Origin: a virus | Virus record (IMG/VR): IMGVR_UViG_3300037092_000015 | Span: 11,478-75,477 of that record | DNA: 64,000 nt | Reading direction: 5' to 3' (one strand) | Shown: positions 1-64,000 of the stretch, in pieces | How the letters are laid out: each line of letters opens with the position of its first letter | Position numbering within the stretch: position 1 is the first letter of the stretch | Translations under genes and position numbers: made by a program | Notes under the pieces: generated by a model | What the model was told of the DNA's origin: nothing | The model's database searches: none | What the model saw: only the letters and a program-made list of their open reading frames with translations

Positions 1-1
1 C

Positions 2-1414
2 CCGGCTATCCGCGCTCAATCCGTGACGAAGCAAGTCAACGTCAGACACCGCACCGTCGCCCTTGCCGAACGGCCAGCCTAATGCCTCGCTCACGCTCAT
101 CATTTCAATTTCCGCCATCCGCTTTGCGTGAACCGCATCTTGTCCTGGCGTAGCCTTGAGTAGTTGAAGCACCAGCATATCATTAAACGGGTTGTCTATC
201 ACCGACAGGAGCAGCTTCGCCCGCCGCCAGTCACCCGGCTTCACGCGGGGCTTGCTCTGTTTGACCGGCACGCCGTTAGCCCGCAAGTGCTGCGCTACGG
301 CATCGCAAAGACGGTTCGTGCGGGCGAGAATTGCAACCTCAGTTAATGGTGTTACAGGTTCGTTTTCCACCGGGGTTGGTGTATGCCCCTCGTGAGCAAA
401 TCCTTTGATTGGATCACCGCAGTGGCATACTAGCTCCGGTGCCTTTGTAACTGCTTGCACCTGCTCCAGAACGTAGCTTAACTCGTCCGCTGGCTTGTCA
501 CACTCGTGCACCGTGACGCTGCCGCCCGGACGCATGGCCTGCGTAACCTTTGGAATACGGTTGACGTTGTGCTCTATGAGCCTCTGTGCGGTGTCGCAGA
601 TAACGACTCCCGACCTGTAATTGTTTTCTAGTTTGAACACCGTCCATTGCTTTCCCGCTTTATGTAAAGCTACGTCAATGAACTGCTGAACCTTGGTATC
701 GCGAAACGCGTAGATCGACTGGCAGTCATCCCCGACTATAAACTTGTTCCCGCACGGCATTGCTTCGTAAATAGCGAAGTCCTGCTCTGATGAGTCTTGC
801 GCCTCGTCTATCCAAACGTGCGTGTATGGCCAAGGAACCTTACCATCCATCGCCATTTGCGCCGCTCGCAAACCGTGGTGCAGAAGCATGTCGAAGTCGC
901 ACATTCCCGATTCAAGAAGCAGCGCGTGGTAACGGCGCACGACTAGCTCCGCCCGACTCGGCAGCCGAGTCAACGGGTCGCCGCCCTTGCTCGCCGCCAG
1001 TGTCGCCAGCGCAACCTTCGTGCTGCTCTTTTCACCCATCAAATCCATGATGGACAGGAGCAGCGGTTCTACCTGCTCATCGTCCACCACCCCGATGCGC
1101 TCCGGCAACCCTAGCGCCACATGATGCTCCCGGCACAAACGTAAGCAGAAGCTGTGAAGCGTCCCTACGAACCCGAGCTTGGACGTGACGCCGTGCTCCT
1201 TGGCCAGCCTATCCACAAGCTCCCTCGCTGCCGCGACCGTGTAAGTCACAACCAAGACGGACTCAGGCAGCACGCCCTGCGACACGGCGTAGGCCACGGC
1301 GGCTACTAGGGTGCGAGTCTTGCCGCTCCCCGGACCCGACACAACGAGTTTGTGTGTGGCTGGTGACTCCACGGCGGCCCGTTGCTCTTGGTTTAGCTTC
1401 TCAAGTATGTCCAT
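2..1414 (-). CDS. UvrD/Rep/PcrA-family SF1 DNA helicase (runs off the window edge; absent from the ORF track)
   Basis: Partial manual translation from ATG 1414: MDILEKLNQEQRAAVESPATHKLVVSGPGSGKT (Q motif + Walker A), WIDEAQD (Walker B), VGDDCQSIYAFR (motif III), LENNYRS (motif IV). Confidence 0.93.
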   Translation of the reverse strand, partial: MDILEKLNQEQRAAVESPATHKLVVSGPGSGKTRTLVAAVAYAVSQGVLPESVLVVTYTVAAARELVDRLAKEHGVTSKLGFVGTLHSFCLRLCREHHVALGLPERIGVVDDEQVEPLLLSIMDLMGEKSSTKVALATLAASKGGDPLTRLPSRAELVVRRYHALLLESGMCDFDMLLHHGLRAAQMAMDGKVPWPYTHVWIDEAQDSSEQDFAIYEAMPCGNKFIVGDDCQSIYAFRDTKVQQFIDVALHKAGKQWTVFKLENNYRSGVVICDTAQRLIEHNVNRIPKVTQAMRPGGSVTVHECDKPADELSYVLEQVQAVTKAPELVCHCGDPIKGFAHEGHTPTPVENEPVTPLTEVAILARTNRLCDAVAQHLRANGVPVKQSKPRVKPGDWRRAKLLLSVIDNPFNDMLVLQLLKATPGQDAVHAKRMAEIEMMSVSEALGWPFGKGDGAVSDVDLLRHGLSADSR

Positions 1415-1440
1415 TCTGGTTTCCTTTCGTGCTATGCAAG

Positions 1441-1566
1441 TGAGCGAGACAGGGTTCACACCTGCTCTTGAGGCCCCACGCTGCCAGTTGCCCGGCAGCG
1501 GCTTTTGACATACCGGCTAGTCATACGCAACCTCTGTGCTTGCTCCGGCTCTTACACCACTCGCTC
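1441..1566 (-). ncRNA. tRNA-like RNA with enlarged anticodon domain (~126 nt)
   Basis: Acceptor GAGCGAG/CUCGCUC-A; D stem GUGU/GCAC; stem GAGGU/GCCUC enclosing ~55 nt including GCUGCCGG-GCAA-CUGGCAGC; T arm GCAGG-UGUGAAC-CCUGU; intergenic. Confidence 0.65.
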
Positions 1567-1604
1567 ATTGTTGTTGCTTGATTCACTGCGCCAACCTAAC
1601 GCAA

Positions 1605-2126
1605 TTACTTGCCTTCCGCAAGCGCCTTCTTCGCCTCCTCAGCCTGCTCTGGCATCAGCGCCGGGTTTGGCAAAGGCTCCGTCCCCGTCACCACGCCTGT
1701 CGCCGTGCCGTCCGTCACCTTGTCGCCCGGCTTCGGCTCCGGCTGGTCCGGCAGCGGCAGCTTGTCGAACTCGTCTTCGTCCATCGCCGACTTGCGGATA
1801 ACCTTGCCTTTGTCCGGGCCGTCAGCGAAGCGGTAGGTCTTCATCCCGTTCTTGCGGTCGAACTCCACGTCCGCCGGCACCTTGCGCGACTCCGCGCCGA
1901 GCCGCAACTGGTTTCCCAGTTCGCTGCACTGGCTCTCCAGTTCCTTGATGACCGCCTTGGCGCTGGCCGCCGACGCCTTGACCGCCTCCTTCTTGAGGCT
2001 CACATCAGCCATGAGTTGCGCCAGTTCCTCGCTTTTGGATTTATACTCCTGAAGCGTGAACTGGTGCTGGATTTCAACCGTCTCCCGTATCGTGTGCTTC
2101 TTTTCCTTTGTCTTCTTGCTGTCCAT
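1605..2126 (-). CDS. Hypothetical coiled-coil phage protein
   Basis: ORF; likely start MDSKKTKEKK after an AAGG-rich RBS. Confidence 0.7.
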   Translation of the reverse strand: MDSKKTKEKKHTIRETVEIQHQFTLQEYKSKSEELAQLMADVSLKKEAVKASAASAKAVIKELESQCSELGNQLRLGAESRKVPADVEFDRKNGMKTYRFADGPDKGKVIRKSAMDEDEFDKLPLPDQPEPKPGDKVTDGTATGVVTGTEPLPNPALMPEQAEEAKKALAEGK

Positions 2127-2160
2127 GTATTGCCTTTCCTTTGTTGTTTTGTTGTGATGT

Positions 2161-2313
2161 TTACTTATCCCGATCTGCCCGGCGCTGCTTGATGACTTGG
2201 CGCCGTTCGCTCTTGCCGTGCCAAGGACGTTGCGGATCAATTCGCGTCCGAACCCCGCGACCGTCAACGAAGTAGGTGACGCCCGACCATGTTTTCAATG
2301 TTCCTGTTTTCAT
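2161..2313 (-). CDS. Small basic hypothetical protein
   Basis: MKTGTLKTWSGVTYFVDGRG..., preceded by AAGGAAAGA. Confidence 0.5.
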   Translation of the reverse strand: MKTGTLKTWSGVTYFVDGRGVRTRIDPQRPWHGKSERRQVIKQRRADRDK

Positions 2314-2335
2314 TCTTTCCTTTCGCTTGTTTCGT

Positions 2336-2717
2336 TTACTTACCAGCCAAGGCCGCAGCAACCGCCGCTGCCTCTGCCGGCTCCAAATTCCAAATGCCCT
2401 GTCGCCCGCGCACCGGCACGGGCTTCGACAGAACCCGAAGGTTCCGCGTCAGCCACGCGAACCTGCCTGGGGTGTAGTCGCCAAGGTCGCGCAACACAGT
2501 CGTAAAGTTCCACCACGCACAGCGCCGCGCCGTAGGGCATCGCCATAGCCGCTGCGTAGGTGGCAACGTCACCGCACTCTTCCAAAGACGGCTTGCGCTT
2601 GCTTGCGCATATCACTAAGTTACCCCTGTAGGATGTTGGCCAGCTACGAGTTTCGTTCTGCTTCACGCCGCTAGCCATTGCAGATGCCCACGGCTGCCAC
2701 AAACTAACAGCTTTCAC
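2336..2717 (-). pseudogene. ASCH-domain protein, frameshifted near 2490
   Basis: N-terminus KAVSLWQPWAS..GVKQNETRSW is in one frame; the typical C-terminus LGDYTPGRFAW..PVPVRGRQGIW is in another. Confidence 0.75.
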
Positions 2718-3220
2718 TTACGACCTCCTGTTCGCCTTACGCGGCCAGCAGTAGGCGGCGTCACCCACACCCTAACCGGGAAGTGGCACCGCTCTCCGCC
2801 TAGCCCGTCGCGTCGCAGCATGTCGCACACTGCTTCCGCCTGCTCCTTGGTGGCATGGTAGTCGTGCGTGGTGTTAGGCGGTTCCGCGCCAATAATGTGG
2901 CCCGGTGGCCATTCCGCCCACGACGCCCATCGCGCTTCGGTAGCCGGTGGCGCACCAGAAGCCTGATTCCCGGCACTAGGGCTTGATTTGCCGCACCTTT
3001 GCTCCGTAACCGTGCCGCCAAGGCTGTTTTGCGCCCCGCCGCGCCACGGGCCGGCCTCGGCAAGTAGCCAGAACACAACCGTCGCGGCAAATAGCAGCCC
3101 GAAGCCTGCCGCACATAGTTTTTGCCCGCCGTTGAAGTGCGCCAGCAAGACGCACAAAGCTGGCGTCGCTACCATCAGGAACAGGCAGACGCCGATTAGA
3201 TGCTTGCGCGGGTTGCTCAC
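2714..3220 (-). CDS. Hypothetical membrane protein (2 TM)
   Basis: Two N-terminal hydrophobic segments; start and stop overlap both neighbours. Confidence 0.55.
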   Translation of the reverse strand: MSNPRKHLIGVCLFLMVATPALCVLLAHFNGGQKLCAAGFGLLFAATVVFWLLAEAGPWRGGAQNSLGGTVTEQRCGKSSPSAGNQASGAPPATEARWASWAEWPPGHIIGAEPPNTTHDYHATKEQAEAVCDMLRRDGLGGERCHFPVRVWVTPPTAGRVRRTGGRK

Positions 3221-5277
3221 GACAGCACCTCGATTTCCACGTAACCCGGAACCGTTGGCGCGTCGGCGCCTAGCGGTCGCACATCGGTGAGAACCGCCTG
3301 GTCTAATTTATCGGTGCGGATTAATTCCAGAAGCAATGCTACGAACGCGACCTTGTTATGGTCATCCAGGCGTCCTATCTCGTCCACCATAGCCAGCCGG
3401 AACGGCGCGTCCGCTGCCAGTGCAACAGACAGGGCACAGTAAGTCAACGCCTGCTCTGTCCCTGAGAACATCTTGTGAGTGATCAGCTTCCCGGCTGTCG
3501 CCATACCGATTTCACCGTCTTGCCATACCAACGGGCTTCGTAGAATCCCGCCGCACAACTCGTTAGCCCGCACCACCAACGGACCCACCGCCGCGTCCAG
3601 CAGCTTGGATTGCAGCGCCGCCACCAATTTTGCGGTCTCTTTCCAGACCTCGCACTCCACCCGCGCCCGCGCTAGTTCCGCCGCCGCCCGGGCGCTGGCC
3701 GCCTTCTCCGCTCGCAGCGCCAAGAGTTGCTTGTAGGCTGTGTCCGCCGTGGCCACTTCGATGCGCTTTGTATCCGCTGCCAGTTTCGCTGCCGTGTAAT
3801 CTGACCGCGCCTTGTCTAGCGCAATCGTGAGAACCGGAACCTTGCCCGCCGCTTCTGCCGCCGCCGCGTTGTGCGCTACCTTCTCACGCAACTCCGCCAC
3901 TTGGTTAGCCATCACCTTGAGCGCGTGCTGTGCGCCAATGTAGAGCGTGTTCTTGTGCGTCCAGTCGGCAACCGCGTTCTGGTAGCTGGTATGGGCTTCG
4001 GCTGTAGCTTTGTCCCATGATGCTTGTGCCTGATAAACCTCGCTCAAGGCCACCGACGCCGCCGTCGCCGTAGGGTTGAAGTCCAGTCGCGCCTGTGTGG
4101 CCGTCTTAACCGACTTGCTCGCTGCCTTGATTAAGGTTTCCAACCCCTTCACCACCTTGGATTGCAAGTCCACTATGCTCTGGCCGCACTTGCTGCACTT
4201 GACCGCACCCGCCGCGTCTTTCAGTTCCTTTTGAAGCCGCGTTATATCGGCTTCCGCTTGTCGCACGTCGCCGTCGAGCTTGTTCGCTACCTTGGCAGCG
4301 TTCGCAACAGCATCCCGCGCCGCCGTGTCATCCGGGCGATTGCCTGTCGCCGTCGGCCTCGCTGGCTCCGGACCAGCGGGTAGCATTTTGGAACTAGCTC
4401 CGATCTTGATCTCGTTCTCCAGTTTTGCGATGCGGTTCTGCGTAGCTTCCAAGTCAACCGCCGTAGCCGCTAACTCCTTGGCGTCGTTTAGCGCGTTCAG
4501 TGCGCCTTGCCCAACCTCCGTTATACGCGACTGCTCCTGCACCGCCGTCTCTAGCAGCGCACGCGCACGCGCCAACCGTTGCTCCGCGTCAACCGGCGGT
4601 GGCGGCCCGGTCAGAGCGATCTGCGCCTGCCCTTGCCCAGTCTTCTGCATCCGCTGCACACACGCTGCGCTTGCCTTCTTTTTCTCCCCCACCATTTCCA
4701 CCATGCTCTCAACCCACGCTTGCGGAGTCCGATCAGAGTCGGTGGTTAGCGTCGTGCCGTTCAATAGCTTCACCACTTCCTCCAACCCCGCCTCGCTCTC
4801 CGGCGTATTGTCTTCCAGCTTCACGTTCTTGACGTTAGCTACAAGCGCCCGCACCATCGCCTCGATGGTCATGTCCTCTGGAAGCTTGCACCGTCCGAAC
4901 AGGAACCGCGTCCGCGCCGGGCCGCTCAGCCCCAGGAACTCCCCTTGCACATCCAGCGCCACTGGCGGCATCTTCAAGTCTCCTTCTTGCGTAACCCTCA
5001 CGCTGCCGCCAACCTCCTGCCATGTCCGGCTCAGAACCGTGCCGTCGTCCATCGTCCCTGCGACGTGGAGAGGGTTGCCGCTCGCCACCGCGTCGAATAC
5101 GTCTCGGGGCTTGGAACTCATGCCGGGCAAGCTGCCGCCTAGCAGTAGCGATATGGTGTTCTCTCTGGCCGTCTTGCCGGCAAAGTTGCGTCCGTATATC
5201 AACGTGACGGCGCCAAGCTTGTGCGTGAAGGTTTGCCCCTTTACGTTGCGGCCTGTCAAAGTGTCTATCTTTCTCAT
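3217..5277 (-). CDS. Rad50/SbcC (gp46-like) SMC-family ATPase
   Basis: Walker A GRNFAGKT, long coiled coil with CSKC zinc hook, signature FSGTE, Walker B MVDEIG. Confidence 0.88.
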   Translation of the reverse strand: MRKIDTLTGRNVKGQTFTHKLGAVTLIYGRNFAGKTARENTISLLLGGSLPGMSSKPRDVFDAVASGNPLHVAGTMDDGTVLSRTWQEVGGSVRVTQEGDLKMPPVALDVQGEFLGLSGPARTRFLFGRCKLPEDMTIEAMVRALVANVKNVKLEDNTPESEAGLEEVVKLLNGTTLTTDSDRTPQAWVESMVEMVGEKKKASAACVQRMQKTGQGQAQIALTGPPPPVDAEQRLARARALLETAVQEQSRITEVGQGALNALNDAKELAATAVDLEATQNRIAKLENEIKIGASSKMLPAGPEPARPTATGNRPDDTAARDAVANAAKVANKLDGDVRQAEADITRLQKELKDAAGAVKCSKCGQSIVDLQSKVVKGLETLIKAASKSVKTATQARLDFNPTATAASVALSEVYQAQASWDKATAEAHTSYQNAVADWTHKNTLYIGAQHALKVMANQVAELREKVAHNAAAAEAAGKVPVLTIALDKARSDYTAAKLAADTKRIEVATADTAYKQLLALRAEKAASARAAAELARARVECEVWKETAKLVAALQSKLLDAAVGPLVVRANELCGGILRSPLVWQDGEIGMATAGKLITHKMFSGTEQALTYCALSVALAADAPFRLAMVDEIGRLDDHNKVAFVALLLELIRTDKLDQAVLTDVRPLGADAPTVPGYVEIEVLS

Positions 5278-5299
5278 GCTTTTCCTTTCGTTAGTTGAG

Positions 5300-5431
5300 T
5301 GGTGGGCGTGGCAGGATTTGAACCTGCAAGTGCGACATAGCCATTAGAAATGTTGTTCGCTACTCAGCAAACGCTGGAAAGCCATGCAGCCCCGTTTCTC
5401 TCCGGTGCGTTTTACATTCCGCCACGCGCTC
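5300..5431 (-). ncRNA. Degenerate/enlarged tRNA-like RNA (Leu-type D arm, encoded CCA)
   Basis: Canonical T arm GCAGG-UUCAAAU-CCUGC, 3' end CACGCCC-A-CCA, D arm UGGCGGAAUGUAAAACGC; two acceptor mismatches and a long internal stem-loop. Confidence 0.65.
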
Positions 5432-5445
5432 ACAAATTGCATCTA

Positions 5446-6240
5446 TCAAAAAGGAACATCCTCAGGCTCCGGCTCCGCCGCTTCGCCTTGCGGCTCACTC
5501 GGTGGAGGTTCGTTTTCTGGGGCTTCCGGTTGTGCCTGCCCGTCGTCAGTCGGCTGTGCGGCGGAGCTCTTGGTTTTGGCGAAGTAACCTTCCAAGAACA
5601 CTGCCAGTTCGGCGTCGCATACCTTTGCCATTGCGTCCGTCTCTGGCTTGATGTCCACCATCGAGAATTTTGGTAGTATGTAAGTCACGTCGCCATTCAC
5701 AATGGTATCGCCCTTTGCGATCACCACTGCCCTTTCATACACTTCCCCTTGAGGGTGGCTTGATCCTCGCCGGTGAGCCTTCTTGAACTCAATCCACGCG
5801 TTGACACTTGAACCTTTGATGTGTAATCCTCCAATCTTCAGCACTGGCACCTTTGGGTCTGGGAAGAACCCGATGTAGATGCTGTTGTAGAAGTGCCCGC
5901 CAACGGCCTTGCTCGTAACGTGGTCTTTAATGTCCTTGTAGAACCCTGACGTGATTACGTCGCCTTTGTAAGACTTCACGACCATCACTTCGGAACGGCT
6001 GTCCCGCACTTCGTTGGAGTAGATGCCGCCGATCTGCTTTGAGTATCCACGGACGCAGGACAACTCGTCCAGCACCAGGAACTTAAACCCGTCTCTGACG
6101 TTCACCCGCATTCCTTTCTTTTGCGTTTTCGGGTTGTCTAGGTCCTTGTCCCAGTATTGTAACTGGCCCGTCTTACCGCTCCATTCAAACCACCGGACTG
6201 CTGGATTTGGTCTCGTGTCAACTGGATTTGATCTGCTCAT
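5446..6240 (-). CDS. Putative single-stranded DNA-binding/annealing protein
   Basis: Acidic Pro/Glu tail ending EPEDVPF; sits upstream of the Rad50-like and UvrD genes. Confidence 0.65.
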   Translation of the reverse strand: MSRSNPVDTRPNPAVRWFEWSGKTGQLQYWDKDLDNPKTQKKGMRVNVRDGFKFLVLDELSCVRGYSKQIGGIYSNEVRDSRSEVMVVKSYKGDVITSGFYKDIKDHVTSKAVGGHFYNSIYIGFFPDPKVPVLKIGGLHIKGSSVNAWIEFKKAHRRGSSHPQGEVYERAVVIAKGDTIVNGDVTYILPKFSMVDIKPETDAMAKVCDAELAVFLEGYFAKTKSSAAQPTDDGQAQPEAPENEPPPSEPQGEAAEPEPEDVPF

Positions 6241-6260
6241 GTTTTTCCTTTCCTTGATAA

Positions 6261-6350
6261 ACCGCACGCCCCGGGCAGGTGCATCAAACGTGAATTGGAC
6301 GCACCGAAGTCCCGAGGCGGCGGTAAGTTGTTTGTCGATTGATTCACGTT
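6261..6350 (-). promoter_or_regulatory. Structured 5' leader (long hairpin plus 9-bp pseudoknot) of the SSB-like gene
   Basis: Hairpin 6261-6325; loop AUUCACGUU (6287-6295) is complementary to AACGUGAAU (6342-6350). Confidence 0.65.
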
Positions 6351-6358
6351 ATGCAGGC

Positions 6359-6398
6359 AACATAACGCAACTCCTGCCCGTTTGGCAACAACTATTTT
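6359..6398 (-). promoter_or_regulatory. Putative promoter with AAATAGTTGTTGC motif
   Basis: TTGCCA-18-TATGTT; motif shared with 57141-57153 and 62727-62740. Confidence 0.55.
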
Positions 6399-6508
6399 GA
6401 GAAATCTTTTAAGCCGGTTTCATCCACCGACACCGCGCACGGCAGACACTACGGATACGGCACCGGCGCCAGCAGCTTGATCTTCTGGACGCTCCGCGCC
6501 GTGCCGAC

Positions 6509-6793
6509 TCACTTCAACCCCACCCTGACCATCCACACCACATTCGTGCCGCGCTGCTGCTGGACCACCGAAAAGCTCTGTAGCCCATTGGTCCGGGCGG
6601 ATTGCAGCGCGGCGAGCACGGCGTCCATAGTGGTGAACGTCTGAGGGTCGGCCTGGCGCAGCGAGCTGGTATGGACTATCCAGCCGGTAAAGTTGGTGCG
6701 GACTCCCGACCAGGGATTCACCGGCGTATGATTGGTTTGTGCGCCAGCCGACACGGCCAGAGCGACGATTGCGATTGCGATTATGTGTTTCAT
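6509..6793 (-). CDS. Small signal-peptide protein
   Basis: MKHIIAIAIVALAVSAGA-Q. Confidence 0.7.
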   Translation of the reverse strand: MKHIIAIAIVALAVSAGAQTNHTPVNPWSGVRTNFTGWIVHTSSLRQADPQTFTTMDAVLAALQSARTNGLQSFSVVQQQRGTNVVWMVRVGLK

Positions 6794-6799
6794 AAAGCG

Positions 6800-7714
6800 T
6801 TAAGGGGACGTGGTCCAAGTGGCCACCCCGAGCGAGGTGACGTGCAGATACATCGGCACCCCATTGTCCGATGCTTGCAGCATAAGCGTGGTGCCGCCGT
6901 TGCCGCCGGAGTCCGGGCCGATTACAGCAGTCGAATTGAGGGTCAGGATGTTAGCGGTGAGCGAGTCCCCAGCCGGGTCTGCAAACGACGCGGCCACGAC
7001 GTTACCGCTGCTATCAATCGTCGCCGCGCCGCCGTAGAAATTCAGCGGGGCCGTGCTATCTTGAATTGTGTTTCCATTCAGGTTGGCCGGGCTTCCGAAG
7101 GTCACCGAGCCGCTGATTGTGTCCACCAATGTAGTCCCTTGAAAATCAATACCAACCCCCGTGTCTTTGGATGCTATGACGACCGGCCCATAGAAAGTTG
7201 GTTGAGCAAAGTTAAGGGATGGCGGGAACTCGATGTTGGCCGCCTGAAAAACGATGGTGTTTGGGTAGCCATAGACCCCCTCTCCAAAAGCCCCAAATCC
7301 CCAAGTGCCGTCGCCGCTCGCATACCACGGCGGCGTTCCCACTATCCCAAGCGTTGGGTCAAATGCGCCACCCGGCCCGCAAATGCCCGACAGGTTGGTT
7401 GCGAAGTGCGTCTGCCAGTCCACATCCTGCAACACCGGCGTCTGGCTGCCGCCGCCTCCCGTAACATTGGTCCCCATAAAGTTGGTCAGCGCCCAGTTCA
7501 ACCCGGCGATGCTGTCGCTCTGGAATTGGAAGTTGTGGTTGATCTTGTTCCAAATCACGATGTATGAATCGCGCGCCGAGTCCGCCCCGTTTGTGCCGCA
7601 AAAGATGTTCGTGGTGAACGGCAGCGCGTAGTAGAGGTTGGTCGAGTAGGTGAAGTCCTGCCCTGGAGCCATAGAGGCCCAGAGCAATCCGATCAAGCAG
7701 AGTAGTCTTTTCAT
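6800..7714 (-). CDS. Signal-peptide-bearing fibre-like protein
   Basis: MKRLLCLIGLLWASMAPG-Q; G/T/N-rich; TNGADSARDSYIVIWNKINHNF resembles phage fibre N-terminal segments. Confidence 0.65.
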   Translation of the reverse strand: MKRLLCLIGLLWASMAPGQDFTYSTNLYYALPFTTNIFCGTNGADSARDSYIVIWNKINHNFQFQSDSIAGLNWALTNFMGTNVTGGGGSQTPVLQDVDWQTHFATNLSGICGPGGAFDPTLGIVGTPPWYASGDGTWGFGAFGEGVYGYPNTIVFQAANIEFPPSLNFAQPTFYGPVVIASKDTGVGIDFQGTTLVDTISGSVTFGSPANLNGNTIQDSTAPLNFYGGAATIDSSGNVVAASFADPAGDSLTANILTLNSTAVIGPDSGGNGGTTLMLQASDNGVPMYLHVTSLGVATWTTSP

Positions 7715-7721
7715 AAGTCAA

Positions 7722-7901
7722 TTAAGGCCCGCACCCAGCGCAAGGCCGTTGGTTTGTGACGCGGAAAATCTCATTGGCCAGCGCGTCCTCGATGTCGCCA
7801 GCCGCCGCTCGGCTAGGCACTGTTGGCGCTTGGCGATTCCTCTTGGCCTTTGGCTTCGCCGGCCGCATCTGGAATACCTTGGTGACGTTGGCTTTCAGCA
7901 T
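7722..7901 (-). CDS. Small hypothetical protein with C-terminal CxxC
   Basis: MLKANVTKVFQM...PCAGCGP, overlapping the upstream stop. Confidence 0.45.
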   Translation of the reverse strand: MLKANVTKVFQMRPAKPKAKRNRQAPTVPSRAAAGDIEDALANEIFRVTNQRPCAGCGP

Positions 7902-10900
7902 GACGTGAATTTCTTGTAAGCATCGGCAAACACTGGAGTATTGGCCGCAATGGTTCGGCACGCAGCCAAGTAGAACCCGTAGATCGTCGCCACGTCCCCG
8001 TAACTGCCGTCCCCGTTCGGTGGGGTGGGGATTCCGGTTGGCAATCCGTCCGCAAAGTCCGCTGTGACAACATTCGTCGTCGGGTCATAGGGCAGCGTGA
8101 TGCCAGTCGGCAGTATCGGTGCGGTTTCGTTTTTAAGCCATCCGAGATTGGCCGGGTAAGTGGCGCGGGCCTCGACCAAAGGAGGCGCGGGGTAATACTT
8201 AACCATCGGAATGGGCGGGTCGGAATCCGGGTCTCCGGCTATGTCCGCCAGGCCGCTCCCGTCATCCGACGACCATTGGAATTGCGGACTGGACGCAGCG
8301 GTTTCCGGCGCGAACGGAGGCTGCCAAAACGGGTCCACCATCGCCGTCGGCGCAGCCCCCATCCAAAACGCCCCAAACGCATCATCAAAAAGAAACGTGC
8401 CCGGGAAGTCGAACAGCTTCTGGTTGCGGAAAGATTCCAACGGCACGGGCGGCGGCGGGAGCGAGCCGCCGGTGTGTGCTGGCCCGCTGCCTGTGTCCGC
8501 TGGCGGCGAGTAGAACGGCACAAACCCTACCACCGCCGGGCAGCACGGACTCATTCGGATATTCGCATCCAACACTTGAGCCGGCATCACTCCCGGCTGC
8601 GGGGCACTCAGGCCGGCCCCATTCCATGCCACCGCCGGGCCGGTATAGCCTGGAGCCGGTGTTGTCTGTACCGCCCGAATGTTGAACCCCCACTGCACCT
8701 GCACGAAGTCGCCTTTGGGCCGATTGTCATCATACTCTGGCTTGAACACGTTGTCTGTCGTGCGCAGCTGGGTTCCAACCGAATAGAGCAGGTGCGGGCA
8801 AAGGAATGCCGCCGTGGTGAAGTTCCCAACGGCGTAGGCCACTGCGCCAACCGGCACTGTGCCGCCCGTCGTCCACGTCACCTCGTCGTCCGAGGTAGTG
8901 CCGCCGACCGTCGGGTTCCAGGTCGGCGCTATGCCGTTGCTGGTGCCTCCGGTGGTAGCCGTCTGGATTGTCTGCCCGACGAGAATCTTCTGGCCGGTGA
9001 CGTAATCCGTCGATGCTTCCCATGCGCCGTATTTTGTGAGGGTCGCGGTGCTGCCAACTTGCGCGTGCGGGTTCCTGTTGCTCGCGTCCGGAGCGTAGCA
9101 ATCCACCAACAGGGTCGGGTTGCCGCTGGCCGCAAGCCAGTAGGGGGTTGCCGGCATCACGAAGTTGGTGTTCGCCGTGCCGTCCCACCAAGCCGCGCAA
9201 TCCAGCACCCCAAACGGCGGCGCGGTCCAGAAGCGCATCATACCGACGTAGCCCTCGCCAATGTCTGCCCCGGTTGGAATGTCGCCCAGTCTTGTTCCTA
9301 CGCTCAAAGTGAAAGAGCCGTCTCCGTTGTCTGTGCAACCTGTCACTGAATACACCCCGTCGCCGCCGATCATCACGTTACCGCTTGCGACCAAACCTCC
9401 CAGAAGCGGCGTAGCAGCGTTATTGGTTTTCGTCACGTTCAAACTTCCGCTAGAGCCAGAGCCGGAATTGACGGCGCATACTGTCGTCTGGTCCACCGCA
9501 AACTTGTCCAGCCCGTAAGGCCGGGCGAAGTTCACTGACTGCCAAATCTCCTTCGCCTCGACATACTTCCCGCCGACCATGATCGCGTCCTTCTCCCGGA
9601 GCCAGGAGTTCGGCAGGTTCCCGTATTGCGCTCCTGAGTCGTATTGGGACTCGAATCGGTTCATCCAGCGCATCGCCGTCGCTGGCAGGCTCCCGTCGAA
9701 TGTTCCGCCGTGCGAGATGCAAGACCACACCCATCCTCCATCATCGGATACGGTGTCATTCCAGCGCAACCAGTTCTGCGCGGCGAACCAGAAGTGCTCG
9801 TCGCTCCCGGCGGCGTTATGGCTGACAATCGCCCCCGAGTATAGCGGCCCGGCAAGGTGACTGCCTGCCACGTTGCTGTTGTTCACACTACCGTCTAGCC
9901 CGACCCACATGAAGCCCGTCGGGTCGAAGTATGTCCGCTGCGGCCAGGTGGAGTCCTCATTCTGTGCCTGGGTATAATCGTTCACCGTCGCCATCGTCGG
10001 CTGCGGCTCCGTCGGCCCCACCTCCACCTCGTCAAAAACGACCAGCGGCGCGTTGGCTAGCTCCTCATCCATTCGATACGGATAGATGGTGTCACTCGTC
10101 ATGTTCCACGCATCTGCAAGCGCCAGCCAGTCCGCGTAGCAGTCCGCCGAAGTGTAGGGGTCGGTCAGCGCCAGCGTCGCTGCATTGGTCTGCGTATAGA
10201 TGGTACCCTCCGAGGATGCAGCTGCTTCTGAATAGCCGTAGGATAGCAAAGTATTTCCCCACGTAGCCGACTCGGTGGTATCATACGCCTCCACCGTCTT
10301 CACCACCGTCTCCACCACCGAGGTTTGCAAGTAGTGCGTCGTTAGCGAGCAACTGCCGGAAGAAATAACCACCACTGCCGTCGCGTTGGTGACATTCCCC
10401 TCACCGTCGTCCGTGCCAAACGTCCACGTCCATGAAGTGCCACCGCCCGTCACGACCCCACTAACTCCGCCGTCAGAAACTAGAAGCGGATAGTTCTGAA
10501 ACTGCGCTATGAAATAGAGAATAATTGCGTCGTGGTCCCACCCCACAATTTGCGCGAATAGCCCGCCAGCATCCACCCAGGGATTAACGTCCCCCACCGG
10601 AGTATATGCCGGGTCGGGTGTATAGCTCAGCACGTTTCCGAGCGAGTATGTCTGGATTCCCGTGTAACGCCCCACCGTAGAAGCCCCGCTAACAGTTCGT
10701 ATGCTGGTCCCAGGTCTGCCGTTCTGCTCTGGGTCGGTCGGGTCCCATATTGAAACGACCCGCTCCATCGTTAGGCTTGTGATTGCCGCCGTCCGGTAGC
10801 GCACCTGCGGAGCCACATTGTTGAACCCCGTAACCGTGGACCACATTCCGGCGGGCGGGTTTTGAACGTTACCATCCGTCGAACCCGTCGTGCAACTCAC

Positions 10901-11389
10901 CGAGACAATCGGAGTCGGGTCGTTCCGGTCGTTTATGCCCAGTATGCCCTGCCAGTATTTGCGGGCGTTGACCCATTTCGCGCCGACCTTGTGGCATTTC
11001 TTGAAGCTGACCTTCGTTCTGTCGGGTGAGTAGCAGTTGTGGTCAATGGCCTGGACCGGCAGACCTCCGCAAGCCATGATGTCGTTCACCGTGTCCTGAA
11101 TTTGCTGGGCGCTGATGCCGTTCAGGTCCCCGAACAGCCATGCACCGCACAGTCCAGTGCTTAGGACGCACGGCACTGGCGGGTCCAGTAATCCATCGTA
11201 AGCCTGATCCGTCCTGGGAACCGGAGACCCTGTGCTATAAGTCGGCGGCGATGCCCCGTCCGACTTCCGAACCGCCGTCACGTTCGCCAGCCGAGGAACC
11301 ACGTCGCATCCGCTAAGGTGATTCGGATGCGTGTAGATGATCGAGCCGAGAGGCGGCAGCCTATACGGGAGTGCGAAATTGCCAGGCAC
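7895..11389 (-). CDS. Large tail-associated structural protein (1164 aa)
   Basis: T/G/S-rich; AWEASTDYVTG...GGTSNGIAPTW...VTWT module common in phage tail proteins. Confidence 0.7.
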   Translation of the reverse strand: MPGNFALPYRLPPLGSIIYTHPNHLSGCDVVPRLANVTAVRKSDGASPPTYSTGSPVPRTDQAYDGLLDPPVPCVLSTGLCGAWLFGDLNGISAQQIQDTVNDIMACGGLPVQAIDHNCYSPDRTKVSFKKCHKVGAKWVNARKYWQGILGINDRNDPTPIVSVSCTTGSTDGNVQNPPAGMWSTVTGFNNVAPQVRYRTAAITSLTMERVVSIWDPTDPEQNGRPGTSIRTVSGASTVGRYTGIQTYSLGNVLSYTPDPAYTPVGDVNPWVDAGGLFAQIVGWDHDAIILYFIAQFQNYPLLVSDGGVSGVVTGGGTSWTWTFGTDDGEGNVTNATAVVVISSGSCSLTTHYLQTSVVETVVKTVEAYDTTESATWGNTLLSYGYSEAAASSEGTIYTQTNAATLALTDPYTSADCYADWLALADAWNMTSDTIYPYRMDEELANAPLVVFDEVEVGPTEPQPTMATVNDYTQAQNEDSTWPQRTYFDPTGFMWVGLDGSVNNSNVAGSHLAGPLYSGAIVSHNAAGSDEHFWFAAQNWLRWNDTVSDDGGWVWSCISHGGTFDGSLPATAMRWMNRFESQYDSGAQYGNLPNSWLREKDAIMVGGKYVEAKEIWQSVNFARPYGLDKFAVDQTTVCAVNSGSGSSGSLNVTKTNNAATPLLGGLVASGNVMIGGDGVYSVTGCTDNGDGSFTLSVGTRLGDIPTGADIGEGYVGMMRFWTAPPFGVLDCAAWWDGTANTNFVMPATPYWLAASGNPTLLVDCYAPDASNRNPHAQVGSTATLTKYGAWEASTDYVTGQKILVGQTIQTATTGGTSNGIAPTWNPTVGGTTSDDEVTWTTGGTVPVGAVAYAVGNFTTAAFLCPHLLYSVGTQLRTTDNVFKPEYDDNRPKGDFVQVQWGFNIRAVQTTPAPGYTGPAVAWNGAGLSAPQPGVMPAQVLDANIRMSPCCPAVVGFVPFYSPPADTGSGPAHTGGSLPPPPVPLESFRNQKLFDFPGTFLFDDAFGAFWMGAAPTAMVDPFWQPPFAPETAASSPQFQWSSDDGSGLADIAGDPDSDPPIPMVKYYPAPPLVEARATYPANLGWLKNETAPILPTGITLPYDPTTNVVTADFADGLPTGIPTPPNGDGSYGDVATIYGFYLAACRTIAANTPVFADAYKKFTSC

Positions 11390-11392
11390 AAC

Positions 11393-11953
11393 TCAACAGG
11401 TTGATTTCCAGAGCAGCCAATACACCTTGTATGGGTCTGCCGTTCCATCCAAGTCTCCCTTCAGCGGAGATCCGCTCGTGGCTGCCACCCCACTCGTAGG
11501 CACCGGGTCTTGCGGCATGTTGTAAGCCCCGCCAGAAGTCTTTTTGGGAACGTCGCAAAGCGCCTGCCAGATTCCCGGAGTGGCGAGGAGGGTTTGTGAT
11601 CCTGGCAGTACCAAATCAATCAAACCCACCGTCGCAATCGGATTCTGCGGCGAGATGCAAACGAACGTGTTCTTTTTAACCGCCACGGATGGGTCAAGTT
11701 CCTTGTAAGGCGTCTGCCACGGAAACTCGCTTGACGGCGAGTCCTGGCTCCCGCCCCGGCGTCGCAAGTTGTTGATCGCTTCTTGGTGTGACCGCACAGC
11801 ATTAGTCAACGACCCTAACTGCGAAGCGGTCTGCTGGTTCTTGATCCACTGCCTGCTAGTGTCTCCCGACTCTCTATGAGAAGACAAAGCTGAGTTTTCA
11901 CGCAGACGCGGAGACGGAGGCGTTGTAATGCGGCTGAGTCGTGTCGGGTTCAT
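11393..11953 (-). CDS. Hypothetical virion-associated protein
   Basis: 186 aa ORF, translationally coupled. Confidence 0.6.
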   Translation of the reverse strand: MNPTRLSRITTPPSPRLRENSALSSHRESGDTSRQWIKNQQTASQLGSLTNAVRSHQEAINNLRRRGGSQDSPSSEFPWQTPYKELDPSVAVKKNTFVCISPQNPIATVGLIDLVLPGSQTLLATPGIWQALCDVPKKTSGGAYNMPQDPVPTSGVAATSGSPLKGDLDGTADPYKVYWLLWKSTC

Positions 11954-12372
11954 GGTTTCACATATTCCGCCCTATCCTTGTCAAATGCCGCCTGCCCGCC
12001 CACTCGTAGAGCGTTGTAAATCGTGTAGGCATGAATGTAGTCCTCACCGAGCCACAGCATGATTTCAAGCAGGAGGTTGTCGCACTCTAGCCGGGTCCAG
12101 TCCAGGCCCAGAAGTCCCTTGTAGCCCGCGTCGTGGTAAACGTATCCCGGCCACACCAGCCCGAATGGCGCAAAGCCGGGGATGGACCAACAAATACCAG
12201 GGATAGAACCCCCGTCCGTCGCGTAGCCTTCTGGCAGTTCTAATACCTCAAGCGTGGAGGTGTCGCCGGGGACGTTGCGAACCTGCGTGGCGTAGCGCGG
12301 CAACGGCGGAACGCCGACCATGTTGCGGCCATCCCGAGTCCGCACCGTGAAGTCTGGAATTATGAATGGCAC
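11950..12372 (-). CDS. DUF1353-family protein
   Basis: PEGYATDGGSIP...HDAGY...CDNLLLEIM...YNALRVGG pattern. Confidence 0.8.
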   Translation of the reverse strand: MPFIIPDFTVRTRDGRNMVGVPPLPRYATQVRNVPGDTSTLEVLELPEGYATDGGSIPGICWSIPGFAPFGLVWPGYVYHDAGYKGLLGLDWTRLECDNLLLEIMLWLGEDYIHAYTIYNALRVGGQAAFDKDRAEYVKP

Positions 12373-12519
12373 ATCACTTCACCCGCGTCAGAACGCTATA
12401 CCACCGCCCGGTCTTGCGGTCCCGCTTGCAGCGCTCGGTGTATTCGCTGCCGTTCAAGAACCGCAGTCGGGGCTGCGGCGTGCGCCGAAACAGCCCTACG
12501 ATGAATGACCAAAGGTGAT

Positions 12520-13272
12520 TCATGTCACGCGCTGGCAGAGCCAGAAGTCACTAGCAAGGTCCGGATCGGTAAAGTAGGTGTATGGAATTGTGAAGTAGCC
12601 TTTGAGGCCCCAAGTCGTGCCCCACGAGTTTCTCACGATGAACGCCTGCTTGCTGTCATCGTATCCGACCAGCAGAACGGCATGGCCGCCTTGAACAGAC
12701 TCTTTGGACAGGTCCGGCATCGGCACCACCCCGGAAGCGGATACAGAATCGCTCTCGAAGCTATCGTAAACGGTGAACCCACCAACGACGGTCCCCTGCA
12801 CCAGAGCAGCCTTGAGGTCTTCCAGAACGGTGTTGTCCACGGCCCGGTATTGAAGCAGGAGTTCCTTGGCTGCGTCCGCGTAGCAGTTGGCTAGCGGCGA
12901 CGCGGCGAACTGCAATTCGTCATAAGGCCACTCGCTCTCAGGACAGCATCCTTGAGAATTGATGCTCTTGATTCCGTCCCGGATTTCCGCTCCCGAGTCG
13001 CTGTCAACACTGTCCTCGATCACGCGTTCGTTGAAGTAGATGAACAGGCGCGACGGCATCACCAACGGCTCGTTCTGAGCGGCTTGCAGGAATTGCAGCG
13101 CACCGGCCAGCGCATTGGCTGTGCATGAACCTAGCTGGCCCTGGTCGTAGCACGGCGGCAGCTTGTCCGTCCAGTCCACTGAGGCGGGTAGCGCGACGGG
13201 AGCACGAAGAAAGCGCCGGTCTCGCTTGTCCGGCCCGGAAGGATGCCAACCGTAACAGTGGTTCGTTCTCAT
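12520..13272 (-). CDS. Papain-like cysteine peptidase (C1A)
   Basis: DQGQLGSCTAN (Gln/Cys), GGHAVLLVGY (His), RNSWG (Asn). Confidence 0.93.
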   Translation of the reverse strand: MRTNHCYGWHPSGPDKRDRRFLRAPVALPASVDWTDKLPPCYDQGQLGSCTANALAGALQFLQAAQNEPLVMPSRLFIYFNERVIEDSVDSDSGAEIRDGIKSINSQGCCPESEWPYDELQFAASPLANCYADAAKELLLQYRAVDNTVLEDLKAALVQGTVVGGFTVYDSFESDSVSASGVVPMPDLSKESVQGGHAVLLVGYDDSKQAFIVRNSWGTTWGLKGYFTIPYTYFTDPDLASDFWLCQRVT

Positions 13273-13481
13273 TTTACGGCGTCAAAAACGAACCCCTCTC
13301 GAAATGCTGCTTCGCTGCCGAACCAAGACAGTATCGGGTCCATAGAAAACGAAGTGACGGTCGCCACTTCAACCTCATGGGTGTCCGCGTCCTCGATCAC
13401 CCCAATTACCTTGTGCCGCAGGAACTTCACCGGCCCCGCAGGTTGCTTCCACCAATGGCCTTGTTTAATCTCCATTTTCAT
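13269..13481 (-). CDS. Hypothetical protein
   Basis: Short ORF coupled to both neighbours. Confidence 0.45.
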   Translation of the reverse strand: MKMEIKQGHWWKQPAGPVKFLRHKVIGVIEDADTHEVEVATVTSFSMDPILSWFGSEAAFREGFVFDAVK

Positions 13482-13936
13482 AGTCTCCACACCAGCCCAG
13501 CCACCAGCCACGGGCTTCGTTCCGTCGTTGCCTTAACCACCCCGAGCGTCAGGTCCAGCGTCTTGACCGGCGTGTCCACCGAGATTCCACCATAGGCCAG
13601 CCCGACTGCCGACCCACTGCCAGAGCCATAAAGCCCCGTAGCCGCCCCAGTGCCCATCCAGGGTGTAATCGTCACCGGCCCGAGCGTCAGCGGGTACTTC
13701 AGTTGGAAGTTGGCCGACGGCATCGCCACGGTAACCGGGCGCGGGAAGTAGTAGAACCCCACCCCGGCCCCGACGTAGGGCGTGGCGTTGTAGATCGCCA
13801 GAACGCCCGCGCCAATCTGCCGGGTGCCCGCGTCGTAGAGGCCGAACGCCGCCACATCGAAGCCGTTAGTCTGCGCCCGCGCTGCCGGGCACAGCAGCGC
13901 GGCGGCAAGGGCGATGAATGCCGCAAGGCGCTTCAT
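13478..13936 (-). CDS. Signal-peptide protein, small outer-membrane beta-barrel-like
   Basis: Signal ending ARA-Q; alternating hydrophobic/aromatic strands; ends VAGLVWRL. Confidence 0.65.
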   Translation of the reverse strand: MKRLAAFIALAAALLCPAARAQTNGFDVAAFGLYDAGTRQIGAGVLAIYNATPYVGAGVGFYYFPRPVTVAMPSANFQLKYPLTLGPVTITPWMGTGAATGLYGSGSGSAVGLAYGGISVDTPVKTLDLTLGVVKATTERSPWLVAGLVWRL

Positions 13937-13937
13937 A

Positions 13938-14396
13938 CTAACGCAAATGTGGCGGGAGCAACTGGGCGGAGACGCGGCGCACGGCGGCGGGTGCGGCGAC
14001 GGGCGGTAGCCCGGCGGTCAGCCCGGCGCACGTCGCTTGCAGGTAAGGCTCCATCGCGGTAGTCGCGTTGGTGCCAATGAGCGACCAGACGCCTTCATAG
14101 GCCAAGAGGGCACCGTCCACGATCAGCTTGGAGTTGCTGTTCGTGATTCCAGCAGCCGACAGGTCGTTGACGATGGTGGCCGGGTTGACGTTGGTGCTGG
14201 ATGCTTCGGCGCAGATTACGTCACGCGCCAGGGCCACATCGGGAGCCGCTTGCGGATAAACATCCAGGCCGACTTGAACCCCAGTGGAGACGGCGGTTTG
14301 CAGCGCGGCGGGCGTCATGACTGAGGTGGTGGAGCATCCGGTCAGCGCGAGGCCGGCCAGGAGCGTGAGGGTGAGTAGTGCTGTTTTGAACTTCAT
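13938..14396 (-). CDS. Lipoprotein
   Basis: Lipobox LALTG-C after a hydrophobic signal. Confidence 0.75.
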   Translation of the reverse strand: MKFKTALLTLTLLAGLALTGCSTTSVMTPAALQTAVSTGVQVGLDVYPQAAPDVALARDVICAEASSTNVNPATIVNDLSAAGITNSNSKLIVDGALLAYEGVWSLIGTNATTAMEPYLQATCAGLTAGLPPVAAPAAVRRVSAQLLPPHLR

Positions 14397-14740
14397 AGTT
14401 TGTCTTTCTTTGGTTGTGCCTTGCGGCGGTTTAACTGTTCTTGAATCGCTTTAATTGAGTCTTGACAGGCGGCGATGTAGGAGAGGTCTTGTTTCTCCGG
14501 CGCTGCCTCAATCTTGGCCTTCTCTACGGCTTTGACAAGCTCTATGGCGAGTTCCAATCCGCCGGCCAGAGACTCGTTCGCCAGGTCAACGGAATGGTGC
14601 CCTATCCAGTCCGCGATGGCGATGTCCTCGTTCGCGGCCCCGGATCGGTAATGGCCTTGCTCCGTGTCGAGTCCCCATTCGCGCGCGCCGTCGCCATTCA
14701 CGGCAGCCTGCGCTTTAAGCCATTCCAGAAGTAGGCCCAC
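14393..14740 (-). CDS. Hypothetical protein
   Basis: 115 aa ORF in operon. Confidence 0.5.
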   Translation of the reverse strand: MGLLLEWLKAQAAVNGDGAREWGLDTEQGHYRSGAANEDIAIADWIGHHSVDLANESLAGGLELAIELVKAVEKAKIEAAPEKQDLSYIAACQDSIKAIQEQLNRRKAQPKKDKL

Positions 14741-14782
14741 GGTAATGAAATTGGTGCCCGTGACACCGCACGGGCGACGGGG

Positions 14783-15097
14783 TTAGGCAGCCGGAGCCGC
14801 CGGAGTGTTCGCCACGACCGCAGCAGCCATAGCCGCCTTGTCGGTGTCGATCTTGGCCTTCAACGCGGCCAACTTGACCGGGTCGGTGCCCGCCGCCGCC
14901 AAAGCGGCAGAGAGGTTAGTCAGCAAGGTCGTCATGCTGGCTTCGACCGTTTCTTCATCTTCAACATCAGCGATGATGTCATCCAATAATGCCATGATAC
15001 GTTTCTCCATGTTTGCCAGGTCTTTGCGTGTTGCCAGTGGCGACTCGGGCCTGCGAGAGTCGTCAGGGACATCTTTTGGGCTGTGGATTGGGTCCAC
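14783..15097 (-). CDS. Ala-rich helical hypothetical protein
   Basis: 104 aa ORF in the membrane/lysis block. Confidence 0.65.
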   Translation of the reverse strand: MDPIHSPKDVPDDSRRPESPLATRKDLANMEKRIMALLDDIIADVEDEETVEASMTTLLTNLSAALAAAGTDPVKLAALKAKIDTDKAAMAAAVVANTPAAPAA

Positions 15098-15101
15098 AGG
15101 C

Positions 15102-15359
15102 TTACCAGTGGATGAACCCGTGTCCGGTGATACTGAACAGCAGGTTGATCGCCCAGATCAGCCCGAGCAGGACAAAGAGAATGTCCCACGCCTTACCGAC
15201 AATCGGTGGAGCGCCAAGCTGTCCGAATATCCACTTGCCCACCCACCAGATGAGCAGAAAGGCCACGCCCATGATGAGAATGAAGATGAGGGTCTGGGCC
15301 ATTCCGCCACCCCCGCCGGTGTTCAAGCTGAAATCTGCGAGTATCGGGACTAAGTTCAT
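15102..15359 (-). CDS. Small 2-TM membrane protein (holin candidate)
   Basis: Two strongly hydrophobic helices. Confidence 0.6.
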   Translation of the reverse strand: MNLVPILADFSLNTGGGGGMAQTLIFILIMGVAFLLIWWVGKWIFGQLGAPPIVGKAWDILFVLLGLIWAINLLFSITGHGFIHW

Positions 15360-15670
15360 AATGTTCTCTCTTGGCCTACCGTGGTTAGTTTCGGCTCCGG
15401 TGGCGAGGCCGCGCCCCCAGTTCCGGTTGACTGCTTCAAATCTTTCACCACGATGCTGTCCGTGCTCTGAAGGTGAGCATCAATTTGCTCTATCTTCTTT
15501 GAGTCCGGAGAGCCGTAAATGATCTTGCGCCAGAGACCTACCAGGCCATTGTTCTTGGCCAGAATTTGAACCACATGGTCAAGCATCCAGTAAACGGCGA
15601 CGGCAGCGTTGATGTAAACCAGCCACTTTGACGGGATGGAGTTGATTATACCGGGTGGCAATTGGTCCAT
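15356..15670 (-). CDS. Membrane protein (holin candidate)
   Basis: One TM segment and a charged C-terminus. Confidence 0.5.
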   Translation of the reverse strand: MDQLPPGIINSIPSKWLVYINAAVAVYWMLDHVVQILAKNNGLVGLWRKIIYGSPDSKKIEQIDAHLQSTDSIVVKDLKQSTGTGGAASPPEPKLTTVGQERTL

Positions 15671-15671
15671 A

Positions 15672-15941
15672 TTATATGTGCTTTACGATGTATTGGACTC
15701 CAATGGCCAGCACAGCCCCAGCCCCGGCAGACATGGTGGCGATTAGCCAACTCTTTAGCTTGGTTAATGCCACGACTTGCTGTGCGATTCCACCTACAGA
15801 ATCACGACCGTAAATCACACGCTCCAATGCGGAGACCCTGGCCAGGATTCCCGGTGCTGCTTCGCCTTCCCCTTCAAGCAGTTGAAGGACTCGGTTCAGC
15901 TTGTTGATAAGGTCTTGACGACTTGGTTCTTCTGTTCCCAT
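15672..15941 (-). CDS. Coiled-coil protein with C-terminal TM (holin-like)
   Basis: N-terminal heptads, C-terminal hydrophobic helix. Confidence 0.55.
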   Translation of the reverse strand: MGTEEPSRQDLINKLNRVLQLLEGEGEAAPGILARVSALERVIYGRDSVGGIAQQVVALTKLKSWLIATMSAGAGAVLAIGVQYIVKHI

Positions 15942-15961
15942 AAATCAATGTCCAACATGCA
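15939..15961. repeat. 23-bp direct repeat, copy 1
   Basis: CATAAATCAATGTCCAACATGCA, identical at 18502-18524. Confidence 0.9.
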
Positions 15962-17657
15962 CAGTGCCCGCATAGATTGTCAATCCGCTGGCCGCTGGCG
16001 GGTTCGTTGCTGGCGCACCGGCAGGCGGGTCCATTCCAAACGCGGCCCGGTAGCCAGCCGGAAGGTTCGTCGCGTCCATCTGCGCGGCGCTGCTCCGGCT
16101 CGGGTCGAACGGCGGCCATGTCAGGTTGCCGAACCATGACGGCGCGTTGGCGTAGAGGTAGCTGTTGGCGATTACTTGGCCATTGGTCAGCGCCTCGCCG
16201 GAAGCCACCCCAGGCCCTCCTTCCGTGGTAACAGCGCACCAGTTTCCAGCCCGGATAAGCCCGGTTTGACCTTCAAGGCTGTAGCAGGTCTGCCAGTCAC
16301 CGCCAACAGCATCGGCTGGCTTGTCGTAATACTGGGTGAAACCCACTTTGCCAATCAAACATCCCACAATGGAGTTGCTATAGCCTGGGTTCAGGATAGT
16401 GATTCCGTAGGTCTGGTAGAGCTTGCCGCCGTCTGATCCATCATCTGTTACAACGCGATCTCGCACTTCCGTAAGTCCCCATGTGATAGTCGGGTCGTTC
16501 GAGTTGTTGGTAAGGCCGTCGTGATAGTAGCACGGTATGGAGTTGCCTTCAAAAAGGGGATAGCCATTAAACCCGCCGTGGCAATAAACAAGCTGCGAAA
16601 TCGTTTTCGGGCTTTGAGAATACGGGCAGTTGGTGATGAAATTGTAGGCGAACACAGAATGCCAACTGCACATCATCGGGTAGAAGTTCGGGGCGTTGTG
16701 CAGATAGCAATTCTCAACCTTGATGCCGGTTCCGTCTTGGTTGAATAGCGCGTAGTCGTTCGCCCCGCCCGCGCTGATGCCGCCCACGTCGCTGTGCTGA
16801 ACCTCGCAGCGGTTGCAGGTGAAGAAGTAAATCTGGCGCGTCTGCGTTGACGAGCCGGTGATGGTGCAGTTCTTAACCCAGCACTCGTCGCAGCCCGAGA
16901 ACGAAATGTAGGTGTTCTCGGTGCCCGTCATGGCGATGTTCTCAACTCCCATCCTGTGATAGACGGTGCCCTTCGACACGCTGGCCTTGAGCGTGGCCGG
17001 GTAGGCCGAATCGAGTGGCGGGTAGAACGAGACTGAGTTGCCCGAGATCGCTGTCACCTTGACGATCATCACGCATGGGTCAGTCCCCAGGAACAAGCTG
17101 AACGTGTCTCCGGACCAGCCGCAGTCTGCCGGGGCAGCGGAGAACCACAAGAGGTTGCTGACCGCGCACCCTGCCGGTATGGACGCCAGCGTGACGTTGC
17201 TGGAGCCGCGGGCGATGCCCGCCGTGACGGCGACGGTATTCCAATCTCCCGATACGCCGGTCAGGAAGTGGTTGCCGTCGCCAAGGTAGATCGTGTAACC
17301 AGCGTTGAAGAAGGTGGCGGGCAGCCCGTTCGCGTTTGTCGCCCCGCGCAGCGTCAGGCCGTCTTTGGCCATGAACAAGTCTCCGTCCATCGTGTTGGTT
17401 CCCGCCGCGATGGTGACAACCGAGTTGGACGGGCACGCCGCGAGCCAGGCGTTAATCGTCGCTGCGTTTGCGGTGATGGGCAGGTTGGTAAAGATGCTGG
17501 TCCGCGCCGGGATGCCGCCCGACACGCCGGCCAGCCCCGCCCAGGAGCCGCCGTAGGGCAGCCGGGCCGAGGGCACCGGGTCTGAGGCGTGGCAGCACAG
17601 CGCAAACGCCATTAGTATGAGCAAGGCCGCCAGTATTATGAACAGCGTGCGCTTCAT
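15945..17657 (-). CDS. Parallel beta-helix (pectin-lyase-like) tailspike/depolymerase candidate with signal peptide
   Basis: Start MKRTLFIILAA overlaps the upstream stop (ATGA); repeats such as CWVKNCTI, CEVQHSDV, IKVENCYL, VFAYNFI. Confidence 0.7.
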   Translation of the reverse strand: MKRTLFIILAALLILMAFALCCHASDPVPSARLPYGGSWAGLAGVSGGIPARTSIFTNLPITANAATINAWLAACPSNSVVTIAAGTNTMDGDLFMAKDGLTLRGATNANGLPATFFNAGYTIYLGDGNHFLTGVSGDWNTVAVTAGIARGSSNVTLASIPAGCAVSNLLWFSAAPADCGWSGDTFSLFLGTDPCVMIVKVTAISGNSVSFYPPLDSAYPATLKASVSKGTVYHRMGVENIAMTGTENTYISFSGCDECWVKNCTITGSSTQTRQIYFFTCNRCEVQHSDVGGISAGGANDYALFNQDGTGIKVENCYLHNAPNFYPMMCSWHSVFAYNFITNCPYSQSPKTISQLVYCHGGFNGYPLFEGNSIPCYYHDGLTNNSNDPTITWGLTEVRDRVVTDDGSDGGKLYQTYGITILNPGYSNSIVGCLIGKVGFTQYYDKPADAVGGDWQTCYSLEGQTGLIRAGNWCAVTTEGGPGVASGEALTNGQVIANSYLYANAPSWFGNLTWPPFDPSRSSAAQMDATNLPAGYRAAFGMDPPAGAPATNPPAASGLTIYAGTVHVGH

Positions 17658-18085
17658 TTCGTCGCAAACCCGCTTGGCAATCGGCGCACAGTGTTGCTGG
17701 CTATCACTGAGAATACCGGCATACCACTCGCAGCTTGATTGATCGTGTTTGTCCATCGCTGAACATGGGTGACGCCGACAGGCATCCAAGGCAGTGATGC
17801 CAATGAGCAACCGTTGGTTATCCCGTGCGCCAGAGTCGTGCTTCTCACTATGAACACCACGTTGCTGGATGGGTTGTTTGTGTCAGCCAACCAATTCCAC
17901 GCAAACACGAACACCGGCGCGGGCGGCACGACAGCCTTTGGAGCTACCAGCATTTCGGCTCCGCGCTTCTCCACCGCCGCCGCCTTGTGGTGCCGGTGCA
18001 TCGGCACGTTAGGCGGCATCGGCGGCAGTTCGGCCCCGAGCGCAGAGACGCACAGGGCCGCGAGGATGACGGGGCGGAGGTTCAC
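17654..18085 (-). CDS. Signal-peptide protein with a small beta domain
   Basis: MNLRPVILAALCVSALGA-E. Confidence 0.55.
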   Translation of the reverse strand: MNLRPVILAALCVSALGAELPPMPPNVPMHRHHKAAAVEKRGAEMLVAPKAVVPPAPVFVFAWNWLADTNNPSSNVVFIVRSTTLAHGITNGCSLASLPWMPVGVTHVQRWTNTINQAASGMPVFSVIASNTVRRLPSGFATK

Positions 18086-18385
18086 TCAGCCGAAGCAATC
18101 GCTGGTGGCAAACTCTTGGCCGGCGTTCGGAAGGAAGTTTGGCAGCGGAGAGCCTTGGATGTTCGTCGAGTTGATGTTGTGCAACCAAGCGTTGCACGTT
18201 TTCCCGGGTACCGTCGGGTCCACCAGGAACTTGAGGGCCAGACCAGCACCGCTAGGGAACAACCCTAGGCAGAACCGTGGCGCGAATTTGAATGTGATGG
18301 GCTGTGCCACGTCGTATTTTATGGCCAGCGCGTGTGTTTCAACTATCATAGTTTGTTCTTTTGTTGTTTGTTTGCTGTAGATCAA
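18086..18385 (-). CDS. Hypothetical protein
   Basis: ORF; probable start at the internal MIVETH. Confidence 0.5.
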   Translation of the reverse strand: MIYSKQTTKEQTMIVETHALAIKYDVAQPITFKFAPRFCLGLFPSGAGLALKFLVDPTVPGKTCNAWLHNINSTNIQGSPLPNFLPNAGQEFATSDCFG

Positions 18386-18501
18386 GGTGCAATCTTCACT
18401 GCCGCGTTGCTGGTTGTCCCGTCGTCGGTCCAGCTATAATACAGAAAATGGTTGCTGGTTTGGGTTTCATCGTCTGTTTCCGATTCTTGATGTGGATGGT
18501 T

Positions 18502-18524
18502 CATAAATCAATGTCCAACATGCA
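18502..18524. repeat. 23-bp direct repeat, copy 2
   Basis: Identical to 15939-15961. Confidence 0.9.
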
Positions 18525-18560
18525 TATTTGCTTTGTTCTTTCTTGTTGTTCTGTGATTGT

Positions 18561-21404
18561 TTACTGCACCTTCATTATTATCCCATTGGTGATGCAAAGT
18601 TGGTTTGGAGTCGTTCCCACCACCCCCGTAAAGATGCTTGGACCGATATTCCGAAAACTCGCTATAGTAATTCCCACCGTTGAGGCAGCGGTTAGCGTAT
18701 ATGTTGAGTTGTCTGTGTCCAATCCGGGGCCAGAAATTAACCACTGATCTGGATTCTCCGCACTGCCGGGTGTCCAAAAGTACGTCGCCGTCTCTGGGTA
18801 AACCAGCGACAACCCTACAGACCCAGGAACGTCCGTTGCGAACATCTTTATGTTCGCTTCCAAGTCGGTATGCTCCAACATTGAACAACCCATTTCTGGG
18901 TCGTCGCTAATTACTTGTCTCCCAAACGTGGCAAGGCACAAAGCACACTGGTAAATATGGCCCCCGAAGAACGTAGTGTTTAAGCCCAAGTGATCTACGA
19001 CCGCCGCCCCGAGTGAATAAACACTTGTAGATGGCCATGTAGGCTGGGCGCTGAGAACGTCGCCAACCACCTTAACGCCAATGCTGTCAAACTTAGCAGA
19101 GTAAAATTGTTTGTGATCTGAACTGCAATCCAGTCCAGTGGCCAACCAGCAGAAGAACGGACTTTGCATCACAAAAATATCATCCCCGCCAGTTCCGCCC
19201 ACCAACCCTACCAAAGCCGGGGCAACGGAAATATCCGGCAATCCCCACTCATCTGGGCCAACGTCTTTATGGCCCGTGAAGTGGCACCCGTTGATGTGAG
19301 TGGTTGTTTCATTCACAATTCTTAACAGCACGTTGTTGGTGTTGGCAACGGCGGTAAAGCGGATATTGTTTAACTCCACGTTGAACGGCCAAAAAACGGA
19401 GTCCGAACCGGCCAACGTGATGCAGTTCGTTCCAACTAAGTTGCCAGCGTAGATAAACTTCGTCGAGTAGCCCGACATTCCATCCATCCTGATTGATGCT
19501 TGCTTGTTGTAGTTTGAAAACCAAAGCACGTTGGTAAAGTAGAAGTCCCCCAGTCCGGCCTGAATCGCTACCTGCACCACGAAGTTAGAAGTAGATGCCG
19601 TGTTTATTGCTTCTTGGAGTCCGCACGTTGATGTGCCAGGCGTGTCCGGCCCAAACTTCAAACCGTCGTTGATGTTTGTGGACAGTCCGTTAGCGATGCC
19701 TTTCGACGAAACCGTAACAAAAGGACTTGCTCCACTCGTCACGCCCCCGCCACTATTCCCACCACCGCCCGAAAGATTGGTGGCGTTGACCCACGTGCTG
19801 CCGTTCCAGAAATATCCGTTAGTGGAGTAGCTGTTCGCCACCGCCAGCGTCCCCGTCCCCAGGTCCACCGAGCCGTGAAAGGTTCCGCCTTGAGTGACCA
19901 TGCTTGACAGCGTGTTGGTTGGCACTTGAGCCCAGTCCACTACAGGTTGCGGTAGCCGTGGTATGGCGACGGAGCCCATAATCTGAGCATAGAACGTAGT
20001 ATTCATCATGTTGGATGTCACCGTCCCGTCGTTAATTGCGGCAATGTTTGCCATTAGTTCGATGGAGCTTGAGTTCAGGTTGGTGGGGTCAACCGTGTAG
20101 GCTTGTAGCATTCCGATTGCCAGCGCGTTCTTTTGGTTGTTCGTCACCACCGCCGATGGTATCGCTGCCAGTGGCACCTTGCCGCTAGTCAAGTTGTTCG
20201 CGTTCAAGCTGGTGATAGCCGCCGCCGCTGCAAGCTGCCATGCGTTCGTCACAGCAGGACTTACCCCTGACGCGTTAGTAGCTGTTCCGTAGAGAGGTCC
20301 GTAGAAAGCGCCAGTGATGACCGCTGCCGTAGGCGGGTTCGCAGCCCACGCGGTCGTGACCGGGTTTGTAGCTGGTGGCGTGAAGCCAAGGATGCCGACC
20401 AGTTCCGCCGCCGTCTGGTTCACTACCCCCGCGTGCCCGTTGATAGACACCACCCCGGCAGTGTTGCTGGCTACCAGACCCGCCAGCGTGTTGGACATGC
20501 CTACCGTATAGACAACGTTGTTCGATACCAGCCCTGCAACCGCGTTGCTCACCGCCATGCTGTGCGTAGCCGCGCTCGCGTCTGCGTATCCATTCACGCT
20601 GGCAGTCGTCAGATCGTCCAGCCCTTTGGCTATGTCAGCGAACGTCGCGGTGCCTATCAGGCTTCCGTTAAACTGATTCGCCATCACGCCATCAACAGAT
20701 AAGTCCGCCGGTGCTCCACTGTTGTCTGTCAACGTGAGCAATCCGTTGGTTGCGCTAAGCACCACATAAACGCCGGAGCTTGGCGCACTTTCGACGGTAA
20801 AATCCCCTGCGTTTATGAGCCTTGACAGCGTCGCGTTAGTTTGCCCGTTCACTAGCGCGTTCGTGCTGACGCCAGCCACCGCCGCCGCCAGCGCCCCGGT
20901 AGTCGCTAACGACGTGGGCGGCAGCGTCGCATACTGCGTCAAGTAAGGCGCCGCCGGTTGCGGCAAAAAGCTCAATCCGCCGCTCCCTTGCAGCGCGTAG
21001 CGTGCGTCGCTTGCCGTGCTTGAGTAAGGGTAGTCCTGCGGACGCACGATGTTCTGCGGTATCGCCGTCTCGTTAGCCTCCACCCTAACCCAGTCACCCA
21101 CTCCGCTGACGTGGTTTGTCGGCACAAGGAACCCCTGCGTCGTGGTCTCCGGCGGCCACTGTGCCGTCCATGAGTAGAGACCGACGCTCATGTTGGTCCA
21201 GTAGATTTGCCCGTTGGTGTCCGTAGTGTAGCTGCCTTGGTCGTAAGCCTTAGACTGCGCATTCGGATAGACCTTGAGAGGCGTCAGCACTACGCTCCTG
21301 CCTGGCGAACCAAGAGACAGCACCATGTCAGTTCCGGCAATAGCAGCCACCGGCGACCAAAGGAGCGTCGCCGCTGTCAATGCTGCCAGCACCATGTTGC
21401 GCAT
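18561..21404 (-). CDS. Tail fibre/spike-like protein with signal peptide and beta-helix-like C-terminus
   Basis: MRNMVLAALTAATLLWSPVAAIA; TN-rich; GLQEAIN motif preceding a beta-helix-like region; the ORF track starts at 21458. Confidence 0.7.
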   Translation of the reverse strand: MRNMVLAALTAATLLWSPVAAIAGTDMVLSLGSPGRSVVLTPLKVYPNAQSKAYDQGSYTTDTNGQIYWTNMSVGLYSWTAQWPPETTTQGFLVPTNHVSGVGDWVRVEANETAIPQNIVRPQDYPYSSTASDARYALQGSGGLSFLPQPAAPYLTQYATLPPTSLATTGALAAAVAGVSTNALVNGQTNATLSRLINAGDFTVESAPSSGVYVVLSATNGLLTLTDNSGAPADLSVDGVMANQFNGSLIGTATFADIAKGLDDLTTASVNGYADASAATHSMAVSNAVAGLVSNNVVYTVGMSNTLAGLVASNTAGVVSINGHAGVVNQTAAELVGILGFTPPATNPVTTAWAANPPTAAVITGAFYGPLYGTATNASGVSPAVTNAWQLAAAAAITSLNANNLTSGKVPLAAIPSAVVTNNQKNALAIGMLQAYTVDPTNLNSSSIELMANIAAINDGTVTSNMMNTTFYAQIMGSVAIPRLPQPVVDWAQVPTNTLSSMVTQGGTFHGSVDLGTGTLAVANSYSTNGYFWNGSTWVNATNLSGGGGNSGGGVTSGASPFVTVSSKGIANGLSTNINDGLKFGPDTPGTSTCGLQEAINTASTSNFVVQVAIQAGLGDFYFTNVLWFSNYNKQASIRMDGMSGYSTKFIYAGNLVGTNCITLAGSDSVFWPFNVELNNIRFTAVANTNNVLLRIVNETTTHINGCHFTGHKDVGPDEWGLPDISVAPALVGLVGGTGGDDIFVMQSPFFCWLATGLDCSSDHKQFYSAKFDSIGVKVVGDVLSAQPTWPSTSVYSLGAAVVDHLGLNTTFFGGHIYQCALCLATFGRQVISDDPEMGCSMLEHTDLEANIKMFATDVPGSVGLSLVYPETATYFWTPGSAENPDQWLISGPGLDTDNSTYTLTAASTVGITIASFRNIGPSIFTGVVGTTPNQLCITNGIIMKVQ

Positions 21405-21478
21405 AAACCTAACGTAACATTTCCCGCTCTTCAAATGCAAGCCTTTAGGCACGTTCATACGTTTTTATTTCTGATCTT

Positions 21479-22711
21479 TCAAGCCGCCATGTTGTAGTCG
21501 CTCGGATTCGTCGGCCTGTCTTTCTGAGTGAACAAGTCCGGGTCCCAGTAGCCGTTGAACACAATGACCCACTTGTGCTGGGTAGCCCAGAACGTCCTAT
21601 CCCGCATTGGCTGGTCTGGCTCCCGCCGGCAGCTCATTGACACCATGCCGCCAGAAGTCCCGTCGCTTGAATAGCACTGCGGGTTTATCCTTGCCATGTT
21701 GGCGAACATGCCGTCCACCATAGGAGTGTCTGAGTCGCTGGGCGGAAAGTGCGTGTCCCAGAAGTAGTCCGGAAGCGGGTTGTAAGGGTCGCTCTCCGGC
21801 CCTGCCCACCCGGACGAGTCTGGAAGTATGACGTAGCCGCCAGGATTGATCGGAATCGGCGTCCATGAGAACTCGGTCATCACGACTTGGAACCCGTAAA
21901 CCGGAGGCTGCTCTAACCCGCGCCAATACTTAGTGACGATCTCAAGCGCCGCCGCTAGCGCTAGCGCCGTTCCACTGACAAGCGCCTGCGTCCCGTCCGG
22001 TGGGTTGCCCCAGTTCTGCCACGATACATTCCCGTTAGAGTCTGGCGGCAGAGCCGTTGGAGGTTGCGGACCTACCCCGGAAGACGAGCCTGCTAAAGCA
22101 GCGTCCAAAGATGCCTTAAACATCGCGTGTATAGCATCCCTGAACGGCGCCGTCGTGTTCTCAAAGTAGTTTTGCAAAAGCCGAATCACCATCTGGTTCT
22201 GCTTCTCAGTGTCGCTGCCTAAGCCGTCCCCGAGGAAAGAGTAGAAATAGCGCGGGTGCTTGATTATCGAAAGCGCCAAGTCAACTGGAATTATTTCTAT
22301 CGTGTCCGGCGCTGTGTCGCCGCTCATCACTTCGTCCACTGTCTCAAGCGTGGCCTGGTGCGCGTCCTTGTAGCTGGCCACCGCCGAAAGCAGCTTGTGA
22401 AAGTAGCCTTGGCTGTCTGTGCGGATGATACCACGGTGCAGATTGTCTAGCTCCGTCAGGATAGTGTTCGCCCCGCCGTTGAACCTGTGCTTGATGGTTT
22501 GCTGCTCCGCGTTCTCGCACACGGGAGAATCTGGCTCCTCCTCTATTGGTCGGTTGGCTCCGTTGTCAACTGCCAGGCCCTGAGCCGACACCAGCACTTG
22601 TCCGTCTTCTGCCGCCGTCCCCCTGTTCACGTCCACGCCTTCTGCGCGGTCGTATCCGCACGGCAGCGCGTTCTCGTCGAACAGTATCGGTATGCCTGTT
22701 TCTGAACTCAT
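21479..22711 (-). CDS. Tail structural protein
   Basis: 410 aa, downstream of the tape measure gene. Confidence 0.55.
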   Translation of the reverse strand: MSSETGIPILFDENALPCGYDRAEGVDVNRGTAAEDGQVLVSAQGLAVDNGANRPIEEEPDSPVCENAEQQTIKHRFNGGANTILTELDNLHRGIIRTDSQGYFHKLLSAVASYKDAHQATLETVDEVMSGDTAPDTIEIIPVDLALSIIKHPRYFYSFLGDGLGSDTEKQNQMVIRLLQNYFENTTAPFRDAIHAMFKASLDAALAGSSSGVGPQPPTALPPDSNGNVSWQNWGNPPDGTQALVSGTALALAAALEIVTKYWRGLEQPPVYGFQVVMTEFSWTPIPINPGGYVILPDSSGWAGPESDPYNPLPDYFWDTHFPPSDSDTPMVDGMFANMARINPQCYSSDGTSGGMVSMSCRREPDQPMRDRTFWATQHKWVIVFNGYWDPDLFTQKDRPTNPSDYNMAA

Positions 22712-22718
22712 GCCATTG

Positions 22719-23750
22719 TCACGTCACGGTCAGCGTAGCGGCCCCGGTCGTTCTTGCACCCGCCGCCGCGTCCGTCGCCGTGCAACGGTAGAGGTTTCCA
22801 CTTAGACCGATGTTCGCGCTCCTGTCCGTGATTCCTGAGCTGGTGTTGGCCGGCGTCACTGTCAGCGTGCTTATCAGCCCGGTAGAGTCCGTGGCCAGCC
22901 CGTAAACGCCGCCTGCCGACACGTTGCTCCATGTGCTGCCGCCGTCCGCGCTCACTTGCCACTGAAATGCTAACGCAAGCTCGCTGCCGAACGAAGCCGC
23001 GAACGGAAGCCCAGCCGCCGCCGCTCCGCCTGCCAAAGTAGCGCCGCCCCATGCCATGACTGCCCCGGTGGACGACACCGTAGTTCCGTAAGCGTTGGCG
23101 GTTGCCCCGCTGGCCTTGGCAGTCACTTGAACCGTCGTGCCGGTCGCTACCGCCGTCACCGACGCGTTAGGCGACGTAGCTGTGGCTACATACTTGGAGC
23201 CAGCGCCAGTCCCCCCGTTGATGCAGGCCGCAAGGTTGGACAGCGTGAGCGCCAGCGTCGTGTCTATCAGCACGTTGCCAGCCGTCACTCCAATGGCGGA
23301 TACGAAGTGGTAAACCACGCTATTGATCGTCACCGTGTCGCCCGCCGTCGGCTGCGCCGTGGCTGTGAGCAGCCCTTGAGCGTAGAACGCGCCCGCTTGG
23401 CTTGCAGGGTTGGCCAACACCACCGGAGGCGTCCATGTAAGCGTGTTCTCTAGCATCACAGAAATCTGGTTCAGCACCGCCGTCAACCACGCGACGCCCT
23501 TAGCACCTACCCTGACGATGGACACTGCCGAGCTTCCTGCCCGCACGTTCTTCGGCCAGTTCGGGTTGAGTGCCGAACGGTAGCCTACCGTGGTCTGCTG
23601 CGAGTTCATCACCGGCGCTTGGTCTGCCACGCTGAACACCGCTATCACATCCCCGGCGGCCAGCGTCACCAGCGACGTGCCGCCAACGTCCTTAATGGTC
23701 TCCGTCCCTATCGCCACCCGCGCCAACTTGATTCCTGTTATCGTTGTCAT
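22719..23750 (-). CDS. Tail structural protein with Ig-like domain
   Basis: FQWQVSADGGSTWSNV...YRCTATD...ATLTVT. Confidence 0.65.
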   Translation of the reverse strand: MTTITGIKLARVAIGTETIKDVGGTSLVTLAAGDVIAVFSVADQAPVMNSQQTTVGYRSALNPNWPKNVRAGSSAVSIVRVGAKGVAWLTAVLNQISVMLENTLTWTPPVVLANPASQAGAFYAQGLLTATAQPTAGDTVTINSVVYHFVSAIGVTAGNVLIDTTLALTLSNLAACINGGTGAGSKYVATATSPNASVTAVATGTTVQVTAKASGATANAYGTTVSSTGAVMAWGGATLAGGAAAAGLPFAASFGSELALAFQWQVSADGGSTWSNVSAGGVYGLATDSTGLISTLTVTPANTSSGITDRSANIGLSGNLYRCTATDAAAGARTTGAATLTVT

Positions 23751-23760
23751 AGTTTCATGT

Positions 23761-25158
23761 TTACGGGGATGCCGCGCCGACTGGCTTCCAGTAAGGGTTA
23801 GGCTGGTTAGCGTTTACCCTTTGCAACATCTTTTCCAACACCGTCACGGTCTTGGCCGTGTTCTTAGCTGTCTGCGCTGCATGGCTGCCGCCACCCATGT
23901 TGCCTAGCACTAGACCTTGACGCTCCCACTGCGATACCTCCAATCGCTTTGCAGACACAGCCGGCGGAGGTATGTTGGGCATCACGGACTTGAGTATGTT
24001 CTGAACCCACTTGGGTATTCCAATCAATGACAGAAGGTTTAGATGGTGGGCTAACTTTGCAATATTCTCCGATCCGAATCGTAAATACTGGATAAAGATG
24101 TTCATCACTGGTGCAAATTGAGACGCAATTTCCATTTCTGCCGCGTGTAGGTTTAGTTTCATCACCTTCCACTCCCACGACATCGCGGTTAGACTTGGAA
24201 TTGACTCTGTTATACCACGCGTCGCCGTCTTTATTTGTGAGTTGAGAAACCTTACAGCTTCACCATACTGGATTACGTCATGCTCACTCACACCAATAAT
24301 GTCTGCTAGGTTCCCCATTTTCGTCACGTAACCCACCGGCATACCACCGGTCTGTAATGACTTGGCGTATATCCTACTTGCTGCATCTGCGGCTTCAAGG
24401 AATGCCCGCACCATCATTTGTATCGGTTTTATCGCTAGCGTGATCGCATATCTCCATAATCCTATAGCTACACGAACACCGGCCACTGCTGCCGTCAACC
24501 CGGCGAACGCGGCTTGCGGCTTTGACAGAGTCTTGTTAAAGAAGTTAGTCACCATTGACGCGAGGGTAGTGCCTGCCTGACCTTGCTGCTGTGGCTGCGA
24601 CTTCGGCAGCATCGGCGGCACAGCGGATGCCCACCAAGACGCATAGCCTGGGGCCTGCCCGCCAGATCCGATTCCTAACTGCCGATTAATCGTAGAGCCA
24701 AGATTAGGAACAACGGCGGCACGACCGCTACCAGCTTTCACCGCCGCCGCCTTCCTCGCTCTTTCAGCGTCCAGCGCCTCGCGTCGGGAACGTCTCTCCG
24801 CTTCTTGCGCTATGCGTGCCGATGGAGGTTCTACTTCATTCCTTCTGCGTCTAGCTTCCCGCTCATTATTATATTCTGCTTCAGCGTAGTCCCCCTCTGT
24901 TCTTACAGAAAAACCTCTATTTTGAAGGTCCCTAAACTTCCGCATCGCCGCCGTCAGCTTCACCACGCTCGCTGTCGTTTTGTCCACCCCGGTAGCCCCA
25001 GCCGCACCTTGCGCCGCCAAGTTTGGAAGGCTGATGCCACCCGTAGCTCCCGCCGTGCTGAGCTGCTTCTGGATATTGCGCCCCATCTGCGCCACCAGTT
25101 TTTTGTTCGCCGCCGCTTCGACTAGCATCAACTCTACAACTATGCGTCCATCAGGCAT
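23761..25158 (-). CDS. Tape measure protein (short)
   Basis: Ala-rich, helical, with hydrophobic segments; follows the frameshifted chaperone pair. Confidence 0.65.
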   Translation of the reverse strand: MPDGRIVVELMLVEAAANKKLVAQMGRNIQKQLSTAGATGGISLPNLAAQGAAGATGVDKTTASVVKLTAAMRKFRDLQNRGFSVRTEGDYAEAEYNNEREARRRRNEVEPPSARIAQEAERRSRREALDAERARKAAAVKAGSGRAAVVPNLGSTINRQLGIGSGGQAPGYASWWASAVPPMLPKSQPQQQGQAGTTLASMVTNFFNKTLSKPQAAFAGLTAAVAGVRVAIGLWRYAITLAIKPIQMMVRAFLEAADAASRIYAKSLQTGGMPVGYVTKMGNLADIIGVSEHDVIQYGEAVRFLNSQIKTATRGITESIPSLTAMSWEWKVMKLNLHAAEMEIASQFAPVMNIFIQYLRFGSENIAKLAHHLNLLSLIGIPKWVQNILKSVMPNIPPPAVSAKRLEVSQWERQGLVLGNMGGGSHAAQTAKNTAKTVTVLEKMLQRVNANQPNPYWKPVGAASP

Positions 25159-25161
25159 TTC

Positions 25162-25416
25162 TTATATCTCGTTGCCGTGCATTATCTGCCGAATTTCACT
25201 CTTAACATAGCCGGGCGATGTACGCCGCAAGTTTCCACCCCACATTCGAGCCTCGTTCTCGACCGCCCACACGTAGAGCATCCACCCTTGCGCTCCTGTT
25301 ATTTCTTCGGCTATGTGCTGCTCTGTCATCTGCGGAAATGTCGCCATTATTCTAAACCGTTTTTCAAAAAGCCAACCCAGACCGTCTGTGGCCGAGCCGA
25401 CTATGTGCTGAAAGGG
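25162..25416 (-). CDS. Tail assembly chaperone T-like segment (-1 frameshift product)
   Basis: The -1 frame is open from C CCT TTC (25410-25416) through the 61 aa ORF 25162-25347. Confidence 0.65.
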   Translation of the reverse strand, partial: PFQHIVGSATDGLGWLFEKRFRIMATFPQMTEQHIAEEITGAQGWMLYVWAVENEARMWGGNLRRTSPGYVKSEIRQIMHGNEI

Positions 25417-26162
25417 TTTGCCGGGGCGTCCGCCGCCGCGCTCCCCTCTTTGCCGACTGGAACTTCTTCATGACTGACCGTGGTGCTCCAATACACTTTC
25501 ATTTGCTTGTCAATCGCTAAGTATAGTTCTAGCAGTTCTTGCGCAGTGCAGTCTCCGAACTCTGCTTCCGCCGCGTCTTTGAACAGTTCTAACCCGTTTT
25601 GCTGCTTTAGCAGCGTCCGCACCTCGCTCGGCTTGCGCGTTACCAGCATCGCCAGTTGCCACAATGACGCGCCGCGTGGAATGTAAGTGTCGTCCACGCT
25701 CGGCTCAGCCCTCTTTCCTCCAAGCTTTCCATACGCTTCCGCTACGTCAATCCAGAACTGGTCCCAGTCCACTCCCTTTTTATCCGTCTTCTTAGCGGCC
25801 AGTGTCTGCGCGACTTGCCCCTTGGCCTTCTCCCACAGCAAGTCGTCCACTACCCACACCGGCTTGCCCGTGACGTTGGCGATTAGCTCCTTGGTTTGTA
25901 TGCGCTCGATAGGGTGCTTCAACAAGCCAAGCCACTCGTAATGACGGTCACGGAACGGCCCGACAGTCCACTTGCCAACCTGAATGTCTTGGCATGGGTT
26001 CACCGCCGCCGCCGTTGGACCCGGCAGCGGTGCCACCAGTGCTACCCGCGCCGCATTGTCCACCTCTCCGTCCTTGGCCTCCTGCGCCGCTACAGCTTGC
26101 TGTATCGCCGCCGTCATTCCTTTGTTTGCTTCCATAGACTGCGCGTTACTGGCCTGCGTCAA
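25401..26162 (-). CDS. Tail assembly chaperone G-like
   Basis: Lies between the putative tube and tape measure genes; slippery heptamer just before the stop. Confidence 0.65.
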   Translation of the reverse strand: MTQASNAQSMEANKGMTAAIQQAVAAQEAKDGEVDNAARVALVAPLPGPTAAAVNPCQDIQVGKWTVGPFRDRHYEWLGLLKHPIERIQTKELIANVTGKPVWVVDDLLWEKAKGQVAQTLAAKKTDKKGVDWDQFWIDVAEAYGKLGGKRAEPSVDDTYIPRGASLWQLAMLVTRKPSEVRTLLKQQNGLELFKDAAEAEFGDCTAQELLELYLAIDKQMKVYWSTTVSHEEVPVGKEGSAAADAPANPFST

Positions 26163-26604
26163 CGAGGATGATCTTTTCCAGCTTCAAGTCCCGCTCTCCA
26201 GGGACTCCGGACGACGCCTTGTAAGGTGACTCCACGACAAATGCCGTTACTTGCGCTCCGATGCCGTAGCCGAAGTGGTTTGCCATGTCAACGATGGTTA
26301 TCGTGTCGCCGACCTGCGGGAATGTTACGTCCGTTCTGTCCCTGACAGTCAAGTCCCACATGCCGCCGTGTTTGATTATTGACCGGCCAACCTTGGCCCC
26401 GCTGCCCTGCTTGTAGTGCTCCAAGCTCGTGTCCTGAGATTGGTTGCAGGTGAGAATCGACAGCAAAGTCAACCCGTCCACGTCGCCTGCTTGCGCGTCG
26501 AGCGTCGGGAGCAGCCCGTCCGTCCCCCACCGAGACTTTGACACGTCGCCTTGCAGAATGATCTGCGAGCTTGTCCCGCCTGTTACTGGCCATGCAAAAC
26601 CCAT
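26146..26604 (-). CDS. Putative tail tube protein
   Basis: 152 aa, beta-rich; synteny only. Confidence 0.5.
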   Translation of the reverse strand: MGFAWPVTGGTSSQIILQGDVSKSRWGTDGLLPTLDAQAGDVDGLTLLSILTCNQSQDTSLEHYKQGSGAKVGRSIIKHGGMWDLTVRDRTDVTFPQVGDTITIVDMANHFGYGIGAQVTAFVVESPYKASSGVPGERDLKLEKIILVDAGQ

Positions 26605-26658
26605 ATTGTTCTCTCTTTCTGTTCTTGTGTTGTCTGTTTCTGGTTACGAACGTGCCTG

Positions 26659-26919
26659 CTAGCTGCTAGCAGGTTTCACGGGCTGCGACGCCTGCCGCTG
26701 TGCGCTCGGCGCGAACTGCTTGGACGCCTGCTCGATGTAGCGCCGCTCCGCCACAAAGAACTGCTTCCACAATTGATAGTCGATTGGGTCCTCGCCTGAC
26801 TCCTCAAACTTAGCCAGCGCCAGCTTGTCCTGCTCCAACGGCGTCGCCGCCTTGATTTCCACGGACGCGGCTGCCGCCGAACGTGCGCTTTTGATTAGAT
26901 CGAGATGTGTCTTCTTCAT
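26659..26919 (-). CDS. Hypothetical protein
   Basis: 86 aa ORF with AAGGA RBS. Confidence 0.55.
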   Translation of the reverse strand: MKKTHLDLIKSARSAAAASVEIKAATPLEQDKLALAKFEESGEDPIDYQLWKQFFVAERRYIEQASKQFAPSAQRQASQPVKPASS

Positions 26920-26931
26920 TGTTTCTGTTCC

Positions 26932-27369
26932 TTAGTTTGGCCACGCGCTGACCGTGACCGTGTTTGTTTGGACTGACATGCCCCTGGCATACAGCGTCAA
27001 GTTGGTCGCACTCGCATACCAGATGTAGGCGCCAGCCGCGTTGCTTGAAGGGTTCCACTGGGCCGTAACCGTCACCCAGTTGTTAGTGCTGCCGAGCGAC
27101 ACTTGGCCCCACACCGGCAAGTCGTTCGTGCTGGCCAGCGCCCCGGTTTGGACCGTGTAGGACTTGCTCGGAATGTTCACCGTCGTGAGCGCGAACGCCG
27201 CGGAATAGTTGGTCCCTGTCGTCAGCGTCGTTCCGCTGCCCCATATCAAGGATGCCTTCATCGAAAGCATCCCGGCTGCGAACGCCACCGCTAGCGCCAC
27301 CACCACCACTATCTTGCTTCTGTCTTTCATTTTGATTTTGTCTTTCTGTGTTGCCGTCATTTTCACCAA
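26932..27369 (-). CDS. Signal-peptide protein in head-tail region
   Basis: MKDRSKIVVVVALAVAFAAGMLSMKA-S; TN-rich beta protein; true start probably at an internal ATG. Confidence 0.6.
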   Translation of the reverse strand: MVKMTATQKDKIKMKDRSKIVVVVALAVAFAAGMLSMKASLIWGSGTTLTTGTNYSAAFALTTVNIPSKSYTVQTGALASTNDLPVWGQVSLGSTNNWVTVTAQWNPSSNAAGAYIWYASATNLTLYARGMSVQTNTVTVSAWPN

Positions 27370-27923
27370 GTTCCAACTTCCCCGATGTCGTTTGCCGTGG
27401 AAAATGTAAGCTCAGCCCCAGACAAGAACACGTTCGCCATGCCGGGCCTTGCCACCGGACGCAGCGGCATCCAGCCGTCGTAATGCAGCGGGAACTCTTC
27501 GCTCATGTTCGACATGCTCCGCACAGTGTCGCGCAGCGCCGCTATGCTCTGCGTCAAAGACTCCTTGCCGGGTGGCTGACCGTCAGCTTGCGGCAGCCGG
27601 TTCCTGAACCCGTGCCCTTGGAGCAGCACCACGAGCCAGCGCCGGTCGGCCCGGTGCGTCCGGTCCGCGTCCTGCAAGCTGACCCCAGGCCGCTGCTTTT
27701 CTCCGTTCAAGCACACCAGCACCGTCGGCTCGTCGTTGGCGACGGTGTAAACGTATTCCCAAAGGTGCGACTCGCCTTCCATGCTCTTGGTGTTAGGCTC
27801 AGCACTTGGCGCAACGCGGGGCTGAGTGAACATCTTGTCTATCCAAGAGCACAAGGCGTTCAACTGCCAGTCTTCCGTCACTGGCGGCTTTGGCATGTTC
27901 GGCCTGCGTTCACCCCAAGCCAT
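27363..27923 (-). CDS. Tail terminator/completion protein (Mu gp37 position)
   Basis: Synteny after the gpG-like gene. Confidence 0.5.
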   Translation of the reverse strand: MAWGERRPNMPKPPVTEDWQLNALCSWIDKMFTQPRVAPSAEPNTKSMEGESHLWEYVYTVANDEPTVLVCLNGEKQRPGVSLQDADRTHRADRRWLVVLLQGHGFRNRLPQADGQPPGKESLTQSIAALRDTVRSMSNMSEEFPLHYDGWMPLRPVARPGMANVFLSGAELTFSTANDIGEVGTW

Positions 27924-28420
27924 TATGAAAGCACCCCCTTCACCGCTAGCTTAGCCGCCTGCTCCACCAACCGCTTGGTCCTGTCGTTCACTTCGTCGTT
28001 GAACGGGTTCAACGGGAACACGCGCCGCGCCGGCAAGTCGCCAGAGCCAGGCTGCGTCCACCCGAAGTTGCCGGGGCTGCCGTGGTGGTGCGCCAGCGCG
28101 TAGGGCACCTGCCCGGTGTTGCCCATGCTCACTGTCGCCGCCCCTTCGCCGTTGGATTCCTTCTGTAGCGTAGCCTTGAGAGCGCCAGTGACGAACAGTG
28201 TGGCGAACGTCCGGCCAACCTTCTTCGCGTAGCGCGGAGACAGCGCCTGCCACTCGTTGCCACGGTCCCAGCCCGTGCTGCCAAAGTTGCTCTCCACCAC
28301 GCCAAAGAAAGTGTCCGCCATAGCCGCCTGAACCGGCTGCCGAACCTCTCCTAGCTTACGCGCAATAGCCGCGTGCAAGTCGCGCAAGGAGGAAGCGTTG
28401 ATTTGAAAGGTAGCGTTCAT
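27923..28420 (-). CDS. Phage virion morphogenesis protein (Mu gpG / tail completion S family)
   Basis: NF...WQALSPRY...LFVTGAL...PYALAHHHG...LPARRVFP. Confidence 0.85.
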   Translation of the reverse strand: MNATFQINASSLRDLHAAIARKLGEVRQPVQAAMADTFFGVVESNFGSTGWDRGNEWQALSPRYAKKVGRTFATLFVTGALKATLQKESNGEGAATVSMGNTGQVPYALAHHHGSPGNFGWTQPGSGDLPARRVFPLNPFNDEVNDRTKRLVEQAAKLAVKGVLS

Positions 28421-28551
28421 GGCTTGACTACAAACCTTTCCGTTTTCACCACCTTGCCGTTGTGGTCCAGCGTCAACCGCACTGCATTGACAGCCTTTTC
28501 TGGTGGCTGCTCTTTGCCCTCTCGGTCGTAAAACTTGATAACAGTCTTCAT
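28417..28551 (-). CDS. 44-aa protein coupled to the MuF stop (not in ORF track)
   Basis: MKTVIKFYDREGKEQPPEKAVNAVRLTLDHNGKVVKTERFVVKP; ATGA overlaps at both ends. Confidence 0.6.
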   Translation of the reverse strand: MKTVIKFYDREGKEQPPEKAVNAVRLTLDHNGKVVKTERFVVKP

Positions 28552-31500
28552 GTTGCTGCCGTGTTGCAGGAACTATTATACTTAGCCTTCACGGCTGCGT
28601 CAATAGCCTTTTTGAGAGCTAGGAACGCGTCACGCCCATCCTTACCATCCATCTTAGCAAACGGCTCCTTGTAAACTTCATTTCGGTTCACCAATCCGTC
28701 ATTGACTAATTTGTCAATTACACGCCCAGCAGAGAACTCCGCATAGGCTTCGTGCAGGCTTCGCATGGTCCAAAGTTCTGTTGCAATATCTTGTTCATGC
28801 CCTTTGCTGTCTGCGACATACACAGGCCACTCCGTCTTATCTACGATAGGTTCTTTAGCCCAGCTTTTAGCGTAATCAGTAGGAAGCCGGCTTATGTCGT
28901 GACCAATGGTGCTACGGAATTTCAGCAGCGCATTGTAAAGCTCCTGATCCGCTGTCTTTGGTTCTGCAATGCTAGCATCCGGGTGAAGTAAACCACCGTC
29001 AGCCCATTGGTCTCGCCACACTCTAAACTTGTCCCCATGAGCTAACATTGCTACATCCCGAGCTTCTCTTATTCCAATCACCGCCCGATCTTTAGCGAAA
29101 TCAAACTCAGCGTGCCCTAGCTCGTGCGCTAAAACATCCGGCACTGGCGTGGACACCGCCGTCTTAGTTTTGTTGTTCCACTCGCCCGCCTTGCTCCACG
29201 TCTTGCCACCTGCCTCAAAGCTACCAAGCGCATCCGGTTCCACCAGCCGCACCACGCCGCAAATCTCGTCGGCTGCGAAGTAGTCGCACACCGTCCGCAC
29301 CATCATCTTTTCAGGCAGCGACGGCGCATGGCCGATTCCTACCGTAACCACAGGCGCAGCCATGTGCGCCATGCTTGGCACCGGCAACCTTGCCGCCTCC
29401 CGCGAGTCCCGGTGCGGCGCCACCTGCACCAGCCGCCCCGTCCGCGTGTCCTGACGCATGTAGCCGGATACCTCCACCGCCGCCACCGTCCCCGTGCGCA
29501 CGCTGCCCGCTGCCGCGCTTCCTTTGACTGGCCTGTATGCCTGCATGTCCTTTGGGACTGTATGCTCTTCTGTCCATCCGCCCGGTGGCGCGTTCTTGTC
29601 GTTGACCTTATCAATGACGCTTCGCAGGCTGACTTTCTTTGCCTGCTCCGGCGCGGGGGGTTCCGGGGCTTTATACACCATTCCGAAATCGTGGCGCCGT
29701 TGGCTACCTTTCAGACGCACGTTCCGGTTAACGTGCGATATGTGCGCGATGCGACCGTGCGTATGTGTGCTACTATTCAACGACACCCTAACCCACTCAC
29801 CAATGCGATAAGTCTGGTCGTGAAATTCACCAGTCTCTTGGTTCATGCGCCCGACCGTGAACTGGTTATGCCCTTCTGGATTGTGAACTTGTCCCAGATC
29901 ACTGGCCACCAGTAACCCGGTGCGAACGGTTGCCTCGCTTCCCTGCAAGTGCCCGGTGCCAGCCTTGCGCTTGCCCGGTATAAGTGTGCAACAGCAATTT
30001 GCGTTTTCCGCCGCTCCACCTACGGAGTCGCCGGGGCATTGCTGCCCGTTGCTGAATACGTGCCCCACCGGCACTTCGCCTTCAAGCACGTTCTCCGCGT
30101 GAGTGGCCCTTTTTGTTTCGCGCTCCAACTGGTCCCACATGCACGTCGCGAACCCCGCACGCTGCAAAACGTGGAGTTGCGCCATGCCGAGCGTAGCCGT
30201 CGCTTCGGTCTCCGCCACCACGCGCCCGCTGCCCGCCTCTACCTCTGCCGCCTTGCGCTTCACCCGCCGCGCCAACTCTTCCACGCTCTCACCAGCCGCC
30301 CGGCCTTCCGCAAGCTCCTTGTCCAGCCGGTCTGCCGTCTCCACCGGAAAATTGAGCAGCAGAGGTGCCCTGCTAGTGGCAAAGTCGGTTGCCTCCTCAG
30401 GTTCTGCCGCCACAGGTCCGCCGCCGCCCATTCGCCATGATTCCGGCTGTGCCGGATACGCGACGGGCTGACCACTGGCCGGTTGCCCGGCGCTAGGCGT
30501 GCCCTGTGGCGCATTGGTTGGCTGCGGGGCGGTGAGCGGACCTGAAATTGATTGCGGCGCTACCAAAGCCGCTAGGGAGTGGCTGGCGGCCATGTAAATC
30601 TCTTTGTGCGCCAGGAACAGGAGCAAGGCAACCGCCTCAAGCTCCTCTTCGCGCTTCTTCCGCCGCTTGGCTCCGTCCGCACGCTTGGCATCGGCTACCG
30701 CTGCCGCCTCTATCACGGCGACAGCACGGTCAACCGCCCGCTGGTAGCCAGCCTGAGCCTCACTACGGATGCGACGGTGCGCCGCCAGCGTCCGCTCGCG
30801 CTCGGTAGGTTCGGACGCTGTCACCGTATCTGATTTGCGGGGTGCGCTAGCGGCCAGCGAGTGCCGTTCTGGGTGCCACACGTATGACGGATGCTCTGCG
30901 TCGTCCGTCTTCTTGAACCCGTGCCGCTCGTAGAAAGCATTCAACCTTCCTTGCAACTCGGGCGTGTCCGCGCCTGCCGTCAGTTCCAGCCGCCGCCCCG
31001 ACTTGGTAGCGAAGTCTTTCAGCCGCCCCATAGCCTTGCTGCCAGCCCCCTTGCCTTGCTCCACTGCGTCAAGCCGCGTGATGAACACTGCGTCCGGGTG
31101 TATCTGTGCGCTCAACCTTACAGACGGGTCGCTTGACCCGTGGTATCCCATGCGGCCTAGCGAGCCTTTCATGCGGGCCATGCCGAAGTCCTCCGGCCTG
31201 ACGTGCTGGTTGCCGTGGAACGGGTGCCCGGGTGCAAACGCGCCTTGAGCAGCATTGACTACGGTGCCAGTCCTGACCGCCGTTGCCGCTACCTTTGGCT
31301 CCCACCCTAATTCCACCAGATGCCGACCCTTGCGCTCTGGTAGGCTGTAGAGCAAGTCCACCGCCGTCACCTTGCGGCCGGCGAAAGCGTCACTGCCGTC
31401 CAGTTCTTTCAACTTACCTTTTTTGAGATACGCGATGGTCAGGTGCAGATGGTAGCTGTGCTCGCTCGGCTCCTTGTTCGCAAAGAACTCTTCCACCAGT

Positions 31501-32261
31501 TCCGCGTGCAGCCGCTCCAGTTCCGGGCTATCAATATCCACCTTGAGCACGTCGTAGTCCGAGCACTCGAACCGGGATACCTTGCCGAGCGTGAATTTGA
31601 CAGGCCCATAACCAGCCAAGAGCACTTGCAGCCTGTTCGCGTCGAAGTCAAAGTTGAAGCCGTATAAGACAGTGACGTGCGTCTCACTCTCACGCCCATT
31701 CTCTGGGTCCAGCGCCGCGTCCGGCACGTTGGCCTTGCCCCACGCTAGCAACTCGTCCTCTAGCGCCCCGTGCACCATAGCCATGAGGCAACCGCGCTCC
31801 GGGGTGCTGGCCTGCACCGCGTCTTGCGTGTAGAGGGAACCGTCAACGGCTCCTAACTTCAAGTCTCTAGAGGTCGCTCGGTCTCCGAGGCTGTAATTTG
31901 ACGGAACATACAGAGCAGCCTGCTCTCGATCTAAAAAATGTCCGCTCTCGGTTTCAAACCCTTCGTGCTGAACATTACTCCAGCCGCCCGAATTATCTTT
32001 CGATCTTGGATTGACTGCTGAATATTCTCCGAACGCTTGCCAATGGCTCGGCCCCTTGTAACGCTTCCCGCCAATGACTAGAACCGCGTGCCGTATCTTG
32101 CCGCTAGGCTCCCCTACAGGATCGTTCGCCGCGTCCTGCGCGTGCTTGCTCCATTGGTTGCCCCAGAACTTGTGACCCGCCGCGAATGCACCTTCTGCCG
32201 CCCGCACCGCCGCCAGCGCCTCTATGCCCCGTGCCAGTTTCTCTATGCGCACCGCCTTCAT
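28548..32261 (-). CDS. Multidomain MuF (minor head) protein: 2H phosphodiesterase + GNAT + MuF + HExxH domain
   Basis: HVTVLYG/HLTIAY; EQGKGAGSKAM...FYERHGF; VAETEA...RATH...FSNGQQCPGD...NCCC; HELGH...HEAYAE; likely start MKAVRIE (the ORF track extends to 32516). Confidence 0.82.
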   Translation of the reverse strand: MKAVRIEKLARGIEALAAVRAAEGAFAAGHKFWGNQWSKHAQDAANDPVGEPSGKIRHAVLVIGGKRYKGPSHWQAFGEYSAVNPRSKDNSGGWSNVQHEGFETESGHFLDREQAALYVPSNYSLGDRATSRDLKLGAVDGSLYTQDAVQASTPERGCLMAMVHGALEDELLAWGKANVPDAALDPENGRESETHVTVLYGFNFDFDANRLQVLLAGYGPVKFTLGKVSRFECSDYDVLKVDIDSPELERLHAELVEEFFANKEPSEHSYHLHLTIAYLKKGKLKELDGSDAFAGRKVTAVDLLYSLPERKGRHLVELGWEPKVAATAVRTGTVVNAAQGAFAPGHPFHGNQHVRPEDFGMARMKGSLGRMGYHGSSDPSVRLSAQIHPDAVFITRLDAVEQGKGAGSKAMGRLKDFATKSGRRLELTAGADTPELQGRLNAFYERHGFKKTDDAEHPSYVWHPERHSLAASAPRKSDTVTASEPTERERTLAAHRRIRSEAQAGYQRAVDRAVAVIEAAAVADAKRADGAKRRKKREEELEAVALLLFLAHKEIYMAASHSLAALVAPQSISGPLTAPQPTNAPQGTPSAGQPASGQPVAYPAQPESWRMGGGGPVAAEPEEATDFATSRAPLLLNFPVETADRLDKELAEGRAAGESVEELARRVKRKAAEVEAGSGRVVAETEATATLGMAQLHVLQRAGFATCMWDQLERETKRATHAENVLEGEVPVGHVFSNGQQCPGDSVGGAAENANCCCTLIPGKRKAGTGHLQGSEATVRTGLLVASDLGQVHNPEGHNQFTVGRMNQETGEFHDQTYRIGEWVRVSLNSSTHTHGRIAHISHVNRNVRLKGSQRRHDFGMVYKAPEPPAPEQAKKVSLRSVIDKVNDKNAPPGGWTEEHTVPKDMQAYRPVKGSAAAGSVRTGTVAAVEVSGYMRQDTRTGRLVQVAPHRDSREAARLPVPSMAHMAAPVVTVGIGHAPSLPEKMMVRTVCDYFAADEICGVVRLVEPDALGSFEAGGKTWSKAGEWNNKTKTAVSTPVPDVLAHELGHAEFDFAKDRAVIGIREARDVAMLAHGDKFRVWRDQWADGGLLHPDASIAEPKTADQELYNALLKFRSTIGHDISRLPTDYAKSWAKEPIVDKTEWPVYVADSKGHEQDIATELWTMRSLHEAYAEFSAGRVIDKLVNDGLVNRNEVYKEPFAKMDGKDGRDAFLALKKAIDAAVKAKYNSSCNTAAT

Positions 32262-32534
32262 CACTCCACCAAGTCCAGCCGCACCTTCACCGGCACTGCC
32301 GCCCGACCGCAACAGCCCAGCGCCCGCACGTATAGCCGCCGCTCCGGAGCCGGAAACCCCGCCGCCTTGAACATGGCGTCCAACTTCCGGCGCTCCTGCG
32401 CCTTCCGCCGCCGCTCGCTGCATGGTTTCACTGGCTGTCATTGCTCCGTCACGTAACATGCCGGGAGAGAGGGAGGAAAAGGGACCTCTGGCTCCCGGCC
32501 CGGCCTGAGCCGGCAAATTGAAGTCGCTTGCTCA

Positions 32535-33164
32535 TCACGGCGACCCTAGCTTGTCTTGTGCCCACTTTGGGAACATTTGCGGCGACCCAGTCCGCAAGTC
32601 AACCGGCGCCTCCAAGCTGCCTTGCCGAACCGTTCCCTTGATCGGCGGATTGAACGTCAAATAGTCAAACGCTCCGCCGCCTTTCACCGGCACGCACACC
32701 GGGTTGACCCAGTCGCGCCCGCACGGGTCTGTTGGCGGTGTTATGGCGTGCGTTGCGATACCGCCGATGCGCCGTCCGCCTTCTACCCTGCCGTCCATCC
32801 ACTCCTCTGCTGCTTTGTTGAACGTCGCCAACGGAGCGTAAGCCCCGTTCTCTGTCAGCACCACCATCTGCAATCCTGCCTTGCTGTTTACCAGCCGCCA
32901 AGCGGCCATATAGACAACGTGGTCAAACGCCTCAGGAGGCACCGATCCGGGCGTCACGCTCAAAGGAGTGTGACCAGCATTCTGTATGGCCGCACGAACC
33001 TTCCGCACCATCTGCTCAAGCAGCATCGTGCTGCGCAATGGCGGTGTAGCCACCGGCGACCCGCTGCCGTCAGCCTTCGTCACCTGCTCGTAGTCGAGCG
33101 CCATGAACAGGTCCTTCTGCTCTGGCACCACCCAATTGGTGTTGATTTGCGGGGCTTGAATCAC
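32535..33164 (-). CDS. Head-tail adaptor, Mu gp36/DUF1320-like
   Basis: VRAAI..AGHTPLSVTPGSVPPE..VVYMAAWRL; follows the capsid genes. Confidence 0.65.
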   Translation of the reverse strand: MIQAPQINTNWVVPEQKDLFMALDYEQVTKADGSGSPVATPPLRSTMLLEQMVRKVRAAIQNAGHTPLSVTPGSVPPEAFDHVVYMAAWRLVNSKAGLQMVVLTENGAYAPLATFNKAAEEWMDGRVEGGRRIGGIATHAITPPTDPCGRDWVNPVCVPVKGGGAFDYLTFNPPIKGTVRQGSLEAPVDLRTGSPQMFPKWAQDKLGSP

Positions 33165-33171
33165 GCGGTTG

Positions 33172-33214
33172 AAATTGAAGCCCGCCGCCGCGCCTGGCTG
33201 GCAACGGCGGCGAG
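33172..33214 (-). terminator. Hairpin terminator candidate after the capsid operon
   Basis: CUCGCCGCCG...CGGCGGCGGG followed by CUUCAAUUUC. Confidence 0.45.
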
Positions 33215-33226
33215 CGTGTCAGTCCG

Positions 33227-33847
33227 TTACTGGCTGTTCGCCCACACGCTGTAGTTCGTGAGCGTCGCACCGGACGCGCCGATGCTGTAGATGTAGATGT
33301 AGGGGATCGCACCCTTGCCTGGCGTTGTGCTGACGCTATACACCTTGTTTGTCACTGTGATTGTGCCTGGCACACCGCTCAGCGCAAGCGTCACCGTGTC
33401 AAACAGTTGCATCCCGTTCGCGTTGTAGCAAGCACCGTTAGTCCCTCCAGTGCTCAAGGAAGGCGGCTGAACGGAAGCATACAGCACGTATGTCGCCGTG
33501 TAGGCTCCGCCTCCATTAGTGGCCGTAGCTGCCCCGTTGAACTGCAAGGCTAGCGAGTTCCCCGACAGCACGCCGTTAGGGCTTCCGCCTCCTCCGAATA
33601 CCGTCGCAGGCGCAGCGCAATTCACCAGCACTAGGTTGTTCGTGGTGACGCCCGAAGAGATTGACTGCGGATACAGACCGTTGGTGCAAACCAGCGGAGC
33701 GCCCGGCCCGTTGATGTTGCCAGATACCAGCACTTGCGACGGCAATCCTAACCCGAATGGGTTAGCCGAAGCCGCTTGGCTGGTGAACGATAAGGCGACC
33801 ACTGCAAAGGCCAGCGCCGCGATGAATGTAATTTTCTTGATGCTCAT
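33227..33847 (-). CDS. Signal-peptide protein directly after the capsid gene (decoration candidate)
   Basis: MSIKKITFIAALAFAVVALSFTSQA-A; TN/G-rich. Confidence 0.65.
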   Translation of the reverse strand: MSIKKITFIAALAFAVVALSFTSQAASANPFGLGLPSQVLVSGNINGPGAPLVCTNGLYPQSISSGVTTNNLVLVNCAAPATVFGGGGSPNGVLSGNSLALQFNGAATATNGGGAYTATYVLYASVQPPSLSTGGTNGACYNANGMQLFDTVTLALSGVPGTITVTNKVYSVSTTPGKGAIPYIYIYSIGASGATLTNYSVWANSQ

Positions 33848-33932
33848 ATTGGTCTTGTTTCTTTTTTTTGTGTTGTTTGGTCCGGCCAAAGCCGCCCGGC
33901 CCGTCGCCGGGCAGGCTCAAGCCGTCGGTTCG

Positions 33933-35711
33933 CTATTTCACCACGCACTGGATGCCTTGGCGCTCGTCGCCAACGCCGACGCCGAACATGGCCCGCAGGT
34001 GCATGTTCGCCATTTCGTAGTTGTGGTCGAGGAACTTAACGCTCAGGAACGGAATCCGGAGCTTCGGGCTCATCACGATCTCCAGCGCAGCCGTGCTCGG
34101 AATCTCCGGCATGATCTTGGTGTAGTCCAGCGGTGCGCGGCTGACGAACAGCAGCGCGTTGCGCGTGCCGGCAAAGCCAAGGACCGACGCGGTGGTCGGA
34201 TCCCCGGTGGACACCGAGTAGTTCGGTGGGGTGGCGCCGTCGGAAACTTCCGTCAGCGTGTCCGTCATCAACTGCGACTCGCTATACTTCACGTTCCCTA
34301 CGCGGTGGTAGTTGCCAGTCTTGATGAGGTCGTTGCCAGTCTTGCCGGCAATCGCGTCCTTGATTGCCCGCAAGGTTTGGTTCAACACAAACCCAGAGTC
34401 GGCAGGCAACAGCGAATAAATGTCTGGATGCAACCAAGCAAACCGCTCCACATCGGGGGAGTCTTCGGGCTCCTGGCCGCCGGGGAACTTGGCCATGTTC
34501 ATCACGCGAGGCAGTTCCGCCAGGAACGTGCTAACAGTAGCGCCCTTGACGTTGAACACTGCGCGGTTCAACACCGGGTCAGTGTATGCCGGGGCGAACT
34601 TCTTGCCAGCCGTGACCGTGCCGTCGTTCTCGATGCGCTGCGTCCCATTGACGATTGCGTTGACCAGTTGGAACACAATGCCTTCGCACAGCCCATAGAT
34701 TTGCACCGTCTTCTGCTCGTTGAAGAGCTGCCGGTAGGTGCTCGCCAAGAGCGTGTTCATGATGCTAATCGGGATGCCGATGTAGTTGTTCATTTGCACG
34801 TTGGCATTCCGAGCGTTGCCGACGTTGCCGCCCCATGCGCTGTTAGTCAGGTTCGTCCGCTTCTGGTAGCCCGGAACGATGATGTAGCGGGTGACCGCCT
34901 CCTGCATGAACAACACCGGCTGGTTTTCAACGTCCGTGCTGATGTCGTTCAACTGCGGCAGCATGTTCTCGATGTGCCCCAGGTTCCACGTCATAATCAG
35001 GTCGCTGTTCAAGGCGCCCTGCCCGGTCGTCGGACTCGTGCTGCCCGGATCGTTGTAGTCCGCAGCGCGAATAAGGTCCAAGATCGGGGCGTCGCCGCCG
35101 AGCGCCTTGACCTTGTTTTCGATCATGCCGATAAACGTCGCCCGCGCATTGGCCGCCTCAGTAGCCGCCATAATCGCCCGGGTGGCCGTGCCGCCGGTTC
35201 CGCAGGTGCGGATCAAACCGCCTTGGCGCCACGTCTTCAGGAAAGGCTCGCTGGCCTTGACGTAGCCTTGCACCATCTCGCCAAGCGACTGCTCGCAGCC
35301 GTGCAGCGTGCCGGTCTTCAGTTCGCCGGCCTGTATCTTCCGGTCGGACAGATCGTCTTGCTTCACCTTCACCGGCAGGTTGGCGATGTAGGCAACGCCG
35401 CGTCCCGGCTTGAGCATCTCAATGTCGAGCGCCTCAGCCCGGATGGTGTCTTTCACCTCTTCCTTGAGCGCGATGGCCCCGCGAACACGCGCCTGCACAA
35501 TGGCAGTGTCGATGCTCACTTCGGCCCGCACCCGCTCCCGAGCTTCGGCAGCCTTGATCTTCTCCGCGTTGTCGTAGTCGGTGGCGCGAACAGCCCAGCC
35601 GTCGTCCATCAGCAGGTCGACCTGCTCCTTCTCAACTTTCAGTCGTGTGCCCACTTCCCAATTCTTCTCGGGGCAGGCTTTCACCACGACGATTTCGTGT
35701 TTGTCGTTCAT
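33933..35711 (-). CDS. Major capsid protein with N-terminal scaffold-like region
   Basis: 592 aa after the protease; HK97-like C-terminal pattern (AWLHPDIYSLL, VKYSESQLM, LRAMFGVGVGD). Confidence 0.75.
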   Translation of the reverse strand: MNDKHEIVVVKACPEKNWEVGTRLKVEKEQVDLLMDDGWAVRATDYDNAEKIKAAEARERVRAEVSIDTAIVQARVRGAIALKEEVKDTIRAEALDIEMLKPGRGVAYIANLPVKVKQDDLSDRKIQAGELKTGTLHGCEQSLGEMVQGYVKASEPFLKTWRQGGLIRTCGTGGTATRAIMAATEAANARATFIGMIENKVKALGGDAPILDLIRAADYNDPGSTSPTTGQGALNSDLIMTWNLGHIENMLPQLNDISTDVENQPVLFMQEAVTRYIIVPGYQKRTNLTNSAWGGNVGNARNANVQMNNYIGIPISIMNTLLASTYRQLFNEQKTVQIYGLCEGIVFQLVNAIVNGTQRIENDGTVTAGKKFAPAYTDPVLNRAVFNVKGATVSTFLAELPRVMNMAKFPGGQEPEDSPDVERFAWLHPDIYSLLPADSGFVLNQTLRAIKDAIAGKTGNDLIKTGNYHRVGNVKYSESQLMTDTLTEVSDGATPPNYSVSTGDPTTASVLGFAGTRNALLFVSRAPLDYTKIMPEIPSTAALEIVMSPKLRIPFLSVKFLDHNYEMANMHLRAMFGVGVGDERQGIQCVVK

Positions 35712-35777
35712 TTGTGTCTGCTTTCTTTTCTGTTGTTGTCTGCTTTGCCCTTGTTCTGTGTTTCGGGGGGCACCCGC

Positions 35778-38700
35778 TCACCGCGTCAGCGGTAAATTCT
35801 TCTTCGCCGGGTGGTCGCGCTCGTAGGCGAGCACCTCAAGCACCTCAAGCCCAGTGGCCGGCTTTTTCGGCGGCAGCTTAACCTTCACAGGCATGACCGA
35901 AGCCATAACCTGCTCAGCTTTCTGGCGCCGCGCCGATAGCGACTCAATAACTCCCTTGGACGCCGCGCCTACTGACGCCAGCGACGGCGGCAGCGCCGGG
36001 GTGGCCGAGTGCACCGTGGCCGGGGACGCGACAGCGGATGCCTGTGCCATGCTACCTGCCGAACCTTTTTCTGTGACGGTCGTATGATAATGCTCGTGCG
36101 CCGCTTTCATTGCTTGCCGGTGGGTGTTGAATACGCCGTGGTCTTTCCACAGACCAGCGCTGTCAGGATGACCGGCAGAACTAAGAGCGAAACCTTTGCG
36201 CCGTGACAAAGGGTTGATATTGTATTGCACAGTGTCACCGCGCAGATGGCCGCCCGGAACTTCCTTCTGGAAACTATTAGCCTCTTGATCGTAGGCACCC
36301 GTCCCTGGCCCAAACGTATTCCAACTATCTTCGTCAGCCAAATTGTGCGTCTTGCGTGCGTCTGCGCTGGCCTTCCTTGCGGCCTCGCTCCAAGTGGCCC
36401 GCACGGTCTCCGCCGCGTCCAGTTCCACCGCCTTGACCTCTCCGCCTTGCTCCACCCAGCTTGCCACCACCTTGCCGGCATCAAAGCCGCCCTCGCTCGC
36501 GTAGGCCAGCGCAACCTTCTCCCCACCGCCCACGACCGGAACGTAACTCGTCTTCCGCTCCACTAGCACAGCCGGGGCGCCCAGCGTCACCGAACCGCCG
36601 TCCGCTGCGACCGTGAACTGCACCCGCAAGCTCTTGCCGTCCTTGCCGCAGACAACCGCTCCCCAGTCGCCGTCGTTGTCGTAGTCGCAAAGAATATCCT
36701 GCACCCAGATGCCGCCGCAAGGACCGCACGCGTTGGCACCCACCTCTGGCTCCTTCTGGAACCGTGGGTCGTTCTTGGCCGCCTCGCGCACCAAGTCAGC
36801 TAAGTCGCTGTAGAGCATTGCACTGGCGCGGACGGTAGCCTCGCTCCGCTGCTCTTGCGCCTCGGCGGCATGAACCGATCTGGATGAAGTAGCGTCGGTG
36901 GCTTGGACGCGACTGCGTAACACGCCCGCTTTGTCCAGTTCCTTGCCGTGCTTTTCGGCATGGGATTCATGCTCCTTTGCCACAGATTCCCATTGGCTTG
37001 CAGTGTTGAGATGCCACTTCCGCAAGTTGGGTTTGTCTTTGTTGAAATCCGAACCGGCAAGTTCTCGCATCTGCGCGGACTTACCTTGCAATTCTTCCGC
37101 CGCGTCTAAGTGCGCTGAATAGGCTTTCATGTGCCCTGCCGTATTGCTTGCTTCATCCGTAAGCCTGTGCGCCCTTGCACTTCTGGATTCGGCCGCCGCC
37201 TTCCGCGCTGCATCGGACCAAGTAGCCTGCACCACATTGCCAGTAGCCCGCACGACCTCGCGCCCGCCCGCCATTAACTCCGTAGCCCGCACCGGCGGCA
37301 TCGCACTGAACGCCGGCCTGTTCGTCAACGTGCCAAGGACAAAGGCTACCCCGGTGATCCGCGCCGGGTTGCTCACGCTCCCCCGCACCCCGTCCGGGAA
37401 CGCCAGAGCAGGCTTCGCGCAGTCGCAAGCCGCCACACCGTTCTGGCACGTCCCGCAAACGCACTTCGCGTAGTCCGCGTCCGTGCCGAATGAAGGAGAC
37501 CACCGACGCCAGTCGCGGTCGTTAACCGCCTTGGCACCGCTGCCGCTCGGCCTGCCTTCCAACAGCACCGAAGGTCGACCGTAAACCGGGTCGTTGCCAG
37601 CGCTGAACTCTGTAGCCCACACGCTCGCCTGCTTCTCGTCATGCTCGAAGCAACCGTATGGCTCCTGGTCCGGCTTCGCAGCCTTGATCGCGTCCATGCT
37701 CTCCTGGCATACCTTGGCGTCGCGCTCGGGCACAACGTCCACCGTCAAAGTCAACGCGCAGTCGCGGCCCTTGGTCACCGGGCCGGAGAACCCCGCCGTG
37801 ATGGTGTGGACGCCGCCTGGCGCCCAGCAGAAACGGACGGGAGCATTCACGCTCCAAGGTTCACTCTTGATTGAAATCTCTTCCGCCACTGCCGAGTAGC
37901 AGCGCACGATGTTGCTGTTGTCTTTGCTCATAGATTGGTTGGTTGCTTTGTTCTTGCCGTAAGCTGCCGCCTCTTTTGCTTTCCAAGTTGCCTTGTGCTT
38001 TTCCGCCAGTTTTGAATGCTCAAATTCAGCGTTGCCGTGATATTCCTGCATCACTCTGTCGTTTTGGGCAACAGCCTCGCATTTCAGTTTCTTATGCGCC
38101 TTTGCGGCATCCTTGTGCGCTTCTGCCGCCTTTGCGTGGCCCGGCATGTTGTGCATTTCAAGCGCCGTTTGCGTCCACTTCTGAGCGTCGTGTGAAAACT
38201 GTTCGGCGGACCAGTCGCGCCGCACATCCTCTTTATCCAACACCCCTGCTAATGGACTTTTTGAATACTGGTTCCCGTGAAACTCGTGCCCCGCCGCATA
38301 CGCGCCAACCGCCGCCGTTACCGTGCCGAGACGGGAGCCGGATTCTGTGGCGTTCATGCGCTCCATTTCTTGCAGTTCCATCGCCCTGTTGTGCGTTGTC
38401 ACTCCGCGCTGGTGGTGTATCGCCATACCTCTGTGATACTCAGCTTCCTCGCCCGACAGTTCTATTTTCCTGCTGCAAGCCAAATGAGCATCATGCGCCT
38501 TTTCGTGCGCCGCGTGCGCCGCTTGATGTTGCCCAAAGTTCCTTGTCCCGGCAGCTTGCATTGTCAAGTTGTCTGCAATATCGCTATCCTTTGCTGCCTG
38601 CCGCCTCGCCTCCAGCGCCGCGTCCCGGGCCGCCTGGCTCCACGTCGCCCGCACCGTGCCCGTGCGAACGGTGCAGGATGCTTTTGCAGTGCCCGCTTTG

Positions 38701-39086
38701 CTGTGGTGAGTTGTAGCCGCTGACTTGTGGTAGGCAATCTGCATCTGATGATATTGGCTATCGCCACCGTTTTCGATAGCCGTCTGGTGCCGTTCTGCCG
38801 CGATTGCGTGGAATTGAACCGCGCCATTATGGGCAACCTTGTCTCCTAGCATGTTGGCTGCACTGCTCTCCTTGTCTGCCATGTCTGAATATAGTGCCGC
38901 CAGTTTAATGCTAGGGTTTTCGCTATTCTTGGCAGCACGATGCCCCGCCGCGTTCCGGTTGCCGACCGGGGCGCCCGCCAGCACTGCGTTCCGTTGTGTC
39001 GTGTCACTCATGTCACTTGAGCAGTTGCACCCGGTTAACCGACGCTGCGTAATCCGTTTCGTGTCTGCTTCGCGGGCTATGCTCAT
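35778..39086 (-). CDS. Mu gpI-like prohead protease embedded in a large His/Ala-rich polyprotein
   Basis: FEHDEKQASVW...WRRWSPSF...LTNRPAFSAMPPV; repeated ATWSxAAR modules; start may be 39011. Confidence 0.78.
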   Translation of the reverse strand: MSIAREADTKRITQRRLTGCNCSSDMSDTTQRNAVLAGAPVGNRNAAGHRAAKNSENPSIKLAALYSDMADKESSAANMLGDKVAHNGAVQFHAIAAERHQTAIENGGDSQYHQMQIAYHKSAATTHHSKAGTAKASCTVRTGTVRATWSQAARDAALEARRQAAKDSDIADNLTMQAAGTRNFGQHQAAHAAHEKAHDAHLACSRKIELSGEEAEYHRGMAIHHQRGVTTHNRAMELQEMERMNATESGSRLGTVTAAVGAYAAGHEFHGNQYSKSPLAGVLDKEDVRRDWSAEQFSHDAQKWTQTALEMHNMPGHAKAAEAHKDAAKAHKKLKCEAVAQNDRVMQEYHGNAEFEHSKLAEKHKATWKAKEAAAYGKNKATNQSMSKDNSNIVRCYSAVAEEISIKSEPWSVNAPVRFCWAPGGVHTITAGFSGPVTKGRDCALTLTVDVVPERDAKVCQESMDAIKAAKPDQEPYGCFEHDEKQASVWATEFSAGNDPVYGRPSVLLEGRPSGSGAKAVNDRDWRRWSPSFGTDADYAKCVCGTCQNGVAACDCAKPALAFPDGVRGSVSNPARITGVAFVLGTLTNRPAFSAMPPVRATELMAGGREVVRATGNVVQATWSDAARKAAAESRSARAHRLTDEASNTAGHMKAYSAHLDAAEELQGKSAQMRELAGSDFNKDKPNLRKWHLNTASQWESVAKEHESHAEKHGKELDKAGVLRSRVQATDATSSRSVHAAEAQEQRSEATVRASAMLYSDLADLVREAAKNDPRFQKEPEVGANACGPCGGIWVQDILCDYDNDGDWGAVVCGKDGKSLRVQFTVAADGGSVTLGAPAVLVERKTSYVPVVGGGEKVALAYASEGGFDAGKVVASWVEQGGEVKAVELDAAETVRATWSEAARKASADARKTHNLADEDSWNTFGPGTGAYDQEANSFQKEVPGGHLRGDTVQYNINPLSRRKGFALSSAGHPDSAGLWKDHGVFNTHRQAMKAAHEHYHTTVTEKGSAGSMAQASAVASPATVHSATPALPPSLASVGAASKGVIESLSARRQKAEQVMASVMPVKVKLPPKKPATGLEVLEVLAYERDHPAKKNLPLTR

Positions 39087-39166
39087 TGAACACGCCCGCC
39101 ACTGCCGTTGTAAGCCGTTCGCTCACGTCCGTTTATGTTTACCGACTCTATTCAATCTTCTTTGTT

Positions 39167-41053
39167 TCAATCCGCGCCCAGCCCGCGAGGGCGGGGCGAC
39201 ATTCGGTTCGTCTTTGAAATTTCGTCCACGGTTGCCACGACATTTTTCCACTCGCCGTTTCCGGTTCCCGCAACCTTGCACTTCACAACGGCCTGCTCGA
39301 CCTTTGCCAACTGCTCCGCCGTAGCCTTGGACAGCGCCGCTCGCAGCCGGTAGCTGCTAGCCGCCGCCCGCGCCTCAACCTGCTCCGGCTCCTGTTCGCC
39401 GCCGACTGGTGCCCCGCCTTGCGCCTCTGATTGCAAAGCCATCGACGCCTTTGCTTGCTGGACTTGACGTTCTAGTTGCTGTTCAAACTTTTCCTCTTCG
39501 GTCAGCGCCTCTCCTTGGACCTGTATCACGCCGTTCACAAGCACTTGGTCACCAGGTTGCGGCTGCTTCAACCCGACCACCTTGTAGGCTTCTTCCGCAA
39601 CCACCGGCATCTTGCACGTCGTAGTGATCGTGCCCATGCGTACCGCCGCTTCCTGCGGAGACTCAATGTGCGTAAAGTCAGCCGTCACCCTCGGGCGCTC
39701 CTTGGCGTCACCGTAATTCACAGTCAGTAGCGTCGTGGCGAACTGGTACTCCAAAACTTCTGCCACCCAGTCCGTTACCGCTTCAAGCTTCTCCTGCTTA
39801 ACTTCACCGTGCACCTTGCCTAGACCGTAGCTGCCGCCGCCTTTGCCTTGGTCTCCCGTGTCGCTAGTTAGCGTTTGGCCTAGGAACAACTGCTCGCACC
39901 ACTTCTCTGCAAGGGAAATCATCACCCTTATCGGGTTGTCCGCCGTGATGCTCTGCGGTGCTATCACAGTCGGCTTCATGCTATCGCTCTGCGCTGCATA
40001 GACGATGAAACCTTGCGCCGCGCACCGGGCCGCCGCCGCCTCGAACTGGTCAATCTCTGACTGAGAAATGCCTGGCATGTATGGGATGGCCATGAACGGG
40101 TTGCCGAACTTTTGCCCGAAGTTGCGCATCCAGTCCATCGCAAACACGATGTTCAGCCACGCCGTAGCAATGCACCGCATCTCGCCCGCCATGAGAAAGC
40201 TGCCGCTCTTGCTCTTGTGCTTCGCCACCATGAACTTGCGCGGGTCGTTCAGCAGCTTGCGCGGCACAACAGAACCCGGAAACGAAAGGTTGTCCTCTCC
40301 GCGCCCGTCGTCCGCAACCCCCACACTTCCGTCCGCCTGCACCGCTATGTAGCGCGGGTTGACCCACCCGGACGCACGCACTGTTCGCTCTAGCTTGCCG
40401 CCGCCTACCGATGCAGGGTTTGACCAGAGCAGTTCCGTGATGCTGATACCGTTCGGTATGGCGTCCGTAAGGTCGTAAACCATCCCCTTGAAGTTGTCCT
40501 CTTCCTTGAACCTGTCCGGCTCGAAACTACCGAAACTGCGCCGCACGAAGTCCGCCTTCTCAACCGCGCTCTTAGTCGGCGGTGTGCTTTCGTCAACCGT
40601 GAACGGAGTTACCTTGTAGTTCACCATCTTTGCCGCCGTCCGCAACGTGTTCAAGCAGCGCCGATACGTCGGCCACGTGTCTGCGATTTTCACTCCCAAA
40701 GCTGCTTGCTGCCAAAGCGACCCCGCCGCCGCGCCACGAAGCAACGCGGAAATTTGCGGGATGGAGAGCACGTCTGGCAATCCCAACCACCAATCACTGA
40801 GCGCGTTTGCTGGCACCTGCCGCCCCGCCAAGTCCCCCGCCGCCGCCTTCGCCGGCACTTGCTTGCCGCGCCGTATCGAAGCAGGCAGTTCACCAACGGC
40901 CCTAACCAAGTTTGACACCGCGCCGCCAAATGGAAACGACACGGCCTTGACCGGCTTCCGGTTCACCGTGTAGAGGAGGTAATTAACTACTCCGGCGAGA
41001 TACGCTACCACTTTGCACCTCCACAAAGGAAAAGGCCGGCGGCTTCGGGACAC
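39167..41053 (-). CDS. Portal protein (Mu gp29/DUF935-like)
   Basis: DAIPNGISITELLW, DWMRNFGQKFGNP, LFLGQTLTSD..GGSYGLGKVH; true start probably near 40966. Confidence 0.88.
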   Translation of the reverse strand: MSRSRRPFPLWRCKVVAYLAGVVNYLLYTVNRKPVKAVSFPFGGAVSNLVRAVGELPASIRRGKQVPAKAAAGDLAGRQVPANALSDWWLGLPDVLSIPQISALLRGAAAGSLWQQAALGVKIADTWPTYRRCLNTLRTAAKMVNYKVTPFTVDESTPPTKSAVEKADFVRRSFGSFEPDRFKEEDNFKGMVYDLTDAIPNGISITELLWSNPASVGGGKLERTVRASGWVNPRYIAVQADGSVGVADDGRGEDNLSFPGSVVPRKLLNDPRKFMVAKHKSKSGSFLMAGEMRCIATAWLNIVFAMDWMRNFGQKFGNPFMAIPYMPGISQSEIDQFEAAAARCAAQGFIVYAAQSDSMKPTVIAPQSITADNPIRVMISLAEKWCEQLFLGQTLTSDTGDQGKGGGSYGLGKVHGEVKQEKLEAVTDWVAEVLEYQFATTLLTVNYGDAKERPRVTADFTHIESPQEAAVRMGTITTTCKMPVVAEEAYKVVGLKQPQPGDQVLVNGVIQVQGEALTEEEKFEQQLERQVQQAKASMALQSEAQGGAPVGGEQEPEQVEARAAASSYRLRAALSKATAEQLAKVEQAVVKCKVAGTGNGEWKNVVATVDEISKTNRMSPRPRGLGAD

Positions 41054-41166
41054 CTGTATCCCGGAGCCGCCTGGCCCCCCATACCCACAACCGTCACTGT
41101 GTTGCCGAATCTCACCAAGGTTCTTCGCGTTCTGCTAAACTTTCGGACCGCAACTGTTACAATGCG

Positions 41167-41195
41167 AAAATAGCGACCGCCTCCGTTTCTGGCAA
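41167..41195 (-). promoter_or_regulatory. sigma70-type promoter upstream of portal
   Basis: TTGCCA-17-TATTTT. Confidence 0.5.
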
Positions 41196-41234
41196 TAGAG
41201 GTTGCGCATTTTGTTTATTTTGTTTGCGGGCAGC

Positions 41235-41260
41235 AAAAAGCCCCGGCTTGCACCGAGGCT
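41235..41260 (-). terminator. Rho-independent terminator
   Basis: AGCCUCGGU-GCAA-GCCGGGGCU-UUUU. Confidence 0.8.
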
Positions 41261-41494
41261 GACACCGATAAGATTGAAGATGTGAACTTCCCTACTTGCC
41301 TCTAGCTCCGTGGAACAGCGCGTCAAACATTGCGTCGCCAGTCTTGCATTCAGCCTTGCCCGCCGCGTAGCCGTCGTTGAACGCTACCCGTATCAGCCGC
41401 TCAAGACTGTCCACCGTCATCGTGACGCGCTTAGCCGCAAACAGCTTCGCGTTGCACTGCCGCACCCGAGCCATGTAGCTATCGGCTGATGCGC

Positions 41495-41716
41495 TCACGC
41501 CGCCTGCTCCCGCCACTCGTCAACGCCCATCTCACGCTCCACGTCCGCCTTCACCTTGGCCGCCGATTCCGCCCGCGTCTCGCCTGAGTTGAACCAAAGC
41601 TCCCGATCCACCGGCTCTCCCGTGGCGCTGGTCCCGTCCGTAAGCGGCTCCACCGACGCCCACGCCACCCACCCCGGACCCACCGCGCCGCGCCGGCACT
41701 TGAAGTAGCCTGTCAC
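41495..41716 (-). CDS. Hypothetical protein
   Basis: Coupled short ORF. Confidence 0.5.
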   Translation of the reverse strand: MTGYFKCRRGAVGPGWVAWASVEPLTDGTSATGEPVDRELWFNSGETRAESAAKVKADVEREMGVDEWREQAA

Positions 41717-42033
41717 CGGCCAGCGCCTTTCTTACCGCTGCGCGGCGGCCTGACCTCTACAGCTACAGGAACCGGCACTGTCAACACCCCGTTCTTCCGC
41801 GCAAGCATCGCCGTCGCCGCCATTTCTGACACTGTTAGGTTCTCTGGGTTCGGGCGCCGCTTGAACACCGCGCACATCGGCCTGCCAGACGGCACGAGCC
41901 GTTCTACAATCATAAACCCGCGACTGTCCACTTGTGGGGGTGCCCCCATGCAGTCTCCCTTGTCCATGCTCGGCTTGCGGTGAAAGTAGAAGCACTGGCC
42001 GCACGTATCCATGCCGTTGATTGTGTTGCTCAT
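41713..42033 (-). CDS. Cys-rich hypothetical protein
   Basis: CGQCFYF...C...PP...C pattern. Confidence 0.6.
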   Translation of the reverse strand: MSNTINGMDTCGQCFYFHRKPSMDKGDCMGAPPQVDSRGFMIVERLVPSGRPMCAVFKRRPNPENLTVSEMAATAMLARKNGVLTVPVPVAVEVRPPRSGKKGAGR

Positions 42034-42035
42034 AG

Positions 42036-42290
42036 TTAAGTTTGCTTGCTGCCGCTGTTCGCTGCCGCCTCTAACGCCCTGTCGTATTCTGCCTCGTCAA
42101 ACTCTATCCTGCCGTTGAACCTGTGCACCGGCCCGATACCTACCGCCGCCCGCCACTCATCATGCAACCGCTCACACCGTAGCCGCCTCTGCGTCTTGCT
42201 GTTCGGGTTCGGCAAGCTGCACAGCAACTGCCGAGCTGCCGCGTGTTTGAGGTTCGCTACCTTGCACTCGCGTCTCTGCTTCGGAGTCAT
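42036..42290 (-). CDS. Hypothetical protein
   Basis: Coupled to the TerL stop. Confidence 0.5.
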   Translation of the reverse strand: MTPKQRRECKVANLKHAAARQLLCSLPNPNSKTQRRLRCERLHDEWRAAVGIGPVHRFNGRIEFDEAEYDRALEAAANSGSKQT

Positions 42291-43678
42291 AGCCTTCCTA
42301 TCATCCTTTCCTCACCTGGACGTCCTGCCGACTGGCTCTTCCATGCGCCACTCCCAAACACCGAGGCGGAACTGAATCCGCCAGACACCCCGAGCGCCAC
42401 TGCCAGATAGCGCAAGGCATCAAGCGCATGATCGTTCTCCTTCACCGGCTGGTCCTTCGGTTTGTCCGGCGCCCAGACGTAGCTCTCGAACTCGTTTATC
42501 AAATTAACGCACGATGGGTCTACCGTCAGCCGTGGCCGCCCGTCACCTGCCACCTTGAGCAAGTTCTGTATCTTGTTGATGCCATCAATCACCCTTCCCT
42601 TTTCCCCGCGTGCGAACACCTGCATGGAGTTCATGTCCGCTATCAGCCCAGCCGCCGCCTCGTCCACCGCTGCGAACTCGTGCCGTCGCCCTTCGGCCTT
42701 GAACCACTTGCACGCCTGCCCGACTACAACGTTCTGTAGCTGGCCGCGCTCATACCACTCTTGAAACACATGCCAACGACCATCGCTGTCCAAACCTACG
42801 TCCAGAATCACAGCCGGGTTCGTGTAGCCCTCGTCGCACGCTAGCAGCCACCGCTTCATGTCGCCAGGCTGCCGAACCAGCACATGCACCGCTGCGCTGA
42901 ACCCGTCATACACCGCACCCTCTGCCGACGCCCACGCGCCCTCGAACAGCCGCTTTCGACGCATTCCAGTCAGGTCGTTCAGCACCGCCATGCGCCGGCT
43001 ACCGTCCTCTGTCAATATATAGGTGCATCCATTGCGTATAACGGAACCTTGCGGGTTGCCTTGAGGAAACTCTTTAGCCGCTTGTTCCGGTGTCAGGTTT
43101 CGGTAGATAGTAGGGTTGTCGGTGTGCACTGACGACAGCAACCGAATCTTTCCATCCTTAGCCCGCTTTCGTATCCAGTGCTGACTCCCGCCAGGGTTCG
43201 CGTCACCGTAGAGTTGCGGCCACTTCACAACCGCCCCGCGACCGCTGCACCGTGTTGCTAAATACTCCCAGTCGTTAAGGGAAAGCTCCTCTGTCTGGCA
43301 TGTGTAAATAAAATCACGCTCGCTGCTAAGGATGCGGTCTGGATTGTCCATTCCACCGCACCATATCGTTGACCCGTTCGGGTAGATGAAACGCGACGGG
43401 GTTTCCCCTCCGAACGCCTCTACTCCGCCGTTGCCATGTGTCACCTTGGCAAACGTCTTTAGCACAGACCCCGCTAGACTAGCCGCAGTCTTGCGCACAA
43501 TAGCCCCCTGGCAGCCCGGGTAGGTCATGCACAATATGTGCGCCTTCATACAGCACGGCCACGTCTTGCCAGTGTCCGAAGGACCACAAATAATAACCTC
43601 GTGCTCCCTCGACGCCACCAAGTCGTAAGCGGCCCCGCGTAGTGGCTCCTTCTTTGACTTGACGATGCGCCGCGCCAT
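42287..43678 (-). CDS. terL: Terminase large subunit (PBSX-like)
   Basis: ICGPSDTGKT, ANPGGSQHWI, ACDEGYTNP, ENDHALDALRY; TAATG overlap with TerS. Confidence 0.92.
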   Translation of the reverse strand: MARRIVKSKKEPLRGAAYDLVASREHEVIICGPSDTGKTWPCCMKAHILCMTYPGCQGAIVRKTAASLAGSVLKTFAKVTHGNGGVEAFGGETPSRFIYPNGSTIWCGGMDNPDRILSSERDFIYTCQTEELSLNDWEYLATRCSGRGAVVKWPQLYGDANPGGSQHWIRKRAKDGKIRLLSSVHTDNPTIYRNLTPEQAAKEFPQGNPQGSVIRNGCTYILTEDGSRRMAVLNDLTGMRRKRLFEGAWASAEGAVYDGFSAAVHVLVRQPGDMKRWLLACDEGYTNPAVILDVGLDSDGRWHVFQEWYERGQLQNVVVGQACKWFKAEGRRHEFAAVDEAAAGLIADMNSMQVFARGEKGRVIDGINKIQNLLKVAGDGRPRLTVDPSCVNLINEFESYVWAPDKPKDQPVKENDHALDALRYLAVALGVSGGFSSASVFGSGAWKSQSAGRPGEERMIGRL

Positions 43679-44262
43679 TACGGAAGGTCCTTCTCCGCCA
43701 CGCCGCAATCCCACACTGCCGTCGCCTCAGTGCCATCCGGTGCCTTGACCGACAATGTGCCACCCTCCCGTGGCGGCTCCCGGTATGTCTTTGGGTCATG
43801 CGACTTGAGTAAGAATATGGTCAGGGTGTCGCTAAACTCCCTCACCTTGTCCACGCATACGGGCTTGCCAGCGGCATTCTTCATCCAGATGCGCTTCTCT
43901 ACCCCGTCTCTTGCCCGTTTAATCGCCGCATTTGTTAGCCTGCCGACTGCTAACTTTAAGGCTTGGTCCCATTGCTTAGCGAACAGTTGGCTTTTCTTTC
44001 GAGCATTGTAGGCGGTCGGTGGCGTGATTCCAGCCTCCTCGCACGACGCTGCTACGTTAGGCACGTTAGCTAATGCCGTAAGGAACTTACTTCGCCAATT
44101 ACCTTTGCCGGCAGCCGTACTTCGCCGCCTTCCTTTTTTAATTCCTTTAGGCGTAACTTTCGTAAATGCTTCCTTGTCACCCTGCCCCGGCCTTATCGTA
44201 GTGCCTACGGGCTTGCCTTTCGCATTTAACTTAACCCCATGTTGGCTGCCGTTGCCGTTCAT
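43678..44262 (-). CDS. terS: Terminase small subunit
   Basis: FLTALANVPNVAASCEEAGI HTH; FSDTLTIFLLKSHDPKTYRE. Confidence 0.8.
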   Translation of the reverse strand: MNGNGSQHGVKLNAKGKPVGTTIRPGQGDKEAFTKVTPKGIKKGRRRSTAAGKGNWRSKFLTALANVPNVAASCEEAGITPPTAYNARKKSQLFAKQWDQALKLAVGRLTNAAIKRARDGVEKRIWMKNAAGKPVCVDKVREFSDTLTIFLLKSHDPKTYREPPREGGTLSVKAPDGTEATAVWDCGVAEKDLP

Positions 44263-44554
44263 GCGTCGAACACCTTTCCTGCGCTAGCCACGATGCGGCC
44301 ACGCTTGTCGGTCAGCCTTTTGTTGTTTGCATTTGTTGTCAGCCCCATATTGCTCCCGTTATCTTTTCCTCCTTACTACCCCAAAACCCCATCGCCCGGT
44401 TCCTGGGGCGTGGCCTGCTCGTCTTGAACTCCTTGGCTATCTGCCGCGTCTGAGCCTCGACGAACACGTCGCCAGACTCCCACCTTATCGGCTCCCCGTT
44501 GCGACCGATGTCGGTCTCGCAGCCTGAAACTTCTAATGTCCTATGCATTGCGCT

Positions 44555-44575
44555 GTTATGTAACTTTGGTTAGGG
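44555..44575 (+). repeat. attI-like/secondary site at the array head
   Basis: GTTATGTAACTTTG-GTTAGGG; GTTAGGGGTCAT is the exact complement of ATGACCCCTAAC at attC1. Confidence 0.55.
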
Positions 44576-44576
44576 G

Positions 44577-45233
44577 TCATAGCAGCACGCCTTGGTTTGC
44601 CTCGCGTTCCAGACGGGAGCAGGCGGTTGCGTAGTGTGTCGGATTCTTCTCGATGCCCACGAAGTTGCGGCGAGTTTTCAGACAGGCCAGCCCTGTGCTT
44701 CCGCTGCCCATCCACGGGTCTAGCACGGTGTCGCCTTCCTTCGTTACGTCGAGGATGATTTGTTGCATCAGTCGCACCGGCTTCTGTGACGGATGCCCTG
44801 TCCATTCGTCGCCAGTGTATGACGCCGCGACGGTCGAGTTGATCAGGTATTGCCGATAGACTTTGTAGTTCGCCTGACCGTTGCGCTCGTAGATGCGTTC
44901 GTATTGGCTTCCGCAGCCTGTCTTTTTATCCCAGATGTGGATTGCCGTGTAGTCGAGCGGGAAGTCCGCCTTCGCAGACCAGAAGATGAGTTGCCGACAT
45001 TCTATCAGGCGCAGAGATTCGAGCAGCCCGTCCTCGTATCCGTAGGCTTCCGCGTGGTAGTCAGGATATGGCGGGTCACAGATTATCACGTCGCACTTCA
45101 TCGGGAGCATCGTCTGGCAGTCGCCGAGTATGAGAGTCGCCACGACATGACCCCTAACAAATCGCTTCAGCGAACCGCCGTTGGGCGTCGCAGGCGAGTT
45201 CGGGAGCGTTAGCTCGGCGGTCGCTGAGCTCAT
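44577..45233 (-). CDS. DNA methyltransferase (N6A/N4C, beta class), cassette-borne
   Basis: DPPY, HPSQKP, DPWMGSGSTG. Confidence 0.9.
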   Translation of the reverse strand: MSSATAELTLPNSPATPNGGSLKRFVRGHVVATLILGDCQTMLPMKCDVIICDPPYPDYHAEAYGYEDGLLESLRLIECRQLIFWSAKADFPLDYTAIHIWDKKTGCGSQYERIYERNGQANYKVYRQYLINSTVAASYTGDEWTGHPSQKPVRLMQQIILDVTKEGDTVLDPWMGSGSTGLACLKTRRNFVGIEKNPTHYATACSRLEREANQGVLL

Positions 45234-45242
45234 ACGTTAGAC
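45152..45242 (+). repeat. attC1
   Basis: CCCTAAC aaatc GCTTCAGC...GCTGAGC tcatac GTTAGAC. Confidence 0.88.
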
Positions 45243-45390
45243 AGCCGGGCCGCACGTTGGGTTTGCGTTTGGTTTTCGACCAGCGGGCGGCGACCGCAGC
45301 GCGGGCTTGCTCGCTGGTGCGGGCTTTTGCCGCGCCAGTCCCAGCAGACCCTCCGAGTTTTCCGAGCGCGACCGCGGCGGGATTTTTCAT
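45154..45390 (-). CDS. Small basic protein (KNPAAVALGKLGG type)
   Basis: MKNPAAVALGKLGGSAGTGAAKARTSEQARAAVAARW; tail reads into attC1. Confidence 0.65.
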   Translation of the reverse strand: MKNPAAVALGKLGGSAGTGAAKARTSEQARAAVAARWSKTKRKPNVRPGCLTYELSDRRANAPELACDAQRRFAEAIC

Positions 45391-45656
45391 TGAACTAAAC
45401 ATTTTGCCGCGCCGAGCGCGTCTGCCGTGATTCCAATCCGAAGCATATCTTCCGCCGCCCTGCGGGATTTTGGCCCGTAGTAATTTTCCCCCAGGAAGCT
45501 GCCAGCCTTGCAGTCAATCCATTCGATTTGGTCGGGCGCGATTTGCACCCCATCGCGGTCGCAGATTTGTTCGCCTCGAATTTCGACACCCTCACTCACA
45601 ACCAACATTTTCGTTACCGGATCAATCCGGTTTTTTATTCTGGCACAGGTATTCAT
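45387..45656 (-). CDS. Hypothetical cassette protein
   Basis: 89 aa, ATGA-coupled. Confidence 0.6.
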   Translation of the reverse strand: MNTCARIKNRIDPVTKMLVVSEGVEIRGEQICDRDGVQIAPDQIEWIDCKAGSFLGENYYGPKSRRAAEDMLRIGITADALGAAKCLVQ

Positions 45657-45695
45657 ATTTTTAAGCAGGGATTAGTTTCCTCTCCCTTTGATTTT

Positions 45696-46019
45696 TTAAT
45701 AGCGTTCGCCGGGAAGGTCTGGGGTTGCCCGGAGTTTGGGGCGCGCAAGGAAGGCTTTGTTGCTCGCTTCGCGAGCCGCTTTGCCAGCCTCACGTTGAGC
45801 CGCCGCCGCCGATTCTTCTTGCTGATAGGCGGCCAATTGTGCGGTATGCACACGAGCGCCAACCACTTTACCTTCGGGTGAATATTTGCTTCCGACCAGA
45901 TGAAACGGAATGGCTTCACCTTTTGCGGTTTTGAAGCCGCCTTCCGGTTGAAGGATTGCATCTGTCCACTGTCCGCCGCCGGTTTGTCCGGCTGGCACTC
46001 TTGGTTCGTCTTCGTTCAT
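45696..46019 (-). CDS. Cassette protein with N-terminal PRVPAGxxGGGQW motif
   Basis: MNEDEPRVPAGQTGGGQWT. Confidence 0.65.
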   Translation of the reverse strand: MNEDEPRVPAGQTGGGQWTDAILQPEGGFKTAKGEAIPFHLVGSKYSPEGKVVGARVHTAQLAAYQQEESAAAAQREAGKAAREASNKAFLARPKLRATPDLPGERY

Positions 46020-46067
46020 TTTTTCTTTCGTTGGCTTGGCTTACTGGGCCTCGCCCTTTATGCCTGC

Positions 46068-46096
46068 AATATACGCAAGCGATTGCGTATATGCAA
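46068..46096 (-). promoter_or_regulatory. Cassette-internal promoter overlapped by a 10-bp inverted repeat
   Basis: TTGCAT-17-TATATT; ATATACGCAA-gcga-TTGCGTATAT. Confidence 0.75.
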
Positions 46097-46158
46097 ACAA
46101 AATCTTCATTTATTTACACACTCACAAAACCATTGATTCTATTGACTCAAACCGGCCT

Positions 46159-46258
46159 GCCCAACAAATCGCTGCACGCAATGACCGCCGCATTGGGCGT
46201 CATTGGCGAGTTCGGGCATCGTGGGCGCGGCGTTCATGCGTGAGCTTGGTCGTTGGGC
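46159..46258 (+). repeat. attC2
   Basis: GCCCAAC aaatc GCTGCACG...CGTGAGC ttggtc GTTGGGC. Confidence 0.9.
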
Positions 46259-46283
46259 GCTTAGTCACTCCGCGCCCGATGCG

Positions 46284-46598
46284 TTACGGGTTTTTCGTGT
46301 AGTCCTTTTCCCCCGCCTTTTGGATATCCTCGAAAAATCCAGGCCGATGCACTCGCGCCACCGGCGAGTTGAACCACGGATTGTTGCGTTGCGCCCAGTC
46401 CACGGCCTTCTCCCCAGCGCGCGGCAGTGCGGCCTGCGCCTCTTTGATGGCTTGCGGAATATGCGTTTGCTCGATGTTTGTCCGCTGAGGCAGGCTTTGG
46501 AGTCTGCCGATTTCGGAGCTGATGACCGCTCCCGTCTCGGGCATGAATTGCCCGCCTTCCGGCGATCCCGCCGGGACTCTTGGTTGATCTGGATTCAT
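46284..46598 (-). CDS. Cassette protein with N-terminal QPRVPAGSPEGGQF motif
   Basis: MNPDQPRVPAGSPEGGQFM. Confidence 0.7.
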   Translation of the reverse strand: MNPDQPRVPAGSPEGGQFMPETGAVISSEIGRLQSLPQRTNIEQTHIPQAIKEAQAALPRAGEKAVDWAQRNNPWFNSPVARVHRPGFFEDIQKAGEKDYTKNP

Positions 46599-46621
46599 TG
46601 TGTGTTTTTGTTGTTCGACGC

Positions 46622-46716
46622 GCCCAACCAATCACTGGAGCGAATGCAGGCGGGCGCTGCCTGTTCGCAAATTCGGATGTCAGTGGCCGCCTGCATCGCT
46701 CAGTTCTGCGTTCGGC
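46622..46716 (+). repeat. attC3
   Basis: GCCCAAC...GTTCGGC; near-identical to attC8. Confidence 0.9.
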
Positions 46717-46988
46717 ATCTGAAATTCCAATTGCCTCTGGACCGGCTTGTCGAACGTTTTCCACGCTGGGTCAGTACAGAAGGGATGCAGGTCCACGAAG
46801 GCATTGTAGTAGATCCCCCAGGAGTGTGTGATGCAGATTCTGAGATTCAGTCGGAAGTTGTATTCTTCCGTAGTCAGGTATCGGTCATCATCGGCCTCCG
46901 AATGCCGAACCAGACGCTCCACACGAACCGCCGCCAGCCTCTCGGACTCCGGGAGGCTGTTTCGTTTTCGGGCGGCAGTGGTGTTCAT
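46680..46988 (-). CDS. Cassette protein (starts in attC4, ends in attC3)
   Basis: ...VERLVRH...MPNAELSDAGGH. Confidence 0.6.
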   Translation of the reverse strand: MNTTAARKRNSLPESERLAAVRVERLVRHSEADDDRYLTTEEYNFRLNLRICITHSWGIYYNAFVDLHPFCTDPAWKTFDKPVQRQLEFQMPNAELSDAGGH

Positions 46989-47017
46989 GGCGGCGGTCGG
47001 TGAGCTACTTGTTCGGC
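46904..47017 (+). repeat. attC4
   Basis: GCCGAAC cagac GCTCCAC...GTGAGC tactt GTTCGGC. Confidence 0.88.
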
Positions 47018-47322
47018 GCGCGCAGGCATTCCTCCCACGTCATGCCGCAGACTTTCTTGTAATGCTTTGCCGAGGCCACCAGTTCCCGCGCGGTCTTTCC
47101 CGACGCGACGACCTGCTCTCGCGTGTAGTCGAAGTTCACCGGCTTTCCGTCTTGGTCCTGCCATTGGCCTTCGCTGCGCTCGTTCCAGCCCAGGACCAGG
47201 AAGTGGGTTCCGTAGGGAGAAGTGATGCGCGCCGCGTCGCACTTGAACATGCGGACGAATCGCCGAACCAAGCGCTCCAGACAACCGCCGACGGGCGTCT
47301 CTTTTGAAGTCGTAGCGTTCAT
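47005..47322 (-). CDS. Cassette protein (starts in attC5, ends in attC4)
   Basis: ...LERLVRR...RAPNK. Confidence 0.65.
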   Translation of the reverse strand: MNATTSKETPVGGCLERLVRRFVRMFKCDAARITSPYGTHFLVLGWNERSEGQWQDQDGKPVNFDYTREQVVASGKTARELVASAKHYKKVCGMTWEECLRAPNK

Positions 47323-47352
47323 GTCGGCGGTGTCTGAGCTTGGTCGTTCGGA
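47262..47352 (+). repeat. attC5
   Basis: GCCGAAC caagc GCTCCAGA...TCTGAGC ttggtc GTTCGGA. Confidence 0.88.
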
Positions 47353-47699
47353 GATGCATTAATGCGCTTGATAATACAGCTTGTGCAGAGCGTTCTCCCT
47401 CGTGTGGTCGTTGGCAGACTCCCCATCCGGCCTGTGTTCTGCGGAAATGCTGCGATGATATTCCTGGCATTGCTCCGCGCTTTGGATAGCTGCTCACGCT
47501 TGTTCCCCCCCAGCCTAGGGGCGACCAGTGCAGATAGCGCGTCCAGCAGGATTCGCTCTCGCGCTCGGACAGCCGTTCCCAGTCCTGAGACTGATGTTGG
47601 TCCGCGGACGATACCATTGCATAGGTCGGTGATCTGGCTCTCAATCGCAGAACCAAGCGGGTCGAGCGAACTGCCCGATTGCGTCTCAGGTTTATTCAT
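47319..47699 (-). CDS. Cassette protein with C-terminal CxxC
   Basis: Starts in attC6, ends SPNDQAQTPPT in attC5. Confidence 0.6.
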   Translation of the reverse strand: MNKPETQSGSSLDPLGSAIESQITDLCNGIVRGPTSVSGLGTAVRARERILLDALSALVAPRLGGNKREQLSKARSNARNIIAAFPQNTGRMGSLPTTTRGRTLCTSCIIKRINASPNDQAQTPPT

Positions 47700-47738
47700 A
47701 GCGTTTTGGCGGGCAGTCGCTCACCCGCGGCGTTCGGT
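47647..47738 (+). repeat. attC6
   Basis: GCAGAAC...GAGCGAACTGCCCG/CGGGCAGTCGCTC...GTTCGGT. Confidence 0.82.
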
Positions 47739-47995
47739 GGAAGCGGTTGACCGCATTCCTTGCAACAGCTTGGGGCCTTCTGCTTCTCTGCCAGTTCTGC
47801 GTCGTGGACCAGCATCGCCGCTGCCAACCTTCGGCTGGCCATCGTGAAACGGCGCCACAAATATTCTTCGTGCGTTTGCAGGCACGGCCTTGGTCTGTTC
47901 GTATGCGCCAGCGCCCATGCATCCCTCCACCAAACGCACCGAACCAATCGCGGCAGCGAACCGCCGACTGGCGTTGTTGCAATAGGGGTGTTCAT
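47696..47995 (-). CDS. Cassette protein with CxxC
   Basis: Starts in attC7, ends PPNAAGERLPAKTL in attC6. Confidence 0.6.
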   Translation of the reverse strand: MNTPIATTPVGGSLPRLVRCVWWRDAWALAHTNRPRPCLQTHEEYLWRRFTMASRRLAAAMLVHDAELAEKQKAPSCCKECGQPLPPNAAGERLPAKTL

Positions 47996-48031
47996 TGGTG
48001 GTTATCGCCGCCGCTCAGCTTGTCGTTGGGG
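47938..48031 (+). repeat. attC7 (more degenerate)
   Basis: ACCGAAC caatc GCGGCAGC...GTTGGGG. Confidence 0.7.
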
Positions 48032-48058
48032 CGCTTAGTCACTCCACGCCCAGTTACG

Positions 48059-48334
48059 CTATTGCGCGGTGTTTTCACACGCCGGTAGTGCCGATGTGTC
48101 GGCGACTTTCTTGATGTCCCCAAGCTTGGCTCGTACGTCGTCAATGTGCAGGCATTCCGCCAGGTTGCATCCAGCTTGGTCTGCTACCGGCACGGCTAGG
48201 TTGCCGTTGCAGGCGTCGTTTCCAGGAGTCGCATCGTGGAGTATTCCGACGATGGACTTCACGTAGTATCCGGGCGGCACGATGCGGAGCACGCGGTCCC
48301 CGTTCTTTGCTTCTCTTCCGTTTGCGTAGTGCAT
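48059..48334 (-). CDS. Cassette protein (MHYANGREAKNGD type)
   Basis: 91 aa, self-contained within its cassette. Confidence 0.7.
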   Translation of the reverse strand: MHYANGREAKNGDRVLRIVPPGYYVKSIVGILHDATPGNDACNGNLAVPVADQAGCNLAECLHIDDVRAKLGDIKKVADTSALPACENTAQ

Positions 48335-48360
48335 ACTTATGTTCTGTGTTTACCGTCGCG

Positions 48361-48455
48361 CCCTAACCAATCACTAGAGCGAATGCAGGCGGGCGCTGCC
48401 TGTTCGCAAATGGGTTTGTCAGTGGCCGCCTGCATCGCTCAGTTCTGTGTTCGGT
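48361..48455 (+). repeat. attC8
   Basis: CCCTAAC...GTTCGGT; near-identical to attC3. Confidence 0.9.
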
Positions 48456-48646
48456 GATGTGTTTTCCACGGTCACATACCCAAGGAATGCCATCGTTTTC
48501 CCGCAACAGCGAGGCATGGGAGCATCTGCCCCGAGATAGGCAGGCACATATTCCTCTCGCCCACACTGTCGGCAGTAGTGCTTGAAGCATCTCACCGAAC
48601 GAGCCGCGTCAGCCAACGGCGGGGTTACGCTTTTAGTGTTCTTCAT
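48419..48646 (-). CDS. Zn-ribbon cassette protein
   Basis: YCRQCG...PRCCGKTM; ends SPNTELSDAGGH. Confidence 0.6.
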   Translation of the reverse strand: MKNTKSVTPPLADAARSVRCFKHYCRQCGREEYVPAYLGADAPMPRCCGKTMAFLGYVTVENTSPNTELSDAGGH

Positions 48647-48685
48647 ACGTCCTTTGGCCCGCCGTGGCTGCGCTCTGTGTTATGC
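48594..48685 (+). repeat. attC9
   Basis: ACCGAAC...CAGCCAACGGCGGG/CCCGCCGTGGCTG...GTTATGC. Confidence 0.85.
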
Positions 48686-48769
48686 CCTACCATCGGAAGG
48701 TTCCCGTATCGTCGATTTTGCGGGTGAGCCACCAGACCACGATCATCAGTATTATCAGTTCCATATGGT

Positions 48770-48964
48770 TTATTTATTCCCTCTGAGCAGGCGGTAGGCG
48801 CGGATCGCTACAGCGTCCCACACGGCTACTGATTCGCTTGGCAGGTCTCTGAATTTACAGAGGGGGCGCCCCCAGATTGATTTTGGCTGGCTCAGCATTT
48901 CTTTCCGGCTAGCGTTGTAGAGTTTGATAGCCAGTGTTCGGGCTTCATCTAGTTTTTGTTTCAT
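48770..48964 (-). CDS. Cassette protein
   Basis: 64 aa, ATGA-coupled. Confidence 0.5.
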   Translation of the reverse strand: MKQKLDEARTLAIKLYNASRKEMLSQPKSIWGRPLCKFRDLPSESVAVWDAVAIRAYRLLRGNK

Positions 48965-49194
48965 GGCAGTAGGTCGTTGAGGCGCTTCTGGAGCGCGGTT
49001 GCCAGCACGCTAACCTTTGTCTGTTGCTCTGAGGCTGGCAGGTTTTCGATTTCGTAGCACAGGTTCAGCGCGGCGCTTCTGGCGTCCCCGATTCCCCGGT
49101 GCAGTTTGATTTCTTTCGCAGTCGTAGCCGTGGCCACCTGCGAGAGTTCCAGATACAGGCTGTTGATAGTGTCGAGTTCCATAGGCATAACCAA
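48961..49194 (-). CDS. Cassette protein
   Basis: 77 aa, starts at attC10. Confidence 0.55.
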   Translation of the reverse strand: MVMPMELDTINSLYLELSQVATATTAKEIKLHRGIGDARSAALNLCYEIENLPASEQQTKVSVLATALQKRLNDLLP

Positions 49195-49243
49195 TCACGC
49201 CACCGAACCGGCTCCGCGCCGGTCGGTGAGTTCCTTGTTATGC
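49185..49243 (+). repeat. attC10 (59 bp)
   Basis: GCATAAC...CACCGAACCGG/CCGGTCGGTG...GTTATGC. Confidence 0.88.
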
Positions 49244-49473
49244 CTGCACCCCAGGACGTGAGTGATGGTGCCGCCATTCGGGCCGGGGTCGTTGAGGCAC
49301 TCGGGGCACTGCACGGCCATTTTGTCCGCGCAGGTTTTTCCCGGCGCATATGTCGCGCAGTTCGAGCATTCACCGAGCAGATACCATCCGCACCAGCACT
49401 TTGCTGCCGCTGGCAGGTTGCTCAGCATGTCCATGTATTCTTGTTGGTCAGAGTTAAACATCGCAGCGCTCAC
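49195..49473 (-). CDS. Cys-rich cassette protein
   Basis: CWCGW...CSNC...CPEC; ends RHNKELTDRRGAGSVA. Confidence 0.6.
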   Translation of the reverse strand: MSAAMFNSDQQEYMDMLSNLPAAAKCWCGWYLLGECSNCATYAPGKTCADKMAVQCPECLNDPGPNGGTITHVLGCRHNKELTDRRGAGSVA

Positions 49474-50153
49474 AATTCATCCGGTTCGCAGGCGTTGTCG
49501 AAGTGCCGCTTGTCCTTCTCGACGCCGATAAATTTACGACCAGTCCGCAGGCAGGCGATTCCCGTGCTGCCGCTGCCCATGTATGGGTCTAGCACCGTTG
49601 CCCCGACCGGCACGCCAACTTGTTCCAGACACCACGCCATCAGCGCGACCGGCTTTTGGTTGCTGTGGATTCGCGGCTCGTCCTTTTCCTTCGCTTGCGC
49701 ACCGTTCCAATAGCGCGTTTTCAGCCGCAGAACGCCGTCCTGGTTTGTCCACGCCGTCTCGCCGTCGGCCTGGTCGTTGCTTGGGATGCCTTCGCGCTTG
49801 TCCCATATCAGCCACCGTGAGGAGTTCGGCAGGCGGTTCGCGTAGTGATTCGCGCCCCACAGCACCACAATTGGATAGCCGAGCCACGGGCGCGGGTCGA
49901 ACGGCTTGTCATCGCCCATGATTGCCTCGCCATCAGTGCCGAGTTTCACGCCGCCTTTACGCGCTCCGTGGCAGTAGGCGATTCCATACGGCGGGTCGCT
50001 GATTAGCGCGTCCGCGTCTATCCACGGAAGCTCCAGACAGTCGGCATTGATTAGTCGGCAGTCTCCGATTGTGACCCCTAACAAGTCGCTGCACGCAATG
50101 CCCACCGCGTTCACGGTTTGCTTGCAATCGGGTGCTGTTGGCGCGGTGGTCAT
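49470..50153 (-). CDS. DNA methyltransferase (N6A/N4C, beta class), cassette-borne, slightly truncated at C-terminus
   Basis: SDPPYG, HSNQKP, DPYMGSGSTG. Confidence 0.9.
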   Translation of the reverse strand: MTTAPTAPDCKQTVNAVGIACSDLLGVTIGDCRLINADCLELPWIDADALISDPPYGIAYCHGARKGGVKLGTDGEAIMGDDKPFDPRPWLGYPIVVLWGANHYANRLPNSSRWLIWDKREGIPSNDQADGETAWTNQDGVLRLKTRYWNGAQAKEKDEPRIHSNQKPVALMAWCLEQVGVPVGATVLDPYMGSGSTGIACLRTGRKFIGVEKDKRHFDNACEPDEL

Positions 50154-50173
50154 GCGTGAGCTAGTCGTTATCC
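50076..50173 (+). repeat. attC11
   Basis: CCCTAAC aagtc GCTGCACG...CGTGAGC tagtc GTTATCC. Confidence 0.88.
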
Positions 50174-50488
50174 TTCATGCTGTGTAGGTATTCCGTGGTC
50201 AGGGTGCTGGTATTCTGGATACTTGCGGCCCTTGACAGGCTCTCCGCGCAGCGGAGCTCCGCACTGCTCCATACATGCCACTCCAGTTGCTGTGATCTGT
50301 CGGATTTCATGCAGCGCCTTGTCGTCGCCGTGCCCTGTTACCCACGCATGGCGGGCATCGTTGCACAGTTTTTCGATGATGAGCAGCCACTCGGCTACAC
50401 AGTGTTGATGATCGGGCCACTTCTGTTCTTGGTAGGCGCGTTCGCCTTCGATTGCATGTCTTACGTCTGCATCTATATGTCGATTCAT
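50168..50488 (-). CDS. Cassette protein, helical MazG-like candidate
   Basis: AIEGERAYQEQKW...EWLLII...EIRQITATGVACME. Confidence 0.55.
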   Translation of the reverse strand: MNRHIDADVRHAIEGERAYQEQKWPDHQHCVAEWLLIIEKLCNDARHAWVTGHGDDKALHEIRQITATGVACMEQCGAPLRGEPVKGRKYPEYQHPDHGIPTQHEG

Positions 50489-50489
50489 A

Positions 50490-50580
50490 GGATAACGAGT
50501 CGGTTCAGCGACTGCCGGGTTCGCGTTTGGGTTTCAGTTCGGGAGTCAGCGGCCCGGCATCGCTGACCTCTTTGTTCCGG
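50490..50580 (+). repeat. attC12
   Basis: GGATAAC gagtc GGTTCAGC...GCTGACC tcttt GTTCCGG. Confidence 0.85.
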
Positions 50581-50891
50581 GCTGCCGATCCGGAACCTTT
50601 GCATGTGGGGCATTTCCGCCCTGGCTCAGCTTGTTTGTTCGTCGCGCCGGAATGAGCGCCGCCAGCCTCTTCCTTGGCTGCCGCAAGTTCACCCTGCCTC
50701 AGCCGAACGCTAGCCGTGATTGACTGCCGCATGGTCCAGCCGTCCTCGTCGCGGCCTCGCGCCTTCCAAAATCGCCGCGCACCGGCCCTCACCGAAGCAG
50801 CCATCTGACGCAGCGGCTCACCGGTCGGATGCTCAAGCACCGTCTCCCAGTCTCCCTGCTGAATCGTTGCTAGATTTAGACCGTCGTTCAT
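50505..50891 (-). CDS. Hypothetical protein reading into attC12
   Basis: CPTCKGSG, then ARNKEVSDAGP across the core site. Confidence 0.55.
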   Translation of the reverse strand: MNDGLNLATIQQGDWETVLEHPTGEPLRQMAASVRAGARRFWKARGRDEDGWTMRQSITASVRLRQGELAAAKEEAGGAHSGATNKQAEPGRKCPTCKGSGSAARNKEVSDAGPLTPELKPKREPGSR

Positions 50892-51420
50892 CGCGTCACT
50901 CCATCCACGCTATTATCCCACTGTCGTATTGCACCACAGTCACAAGACTCACTTGGCCGCATATCCTACAAACCACCTTTGCCTTACCGCCGCCGGCCCC
51001 GATCTTGAAATACCGATCTACCACCACAGCGTCATTGTGTCCGCACCGTCTGTTTCTTCTTGGCCAGTAGTAGCTACACAATACGAAGAACGATACAACG
51101 CAAGCCGACGGCAGTAACAGTATCACCCAGTCAAGAATCGTCACTTGGCACCTCGCGATTCCTTTTCCGCCTTGTGCTCGACCGGCTTCCGTATCCCAGC
51201 TTTCGGTTCCGTGAACGCCGTGCACTGGCTTCCGTGGTTGCTGACCGCCGGCTTGTTAAAGACGCAGCACCAACCCGCAATGCCAGTGTCCAGCGCATCC
51301 CAGTAGTAGCAGGTAGCACAGGTTGCGCTCATGCTGGTGTGTTATTTTTCATGCTTACACTTTTATGAAACGCCTAGTCACTACTTGGTTTGGAAACCAT
51401 GTCATTCCATCCGGCCGGGT

Positions 51421-51672
51421 CTAGCAAGCCTGCCTATATTTCTCTTCATTTTCTTGCCTCGCTAGTAAAGTAGCTGCGACCACCTGTAATCTTGAAACAT
51501 CCTGCTCTACCATCATCCGCAGCGCGTCCTTGGCCGCAGTTCGCGCCTTGCCAGCCCCGCGCCCCGGCAGCCGCGTCACCGCTTGCAGCGCCAGCTTCGC
51601 CAGTTCCAAGTGCAACTCCTGACGGCGGATACGGTCCTTGCTGGCGCGGGGCGTCTGCATGTCAGTCAACAC
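51421..51672 (-). CDS. Hypothetical protein
   Basis: ORF in operon. Confidence 0.45.
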   Translation of the reverse strand: MLTDMQTPRASKDRIRRQELHLELAKLALQAVTRLPGRGAGKARTAAKDALRMMVEQDVSRLQVVAATLLARQENEEKYRQAC

Positions 51673-52471
51673 TCTCGACCAAGTGCTTGAAGAAGCTTCG
51701 GTTCAGAACCCGGAACGTCGCCAAATGGCCTGTGCCTAGCTTCTCGACATATTGTTTGGAAGCCCAGTAGGCCAGATTGTGCACAGCCGTGTCCGGTTTC
51801 ACCTTGTCAATCAATGCACTGTGACCGTTAGCAACCACCGCCTGCATTAACTCGTCGCATGTGAAAGGTTTTTCAAACTTGAGCACCGCCCGCTTCATTG
51901 CGGCCCCAAGCGTGCTAGGAGCGTCCAACAAGTCCTCAGTGCTTCGCACAGCAGCTTGAATCTTTACCGCGTCAGGCTTCGGCGTCCATTTCTGCACGAC
52001 AGTCACCGCGCCTTCTGCTACAAGTAGCGGCTTTGTTTTCGACCAGTAACCGTAACCAGCCGACCACAACTTACCGTCCCGCTTCTGCCGATTGGCCCAG
52101 CAACTCACTAGGCTCTTGCTGAACCCGGAAGCCTTTCGTATGGCCCGCAACTTCATAGGGTCCGGCATAGATTTGACTATGCCCCACAGAACGCCGTCCG
52201 TACTACCGGGCGCTGGCACTGGCTTCCTGTTGCCGTTTCCGCCGTTCCTTGAAGCAGGCTTTGACAACCGCGCACCGTGCACGGTTGAAGTTCTTTTAGG
52301 CGCAACCGGCATGGTTGGCTGGTCTGGCATATTGCATCCTGACTCCCCTTCCCGGAACGCCTCCAGTTCCTTGATTAGTGCCGTGAACCGTTCAACCCTC
52401 GCCCGTAGCGCCGCGATGGTGTTGTTAATTGCCGTCATCATGTCTTGTGCCCTTTCGGATTGGTTGGCCAT
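51662..52471 (-). CDS. Basic protein with possible winged-HTH domains
   Basis: 269 aa, K/R-rich. Confidence 0.55.
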   Translation of the reverse strand: MANQSERAQDMMTAINNTIAALRARVERFTALIKELEAFREGESGCNMPDQPTMPVAPKRTSTVHGARLSKPASRNGGNGNRKPVPAPGSTDGVLWGIVKSMPDPMKLRAIRKASGFSKSLVSCWANRQKRDGKLWSAGYGYWSKTKPLLVAEGAVTVVQKWTPKPDAVKIQAAVRSTEDLLDAPSTLGAAMKRAVLKFEKPFTCDELMQAVVANGHSALIDKVKPDTAVHNLAYWASKQYVEKLGTGHLATFRVLNRSFFKHLVESVD

Positions 52472-52653
52472 GCTTCCGCCATTGTAGCCAACGGCTGCCC
52501 TGGCGCAACATAATTCTGCTTTGTTTTCGACCCGGCCGCTTCCGCCTCTAGCTGCTCCAGCGCCAGCGCAGCCTCCACCAGCAGCCTTGCCAACAGGTCG
52601 TCACCTCGCGACTCAGCCGCGTCCCGTAGCCGTTGCACGATGGTGTTGCTCAT
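52438..52653 (-). CDS. Hypothetical protein
   Basis: MSNTIVQRLRDAAE. Confidence 0.5.
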   Translation of the reverse strand: MSNTIVQRLRDAAESRGDDLLARLLVEAALALEQLEAEAAGSKTKQNYVAPGQPLATMAEAWPTNPKGHKT

Positions 52654-52895
52654 AGCATTTCTAAGTCATCATCTGCGCACCGGCGCGAACAGTATTCTTT
52701 CCACCACGGCAGCCACAGCGGCACAATGGCCCGGTGGCAGTTCTTGCCTGGCACCCACGCCTTTGGGTCGCCTTTGTAGCTCACCCAGCTTACAGTCCAA
52801 CGCGGCCAGCCACCCCAGTAAGGACGCCCGCACATCATGCACCATTGCAGTGGAATCCACCCAATGTATCGCCGCCAGTAGTATCGCCACTTCAC
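52650..52895 (-). CDS. Trp/Cys-rich hypothetical protein
   Basis: CMMCG...YCSRRC. Confidence 0.5.
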   Translation of the reverse strand: MKWRYYWRRYIGWIPLQWCMMCGRPYWGGWPRWTVSWVSYKGDPKAWVPGKNCHRAIVPLWLPWWKEYCSRRCADDDLEML

Positions 52896-53113
52896 TGCGG
52901 CACCTCCATTCGCCTATCCTTCACGAACCGCTGCTCCCACTTGCTAAGCCCCGCCAGGAACGTAGCCCTGTATTGCGAGTCTAGTTCGTCGTGCGTCTTC
53001 CTCAACTGCACCAGCTTGTTCCGTTCGTAATCTGGGTTTGTGACCTCATACCCGCCGCCACACCCGCCGCGGTTGCCGCCTCGCGCCCGGCTGGAATTTG
53101 CAATGGTGCTCAT
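52892..53113 (-). CDS. Hypothetical protein
   Basis: Coupled ORF. Confidence 0.45.
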   Translation of the reverse strand: MSTIANSSRARGGNRGGCGGGYEVTNPDYERNKLVQLRKTHDELDSQYRATFLAGLSKWEQRFVKDRRMEVPQ

Positions 53114-53124
53114 TGTTTTGCTGT

Positions 53125-53445
53125 GATTGAATGCACGCGCCGGGAAGTGCTCAGGCGTCGTATTTCACGGAGCGGGAGCCGGTGCCCAGGATATTCCCAA
53201 CAGCCTAATATTTGAGAAACATCCTGTCCCGGGCCGTGTCTGCGTCCAACCCCGCTAAGAGCGGACAGATTAGACCGCGTGCATCTGTTCCACGCTAAGG
53301 AAGCCTTTCCCGAATTGCTGTGCGTTAATTCGCTCATGCGGAAGACTGGGGACCAGACCCGTTTAAGTGAGGGCTTCTTGCGCTCTGGCGCGTGTTCGCG
53401 TGATAAATTGTTAGTCGGTCCGGCTCGCGACCCGGCAGGAAGCAT
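53125..53445 (-). ncRNA. Candidate structured RNA
   Basis: ATGCACGCG (53131-53139) pairs with CGCGTGCAT (53276-53284); CAGGAUGUU/AAUAUCCUG; further hairpins; overlapping ORFs look non-protein-like. Confidence 0.4.
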
Positions 53446-53554
53446 CTCAACTTCCTAATCTCTGCATTCTCCGCAGCCTCCATTGCTTGCAGCTTGCGAT
53501 TCAACGCTACAGCCTTCTTTCTTCGGCTTCTAGGTGTGCTGCTCATAGCATCTC

Positions 53555-54095
53555 AGGGTTGCATCAGGTTTCTCGCCTTACACCCTGTTGATCCCTACTC
53601 AAACGGGAGCCAAGCAGCACGCGGCCACTGGCAGGCACCAGCCTTCCCGGTTGTTTCAAAAGTCCCATCTCAGTGTCTGTTCGCATCGCGGGCTTTAGCG
53701 AGTCCCGGTAGCAACAAGTACTTTTGAACCTTACAGCATCAAACCAATCGTCTTGCGGACACTTTTTTGGCAACGGTAAGCCATCCCTCCGTGACGGGAT
53801 CATCAAGCTTTCGCGTATGACAACAATCGGACACCCTTCGCACCGCCTTGTGATGTTGGCTGAACTTTCCAGCCGTTCTTGTTGCCGCCAGTCGGGTTTT
53901 ACCCCAACACGGGTTGTGAATTTCATGGCACACGAATGCGCCATCCGAAGCCGTAAGACCAATGTCGAATGCGTTCTCACGGTAGTTTATCGCAGATGGT
54001 TTGATCTGGCCAGTGCCCAACAGGAGCATCACATCTGGCGGTGTGGTCCGCATTATAGCGGCGTGTTCCCCGGCCTTGCGGATCATCGGGGTGAT
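53555..54095 (-). ncRNA. Large ornate non-coding RNA (~540 nt)
   Basis: Three nested long-range helices crossed by a 14-bp pseudoknot; UUCG/GNRA hairpins; directly follows a tRNA-like RNA. Confidence 0.75.
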
Positions 54096-54103
54096 GAAAA
54101 TTG

Positions 54104-54227
54104 TGGACGCGGCGGGAGTCGAACCCGATGCCCTGTGTTGCAAGGGAATTATCCTTGCCGGGGAATAGTTCCAGGTAGTCGGCGCCGACTGCCAAGAATC
54201 CACTGCCGTTGCCACGGCTACGCGCCC
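54104..54227 (-). ncRNA. tRNA-like RNA with G3-U70 pair and enlarged anticodon domain (124 nt)
   Basis: Acceptor GGGCGCG/CGCGUCC-A, D arm GCCG-UGGCAA-CGGC, T arm CGGG-UUCGACU-CCCG. Confidence 0.75.
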
Positions 54228-54413
54228 ATAAAGAAAATCCCCAGCGCGGCCTTTCGGTCGGCTGGGTGCGAATTTCCACTTGGTGTAGTGCTGCTGGAAC
54301 ATGCGAACGTAGGCGTTCATTGCAGTCGCGGTTTGCACAAAGCTTCCGCGAACCAAGCGTAATTCTAATCTTTTTCTCATATTCCTCAAGCCCACTACGG
54401 CTTGAACATTTGA

Positions 54414-54442
54414 AATATACGTGCAGCGCATCCACGGCGCAA
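54414..54442 (-). promoter_or_regulatory. sigma70-type promoter of the RNA locus
   Basis: TTGCGC-17-TATATT with an upstream A tract. Confidence 0.7.
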
Positions 54443-55302
54443 GCCTTTTTTGCAGGATTGTTGAAATGGTTACTCACCGGCACATTCTCCTGTATCCCAA
54501 GCACACCGCCGCCAGCGCCAGCACCCCGCACATCCACTTGAAGCCAAAGAACACCAGCGCGAACTGTGAGAAGAAGCACAGCGTTACTGCCACGCATAGA
54601 CACGCTACCTTCACTTGCCGCCTCCCGCCAGCCGCCGCAACCGCGCCAGCATCCCCGGAGGCGGCTGCTTCGCGGCCACCTGCTTCAACGGCTCCGGCAC
54701 TACCACCCGCTCCTTCACCGGCATTCCAGAAACAACCGCCCGCACCGTAGCCGCGTAAGCCACCTGCCCCTGCAGCTCCGCAGGACGCAAGCTATGCGGC
54801 CAGACCTTAGCGACTATCTTTGGGTTGCGCTTACCCACGGCGCACTTCCTCCGTAGTCGCCTTGCAGCCGTCACTGCCGACGCTGTCCAAAGAAGCGTAG
54901 TGGCCATACGGAAGCTTAGGCACGTCCTTAGCTTTCGTGATAGCCGCTTCCGCACGCTGCCGGGAACTGCGCGGGTCGCTTCCGCATTGCGCCGTGTCGC
55001 TCAGCCGGTGCACCTTTCCTGTAGCCTCTTCGACGTGCCGCAAGTCCGCCTGGAACCGACGCGCCGACTGCATCGCGCTCCACTCCCTGTTGCCTAACGG
55101 GTCATGCTGATAGCTCACGGCAGCCTCCCTCCCCACGCCACCGACGCCAGTGCCAGCCCTGTCACCAGCCCGACCGCGAAGAATAGCAACCCCACGCCCA
55201 GCCCGCCCCGCCGCTGCACCGCAAACGGCCCTAGCAACTCAAGGCGCCGGTAACTCTCGCACTTGTTAGATAGCTTGCACACGTTCATCAAAGTAGCTCC
55301 TT

Positions 55303-56106
55303 CTATTGCATGCCCAGAACTGCCGGGAACTCCTTCATGTTCCAGATCGCGTCAGGCAACCGGCCTTTCATGCCCGGCCTCTCCCCGCCGTCCTGCTTGC
55401 AATAGAACTTAATGCCGTTTCGCCAGCAGAATTTCCAGCATCCAGTTACCCACTCCGGTTCGGACGGCCTGCGCTTTGGCCCGCTCTCGCCACCGTAAAT
55501 AATCCAGTGGACGAAGTCCCACCCCGTCCAGTCTATGCTCGACAGCGCGGGTTCGTAGCTGACGAATTTGACCGCGGCGGGAATGGCCTTGAATGCCTCC
55601 CGGCGTTCGTCGGCCCGCTTCTGGTCCTCGACGCTGACTCCAATCCAGACGTTTTCAAGGTAAAATTTGCCTTCCGATTGGGCATCCAAACAGCGCATGG
55701 CAATGTCAGCCCCCAGCACATCGACCCGCATGATTTCCACCATCCTGTGCGCCCACAGGTCAATGCGTTTAGTCAGCAGCAGCCAATCCAGATTCGGAGT
55801 CTGCCGAATCAGGTCTAAGAACTCACCCAACCACTCGACCGGCGCTTGCGGGTCAAGCCAGTCCATGAGCGACGGGAACATCCGGGGCCGCTCCGCCGCG
55901 CCTTCCGCCTTTCGGTTGAGATTCCGCGCCATTTCCCAAAAGCCCTTGCTTCGGACTCGCTGGGATTTGTCGCCCCAACCAGCCCAACCGCGCTTCAAGG
56001 TCATCTCGCGAGCGTAGCAGTGGGCACAGCCGGGGCTGACCTCTGTGCAACCGAACCACGGACTGCCCGTACTGGACGCCCAGCTTATCTTTGTAGTTTC
56101 GCTCAC
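55303..56106 (-). CDS. DUF5131 (phage Gp37/Gp68) family protein
   Basis: TKISWA...GCTEVSPGCAHCYA, LLTKR, NVWIGVSVEDQ, SYEPAL, GGESGP. Confidence 0.9.
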   Translation of the reverse strand: MSETTKISWASSTGSPWFGCTEVSPGCAHCYAREMTLKRGWAGWGDKSQRVRSKGFWEMARNLNRKAEGAAERPRMFPSLMDWLDPQAPVEWLGEFLDLIRQTPNLDWLLLTKRIDLWAHRMVEIMRVDVLGADIAMRCLDAQSEGKFYLENVWIGVSVEDQKRADERREAFKAIPAAVKFVSYEPALSSIDWTGWDFVHWIIYGGESGPKRRPSEPEWVTGCWKFCWRNGIKFYCKQDGGERPGMKGRLPDAIWNMKEFPAVLGMQ

Positions 56107-56305
56107 GGATTGTTCCTTCCGCCGCTCGGCTCCGGTCGCTGCTGCTGTGCTTCCGCCGCTTTCACGCCCGTCATTGTAGCCGGACGCCGATCAGTTGCAA
56201 TAACTATTTGCGCGACGCCTGCCACGCACAGGTCCGCGTTTCGCTCGTCGAACGCACCCGCCTGCGTCGCTTCCATCGCAGCCTGGCAGTCGCGGCTGGC
56301 CTGGC

Positions 56306-56545
56306 TCACGACCGCGTTCCTTCCGCCGTTTGCCAGTAGTGCCACACTTCCTGCTCCGCTTTTACTATCTCCGACAGCCGGTGAGACCCGCCGCACGGTG
56401 GAACGTAGTCCACCACCGGCACAGCACCAGACAGGACCGGGTGCTCTCGACGGTATTGCTCGCGTTGCGCTTCAGTCTTAGCCCACTCGGCACGCCGGGC
56501 CGCTTTGCGTTCTGCCCGAGTTCGTTTTGTTGGTAACGTGTTCAT
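56306..56545 (-). CDS. Hypothetical protein
   Basis: MNTLPTKRTRAERK after a GGAGGGG RBS. Confidence 0.5.
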   Translation of the reverse strand: MNTLPTKRTRAERKAARRAEWAKTEAQREQYRREHPVLSGAVPVVDYVPPCGGSHRLSEIVKAEQEVWHYWQTAEGTRS

Positions 56546-56823
56546 ATTCCCCTCCCGTCCAGTTGCATCGCCGTCGGCAGCGGCAGCCGGTCGAACGCCG
56601 CTTGGTCGCACCGGCTGCACAACTCATGCTCTCCCGGAGATAGACGCTTGCCGCACTCACACCTCTCCACCACGTCTGCCGGGGACAAGTGGTGACGCAC
56701 CGCCCCAAGGTGAACCGGAACCGAAGCCCGGTCGCCTGGTTCAAAGTCTATCCTTATATTCCTTATCGCTGTTGCGCTCATATTTCCTTTCGTGCTTGTT
56801 TCGTTTATTGGTTTCACTGCCAT
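56542..56823 (-). CDS. Zn-finger hypothetical protein
   Basis: CECGKRL...CSRC. Confidence 0.5.
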   Translation of the reverse strand: MAVKPINETSTKGNMSATAIRNIRIDFEPGDRASVPVHLGAVRHHLSPADVVERCECGKRLSPGEHELCSRCDQAAFDRLPLPTAMQLDGRGI

Positions 56824-56827
56824 TAAA

Positions 56828-57109
56828 TCACTTCGCTTCCGCCGCCAGTGCCAATGCTGCCAGCGCCGCGTCCGCCTTAGCTTGCTCTGCTGGTGGCACC
56901 GACCACCCTTCCGCCGCCAACGTCTTGCCGCTCAGGCTGCTCTTAACACCATGCCCCGGTATCGGCGCTGTCAGGTTGTAGCACGCCACTGCCGGCCAGT
57001 TTGGACCCATAGCAGGCCACACGTAGGCGAACACCGCCGGAGCAACCTTAGCACCAGTCACCTCGCGCGCCGCCGACAAGTCCGCCATTTTTGTTGTTGT
57101 CCGATTCAC
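56828..57109 (-). CDS. Hypothetical protein
   Basis: First ORF after the promoter. Confidence 0.55.
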   Translation of the reverse strand: MNRTTTKMADLSAAREVTGAKVAPAVFAYVWPAMGPNWPAVACYNLTAPIPGHGVKSSLSGKTLAAEGWSVPPAEQAKADAALAALALAAEAK

Positions 57110-57115
57110 AGCTAA

Positions 57116-57153
57116 AGAATATACCCGCTAGCCAGATAACGCAACAACTATTT
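57116..57153 (-). promoter_or_regulatory. Promoter with AAATAGTTGTTGC motif
   Basis: TTGCGT-17-TATTCT. Confidence 0.6.
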
Positions 57154-57264
57154 GCATATTTCTTCAACTATTTTTGCACCACTTCCGGCCTTTATTCTCA
57201 AGCCTTTGCTAACTTTCTAATACTCCAAGCAGTTTGTATTATGCCATTTTTATACGCATCTGCG

Positions 57265-57702
57265 TCACGGCAGCACACTTTGTTCGCACCACTGGCGGTC
57301 CTTGCGCGACAGTAAAATCCAATGCACTTCCGGGAACTGGTGCGCCGCCGTCTTGAGCGCCAGTATCCCCCGGTCCACATTCTTGCCTTTGAACTCCTTG
57401 CACTCCCATGCCGTCCACCGCCCCGCAACTACCGCGCAAATGTCCACCTTGAACCATGCTCCATTAGCAATCTTTGTCCGCCACGCTTGGCAGTGAAACG
57501 CCGTGCCTGGATACCGCGCCTGTAGCCACGCCAGCGCCTGCGTCTCTAGCTTGTTCATCACCGGCTCTCGCTCCTGCCGGATGCGCGTGCCGTGCTCGGG
57601 AGCCGCCACGGCATCCACAGCCGCGCCACCGTAGAGGTGCGGGTTTCGTTTGCGCGTCGAATCGCTTACCGTCAGCACCCGCCCTGTCACGACGAGACTC
57701 AC
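57265..57702 (-). CDS. PD-(D/E)xK endonuclease-like protein (start uncertain)
   Basis: MNKLETQALAWL...WFKVDI...WECKEFKG. Confidence 0.6.
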   Translation of the reverse strand: MSLVVTGRVLTVSDSTRKRNPHLYGGAAVDAVAAPEHGTRIRQEREPVMNKLETQALAWLQARYPGTAFHCQAWRTKIANGAWFKVDICAVVAGRWTAWECKEFKGKNVDRGILALKTAAHQFPEVHWILLSRKDRQWCEQSVLP

Positions 57703-58118
57703 GCAACCCTCCGGTTCCATTCCCGCTTGCAGCCTACCCGTATCCGGTCCGTTCCACGCGCCGTCTTGCCAGCCGCGTAGAGCCTCTCGCGCATCCTTTG
57801 GTTGTAACGCCGTTTGGCAGCACGCTTCAACGCCGCCGCCCGCAACGCCTTCCTCTCCGGTGACCACCCTCTCATGTCCACGCGCTGCCGCTTGCGCTTC
57901 GTCCCCCTGACCGTCATCCCCAATTCCACGCGCCTCTGCCGCATCGCCGCCACGCTCGCCAGCGCCTTGTCGCGCACCATGCGGTCTATCTCCGCCTCGC
58001 TCAGCGGCGCCACCGCAGTCTTGGCTAGCACAACGCCGCGCCCCACAAACATCGACACCAGCGCCGCAGGGTCCGGCAGCCGCGTCCCGTCACGGAAATG
58101 TAGGACGTGGGCGGTCAC
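57699..58118 (-). CDS. Arg-rich hypothetical protein
   Basis: Coupled ORF. Confidence 0.5.
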   Translation of the reverse strand: MTAHVLHFRDGTRLPDPAALVSMFVGRGVVLAKTAVAPLSEAEIDRMVRDKALASVAAMRQRRVELGMTVRGTKRKRQRVDMRGWSPERKALRAAALKRAAKRRYNQRMRERLYAAGKTARGTDRIRVGCKREWNRRVA

Positions 58119-59104
58119 AGCAACATCTTGTCTTGCTCGCGCTTTTCACCTAGCGCAGTTGCCACGTTCTTTACTGACTGCCGATAATAAGTTGGCTTGA
58201 GTTCTGCACCGATTCCTTTGCGTCCAAGAAGGACCGCCATATACACCTCGCTGCCGACGCCTAGGCACGGGGTCCATACTACTTCTCCTGGATTGCTCCA
58301 CAGCGTTATGCCGCGCTCGATCACGTCCAGTTGCAGTGGGTGGCAGTGCTTTTCGTCGTCAGCGTCCCGGGCATCCTCGTAAGGGAGCACTCGGTCGATC
58401 CGCACATCATCCCAAAACGCCGACGCATACTGCCGCCAAATCCAGTGCGAGTATCGGTTCTCAGTTTGCTTCCCGGTGTGGCCTTTCCACTCTTGCAACT
58501 CGTGAGGAATGACGCGCTCGCCAGCGTAGGTTTGAAGTCCGCTCGGGTGAGCGATAGGCACTTGGTTTTCTCCTTTCTTGCGGAACATTAGCAGATAGTC
58601 CGCGCTAGCCACGTCGCACAAGGACGAGTCCTCCACTACCTGCTTGTGCGCCAGACCTTTCGCCATCGTCCGGTTGCGCACGCCTAGCGGCTCTTTCCAG
58701 ACGTGATAGCGGGCACAGTAGTTGAAACCTATTTCCGTATGGAGCCGGATAATGTCGCCCGGAAAGTCAATCAATCCGGTGCCTACATTGGCGCCTACAC
58801 CCATCTTTGCCGTCGCGCCGTTCCCGATGCCTGGAACGTCCATGCAATGCACGGCGGTTATGCGTCCAGGCTTTGTTAGCCGAAAGATTTCTTGCACCAC
58901 GAATCGGTAGTGCTCAAAGAACTCTTGGTAGTTCTTGCAATTCGACAGGTCACGGTCGCTGCTAGAATAATTGTAAAGCCCGCAAAATGGTGGCGAGTAT
59001 ATAGACATATCTACTTTATTAGACGGCAGCGCTTGTGAAACTTCCATGCAGTCTCCATTATAGAGAGCGTATTCTGGGGTTATCGTTTGGTGTATTATAG
59101 CCAT
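58115..59104 (-). CDS. DNA methyltransferase (SPPF type)
   Basis: YNGDCME, YSPPF, HCHPLQLDVI, WSNPGEVVWTPCLGVGSE. Confidence 0.9.
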   Translation of the reverse strand: MAIIHQTITPEYALYNGDCMEVSQALPSNKVDMSIYSPPFCGLYNYSSSDRDLSNCKNYQEFFEHYRFVVQEIFRLTKPGRITAVHCMDVPGIGNGATAKMGVGANVGTGLIDFPGDIIRLHTEIGFNYCARYHVWKEPLGVRNRTMAKGLAHKQVVEDSSLCDVASADYLLMFRKKGENQVPIAHPSGLQTYAGERVIPHELQEWKGHTGKQTENRYSHWIWRQYASAFWDDVRIDRVLPYEDARDADDEKHCHPLQLDVIERGITLWSNPGEVVWTPCLGVGSEVYMAVLLGRKGIGAELKPTYYRQSVKNVATALGEKREQDKMLL

Positions 59105-60498
59105 GATGGTATTTCCTGTTTCTGTGTGTGTAGGTTTATGTGGTCAATCCTTAGTTCGTTGTTTATCAGTTCCACCAAGCGTGCGAACATGATGTCTGCT
59201 GCCGCTGCCTTCCGGTTTAAGTTAGAAAGCACTCCCGCTTCCCCCTCGCTAGATATCACGTCAATCGTGACTGGTTTCTTCTGCCCGAACCGCCAGCACC
59301 GTCGTATTGCCTGATACCACTGTTCAAATGAGTGCGACGGAAAGAATGTTTGGTGTGCGCAATGCTGCCAGTTCAACCCATACCCGGCAATCACTGGTTT
59401 ACTAATCAGAACACGCACCTGCCCAGCAGCAAAGGCGGTGAAAGTTTCCTCTTTGAACTCGTCAGCATCGTTGCCATCCACTTCAACGGAACCGGGGATC
59501 ATCTTTTCAAGCATGTGGCCTTCTTCATTCAAGTGGCACCAGGCAATGGCGGATGCCTTGTGGGCACCTACCAACCGTGCCGCCATTTCGCACCGCTCAG
59601 TGATCGTTCGCCGCCGCTCGTGCCGTTGCTCGTCAAGCCCGATTGCCGGCATGTCGAAAAGGAAGTCTGGGTTGGCTGTCCGCGCCTTGACGATGTGCTC
59701 GTTAGTTGTAAGTGGAGGAAGCACAAACCCATCATTAACAAACCCCAAGTCAGACGGCTTCCGGCACGCCCGCGCCCAGGAACACACCCATCGCCAAAAG
59801 TCGTGTTCAGCGTGGCCACGAAACCGCCACTTGGCCGTCTCGTTCAACCGCGCGAAGTCCATACCCCGATGCCGATACAGGGACGGGTGCAAAGAGTTTT
59901 GCGCGTTCTTGAAGAACCTCCCAAGCATATCCATGTATCCGAGCTGGCCCAGCGCCTCGCTAGACGTTCCAAGCTCTATGTAATCGTTTGGGGCAGCCGT
60001 CGCGGTGCACAAAAGCCGGTAGGCAATCTGCCGCATGAACTCCGTTATCTGCTCTTTGAGTTGGCCATCAAAGTTTTTTAGGATTGACGATTCGTCGCAC
60101 ACCACGCCTGCGAAGTCTTGCCAGTTGAATCGGTGAAGCTGCTGGTAGTTTGTGACGATGATCTTGACGTGCGCCGGCCACTTGCCGTCCCGTGACTGGT
60201 AACACTCAATTCCAAACTTAGCCCCCTCGCTTACGGTTTGCGGACCTACCGCCAGCGGCAGTAGTATCAGCACGCGCCCGTTAGTCTTGCGAACTACGTT
60301 CTCCGCCCACACTAACTGCATTGGTGTTTTCCCAAGCCCACAATCGGCAAAGATAGCTCCGCGCCCCTTTCGTGTAGCCCAATCAACTAATAACGTCTGG
60401 AAATCAAAAAGGAAGTCTGGTAGCCATAGCGGTTTGAAACCTGAATCAGACCCGAACTGCGCCCTGTTGTTCAGGAACTCTTGATAGCTCGCGCTCAC
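59095..60498 (-). CDS. SNF2-like SF2 helicase
   Basis: DCGLGKT, CDESS, TATAAPND, YQAIRRCWRFGQ. Confidence 0.9.
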   Translation of the reverse strand: MSASYQEFLNNRAQFGSDSGFKPLWLPDFLFDFQTLLVDWATRKGRGAIFADCGLGKTPMQLVWAENVVRKTNGRVLILLPLAVGPQTVSEGAKFGIECYQSRDGKWPAHVKIIVTNYQQLHRFNWQDFAGVVCDESSILKNFDGQLKEQITEFMRQIAYRLLCTATAAPNDYIELGTSSEALGQLGYMDMLGRFFKNAQNSLHPSLYRHRGMDFARLNETAKWRFRGHAEHDFWRWVCSWARACRKPSDLGFVNDGFVLPPLTTNEHIVKARTANPDFLFDMPAIGLDEQRHERRRTITERCEMAARLVGAHKASAIAWCHLNEEGHMLEKMIPGSVEVDGNDADEFKEETFTAFAAGQVRVLISKPVIAGYGLNWQHCAHQTFFPSHSFEQWYQAIRRCWRFGQKKPVTIDVISSEGEAGVLSNLNRKAAAADIMFARLVELINNELRIDHINLHTQKQEIPSWL

Positions 60499-60902
60499 TT
60501 AGCTTCCTCCTTCTTGTCTACCGGCATCTTTGCGAATAATAATGGCTGCACTCTCGACATATTCTCTAGCACCGCCCAGTCCATCAGCCGCACCTGCTTT
60601 GATCCGCCTCGCCGCGCCTCCACGCCCTTGTCCGTCATCGTGAACGTAACCCATTCACCTGCCACGTCCACCTCAATTCCGCCGCCGTTGCACAGCCGCT
60701 CAAACCCCACCAGCACGTCACCCTTGCGCCTCGCCGCCAGCTTGTGCACTAGCACTCCGGCCTTCGTTAGCTCCACCGTGACCAGCTTCTGCTGCCCAGG
60801 CACCGCTAGCCGCGTCAAGCGACCGAACACCCGCCGAACTGGCTTCTTGCGAGTCAGCTTGGTTGTCACAGTGGGAGCTTGCATATTTTTATGAATGCCC
60901 AT
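60495..60902 (-). CDS. Hypothetical protein
   Basis: ORF in operon. Confidence 0.5.
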   Translation of the reverse strand: MGIHKNMQAPTVTTKLTRKKPVRRVFGRLTRLAVPGQQKLVTVELTKAGVLVHKLAARRKGDVLVGFERLCNGGGIEVDVAGEWVTFTMTDKGVEARRGGSKQVRLMDWAVLENMSRVQPLLFAKMPVDKKEEAK

Positions 60903-61176
60903 CCCGCCGCATTCAGTCTTGCGACTTCGTTCCTAACGTCTGCTTCGTTTGGGTCTTTATACTCTCCTGCCCTTATGCTCCATCTTCCGTGATAGCACGC
61001 AACAATGAAGTAAGGACACAGGCACGGGGGATGGTCACCCATTGCAAGTGTCGCCTGCAATGGTGCGGCCTGCCCGGTAGGTAACTTGCTTCCGCCTTGC
61101 AGCGTCGTAGGGCGATCGCCACCGTCGCCAGTCATATTCGATACGTTTGTTCCTTTCATAGTGCTCCTTCCTCGTT

Positions 61177-61434
61177 CTACATTAGCTTTCGGTTGCGCCT
61201 AGCCCACTCTGCTAGCGCGTCGTCCTCTGTCGCCCCGCCGGCAGCATGGCGGGGAGGATAACACTTGCCTTGATACTGCCACGCCACCCACGGCCACAGG
61301 TCATCACCAGACTCTTCGTCCTCGTCGCCTACCGCAACATTTGGGTAGTGCATAGTGCGCAACTGGAAACGCTCAATCCACCGCAAGCGTGGGCTTTTAG
61401 CTTCCGGCACATCGAACAGCAACCCATCGCTCAT
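61177..61434 (-). CDS. Hypothetical protein
   Basis: MSDGLLFDVPEAKSPRLRW. Confidence 0.5.
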   Translation of the reverse strand: MSDGLLFDVPEAKSPRLRWIERFQLRTMHYPNVAVGDEDEESGDDLWPWVAWQYQGKCYPPRHAAGGATEDDALAEWARRNRKLM

Positions 61435-61769
61435 ACCAGTCCTAGCTCCGGTTGCGTCTGCCGCCGTATCAGTTGCCACGCGGCAGCCGTCTTTCCACTT
61501 TTGTTTCGCCGCCTCTCCCCGCTATCCTCAAGCACCGGCGGGTTGCACTTGCGAAGTTCACTCACCCTCGGTCTCACACTAAGGATAGACTCACCAAGCA
61601 ACTCCGCACACTCGTCAGCGGTCAACTTTCCATGCTGATGATAGCACGTCACCACAAGCGTCCGCAGCACCGCCGCACGGCCCGCTACATCGGCAGCAGC
61701 CGCCGCGCTCGTCTCCGGCGCCAGCGTCTTGTAACCGGGAGCCAAAGGGTATTGCTCTGTAGCCGTCAT
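61431..61769 (-). CDS. Winged-HTH DNA-binding protein
   Basis: LTADECAELLGESILSVRPRVSEL...RRNKSGKTAAAW. Confidence 0.75.
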   Translation of the reverse strand: MTATEQYPLAPGYKTLAPETSAAAAADVAGRAAVLRTLVVTCYHQHGKLTADECAELLGESILSVRPRVSELRKCNPPVLEDSGERRRNKSGKTAAAWQLIRRQTQPELGLV

Positions 61770-61795
61770 AGTTGATCCTTTACCTTGATCTCTCG

Positions 61796-61981
61796 TTACT
61801 TGCAGTGAGCCATGAACTCCGCCCGAACCTCCGGCTCTAGGAACACGCCGGACAGTGCACAGGTCACCATCTCTGCCCGCTGCTTCATAACCGCCAACCT
61901 TACGAAGATGGACGGCTCCCCAGCCCTGGCGCCTTCGCCTTGGATGCTGTAGAACAGTTCTGAAACGCGTAGTATTCTCAT
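61796..61981 (-). pseudogene. queE'-'folE deletion fusion remnant
   Basis: VSELFYSIQGEGARAGEPSIFVRLA (QueE N-terminus, cut before CxxxCxxC) joined to VMKQRAEMVTCALSGVFLEPEVRAEF (FolE-like C-terminus). Confidence 0.8.
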
Positions 61982-62376
61982 GGCTCCCCGTATCTCGCGC
62001 AGCTTGTGCACGTTTCATCAATCTCCACTGCCGCCAGAAGCGCGTGCGGCCCTAGCTTACCCGACGGGCCGAACTGCCCTACCAGTCTGCCATAGAGCCA
62101 CGTTGCAACCGCCTCACTTGTCGGCCTGTCCGTCGCCAGCGTTTCGTTGAGAAACCTGTGGTCCAAGTAGCCGTCCACCAACGGCTCCAGCACCGCCTTT
62201 AAGTCGCCGTAGTCCACCAGCATCCCGGCCTTCGGTCCGTCGCGGTGAAGCTCGCTGCCACGCACAACAACCCGACCTTTCCATGAATGTCCATGCAACC
62301 TCGCGCAAGGTCCGTCGTGGCCTACCAACACGTGCGCCGCCTCGAACTTAAACTCTTTTGTGATTGTGAATGGCAT
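61978..62376 (-). CDS. queD: 6-carboxytetrahydropterin synthase
   Basis: KEFKFEAAH...CARLHGHSW...GMLVDY...LDHRFLN...PTSE...ETCTS. Confidence 0.93.
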   Translation of the reverse strand: MPFTITKEFKFEAAHVLVGHDGPCARLHGHSWKGRVVVRGSELHRDGPKAGMLVDYGDLKAVLEPLVDGYLDHRFLNETLATDRPTSEAVATWLYGRLVGQFGPSGKLGPHALLAAVEIDETCTSCARYGEP

Positions 62377-62381
62377 AGCGG

Positions 62382-62663
62382 TTAAACCTTCTTCACCTTC
62401 GTTTGTATGTTCAGCTCGTTGCTGAATTGATGCCACACATCCACTGGCTTGAGACCTAGTTTTGCCTCTCCCATCTCGTCAAGCACGCCATGCGACATCT
62501 CTTCTGCGTCTTGCAACGAGAGCGAAATGCTTTTGTGCGTCTTTGGAATGGTGATGTGAAGCCCTTGCGTTTCGATGTGATGCCCGTCGTCGCGTGTGTA
62601 ACTTTTCACTTGGACCGTTTTGCCGGTGCGGGTTGTTCGAGTGTATTCTTTTACTGCGCTCAT
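62382..62663 (-). CDS. Small protein with VKEYTRTTRTGKTVQVKSYTR motif
   Basis: 93 aa, downstream of a promoter motif. Confidence 0.65.
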   Translation of the reverse strand: MSAVKEYTRTTRTGKTVQVKSYTRDDGHHIETQGLHITIPKTHKSISLSLQDAEEMSHGVLDEMGEAKLGLKPVDVWHQFSNELNIQTKVKKV

Positions 62664-62699
62664 GTTTGGTTTGATGTTTTGTTGTTTTGATTCACTTGC

Positions 62700-63422
62700 T
62701 TACTCTCTCACACGTTGCAGTCTTCCGCAACAACTATTTTTTTGCTGACCGAAATTATGCCACCGCTCATCTAGAACTCCTGGCTGCGCTTTCATAAGCT
62801 GCCGGCTGCCGCGATGCTGGTTGTGCTTTGCAGCTTCCGCTCGTAATGGCGCCAATACTTTACCAAAGATTGCTTCCGTCTTATTCTCTAAATCAAGATA
62901 CCAACGCACCTCACCGTGCAGCTTGATATGCCGCGACGGAACTGGCACTTTAATTGCCCACTGGTACGGCCCTACCTGGGCCGGCTTCCAGTCAGCAGCC
63001 ATGAGCGGCCCGGTGTCAGAGTCGTGAAATCCAGTCAATCCGACGTCCAGCCCTCGAGCCGTGAGCGCCTTGAGCAGCAAACTCACCGGCTGCCACTGCC
63101 ACTCCCCGACGTGGTTCTGCAAAGCTAAGTGCGCCGCGTCCTCGTCCTCCTCCGGGAGGTCTACCAGCCACACCGGAACAGACTCCATACCGAGCGCACG
63201 GCACGCGTCAAGCATTTCGTCGCCGTCCAGAAGAGTCCCGGTGCGCACGTTAAGAGTGAATGGAGGACGAAGGAACCCGAAGTGCTTGAGAGAGTTAAGC
63301 AATCGTAGTTCGTCACTTGGCACGGAGGACCGGACGCCGTCTGGGTGCGCCTTGAGCGACGCGACTGCCATCATCTCTAGCCGAGGATATTTGATGACGG
63401 TGTTTATTATTGGTTGTGTCAT
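62700..63422 (-). CDS. ParB/Srx-like N-terminal domain protein
   Basis: LKAHPDGVR...LLNSLKHFGF...RTGTLLDG...ACRALGMESVPV. Confidence 0.7.
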   Translation of the reverse strand: MTQPIINTVIKYPRLEMMAVASLKAHPDGVRSSVPSDELRLLNSLKHFGFLRPPFTLNVRTGTLLDGDEMLDACRALGMESVPVWLVDLPEEDEDAAHLALQNHVGEWQWQPVSLLLKALTARGLDVGLTGFHDSDTGPLMAADWKPAQVGPYQWAIKVPVPSRHIKLHGEVRWYLDLENKTEAIFGKVLAPLRAEAAKHNQHRGSRQLMKAQPGVLDERWHNFGQQKNSCCGRLQRVRE

Positions 63423-63436
63423 ATGTATTATTTAGT

Positions 63437-63985
63437 TCAAAATAGAGTATCTTCCTTACGACTTGACGGCTTGTGCTTCGGCACCGGCACCGCCTTCTTT
63501 GATTGCTCCGGCGGCAGATCCCGCTTCGGAAGCTCCATGTCCGCCGAGCTGAACGCCGCCTCGCGCATCGCCTTCTGCCGGAACGGAATGAATGGAGTGC
63601 GCGGATATTGGCTTTCTCGGCCAGACCCACTGCTCTCCCCGCTCGGCCCTGGGACCTTACCTTGAAAGTGCAACTGCCCGCACGAATCACACGTCCACGT
63701 CCTCACCAGACGAACACTTGGGCCGCACCTCCGCTTCATGTAGTCAGATAGCTCTGCCTCGCAGCCAAACGCTGCACGGTTGACCTTGGAGCATATAGCA
63801 GGTCCGCCAATCCAACGAGGCTTCCAGAATACTGGCTCGGACTCTGGTGCAGCTACTACCACCGGAGACTCTACTACCGCAACCGCCGCCACGGGAGGTG
63901 ATAAGTGCTGATCTAATGCCGAACAGTCTCCTGGACGGTGATTTAGCGAACCACATTTATGACAAAAGATCATGCCACTTTGCAA
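63437..63985 (-). CDS. Cys-rich hypothetical protein
   Basis: CHKCGSLNH..C knuckle; CDSCGQLH. Confidence 0.55.
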   Translation of the reverse strand: MQSGMIFCHKCGSLNHRPGDCSALDQHLSPPVAAVAVVESPVVVAAPESEPVFWKPRWIGGPAICSKVNRAAFGCEAELSDYMKRRCGPSVRLVRTWTCDSCGQLHFQGKVPGPSGESSGSGRESQYPRTPFIPFRQKAMREAAFSSADMELPKRDLPPEQSKKAVPVPKHKPSSRKEDTLF

Positions 63986-64000
63986 TCCTCCCGGCTCCGG

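Follow-up and report, generated by a model that had tools for sequence, protein, structure and literature searches.

The locus described here raises the question of whether a phage can keep a genuine integron-type array of its own accessory genes and, if so, how such an array would be exchanged. Integrons are bacterial gene-collecting and gene-reshuffling devices, best known for the spread of antibiotic resistance, and the phage examples known to us to date look like small borrowed pieces. A canonical cassette carries its open reading frame (ORF) on the top strand with the attC site at the 3' end, is read from the attI side and starts with a sequence (TTxxxx) complementary to the R'' box of its own attC. 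In attC sites the R'' (..AAC) and R' (GTT..) cores flank L''/L' imperfect inverted repeats with 5-6-nt unpaired spacers; structure is conserved over sequence, the loop length is variable (57-141 bp), and recombination by the integron integrase (IntI) occurs at the G/TT point of R' on the bottom strand. The window analysed comprises 64,000 nucleotides (positions 11,478 to 75,477) of the IMG/VR record IMGVR_UViG_3300037092_000015, the whole record being 75,477 bp long, and an earlier note made from the sequence had read part of it as a phage-borne, shufflable array of accessory genes.

Twelve attC sites (11 canonical and one degenerate) of a single polarity (+) were located within 5.4 kb (45156-50576), all being AAC...GTT imperfect inverted repeats:

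45156-45238, + polarity: attC A1, layout score 15/15
46163-46254, + polarity: attC A2
46626-46712, + polarity: attC A3, layout score 15/15
46908-47013, + polarity: attC A4, layout score 12
47266-47348, + polarity: attC A5
47651-47734, + polarity: attC A6
47942-48027, + polarity: attC A7, degenerate, 3' arm misfits the layout
48365-48451, + polarity: attC A8, nearly identical to A3
48598-48681, + polarity: attC A9
49189-49239, + polarity: attC A10, short
50080-50169, + polarity: attC A11
50494-50576, + polarity: attC A12, terminal site of the array

Their lengths are 51-106 nt from core to core and 59-114 nt including the 7-nt R boxes. The twelve imperfect inverted repeats of 59-114 bp reported earlier were recovered, and 11 of the 12 fit the attC layout, with a spacer of 5 nt on the R'' side and 5-6 nt on the R' side. 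A strict layout scanner, which requires AAC, a 5-nt spacer, 3 bp, a bulge, 6 bp, a bulge and the stem on the 5' side, a contiguous 3' arm, a 5-6-nt spacer and GTT on the 3' side, and at least 13 of 15 bp paired, was applied to the full 75,477-bp record. It identified 10 sites, every one in the array and of + polarity, with no attC sites in the rest of the record and 0 sites in five dinucleotide shuffles; the attC of aadA1 (plasmid R100), used as the control, gave a perfect 15/15 with the identical layout.

In the folded bottom strand, extrahelical bases are confined to the R''-L'' arm with a 6-bp stem from the first to the last, the last being a conserved T on the bottom strand and the first usually a G (PMC5027507). 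This pattern is present in the 11 fitting sites. Both bulges lie on the + strand 5' arm (the arm of 5'-AAC-3') in 11 of 11 sites, and their spacing is 6 bp in 10 of 11 (A4 fits with 5). Read on the - strand, the distal bulge is a T in all but one of the 11, while the first extrahelical base is variable, with G in only about 3 of 11 sites as against the usual G (PMC5027507). Covariation extends to every stem position, at least two Watson-Crick pair types being observed at all 15 of them and 6 of the 165 stem cells being unpaired. The array sites are structurally canonical attC sites.

The junctions between the cassettes carry the expected signature as well. As had been proposed, each cassette opens with a GTT core whose complement is found in the AAC core of the following site, the R'/R'' match extending over about 7-12 bp, and the core pairs quoted in support (GTTAGGGGTCAT/ATGACCCCTAAC, GTTCGGCAT, GTTCGGTGA, GTTATGCC, GTTATCCT) are all present. 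The mean identical prefix is 7.1 nt for adjacent sites versus 3.7 nt for non-adjacent pairs, a value reached by none of the permutations (0/20000), and the pairing between R'' and R' of the same site is often limited to 3-5 nt. The starts of the array cassettes are thus complementary to the R'' of their own attC, as in canonical cassettes. The array opens on the left at the following junction:

44549-44571, + strand: left junction in the attI position, backbone joined to the first cassette at GTT 44569-71

Here GTTAGGGGTCAT matches the reverse complement of the A1 R'' box at 12 of 12 positions, and the homology of the methyltransferase cassette of L136 begins exactly at 44569. Folding of 44549-44571 yielded no hairpin, and the array junctions beside phage intI genes are only loosely alike. 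A 69-aa ORF on the backbone side (44339-44548, - strand) has its start codon 21 nt from the GTT core at 44569-71.

The array consists of twelve cassettes of 230-1016 bp, each ended by an attC on the + (top) strand; the cargo comprises small proteins, about 16 in all, and two DNA methyltransferases that differ from each other:

44570-45236, - strand: C1, N6/N4 DNA methyltransferase ORF 44577-45233, attC A1 at the 5' end of the gene
45237-46252, - strand: C2, ORFs 45154-45390, 45387-45656 and 45696-46019, attC A2
46253-46710, - strand: C3, ORF 46284-46598 (codon score +0.23), attC A3
46711-47011, - strand: C4, ORF 46680-46988, start ATG in the attC A4 loop
47012-47346, - strand: C5, ORF 47005-47322, start in the attC A5 loop
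47347-47732, - strand: C6, ORF 47319-47699, start in the attC A6 loop
47733-48025, - strand: C7, ORF 47696-47995, degenerate attC A7
48026-48449, - strand: C8, ORF 48059-48334, attC A8
48450-48679, - strand: C9, 75-aa ORF 48419-48646 with CxxC...CC (zinc-ribbon-like), start in the attC A9 loop
48680-49237, - strand: C10, ORFs 48770-48964 and 48961-49188, short attC A10
49238-50167, - strand: C11, Cys-rich ORF 49195-49461 and second N6/N4 methyltransferase 49470-50153, attC A11
50168-50574, - strand: C12, ORF 50168-50488, terminal attC A12

The presence of two methyltransferases in the cargo, noticed earlier, is supported by matches of both to PF01555 and phrog_67 (E=1.5e-22 and E=6e-35, the latter from residue 33, for C1; E=1.6e-17 and E=2e-38, the latter from residue 27, for C11), and these orphan methylases probably protect against restriction. 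The C2 ORFs had no match in Pfam or PHROG and the 75-aa ORF of C9 none in Pfam; C2 also contains a promoter-like site over a 10-bp palindrome (46069-46092). The A6 type of attC is 76-79% conserved in L041, L059 and L132, and the 5' half of A7 recurs in peat run X5 with an intact 3' arm and a loose end at 47998.

Every cassette gene lies on the bottom (-) strand. The bottom strand of attC is therefore the coding (sense) strand and attC is situated at the 5' end of each gene, the reverse of the canonical arrangement, which the control aadA1 cassette follows. This reversal was overlooked in the earlier note. Both methylase matches, in Pfam and in PHROG, are on the - strand, and the codon score is positive in 13 of the 17 - strand ORFs and negative in all 11 + strand ORFs, for which the Pfam search gave no match. 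The attC loop often holds the start codon of the cassette gene, and all in-frame starts of the C11 methyltransferase that retain the DPPY motif fall within attC A11 (50080-50169). Many ORFs overrun the crossover point by 7-43 nt into the neighbouring attC, so that the cassettes are imperfectly self-contained. Because many ORFs begin within the attC loop, they have in common an N-terminal motif (GGSLxRLVR and the like), which is the L''/R'' arm of attC translated in frame; the 'motif-tagged proteins' described earlier are therefore no protein family.

A hairpin at the 5' end of each gene might also be expected of expression signals, intergenic structures in RNA or DNA that merely resemble attC and act in setting translation starts or in transcript stability, whether REP-like or of the promoter-stem-loop (PeSL) type of T4-type phages. 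An ATG in the loop opens a long ORF at 58 of 142 sites in viral arrays versus 4 of 45 in bacterial arrays, and a Shine-Dalgarno sequence is absent from most cassette genes, both of which favour such a role. It is nevertheless very unlikely to be the whole explanation, as it accounts neither for the exact attC geometry that the sites have in common with aadA1, nor for AAC/GTT flanks matching across cassettes and not within a site, nor for the GTT breakpoints that differ from sample to sample (see below). In five viral records, bona fide IntI is encoded beside arrays of this type. The sense strand yielded no terminator-like site, and the Rfam search gave no match. The PeSL cassettes of T4-type phages, which carry promoters and are thought to mediate gene shuffling via homologous recombination, are similar in having repeated hairpins between small accessory genes in a plastic phage region, whereas the array sites have the attC core, spacer and bulge design and integrase-type crossover points. 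The hairpins may have a translation role on top of recombination.

The source is an uncultured tailed phage from peat, apparently virulent, in which the array lies between the replication genes and the terminase genes. A helicase and a methylase are encoded on its right and TerS, TerL and the portal protein on its left, in agreement with its earlier placement between the early genes and terminase:

42287-44262, - strand: packaging genes (TerS and TerL), directly downstream of the array in the direction of transcription
43678-44262, - strand: TerS (phrog_4044, E=3e-22)
42287-43714, - strand: TerL (phrog_5653, E=7e-27)

No integrase had been noticed in the window, and the search of the whole 75-kb record likewise revealed no tyrosine or serine recombinase with the TIGR02249, PF00589 and PF00239 profiles and no IntI remnant by tblastn with phage and bacterial IntI proteins. 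The array, with 12 sites of one polarity, is thus a CALIN (at least two attC sites in a row with no intI nearby) and not a complete integron, which has intI beside the array. Array-type attC sites were also found in 38 other viral contigs. In G001, a complete relative (terminal repeats, CheckV 100%), at least 8 of these sites lie upstream of TerL, and the same three profiles find no recombinase. The clearly called cassettes of the viral contigs are all reversed (22 reversed, 0 canonical), whereas those with the same attC type in bacterial metagenome-assembled genomes (MAGs), mostly Verrucomicrobiota, are all canonical (14 canonical, 0 reversed). IntI is encoded by 5 of the 10 checked viral records with such arrays (274-348 bits), including G007, which has a major head protein, and by 3 of the 5 checked array-bearing bacterial genomes (two Verrucomicrobiota and one gammaproteobacterium; 368-472 bits). 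The viral IntI is located at the attI end of the array and is co-directional with the reversed cassettes.

Similar attC types are present in bacterial integrons and the record was assembled from a metagenome, so that a fragment of a chromosomal integron from a bacterium might have been misjoined to a phage contig. Such an artefact is hardly credible, since contigs of independent runs bridge the backbone into the array (record 2 of run X3 spans 42309-44571 and beyond), the cassette genes match the phage genes in strand and codon usage, the array of G001, a relative with terminal repeats, occupies the equivalent position and genes run the other way in bacterial arrays of this type.

Comparison of peat runs X3-X6 revealed different cassettes in a flanking backbone that is at least 99% identical. 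The points at which contigs part company lie just past the GTT cores, at 44571, 46715 and 49240; those of runs X3 and X4 follow the backbone as far as 44571 and then continue in different sequence, and a contig of run X5 diverges immediately 3' of the A10 GTT. One X4 contig is without C4, 46709 being joined to 47011 with 301 nt skipped, which corresponds to the distance from the A3 GTT to the A4 GTT; this core-to-core difference puts the crossover at R' of the + strand, the position to be expected from recombination of the - strand. The deletion is seen in a single Logan contig, in which one side is covered by no more than 31 nt and the joint has 7 nt in common, and may alternatively reflect microhomology-mediated deletion or a different array order. 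Further breakpoints lie away from the G/TT points, at 46167, 47998 and 50560, where contigs from other samples break inside attC or at R''; in several of them the break is on the R'' side of A2 (46167), a position not predicted by a simple R' crossover.

With its canonical attC sites, tailed-phage context and cassette change at G/TT on a near-identical backbone, the locus sustains the earlier reading of a shufflable accessory array, and we consider it highly probable that it is a genuine integron-type array without an integrase, whose reversed cassettes would be exchanged by IntI supplied in trans. The integrase would be provided by the host or by a similar phage infecting the same cell, fold the - strand hairpins and swap strands at the R' core, so that whole cassettes would be excised, inserted and exchanged and the phage population would thereby shuffle accessory genes, probably anti-restriction in function. 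Exchange is presumably ongoing today, although contigs cannot show current exchange. Further weak points of this reading are that no integrase is linked to the phage and that A7 is degenerate.

These two points would also suit an array of real attC sites that no longer recombines and was inherited from an intI-bearing ancestor phage, with the differences arising by homologous or microhomology-mediated recombination between hairpins. The lack of an integrase extends to the complete relative G001, some breakpoints in other samples lie at R'' or within attC as listed above, and the occurrence of related arrays beside phage intI makes a loss of intI plausible. This alternative appears unlikely all the same, because in 10 of the 12 sites the conserved T bulge is retained along with 13-15 of the 15 stem pairs, the first cassette switches exactly at the GTT core despite the near-identity of the backbone, the 301-nt difference spans exactly core to core and the R-box signature across cassettes, which would decay without site-specific exchange, is sharp.

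The earlier note gave chromosomes and plasmids as the places where such footprints are normally described, which no longer holds, as phage attC clusters without an integrase have already been published (PMC9892861). Qi, Rajabal, Ghaly, Tetu and Gillings (2023, Front Microbiol) described CALINs in bacteriophage genomes, including methyltransferase cassettes, in a survey of 10,705 isolate genomes that yielded 17 CALINs with a minimum of two sites each, and IntI1 recombined 5 of the 6 phage attC sites tested (PMC9892861). Those CALINs resemble the present array in the clustering of attC in phage without intI, the methyltransferase cassettes and the idea of an integrase acting in trans, and differ from it in several respects: the present array has 12 sites, its genes all occupy the bottom strand with starts in attC loops, and it belongs to a large family of like arrays from uncultured viral contigs, part of which encode IntI themselves. 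Reversed cassettes are unmentioned in the text of that study, from which the words opposite, reverse and antisense are absent (PMC9892861), and no paper describing the reversed cassette design was found.

The sedentary chromosomal integrons of Verrucomicrobiota MAGs (L167, L172) and class 1 integrons (aadA1, Tn21/R100) have the cores, the R-box signature and the site design (5-nt spacer, 3 bp, bulge, 6 bp, T bulge, variable loop, 5-6-nt spacer) in common with the array, and the platform order intI-attI-array is common to them and the IntI-bearing viral relatives. They differ in gene orientation: bacterial cassettes, in 14 of 14 clear cases as well as in aadA1, have a top-strand gene followed by attC at the 3' end, while the genes of the present array occupy the bottom strand and have attC at the 5' end. 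The present array, moreover, is without intI, a recognisable attI or a Pc promoter reading in from the attI end, and phage transcription enters it from the far end.

A broader and more tentative proposal, to which we give somewhat less than even weight, is that soil, peat and freshwater phages, with hosts perhaps among the Verrucomicrobiota and neighbouring groups, operate their own integron system. It would comprise a distinct pool of reversed cassettes, with attC at the 5' end of the gene and often the source of its start codon, phage-encoded IntI in some members, and integrase-less arrays, the present one included, relying on IntI of the host or a co-infecting phage. The co-directionality of phage IntI and cassettes would make the whole module fit one-way phage transcription. 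If this is true, phage cassettes in a bacterial integron and bacterial cassettes in a phage array would both be read antisense owing to the reversal, and the two cassette pools would have the enzyme in common but not expression. The reversed strand polarity raises the testable question of why it arose, and surveys that assume an ORF upstream of attC may mis-delimit reversed cassettes. This array and roughly 40 like it in viral contigs suggest that some phages use integron recombination chemistry for their own accessory genes, with a cassette architecture adapted to phage transcription, which would mean that phage genomes can also become mosaic by a site-specific route and would help to spot small phage genes of fast turnover, which are candidate counter-defence genes.

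The viral record (75,477 bp, linear, CheckV 81%) is that of a tailed phage with nearly all of its genes on the - strand. The array has the replication side on one flank and the terminase on the other, as in the following list of window positions.

39167-41053, portal
42287-43714, large terminase
43678-44262, small terminase
44570-50574, - strand genes, cassettes C1 to C12
45156-50576, + strand polarity, attC sites A1 to A12
58115-59104, DNA methylase (third in the phage, in the backbone, beside the helicase)
59095-60498, helicase

No tRNA genes were found in the window. Shine-Dalgarno sequences are absent before most window genes, the leaders being A/C-rich, and GGAGG was seen ahead of one internal ATG only, at 46890. 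The array had no blastn match in 50,697 isolate phage records, and a host search with the large terminase gave no match in 2 x 401 genomes (from the phyla of one Verrucomicrobiota and one Acidobacteriota genome, the second set apparently repeating the first).

The twelve imperfect inverted repeats running from AAC to GTT, read as attC sites in the earlier note, are all present where it had placed them. Rfam searches of the window at gathering thresholds were without a match; attC apparently has no Rfam family. A MAFFT alignment of all 12 sites placed three 3' arms wrongly (A2, A7 and A11), so detection relied on a layout scanner, checked against a positive control, and not on a covariance model. 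The layout comprises AAC, a 5-nt spacer, 3 bp, one bulged base, 6 bp, one bulged base and further stem, followed by a contiguous 15-nt 3' arm, a 5-6-nt spacer and GTT, with a threshold of at least 13 of 15 pairs. The aadA1 attC site (Tn21, plasmid R100) was recovered by the same scanner with an identical layout and the full score of 15/15; its polarity is that of the aadA1 sense strand and it lies downstream of the gene. A strict scan of the 75 kb identified ten sites, all within the array and all of + polarity, and zero sites in five dinucleotide shuffles. A4 falls short with a score of 12, and the 3' arm of A7 does not fit the layout. A thirteenth candidate with AAC and GTT ends (50594-50639) was not counted because the segment does not fold. 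Two or more types of Watson-Crick pair occur at 15/15 stem positions across 11 sites, with 6/165 cells unpaired; the sites conserve structure, not sequence.

The extrahelical bases of attC share an arm with the top-strand 5'-AAC-3', the bottom-strand L'' base being usually G and the farthest extrahelical base a conserved T, and the distance from the first to the last bulge must be 6 bp (Nivina et al. 2016, PMC5027507). The array sites follow this design, in agreement with the earlier reading, both bulges lying on the 5' arm of the + strand 6 bp apart. Ten of the 11 sites carry a - strand T at the distal bulge, while the proximal bulge varies (A, C and G in three sites each, T in one and a two-base bulge in one). 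The bulge arm, the spacing and the distal T thus identify the + strand as the top strand and the - strand as the recombinogenic bottom strand.

When the GTT-side box (R') of one site is compared with the reverse-complemented AAC-side box (R'') of the site that follows it, the two agree: the identical prefix averages 7.1 nt, whereas other R'/R'' pairs average 3.7 nt, and 0 of 20000 permutations reached the observed value; within one site, R'' and R' often agree over just 3-5 nt. This is exactly the pattern that repeated crossover at G|TT produces. Because such complementarity is symmetric, it cannot tell which attC travels with which gene, and the pairing was decided solely by where a 301-nt skip falls in a contig from the peat metagenome run X4, in which 46709 is joined to 47011 (with only 31 nt on one side of the joint and 7 nt shared). 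The skip equals the distance from the GTT of A3 to the GTT of A4, the AAC-to-AAC distance being 282. Such a core-to-core skip indicates that the mobile unit consists of gene C4 together with the attC ahead of it, and that crossover occurs at the + strand R', matching the canonical bottom-strand chemistry.

Logan contigs from four other peat metagenomes (X3-X6), which are evidence of presence and not of ongoing exchange, were aligned to window 41000-54000. The backbone on both sides of the array was found in the peat metagenomes at 99% or more, and cassettes differ on this one backbone. In X3 and X4, a contig follows the window over 42309-44571 and then departs from it, so that the first cassette is a different one and the break falls exactly at the GTT core 44569-71. 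Further contigs part from the window just past the GTT of A3 (46715) and of A10 (49240). Breaks at GTT cores, as implied by the earlier note, are thus seen at 44571, 46715, 49240 and the 301-nt skip; other breaks are at 46167 (R'' of A2), 47998 (inside A7) and 50560 (inside A12). A methylase cassette of a further viral contig, L136, is similar to the window from exactly 44569 onward. A joint in X6 that goes back 558 nt (49231 to 48674), considered as a circle or a tandem cassette, was discarded, being a 43-nt likeness of 90% with a different spacer.

A 49-nt piece just left of the A2 R'' (46119-46167) is present in X3, X5 and X6 with different flanks on both sides, and could represent a small module that is conserved or mobile. 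One contig of run X3 parts from the window immediately behind a GTT at 50637-39, 61 nt past the last attC, with the backbone back at 50681, which makes the true right end of the array uncertain. The final codons of a 128-aa ORF (50505-50891) come from array sequence.

All array genes are on the - strand, including both cassette methyltransferases (PF01555 and phrog_67). In a codon model trained on the long genes of the same phage, 13 of 17 - strand array ORFs score positive and 11 of 11 long + strand ORFs score negative; a Pfam search of eight long + strand ORFs gave no match. The bottom strand is thus the sense strand, with attC at the 5' end of the gene, an orientation opposite to that of aadA1 and of bacterial arrays. 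This strand call is based on the Pfam and PHROG matches and codon usage, since a strict ORF-coverage test found 9/9 inter-site segments of the window ambiguous, both strands being open in GC-rich DNA. The attC loop supplies the ATG of many array ORFs, whose reading frames then cross L'' and R'' and yield N-termini such as MNATTSKETPVGGCLERLVRR. The motif tag noticed earlier on the cassette proteins is real, and its origin is the attC L''/R'' read in frame. All in-frame starts of the second methylase that keep its DPPY motif fall inside A11, and in both methylases the alignments from PHROG and BLASTP start at about residue 27-34, past the attC-encoded extension.

The two cassette methylases are mutually 32% identical, a divergence that would fit a role in restriction evasion. 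About 16 small cassette ORFs had no Pfam or PHROG match. The proteins of 45696-46019 and 46284-46598 are alike over the first ~30 residues only (MN.D.PRVPAG..GGQ, 52% identity) and then wholly divergent. A 23-nt hairpin, GGGCGCTTAGTCACTCC(G/A)CGCCC, occurs after the R' of A2 and A7 (46255-46277 and 48029-48051), just past the stop codons of the C3 and C8 genes; these cassettes have both ends in common and different ORFs, and in run X4 the hairpin is followed by a different ORF (loose end at 46278). C2 is atypical, with three ORFs and a promoter-like TTTGCA-18-TATATT on the - strand, overlying a perfect 10-bp palindrome, ATATACGCAA/TTGCGTATAT (46069-46092), that may be an operator. An 86-nt deletion is seen in the C2 region in run X3 (46019 to 46106).

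The absence of an integrase, claimed earlier for the window, extends to the whole record, in which profile searches with TIGR02249, PF00589 and PF00239 gave no match. A search for an intI remnant, by tblastn of four phage and one bacterial IntI, found nothing below E=0.3 in the whole record and no match near 44262-44570. A related large terminase was found at 41 viral loci, of which just one has an array, L041 (TerL 45% identical; 55,166 bp, terminal repeats, 100% complete). The L041 array has eight strict sites upstream of the terminase, again opposite in polarity to the genes, with cross-cassette R-box matches of 10-11 nt, and no recombinase was found in this complete genome with the same three profiles.

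Further viral arrays were sought by scanning for the pattern of one common L'' type, which yielded at least 116 viral stretches and at least 38 viral contigs with two or more strict sites, none of mixed polarity. In the viral contigs listed, the strict test classed 22 inter-site segments as reversed (gene on the attC bottom strand), 0 as canonical and 75 as ambiguous. The same pattern in bacterial genomes gave arrays mainly in Verrucomicrobiota MAGs, with 14 canonical, 0 reversed and 15 ambiguous segments; three of five array-bearing bacterial genomes checked (two Verrucomicrobiota, one gammaproteobacterium) carry IntI (368-472 bits). A long bottom-strand ORF starts within attC or at most 45 nt beyond it at 136 of the 142 viral sites listed, with a loop-ATG start at 58 of those, against 4/45 bacterial sites.

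IntI scoring above the curated TIGR02249 cut-off (274-348 bits) was identified in five of ten further array-bearing viral records, in all five at the attI end of the array and on the strand opposite the top strand, hence co-directional with the reversed cassettes. The viral contigs with a complete integron platform are as follows.

L096 (with L288, L289)
L144
L118
L059 with L052
L132

The platform order is IntI, 22-35 nt (measured in L096 and L144), the GTT junction and the reversed cassette array. The phage IntI are 34-45% identical to bacterial IntI. No terminase (phrog_2) was found in the five IntI-bearing viral records. One of the IntI-bearing records, G007 (43.5 kb, 100% complete), is assigned to a phage by its predicted major head protein (E=4e-33), which is encoded on the same strand as a tail-fibre-like protein and a separate attachment integrase; its platform sits on the upstream side of the structural genes, as does the array of the window.

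Clusters of attC sites lacking an integron integrase (CALINs) in phages, the methylase cassettes therein and their recombination by IntI1 are already published (Qi et al. 2023, PMC9892861). Reversed cassettes are not mentioned in that paper, and a full-text literature search of incomplete coverage found no paper on them; phage CALINs are thus known, while for the reversed design we found no published description in this non-exhaustive search.

We propose that the host, or a co-infecting phage that carries intI, would supply an IntI in trans, and that this integrase would fold the - strand hairpins during phage replication and recombine attC with attC, and perhaps the junction with attC. The loop start codon may provide each cassette with its own translation start in a genome mostly without Shine-Dalgarno sequences. 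Phage transcription would enter the array at the end far from attI, and the reversal would align the cassettes, and intI where present, with this one-way transcription. Such a reversal would also leave the genes of either cassette pool, phage or bacterial, unexpressed in the other.

Follow-up and report, generated by a model that had tools for sequence, protein, structure and literature searches.

We describe an array of 12 integron attC sites in an uncultured peat-soil phage in which all real genes lie on the attC bottom strand and are read into the recombination sites predominantly in one codon phase. The array probably represents a CALIN of a reversed phage cassette type, with genes on the strand that folds and recombines, locked to a common frame, transcribed by read-through and translationally coupled. 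Integrons are a textbook gene-capture system in which a cassette consists of a promoterless gene followed by attC and is read from the Pc promoter. The class of phage arrays described here departs regularly from this rule: the gene lies behind the hairpin and points toward the integrase, and the crossover falls in one codon phase.

The attC array and its genomic setting

The source of the array is the IMG/VR record IMGVR_UViG_3300037092_000015 (75-kb record, 81% complete), positions 11,478-75,477 of which constitute the 64,000-nt stretch analysed here (hereinafter, the window; all coordinates refer to it). The array occupies positions 45152-50580, immediately upstream of the terminase genes on the - strand, and comprises 12 imperfect hairpins with canonical attC geometry:

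45152-45242, + strand: attC1 (anchors 45156-45238; fold, geometry, detector score 14)
46159-46258, + strand: attC2 (anchors 46163-46254; fold, geometry, detector)
46622-46716, + strand: attC3 (anchors 46626-46712; fold, geometry; 92% identical to attC8)
46904-47017, + strand: attC4 (anchors 46908-47013; fold, geometry)
47262-47352, + strand: attC5 (anchors 47266-47348; fold, geometry)
47647-47738, + strand: attC6 (anchors 47651-47734; fold, geometry)
47938-48031, + strand: attC7 (anchors 47942-48027; fold, geometry)
48361-48455, + strand: attC8 (anchors 48365-48451; fold, geometry)
48594-48685, + strand: attC9 (anchors 48598-48681; fold, geometry)
49185-49243, + strand: attC10, short, 59 nt (anchors 49189-49239; fold, geometry)
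50076-50173, + strand: attC11 (anchors 50080-50169; fold, geometry)
50490-50580, + strand: attC12 (anchors 50494-50576; fold, geometry)

The sites are 59-114 nt long and share the layout RYYYAAC, a spacer of 5-6 nt, 3 bp, a bulge, 6 bp, a bulge, a stem and GTTRRRY. The inverted cores R'' (RYYYAAC) and R' (GTTRRRY) pair AAC with GTT in all 12 cases (e.g., CCTAAC/GTTAGAC and GCCCAAC/GTTGGGC). Because the arm carrying the extrahelical bases marks the attC top strand (Nivina 2016) and both bulged bases are located on the AAC arm of the + strand, the + strand is the top strand in 12 of 12 folded sites; the bulged base is A on this strand in all sites except one. A strand-specific attC detector with a maximum score of 14 recovered 10 of the 12 sites on the + strand, none on the - strand and none elsewhere in the 75-kb record, against a background of 0-3 matches in shuffled sequence. 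As positive controls, the same detector gave the aadA1 attC of plasmid R100 a score of 14 out of 14, on the aadA1 coding strand, and called the array of phage TJE1 as canonical, with genes on the top strand.

With 12 sites on the + strand within 5.4 kb and no integrase in the 75-kb record, the array has the properties of a CALIN as defined by IntegronFinder (at least two attC sites on the same strand, less than 4 kb apart, without a nearby integron integrase). A search for tyrosine recombinases and integron integrases yielded no PF00589 match in this 81% complete record, so that the TIGR02249-type intI and attI that adjoin the array in a complete integron are absent from it, and an integrase is also missing in three complete genomes of related type. 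Recombination in this phage would thus rely on an enzyme that is not seen in these sequences. A full-length TIGR02249-type integrase-like gene is, nevertheless, found beside the array in two of the 10 other array-bearing viral records, with scores of 256 and 238 bits, both just under the NCBI TIGR02249 cut-off of 265 bits, and the intI/attC geometry in these two records is that of In2 of R100.

It is very improbable that the hairpins are a phage-specific intergenic repeat, namely some other recombination or RNA element that resembles attC, although such an element would fit both the lack of an integrase and the absence of the cargo family from the 185,579 species genomes searched. The geometry is the same as that of the aadA1 and aadA7 sites, including the bulges 7 nt apart, and the R100 aadA1 site attains the detector maximum; moreover, two such arrays are adjoined by IntI-type genes arranged as in a canonical integron, attC sites of other phages are substrates of IntI1 (Qi 2023, PMC9892861), and a natural junction coincides exactly with GTT. 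This junction was detected in a contig from another sample (run X14), in which positions 47731 and 50574 are joined through the shared letters GTTC; it links the R' boxes of attC6 and attC12, consistent with IntI-type recombination between G and TT of R'. Divergence at R' boxes (46715, 47348 and 49240) is likewise seen in several contigs of different sample origin.

Cargo genes on the attC bottom strand

All real genes of the array, including two N6_N4 DNA methylases, are encoded on the - strand, as are the flanking terminase genes and a promoter-like region:

42287-43714, - strand: terminase large subunit (Pfam), directly downstream of the array
43678-44262, - strand: likely terminase small subunit, forming the flank 42287-44262 with the large subunit
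44577-45233, - strand: N6_N4 DNA methylase 1 (Pfam)
45387-45656, 45696-46019, 46284-46631, 46680-46988, 47005-47322, 47319-47699, 47696-47995, - strand: small cargo genes 1-7
48059-48334, 48419-48646, 48770-48964, 48961-49194, 49195-49473, 50168-50488, 50505-50891, - strand: small cargo genes 8-14
46036-46163, - strand: AT-rich promoter-like region with a palindrome and two sigma-70-like matches, in the cassette between attC1 and attC2
49470-50153, - strand: N6_N4 DNA methylase 2 (Pfam)

The 14 small cargo genes (45387-50891), delineated from open reading frames (ORFs), a codon model and a Pfam search, belong to no Pfam family. No cassette has the canonical order of a top-strand gene followed by its attC. 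The first-pass annotation of this DNA, made from the letters alone, had proposed that the + strand is the attC top strand and that all cargo ORFs lie on the opposite one; site geometry, the detector, the codon model and Pfam all agree with this assignment. The converse, that the + strand encodes the true cassette genes or that the top strand was misassigned, is hardly credible: long + strand ORFs do exist (e.g., 46203-47003, 266 aa) but score as non-coding in the array under the codon model that scores the - strand ORFs as coding, Pfam matches within the array (the two methylases) and to the terminase fall on the - strand only, and annotated controls are called canonical by the same detector. 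Weak coding scores were obtained for two chained ORFs, 47319-47699 and 47696-47995. The sole ORF that enters attC1, 45154-45402, in a different frame, looks non-coding.

Ten further viral contigs, plus one metagenome contig, show the same bottom-strand layout. In the other arrays, 5 of 10 bottom-strand ORFs matched Dam, N6_N4_Mtase or PAPS_reduct, compared with 0 of 10 top-strand ORFs. No terminator-like site was detected on the - strand within the array.

Reading frame at the crossover

Seven genes of the window traverse the crossover and translate its AAC as Asn; a TAA in R' terminates one gene, and three stop ahead of the site. The tails read in translation are PNK, PNAELSDAGGH, PNDQAQTPPT, PNAAGERLPAKTL and PNTELSDAGGH, each followed by a stop codon, and HNKELTDRR and RNKEVSDAGP, which continue further; all seven had been quoted exactly in the first-pass annotation. 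The site supplying the tail is attC3 for gene 46680-46988 (NAELSDAGGH), attC4 for 47005-47322 (NK), attC5 (NDQAQTPPT), attC6 (NAAGERLPAKTL), attC8 for 48419-48646 (NTELSDAGGH), attC10 for 49195-49473 (NKELTDRRGAGSVA) and attC12 for 50505-50891 (NKEVSDAGPLTPELKPKREPGSR), in each case with its stop. In attC11, a TAA inside R' (GGATAAC) ends the incoming gene, whereas the genes arriving at attC2, attC7 and attC9 stop before the site, by 30 nt and 32 nt in the first two.

Seven genes begin at an ATG within their own attC. Thus, DNA methylase 1 takes ATG 45233 and its ~28 N-terminal residues from attC1 (GTG 45142, preceded by AGGGG in R'', is an alternative start), attC4 supplies ATG 46988 and the leader of gene 46680-46988, attC5 the leader MNATTSKETPVGGCLERLVR of 47005-47322, attC7 ATG 47995 of 47696-47995, attC9 ATG 48646 of 48419-48646, and attC11 ATG 50153, in frame with DNA methylase 2. 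The internal ATG of attC2 opens just a 33-aa ORF. At attC3, 8, 10 and 12, the next gene starts outside the site or at its edge (24 nt past R'' at attC8, in or at R'' at attC10, 2 nt past R'' at attC12), and the stop-to-start gaps reach ~80 nt at attC3 and attC8. ATGA stop/start overlaps occur in attC5 (47319-47322) and attC6 (47696-47699), at precisely the positions given earlier, and gaps of 6-16 nt separate stop and start at attC4, 10 and 12.

The first-pass annotation had nominated tabulation of the frame at AAC across other arrays as the test of whether crossover frames are random. Under an objective rule (the longest upstream open frame, at least 60 codons) applied to 12 contigs including the window, the Asn frame accounts for 29 of 32 read-through genes (p = 2e-11) and, with the window excluded, for all 24 of those in the 10 other viral contigs (p = 3.5e-12), in arrays that were found with a DNA pattern derived from this window and so may belong to one attC lineage. 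The full tally over all contigs is 29 genes in frame 0, 8 ending at a TAA in R', 3 in another frame and 13 with none; outside the window, the first three counts are 24, 7 and 0. At displaced anchors, the three frames are used almost equally (0.29, 0.285 and 0.27). Frame 0 (Asn) meets a stop inside the site in 53 of 55 cases, giving tails of up to 31 aa (median, 11 aa), compared with 41 and 31 of 55 for frames 1 and 2. An attC-internal ATG remains open through R'' in the gene frame at 27 of 46 sites versus 9 of 92 for the remaining frames (p = 2e-9). The spacing that yields ATGA, an ATG-to-AAC distance of 2 mod 3, occurs in ~15 of 28 cases, comprising 11 of 24 by the objective rule and four hand-curated window sites; ATGA overlaps are only moderately enriched. 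Together, the sequences support the view that translation runs through attC, with predicted stops fixed by the site sequence and internal ATG codons tied to the frame of the downstream gene.

Everything that the first-pass annotation listed as seen is present in the sequence. Its interpretation held with respect to translation through attC, the frame lock and the swapping of protein tails. The stronger claim, that each attC supplies a stop for one gene and a coupled start for the next, applies to about half of the junctions.

Tail swapping is apparent in the cargo family alignment A2, where conservation extends from RLVRRFVRMFKCD to PN and is followed by at least 10 different tails; these are the cases of one cargo with different attC-derived ends that had been anticipated, and together with the attC6/attC12 joint they bear out the exchange of protein tails by shuffling. 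The cluster representative P0001 is 100% identical to the cargo of the window over the aligned part and ends in NDQAHA instead of NK. Some cargo homologues begin just ahead of the R''-encoded LVR, suggesting that some of the leaders may be dispensable.

Proposed cassette expression and relation to known integrons

Because the genes are on the attC bottom strand, each cassette has a fixed order in the mRNA sense, namely C, L', a loop that often contains ATG, L'' plus R'' (~20 N-terminal residues), the gene body and 3' RYYYAA, which makes the hairpin the 5' leader of the gene it belongs to. The 3' end of the gene meets the crossover between AA and C, with three endings: its own stop before R', a TAA built into R' (YTAA followed by C), or AAC read as Asn into the next hairpin. 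The Asn frame is the only one with an early stop in nearly every hairpin, often the TGA of an ATGA overlap with the following start. The array might be transcribed by read-through with phage genes; the ribosome finishing the upstream gene would then unfold the hairpin RNA at its 5' arm and hand over to the start in the loop. As an IntI of the host or the phage shuffles the cassettes over and over, selection would hold them to the single frame that tolerates every neighbour. What we infer from this arrangement is that translation is coupled, that expression stems from phage transcription and that Pc is not required.

Frame lock might also reflect nothing other than selection against long read-through and fusions, with genuine attC sites and reversed genes that overlap tolerably and initiate independently, without coupling; we consider this unlikely, albeit less so than the other alternatives. 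Of the 55 sites, 11 are read through for more than 40 aa in frame 1 and 17 in frame 2, and purifying selection against such extensions might by itself be sufficient to favour frame 0; independent initiation would accommodate the long stop-to-start gaps and the cassette with its own promoter-like region at 46068-46163. Initiation without a Shine-Dalgarno motif is usual in this phage, most genes of which lack one; its absence from the internal ATGs (only that of attC9 has one, AGGA) is therefore uninformative. The internal ATGs are, however, located at the edge of very stable hairpins (-30 to -55 kcal/mol in RNA folds), with the AUG at the margin of the loop and, for attC4 and attC5, base pairing of the 12 nt preceding it, a context unfavourable for free initiation, and ATGA overlaps recur in unrelated arrays. 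Even so, neither the frame lock nor translation through attC is disputed on this account, which differs from the coupled-cassette reading in function only.

It is an evenly balanced possibility that the array samples a phage-owned cassette pool on the recombining bottom strand, in which a shared crossover frame (AAC as Asn, or TAA in R') keeps the operon translatable and coupled in any cassette order, the sites have evolved into protein-coding, frame-standardised linkers, and shuffling diversifies C-termini. If so, recombination sites can also serve as coding linkers, and phages could swap anti-restriction genes without breaking an operon, many of the cargo genes being DNA methylases. Integron finders that assume co-oriented gene and attC would misdescribe such arrays. 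The arrangement also offers a testable model of translational coupling via a recombination hairpin.

CALINs, or clusters of attC sites lacking an integrase, are already known from phages, both virulent and temperate (Qi, Rajabal, Ghaly, Tetu, Gillings 2023, PMC9892861). Those arrays also lack an integrase in cis and carry N6_N4 DNA methylase cargo, and their sites were recombined by IntI1, but they were described as 'typical' of bacterial cassettes; in the TJE1 array, the top strand of attC 1020-1071 is, by our detector, the gene strand, in contrast to the bottom-strand genes here. Starts within the site and crossing of the crossover in one frame are not described in that work, and we found no description of a reversed, frame-locked cassette layout in the literature.

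The class 1 integron In2 of R100 (intI1, attI1, aadA1-attC) shares with the phage array the R''/R' cores, spacer, L boxes, bulges 7 nt apart and co-oriented sites, and related phage records also match it in the side and strand on which the IntI-type gene lies with respect to attC. In In2, however, coding is on the top strand, attC follows the gene and expression is directed away from intI by Pc, which adjoins attI, whereas here coding is on the bottom strand, attC precedes the gene, the genes run toward intI where it is present, and the coding sequence contains the crossover or finishes at it.

A precedent for a frame that crosses the recombination point is ORF-11/ORF-18 of attI1, a short frame that takes its stop from the cassette core site and couples the next gene (reviewed in PMC8876359). 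The sequence part of such a junction, an upstream frame that passes the crossover and ends at or close to the following start, is present at attC5 and attC6 and nearly so at attC4, 10 and 12. The attI1 case is a single site with a dedicated 11-aa ORF on the top strand and was demonstrated experimentally, whereas the predicted phage case has cargo proteins that cross at attC sites on the bottom strand and terminate in the hairpin.

Finally, in the inverted integron-integrase group of Treponema and others (Cury 2016, PMC4889954), the integrase and cassette genes point the same way, as in the phage arrays. There, however, intI is inverted relative to attC and the cassettes are canonical, whereas here the intI/attC arrangement is standard and the cargo is flipped.

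Strand of the sites and strand of the genes

The window carries 12 integron-type hairpins (attC1 to attC12) spanning 45152-50580. Read along the plus strand, each consists of a core ending in AAC, an unpaired spacer of 5-6 nt, 3 bp, a bulged base, 6 bp, another single-base bulge (A at 11 of the 12 sites) and a G+C-rich stem topped by a loop that varies in length; the opposite side of the stem, which has no bulges, then leads through a spacer to GTT. The bottom strand of attC is the one that recombines, with AAC in the R' box and the extrahelical bases on the other arm; in the top strand, AAC and the extrahelical bases are found together on one arm, and in the aadA7 site these bases are G16 and T23, 7 nt apart (Nivina et al. 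2016). By this arm rule, the bulges on the AAC-bearing arm of the plus strand identify it as the top strand.

An initial strict fold filter caught only 4 sites; a strand-specific geometry detector, written for exactly this site layout, was used instead and recovered 10 of the 12 sites on the plus strand, with none on the minus strand or elsewhere in the record and 0-3 matches in shuffled sequence. The aadA1 attC of plasmid R100 obtained the maximum score, with the aadA1 coding strand as top strand, and in the published CALIN (an attC cluster without an integrase) of phage TJE1 the top strand coincides with the strand of the genes; thus, the detector calls known cases canonical. MAFFT aligned the loops of the 12 sites poorly and RNAalifold retained only 9 pairs, so no covariance model was built.

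The record is a linear, 75.5-kb, 81% complete sequence, of which the window covers bases 11478-75477. The minus strand carries nearly all genes, and in transcriptional order the array comes immediately before the terminase genes. These and the two methylase genes among the cargo are:

42287-44262, minus strand, likely small terminase subunit and terminase large subunit
44577-45233, minus strand, N6_N4 DNA methylase
49470-50153, minus strand, N6_N4 DNA methylase

A codon model trained on the long genes of the phage scored the array ORFs on the minus strand as coding and those on the plus strand as not coding. Together with the methylases on the minus strand, this places every cargo gene on the attC bottom strand, the opposite of the gene orientation in a textbook integron cassette; gene calls are heuristic.

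Among 41 loci of terminase relatives, only one (L041, a complete 55-kb genome with a terminase of 45% identity) has an array, with 9-10 attC sites at the same genome position and the top strand again opposite to the genes. A DNA pattern scan of IMG/VR yielded arrays in nine further viral contigs, and one metagenome contig came from a search with the cargo family; the pattern behind the extra arrays derives from the window, and these arrays may represent one attC lineage. Most of the 115 pattern matches were chance singles, and a locus was kept where two or more of its sites shared one orientation. Among the terminase relatives, single detector matches in L008, L009, L014, L015 and L018 did not exceed the false-positive rate, and two score-13 sites in L134, an AT-rich contig without ORFs, were taken as false positives. 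In all added arrays, coding-like ORFs run opposite to the top strand, and Pfam matches (Dam, N6_N4_Mtase, PAPS_reduct) were obtained for 5 of 10 bottom-strand ORFs vs 0 of 10 top-strand ORFs. The first-pass annotation, which had taken the plus strand as the attC top strand and the minus strand as that of the cargo, is borne out by geometry, detector, codon model and Pfam matches alike.

The loops of attC6 (47651-47734) and of the L041 site at 4599-4681 are nearly identical, ATG and initial codons (MN..ETQS) included, and their stems differ by compensating changes, in phages with only 45% terminase identity.

Reading frame across the crossover

Within the window, the incoming gene crosses AAC as Asn at attC3, 4, 5, 6, 8, 10 and 12, and the read-through tails previously listed for these sites match exactly. 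At attC11, it stops at a TAA within R' (GGATAAC), which belongs to the gene's own cassette because the crossover is AA|C; at attC2, 7 and 9 the stop precedes the site; and the sole ORF entering attC1 (45154-45402, in another frame) is not coding-like. At attC1, 4, 5, 6, 7, 9 and 11, an ATG within the site leads in frame and without a stop into the downstream gene; at attC3, 8, 10 and 12 the downstream start lies at or just past R''. In attC2, the ORF from the ATG within the site is no longer than 33 aa, and an AT-rich, palindromic, promoter-like region comes after it. The proposal that each attC supplies a stop and a start holds at about half of the junctions, and the two ATGA overlaps reported in attC5 and attC6 are both exact.

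In the larger sample, frames were assigned at 53 non-redundant sites by an objective rule, which takes the longest frame open upstream of the site, with a minimum of 60 codons.

Frame of the incoming gene at the AAC crossover
Asn frame: 29 sites in all contigs, 24 outside the window
TAA in R': 8 in all contigs, 7 outside the window
Other frame: 3 in all contigs, 0 outside the window
No long incoming frame: 13 in all contigs

Randomly displaced anchors fell into the three frames at 0.29, 0.285 and 0.27, and the excess of the Asn frame is significant for all contigs (binomial p = 2e-11). In the homologous arrays outside the window, where 24 genes use the Asn frame and none another, p = 3.5e-12, so that the frame preference suspected from the window alone is reproduced. 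The three cases in another frame are all in the window, and the codon model overturns two of them.

Frame 0 (the Asn frame) reaches a stop within 53 of the 55 sites; its tails have a median length of 11 residues and never exceed 31. Frame 1 stops within the site in 41 of 55, yet in only 16 of the 30 where R' has no TAA, and frame 2 in 31 of 55; read-through exceeds 40 residues at 11 sites in frame 1 and at 17 in frame 2. Thus, only frame 0 is safe beside any neighbour. The main rival to translational coupling keeps all the other observations and explains frame 0 as no more than a way to avoid harmful read-through. Internal starts are linked to the downstream gene: an ATG within attC and open through R'' occurs in the gene frame at 27 of 46 sites, compared with 9 of 92 for the other frames (p = 2e-9). 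The spacing that creates ATGA with frame 0 is only moderately enriched, at approximately 15 of 28 (11 of 24 by the objective 'longest downstream frame' rule, plus four hand-curated sites of the window); this rule selects wrong frames at several sites of the window, and its count is a lower bound.

Under the coupling model, the array would be transcribed together with the phage genes, and no terminator-like site was found on its minus strand. The predicted RNA folds of the sites range from -30 to -55 kcal/mol, with the AUG at the loop edge, and in those of attC4 and attC5 the region before the AUG is paired. A ribosome that reaches the end of the upstream gene in frame 0 would unfold the 5' arm of the RNA hairpin and would then stop at or near the AUG of the downstream gene. 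The logic is that of ORF-11 at attI1, where the frame crosses the crossover and the stop is taken from the inserted cassette. The missing Shine-Dalgarno motif at internal starts was rejected as a sign of coupling because most genes of this phage have none. Contigs from RNA-library runs X14 and X16 were rejected as expression evidence, being strandless and possibly derived from DNA carry-over; they cover the array in part, and the uncovered parts are no evidence of absence.

Exchange of protein tails and possible exchange of cargo

Homologues of gene 47005-47322 (cargo family A2) come from viral and metagenome data only, with none in the genome collection and a single distant relative in viral contigs. 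Their alignment is conserved from RLVRRFVRMFKCD to ...YLRS(LAS)PN, with R'' encoding LVR. After PN, the tails differ (NK, NDQAHA, NDQAQRPGANT, NDRVKRHF, NTKLTHE, NDPGERIAADKPKL, NVASGEVEFR, NAAGER and others, the first eight each followed by a stop), and the leaders before LVR are also variable; some members have no attC, a short N-terminus and a different, real C-terminal part. In the cluster representative P0001, cargo 100% identical to that of the window over the aligned part carries an attC2-type tail. The anticipated pairing of the same cargo with different attC-derived tails is thus found in this family.

A contig from another peat sample joins 47731 to 50574, with the letters GTTC in common and 2842 nt skipped, that is, the R' of attC6 to the R' of attC12. 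This joint would give the 128-aa protein 50505-50891 the tail RN-AAGERLPAKTL in place of RN-KEVSDAGPL.... Several further contigs from other peat samples diverge at R' boxes.

The attC2-to-attC3 and attC7-to-attC8 cassettes have both ends in common and unrelated genes: the first ~30 nt (46243-46277 vs 48017-48051) include a small GGGCGC...GCGCCC hairpin, and the attC sites at 46623-46715 and 48362-48454 are 92% identical. Judging from these sequences, it looks as if cargo was exchanged within a constant cassette frame. The small proteins 45696-46019 and 46284-46598, in separate cassettes, share the N-terminus MN.D.PRVPAG... and A-rich leaders lacking a Shine-Dalgarno motif, and look like paralogues. 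In the attC1-attC2 cassette, the AT-rich stretch 46036-46163 contains a perfect-looking palindrome (TGCAATATACGCAAGCGATTGCGTATATGCA) and two promoter-like matches on the minus strand; another sample has a variant lacking 86 nt (46019 joined to 46106).

Integrases, cargo and phage setting

A full-length TIGR02249-type integrase adjoins the array in 2 of 11 array-bearing viral records, that of the window included; both genes score below the TIGR02249 cut-off of 265 bits:

L169:1168-2136 (IMGVR_UViG_3300049830_000248, contig 3183-4151), integron-integrase-like gene, TIGR02249, 256 bits
L168:1189-2172 (IMGVR_UViG_3300045286_000131), integron-integrase-like gene, TIGR02249, 238 bits

Each follows immediately downstream of a reversed array. 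Relative to attC, intI has the same strand and side as in In2 of R100, and the cargo genes run towards intI because it is the cargo that is flipped. In L169, the last cassette gene stops at the TAA of GCTTAAC, ~25 nt before the intI ATG, leaving little room for attI. No integrase was found in three complete array-bearing genomes with direct terminal repeats, and no tyrosine recombinase in the 75.5-kb record. Therefore, a CALIN form and a complete form both exist.

Published work already covers CALINs in phages, methylases as cargo and the action of IntI1 on phage sites (Qi 2023, PMC9892861); in the literature searched, we found neither coding on the bottom strand nor a rule for the frame at the crossover described. 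Across the arrays of L041, L085, L096, L105, L131 and the window, many cargo genes encode DNA methyltransferases (Dam, N6_N4, class I SAM), and the cargo also includes a PAPS-reductase-like protein; the arrays look like swappable anti-restriction toolkits. A hydrophobic mini-ORF of 25 residues (MELIILMIVVWWLTRKIDDTGTFRW; 48687-48764, minus strand) ends 2 nt before the R' of attC9.

The public runs holding the window stretch are peat metagenomes. No terminase more than 34% identical was found among cultured phages, so we name no host. Most genes of the phage have A-rich leaders with no Shine-Dalgarno motif (for instance, the starts at 33933-35711, 26146-26604 and 58115-59104), many starts being ATGAAC, which hints that the host may use Shine-Dalgarno-independent initiation.

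Follow-up and report, generated by a model that had tools for sequence, protein, structure and literature searches.

A conserved non-coding frame with unrelated cargo genes in integron-type cassettes of a peat phage

Two stretches of a phage record from peat (75 kb, 81% complete) are genuine integron-type gene cassettes; they belong to an array of attC sites that the phage carries without an integrase. The window, which is the whole 64,000-nt stretch of the record that was analysed, carries the cassettes at about 44.6–50.6 kb. The turnover of cargo inside a conserved frame is real, and its mechanism is one that we infer. The best explanation, with a probability of about 0.6, is that in these integron-type cassettes a non-coding module is reused, cargo and attC are exchanged by ordinary phage recombination, and the units are moved by IntI.

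The array and its two cassettes

The features of the array are as follows (window coordinates).

44569..50580, plus strand: whole attC array, about 12 attC sites located and folded
46159..46258, plus strand: attC of the preceding cassette (E3); hybrid R′ box at 46252-46258, with G from E3 and TTGGGC from cassette 1
46253..46710, plus strand: cassette 1, mobile unit, from the L050 comparison; an X3 contig diverges after 46715
46255..46277, minus strand: 23-nt block, copy 1; hairpin stem GGGCGC/GCGCCC, loop GGAGTGACTAA (gene-sense strand)
46284..46598, minus strand: cargo ORF1, 104 aa, N-terminal tag MNPDQPRVPAG..GGQF; orphan gene
46599..46619, minus strand: ORF1 leader, A/C-rich on the sense strand, between attC and start codon
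46620..46716, plus strand: extended R″ (GCGCCCAAC) and attC E4; R′ box GTTCGGC at 46710-46716
47938..48031, plus strand: attC of the preceding cassette (E8); hybrid R′ box at 48025-48031; an X4 contig diverges inside at 47998
48026..48449, plus strand: cassette 2, from the cassette alignment
48029..48051, minus strand: 23-nt block, copy 2; GGGCGT...GCGCCC on the sense strand, G-U pair kept
48059..48334, minus strand: cargo ORF2, 91 aa, family pattern MHYxNGREAKNGD...CLHxDD
48335..48357, minus strand: ORF2's own leader; two X6 contigs carry another leader and attC from 48336
48358..48455, plus strand: extended R″ (GCGCCCTAAC) and attC E9; R′ box GTTCGGT at 48449-48455

An earlier note on this DNA held that the cassettes at 46252-46716 and 48025-48455 share their start and end, and homology at both ends bears this out. 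The left ends read GTTGGGC (46252-46258) and GTTGGGG (48025-48031), followed by GGGCGCTTAGTCACTCC(G/A)CGCCC, a block that matches twice in the window and never in 100 shuffles; the 3′ stem half of copy 1 overlaps the R′ box. The right ends, 46623-46715 and 48362-48454, exhibit 92% identity over 93 nt and 94% over the attC interior. In an alignment of cassettes 1 and 2, homology is confined to the first ~26–35 nt and the last ~105 nt, and the middle is unalignable. In each R′ box the crossover separates G from TT, and that first G still belongs to the preceding attC; the exchangeable units are therefore 46253-46710 and 48026-48449.

The enclosed ORFs, 46284-46598 and 48059-48334, are different and self-contained, as the note had stated: both are on the minus strand, each with its own start and stop. 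They are not diverged homologues, giving no BLASTP alignment even at E ≤ 100, and neither has a Pfam or PHROG family. The leader of ORF1 resembles those of the same phage's other genes (repeat families D3 and D5). A short leader ORF in E4 and E9 that ends at the cargo start was considered as a translational coupling device and rejected, since it does not survive a 1-nt change in the L050 cassette, which is otherwise near-identical.

The attC sites were detected by a geometry scan of our own, which works without a covariance model and misses E8 and E11. Site length ranges from 59 to 114 nt across the ~12 sites of the window; MAFFT and RNAalifold on 12 of them gave a partial structure only, and Rfam has no match in the array or the window. 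Inverse core and core boxes are present in E4 (GCCCAAC...GTTCGGC) and E9 (CCCTAAC...GTTCGGT), in agreement with the pattern RYYYAAC / GTTRRRY over ~55–140 nt. Every element displays the geometry R″(7)-5 nt-3 bp-bulge-6 bp-bulge...6 nt-R′. By a bulge-asymmetry score, which gave 13 for the top strand and 10 for the bottom strand of a real attC (aadA1 of R100), the plus strand scores as the top strand in 10 of the 12 window sites. The second bulge is A (bottom-strand T), as usual, while the first varies and is not the usual bottom-strand G. In the E4-family attCs, 10 of 17 stem pairs are kept through double changes, and the R″/R′ stem is extended to 9–10 bp.

Each cassette opens with 8–9 bases belonging to its own attC, which they close as its R′ half. 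In 9 of 11 distinct cassettes, the variable N of 5′ GTT(N)GGGCGC and the N′ of the same cassette's GCGCCC(N′)AAC are complementary; counting G-T raises this to 10 of 11 (permutation p = 6e-4, for cassettes that are not phylogenetically independent).

With the attC top strand on the plus strand, all cargo genes of the array (44569..50580) are on the minus strand. The cargo ORFs in the window and in the related phages G002 and G003 are likewise all antisense to the attC top strand, and the same-strand arrangement of ordinary integron cassettes was not found. With cargo in this orientation, unlike that of ordinary integron cassettes, the cassettes could conceivably arise by a process of their own.

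At the array edge, contigs of two peat runs diverge from the window at 44571, where the GTT of the first junction lies. No integrase with attI was found beside the array. Because the 75-kb record (81% complete) holds no IntI, tyrosine recombinase or intI remnant, the window array is a CALIN. Nor was a general recombinase found among the record's ORFs scanned.

Movement of whole cassettes and the integrase of relatives

Cassette 1 also occurs elsewhere. L050:94-563 corresponds to window 46243-46713 at 98.5% identity, with unrelated flanks and breaks at the R′ boxes; the homology starts at 46243, and the attC body upstream in L050 differs from E3. An X5 peat contig joins 46709 to 47011 (shorter side of the joint only 31 nt), so that precisely the next cassette is missing, from one GTTCGGC box to another. 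L050, the X5 contig skipping 46710-47010 and the N/N′ covariation show that exchange takes place exactly at G|TT. The contig comparisons show that whole cassettes have been moved and deleted through integrase-type exchange at the G|TT of R′.

The complete 43.5-kb phage G002 holds a frame cassette together with an intI that scores 347 bits against the TIGR02249 cut-off of 265; this intI adjoins an array with the same strand layout as in the window. The integrase of G003, at 245 bits, nearly reaches that cut-off. In both phages the cargo reads towards intI. The nearest bacterial IntI proteins are only 39–47% identical, and no host can be called. Neither a reverse transcriptase nor a group II intron was found in G000, G001, G002 or G003.

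Could the repeats be something other than integron sites, such as MITE-like or REP-like elements, RNA processing hairpins or a chance likeness? The window phage has no integrase, the genes are antisense to attC, and the hairpins lie within a polycistronic transcript, all of which would fit. However, the elements have canonical attC geometry that matches the real-attC control, exchange is exact at R′, N and N′ covary, and a relative has IntI. The repeats are confined to one array, most copies being alike in structure and not in sequence, and the chance expectation is 0. MITE/REP-type repeats would be scattered over the genome in many near-identical copies, with terminal inverted repeats and target-site duplications, and the array does not fit this pattern. 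We consider a non-integron origin hardly credible.

Turnover of cargo within the frame

The block comprises the R′ half and a further 15 nt, which together form a 23-nt hairpin with an invariant 11-nt loop. The loop 11-mer occurs only in these contexts within the 1.19 Mb of sequence compared. On the sense strand, C/U variation in the stem still pairs with G, and in L107 the stem is compensated (GGGTC/GGCCC); the same fold is predicted in all three hairpins compared. The stem competes with R′/R″ pairing. Loop invariance, together with a variable stem whose pairing is maintained on the gene-sense strand (the bottom strand of attC), makes a DNA or RNA hairpin bound by a protein the most likely reading.

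An exact-match search, which makes the apparent invariance partly one of ascertainment, located the block in 16 other contigs, 5 viral and 11 from metagenomes; a relaxed pattern added one contig only. The block pattern has 0 matches in GTDB genomes, and no host or prophage copy is known. For the attC core, an exact 35-nt search found no other viral contig, and a stem pattern with a free loop was needed.

The search of viral and metagenome contigs answers whether the flanks occur with other cargo: six cargo families without cross-similarity stand behind the same 23-nt block. Clusters of attC interiors, {E4, L050, E9, L043} at 90–100% identity, {L044, L047} at 83% and {L045, L049} at 94%, each contain different cargo. 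The E4/E9 subtype is seen with ORF1, ORF2 and a Mom-like gene, the E9 attC being 94% identical to the attC of the Mom-like cassette in L042/L043. Conversely, ORF2b is located in three attC types. Among frame-mates the homology ends at positions 26–29 and resumes 4–25 nt before R″. The attC interiors of the frame cassettes diverge by 30–45% with an identical block, and the block is also found beside attCs outside the E4 family (L048, L053, L124).

Peat samples of runs X1–X6 contain the phage, and contigs of the peat runs reveal the same junctions. A further contig joint is 49231/48674. These Logan contigs were used at ≥90% likeness and may be chimeric, and in runs X3–X6 array stretches outside contig cover were not counted as absence. 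In an X5 contig another cargo directly follows the block (block end 46278, divergence from 46279 on). In two X6 contigs the sequence changes at the ORF2 start codon (48335), beyond which ORF2 has a different leader and attC. In three peat runs, another attC body follows the R″ of E3 (46167) with the cargo unchanged. From the sequence comparisons and these contigs, cargo (leader and ORF) and attC body are shown to reassort at what appear to be two more fixed junctions, one after the hairpin and the other before the extended R″. The comparisons are equally compatible with movement of the cargo and with movement of the attC. The note had proposed that cargo was exchanged or captured within a conserved empty frame; the turnover in a conserved frame is supported, and neither empty frames nor recombination intermediates were seen in the contigs compared.

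The ORF2 family points to capture of ordinary genes. ORF2 is a member of a widespread small phage protein family, and only 3–4 of its 78 viral loci have the block or an attC. The block-bearing members are polyphyletic, with at least 3 changes on starred branches of the tree. The window ORF2 groups with non-cassette genes (support 99/96), and part of their leader is common to it. Judged from the tree, the family has entered the frame several times, at least three, from ordinary phage contexts. The block was also considered as a native 3′ flank of ORF2; it accompanies ORF2b outside an attC context in L056 and L107, but most ORF2 genes have no block, and this is a lead only. ORF2 is modelled as a small beta-barrel (pLDDT 69.6), for which the PDB gave weak matches only (best E = 0.11), and the Atlas places the protein in unnamed viral clusters only.

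In the explanation that we prefer, the shared chassis is the cassette's non-coding recombination module, contiguous over ~130 nt in the circular cassette form. The module consists of an E4-lineage attC with extended stem and the 15 nt that complete the 23-nt hairpin; hairpin and attC enclose a gene that is self-contained and runs antisense to attC, and that brings an A/C-rich leader and a stop codon of its own. Cargo and attC would be exchanged by homologous recombination in the 23-nt block and in the R″/attC sequence, and now and then an illegitimate join would add an ordinary phage gene together with its native leader. Selection would retain only joins at gene borders, and an IntI from a co-resident phage or the host would move the finished unit. 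Against this, the R″ side offers just ~10 nt of homology, little for a homologous exchange to work with.

The same junctions could also arise if a dedicated process attached a ready-made module of attC and hairpin gene by gene, each pair being an independent birth. Six unrelated cargos have tight junctions at identical positions, the cargos bring native phage-type leaders, and ORF2 entered the frame at least three times; moreover, homogeneous attC families on unrelated chromosomal-integron cassettes are usually read in this way (PMC8352920, PMC5371416). However, the 30–45% difference of attC interiors around an identical block indicates that the module is not a one-piece copy of one template. 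The block beside non-E4-family attCs, and the failure to find an empty module anywhere, or a reverse transcriptase or group II intron in the four phage records named above, also speak against genesis from a template, which we regard as possible but unlikely.

Alternatively, the cargos may stay in place while attC and R′ half are overwritten by gene conversion, within arrays or between co-infecting phages, so that the likeness of E4 and E9 reflects concerted evolution. E4 and E9 are 94% alike at a distance of 1.7 kb, whereas the attCs of orthologous ORF2 cassettes elsewhere are 52–69% alike. The different attC bodies found after the E3 R″ (46167), with R″ and cargo unchanged, agree with overwriting, and so does the broken N/N′ pairing of two cassettes, L051 being mismatched and cassette 2 having only G-T. 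Against it, the same attC subtype accompanies ORF1 in L050 and the Mom-like gene in L042/L043, so the likeness extends beyond one array, and overwriting gives no account of the identical block at the other end of the cargo. Homogenisation is also mechanistically the same exchange viewed from the other side. As a separate account it is distinctly unlikely.

A second site-specific reaction has also to be weighed, in which IntI or another recombinase cuts the hairpin (R′-11 nt-R″-like) and the extended R″, thereby swapping the cargo. The block indeed reads as R′, 11 nt and an R″-like half, perfect in L048 (GTTCGGGCGC...GCGCCCGAAC); GGGCGY and GGGCGC form sense-strand direct repeats around leader and ORF; and the junction positions are fixed. 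The use of secondary sites by integrases is known (bioRxiv 10.1101/2022.09.11.507474). Yet any hairpin pairing with R′ creates the direct repeat automatically, the block is followed by unconserved bases, no reciprocal products were seen, and ORF2b stands with the block but without any attC in L056 and L107. A second reaction is thus improbable. The related proposal that hairpin and attC are a dedicated capture adaptor, the hairpin being a second recombination site by which leader and ORF are loaded into and unloaded from a standing frame, is doubtful. If it were true, the arrays would record cassette birth in progress and offer a sequence-defined, testable route to the origin of cassettes.

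Relation to known systems

The repeats of Vibrio cholerae are the homogeneous attC family of a sedentary chromosomal integron, a classic clue to local cassette making. Chromosomal integrons as a rule have near-identical attC sites on cassettes that are otherwise unrelated (PMC8352920), and the phage cassettes resemble those of sedentary chromosomal integrons in having near-identical attCs with unrelated genes in one host or lineage (PMC8352920, PMC5371416). In the present case, however, the conserved part runs 15 nt past the crossover into the cassette, attC bodies diverged by 30–45% accompany an identical block, and the phages that carry the elements come from peat and freshwater metagenomes.

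PeSL (promoter-early stem-loop) cassettes of T4-type phages were reportedly described by Arbiol et al. in 2010, and lambdoid phages have 'linker' sequences at module borders. Both are similar to the present arrays in that small accessory genes lie between conserved non-coding stem-loops and unrelated ORFs are swapped by ordinary recombination. Unlike them, the frame has no promoter signal, its borders are integron recombination sites, and relatives possess an integrase. The promoter scan gave 4 promoter-like sites against 2.7 expected, with 0 in the frame, and terminator-like sites displayed no enrichment. A PeSL-type regulatory cassette, with a promoter and stem-loop at each border, was rejected.

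Phage-borne integrons and CALINs (Qi et al. 2023, PMC9892861) share with the window array the R″/R′ boxes, the bulged imperfect hairpin and the G|TT crossover, as well as first bases of the cassette that complete its own attC. They too are arrays of small genes, including N6/N4 DNA methylases, with an integrase in some phages only. The present cassettes differ from integron cassettes in that all cargo is antisense and in G002 and G003 is read towards intI, that on the bottom strand the first extra-helical base is something other than the usual G, that a conserved 23-nt hairpin lies directly behind R′, and that cargo and attC reassort at junctions IntI does not cut.

How a gene becomes joined to an attC is the subject of the group IIC-attC intron model (PMC3001079, PMC7923331). 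In the four phage records neither a reverse transcriptase nor a group II intron was detected, and the gene orientation is opposite to that of the model. The genesis of integron cassettes is 'largely unknown' (PMC5371416), and the note had suggested that the two cassettes bear on it. They do so indirectly; part of the chassis is the cassette's own R′ half, as in any integron cassette. Still, one frame with six unrelated genes and junctions mapped within a few bases makes a compact, sequence-defined case, and reuse of the frame can be tested at the bench with the integrase of the complete relative G002. Cassette contents can apparently be replaced at sites that are not cut by the integrase, in which case attC type says less about the origin of a cargo than is often assumed.

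Bacterial integrons store defence genes (bioRxiv 10.1101/2024.07.02.601686). The cargos of these phage arrays include DNA methylases, a Mom-like modifier and Acb2/Tad1-like proteins; the arrays may accordingly hold a stock of counter-defence genes and so be a mirror image of the bacterial integrons.

Phage arrays, attC sites and integrase

The IMG/VR virus record is linear, 75.5 kb long and about 81% complete, and the window covers its bases 11478–75477. Its long ORFs are all on the minus strand, and its gene products include a Mu-type portal, a large terminase and three N6/N4 DNA methylases. The phage also has genes for a QueD-type 6-pyruvoyl-tetrahydropterin synthase and for a DUF5131 protein (window 61978–62436 and 55303–56106), which suggest 7-deazaguanine-type DNA modification. 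An array is located between the terminase genes and the early region:

44.6–50.6 kb, top strand +, about 12 imperfect palindromes of 59–114 nt with ends RYYYAAC...GTTRRRY

Each element comprises a 7-nt R'', a 5-nt spacer, 3 bp, a bulged base, 6 bp, a bulged A and a stem, and the other arm has a 6-nt spacer before R'. The aadA1 attC of plasmid R100, taken as a real control, exhibits the same geometry on its coding (top) strand. With a strand score that penalises bulges on the 3' arm more, this control scores 13 for top versus 10 for bottom, and the + strand is preferred in 10 of the 12 window sites. The window elements are attC sites (E2 to E12 below) with the + strand as top strand. Because the genes are on the minus strand, the cargo is antisense to the attC top strand.

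Neither an integron integrase nor another tyrosine recombinase, nor a remnant of one, was found in the 75.5-kb record. The stretch of about 300 nt at 44263–44576, between a terminase small-subunit-like ORF and the first junction (GTTAGGG at 44569), contains no convincing gene. Contigs from two peat runs diverge at 44571, the GTT of this junction. One possibility is an attI-like site whose integrase is gone.

Phage record G002 (43.5 kb, rated 100% complete; loci L060 and L063–L065) holds a cassette of the kind described in the next section, together with:

30478–31470, minus strand, intI (TIGR02249 at 347 bits, NCBIfam cut-off 265)
31717–36868, top strand +, array of at least 10 attCs

The start of intI faces the array, and its stop overlaps the start of the next gene by 4 nt. 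The cargo ORFs are all on the minus strand and are therefore read towards intI. G002 is a phage record with a full integron. The same layout is found in phage record G003, with an IntI-like gene scoring 245 bits. The closest bacterial IntI proteins share just 39–47% identity. Phage integrons and CALINs, methylase cassettes included, were already described (PMC9892861).

Two cassettes with shared ends and their movement

Two cassettes of the window, 1 and 2, share the following layout:

46255–46277 and 48029–48051, 23-nt block GGGCGCTTAGTCACTCC(G/A)CGCCC
46284–46598, minus strand, ORF1 (104 aa)
48059–48334, minus strand, ORF2 (91 aa)
46622–46716 and 48361–48455, closing attC sites E4 and E9

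The chance expectation of the block in the window by shuffling is 0, and the GTT of an R' box immediately precedes each copy. The two attCs are 92% identical over 93 nt (94% in the interior). Pairwise alignment confines the homology of the cassettes to the first 26–35 nt or so and the last 105 nt or so, and no similarity is detectable between the ORF1 and ORF2 proteins. The earlier note's description of a common left end and a near-identical attC around unrelated ORFs is borne out. Chromosomal integrons are known to hold unrelated cassettes with near-identical attCs (PMC8352920).

In most other cassettes of 46680–47995 (E4 to E8) the ORF lacks a separate start and stop: it begins at ATGAAC in its own attC and stops in the next, frequently overlapping the following start (ATGA), and the R' box CCGAAC is always read Pro-Asn. 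Cassettes 1 and 2 are exceptional in that each has a leader and a stop of its own. An N-terminal tag, MNxDxPRVPAGxxxGGQ(W/F), is common to two otherwise unrelated cassette proteins (45696–46019 and 46284–46598), and a contig of peat run X5 keeps the E4 attC, leader and tag with a different protein body from 46549 on.

Metagenome contig L050 matches window 46243–46713 at 98.5% identity, with unrelated DNA on either side. The likeness starts in the last bases of another upstream attC and stops at the GTTC of the R' box, which therefore sets cassette 1 at 46253–46710. Like a canonical integron cassette, it carries its own attC at the right end. Logan contigs of peat metagenomes supplied population data. 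An X5 contig joins 46709 to 47011, skipping 301 nt with seven letters common at the joint; the next cassette (46710–47010) has been lost precisely, between two GTTCGGC boxes. In run X6 one contig connects 49231 back to 48674. The step measures 558 nt, which equals the spacing of the two GTTATGC boxes of the next sites. This joint, one cassette length (48674–49231), fits a circle, a duplication or tandem copy, or a reordering. Whole cassettes are thereby shown to move by exchange at G|TT.

Recurrence of the block and its hairpin

The exact block is present in 5 viral and 11 metagenome contigs; an exact block search of GTDB genomes gave none. In nearly all cases it lies behind an attC R' box, with an attC of 89–130 nt 190–490 nt downstream. 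The same flanks do recur with other cargo, since six families without cross-similarity stand behind the block in these 16 contigs:

ORF1
ORF2 family
146-aa protein
Acb2/Tad1-hairpin proteins (PF24729 at 31.6 and 32.4 bits, cut-off 27; L045:912–1169, L053:443–745)
79-aa protein
relative of phrog_6978

A gene for a Mom-like DNA modification protein (L043:6086–6616) is carried by an attC 94% identical to E9. The 5' end of this cassette differs, and it too pairs with the cassette's own R''. Array cargos also include N6/N4 DNA methylases (window 44577–45233, 49470–50153). Phage arrays with Acb2/Tad1-hairpin, Mom-like and methylase cargo look like stores of counter-defence genes. The attCs E3 and E12 (46159–46258 versus 50076–50173) are 80–86% alike over the two arms and E2, E6 and E8 are likewise alike, while their genes differ; at L048:661–781 an E3-like attC again precedes the block. 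As a general feature of this pool, different cargos share an attC.

Eleven distinct cassettes have GTT(N)GGGCGC at the 5' end and GCGCCC(N')AAC at the beginning of their own attC. In 9 of these 11, or 10 with G-T pairs, N, its absence included, is complementary to N' (permutation p = 6e-4). The first 8–9 shared bases are therefore the R' half of an extended R stem, which forms solely in the circular form of the cassette. The remaining 15 nt are extra and form with the R' half a hairpin with an 11-nt loop. The variable stem base on the gene-sense strand is C or U, opposite G. Locus L107 has a compensated stem, GGGTC/GGCCC, and an unchanged loop, and the same fold is predicted for all three stem versions. 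The loop 11-mer does not occur elsewhere in the 1.19 Mb of sequence examined. A second G002 cassette (L044, minus strand, near 7934) has a diverged block, AGGCGC GGGGTAACTAA GCGCCC TAAC, with the loop GGGGTAACTAA; the hairpin family therefore includes variants beyond the reach of exact-match scans.

Reassortment within the frame

The attCs of the E4 family are homologous, with a conserved loop and compensatory change in 10 of 17 stem pairs, and their interiors cluster across cargo boundaries:

ORF1, ORF2a and Mom-like, 90–100%
146-aa protein and ORF2b, 83%
Acb2-like and 79-aa protein, 94%

ORF2b is found in three attC types. Homogenisation of attCs is a possible source of such likeness. In every same-cluster pair the likeness ends at positions 26–29 and returns 4–25 nt before the extended R''. 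The same junctions appear in peat data: one contig has different cargo immediately behind the block (46278), two join another leader and attC to ORF2 directly after its start codon (48335), and in three runs the R'' of E3 (46167) leads into different attC bodies.

Exchange is visible in two layers, at G|TT and at both inner frame borders. The inner-border exchange replaces leader and ORF or, equivalently, the attC body, and the known reaction of the integrase cannot account for it. A second site-specific reaction is possible. So is a template-driven process of cassette genesis, yet no reverse transcriptase or group II intron was found in the four phage records (G000, G001, G002 and G003). We favor ordinary recombination within the conserved frame, which would be joined by rare illegitimate capture filtered by selection. 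The earlier note had proposed that cargo was exchanged or captured within a conserved empty frame. Cargo turnover stands, by reassortment and mapped junctions, but no empty frame was found among the contigs recovered. Cassette genesis is still unexplained (PMC5371416). The novelty here lies in three points: a hairpin is conserved behind R', non-R' junctions are mapped and go with reassortment, and the setting is phages with antisense cargo.

The ORF2 family comprises more than 540 small phage proteins, and a block or attC is present at only 3–4 of 78 viral ORF2 loci. Accounting for the block-bearing members on a maximum-likelihood tree takes four changes, of which well-supported branches force at least three. 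The window ORF2 clusters with genes of ordinary contexts (support 99/96), with which it has about 19 nt of A/C-rich leader in common. ORF2b occurs with the block and without any attC at loci L056 and L107, a hint that the hairpin may have begun as a 3' element of the ORF2b gene.
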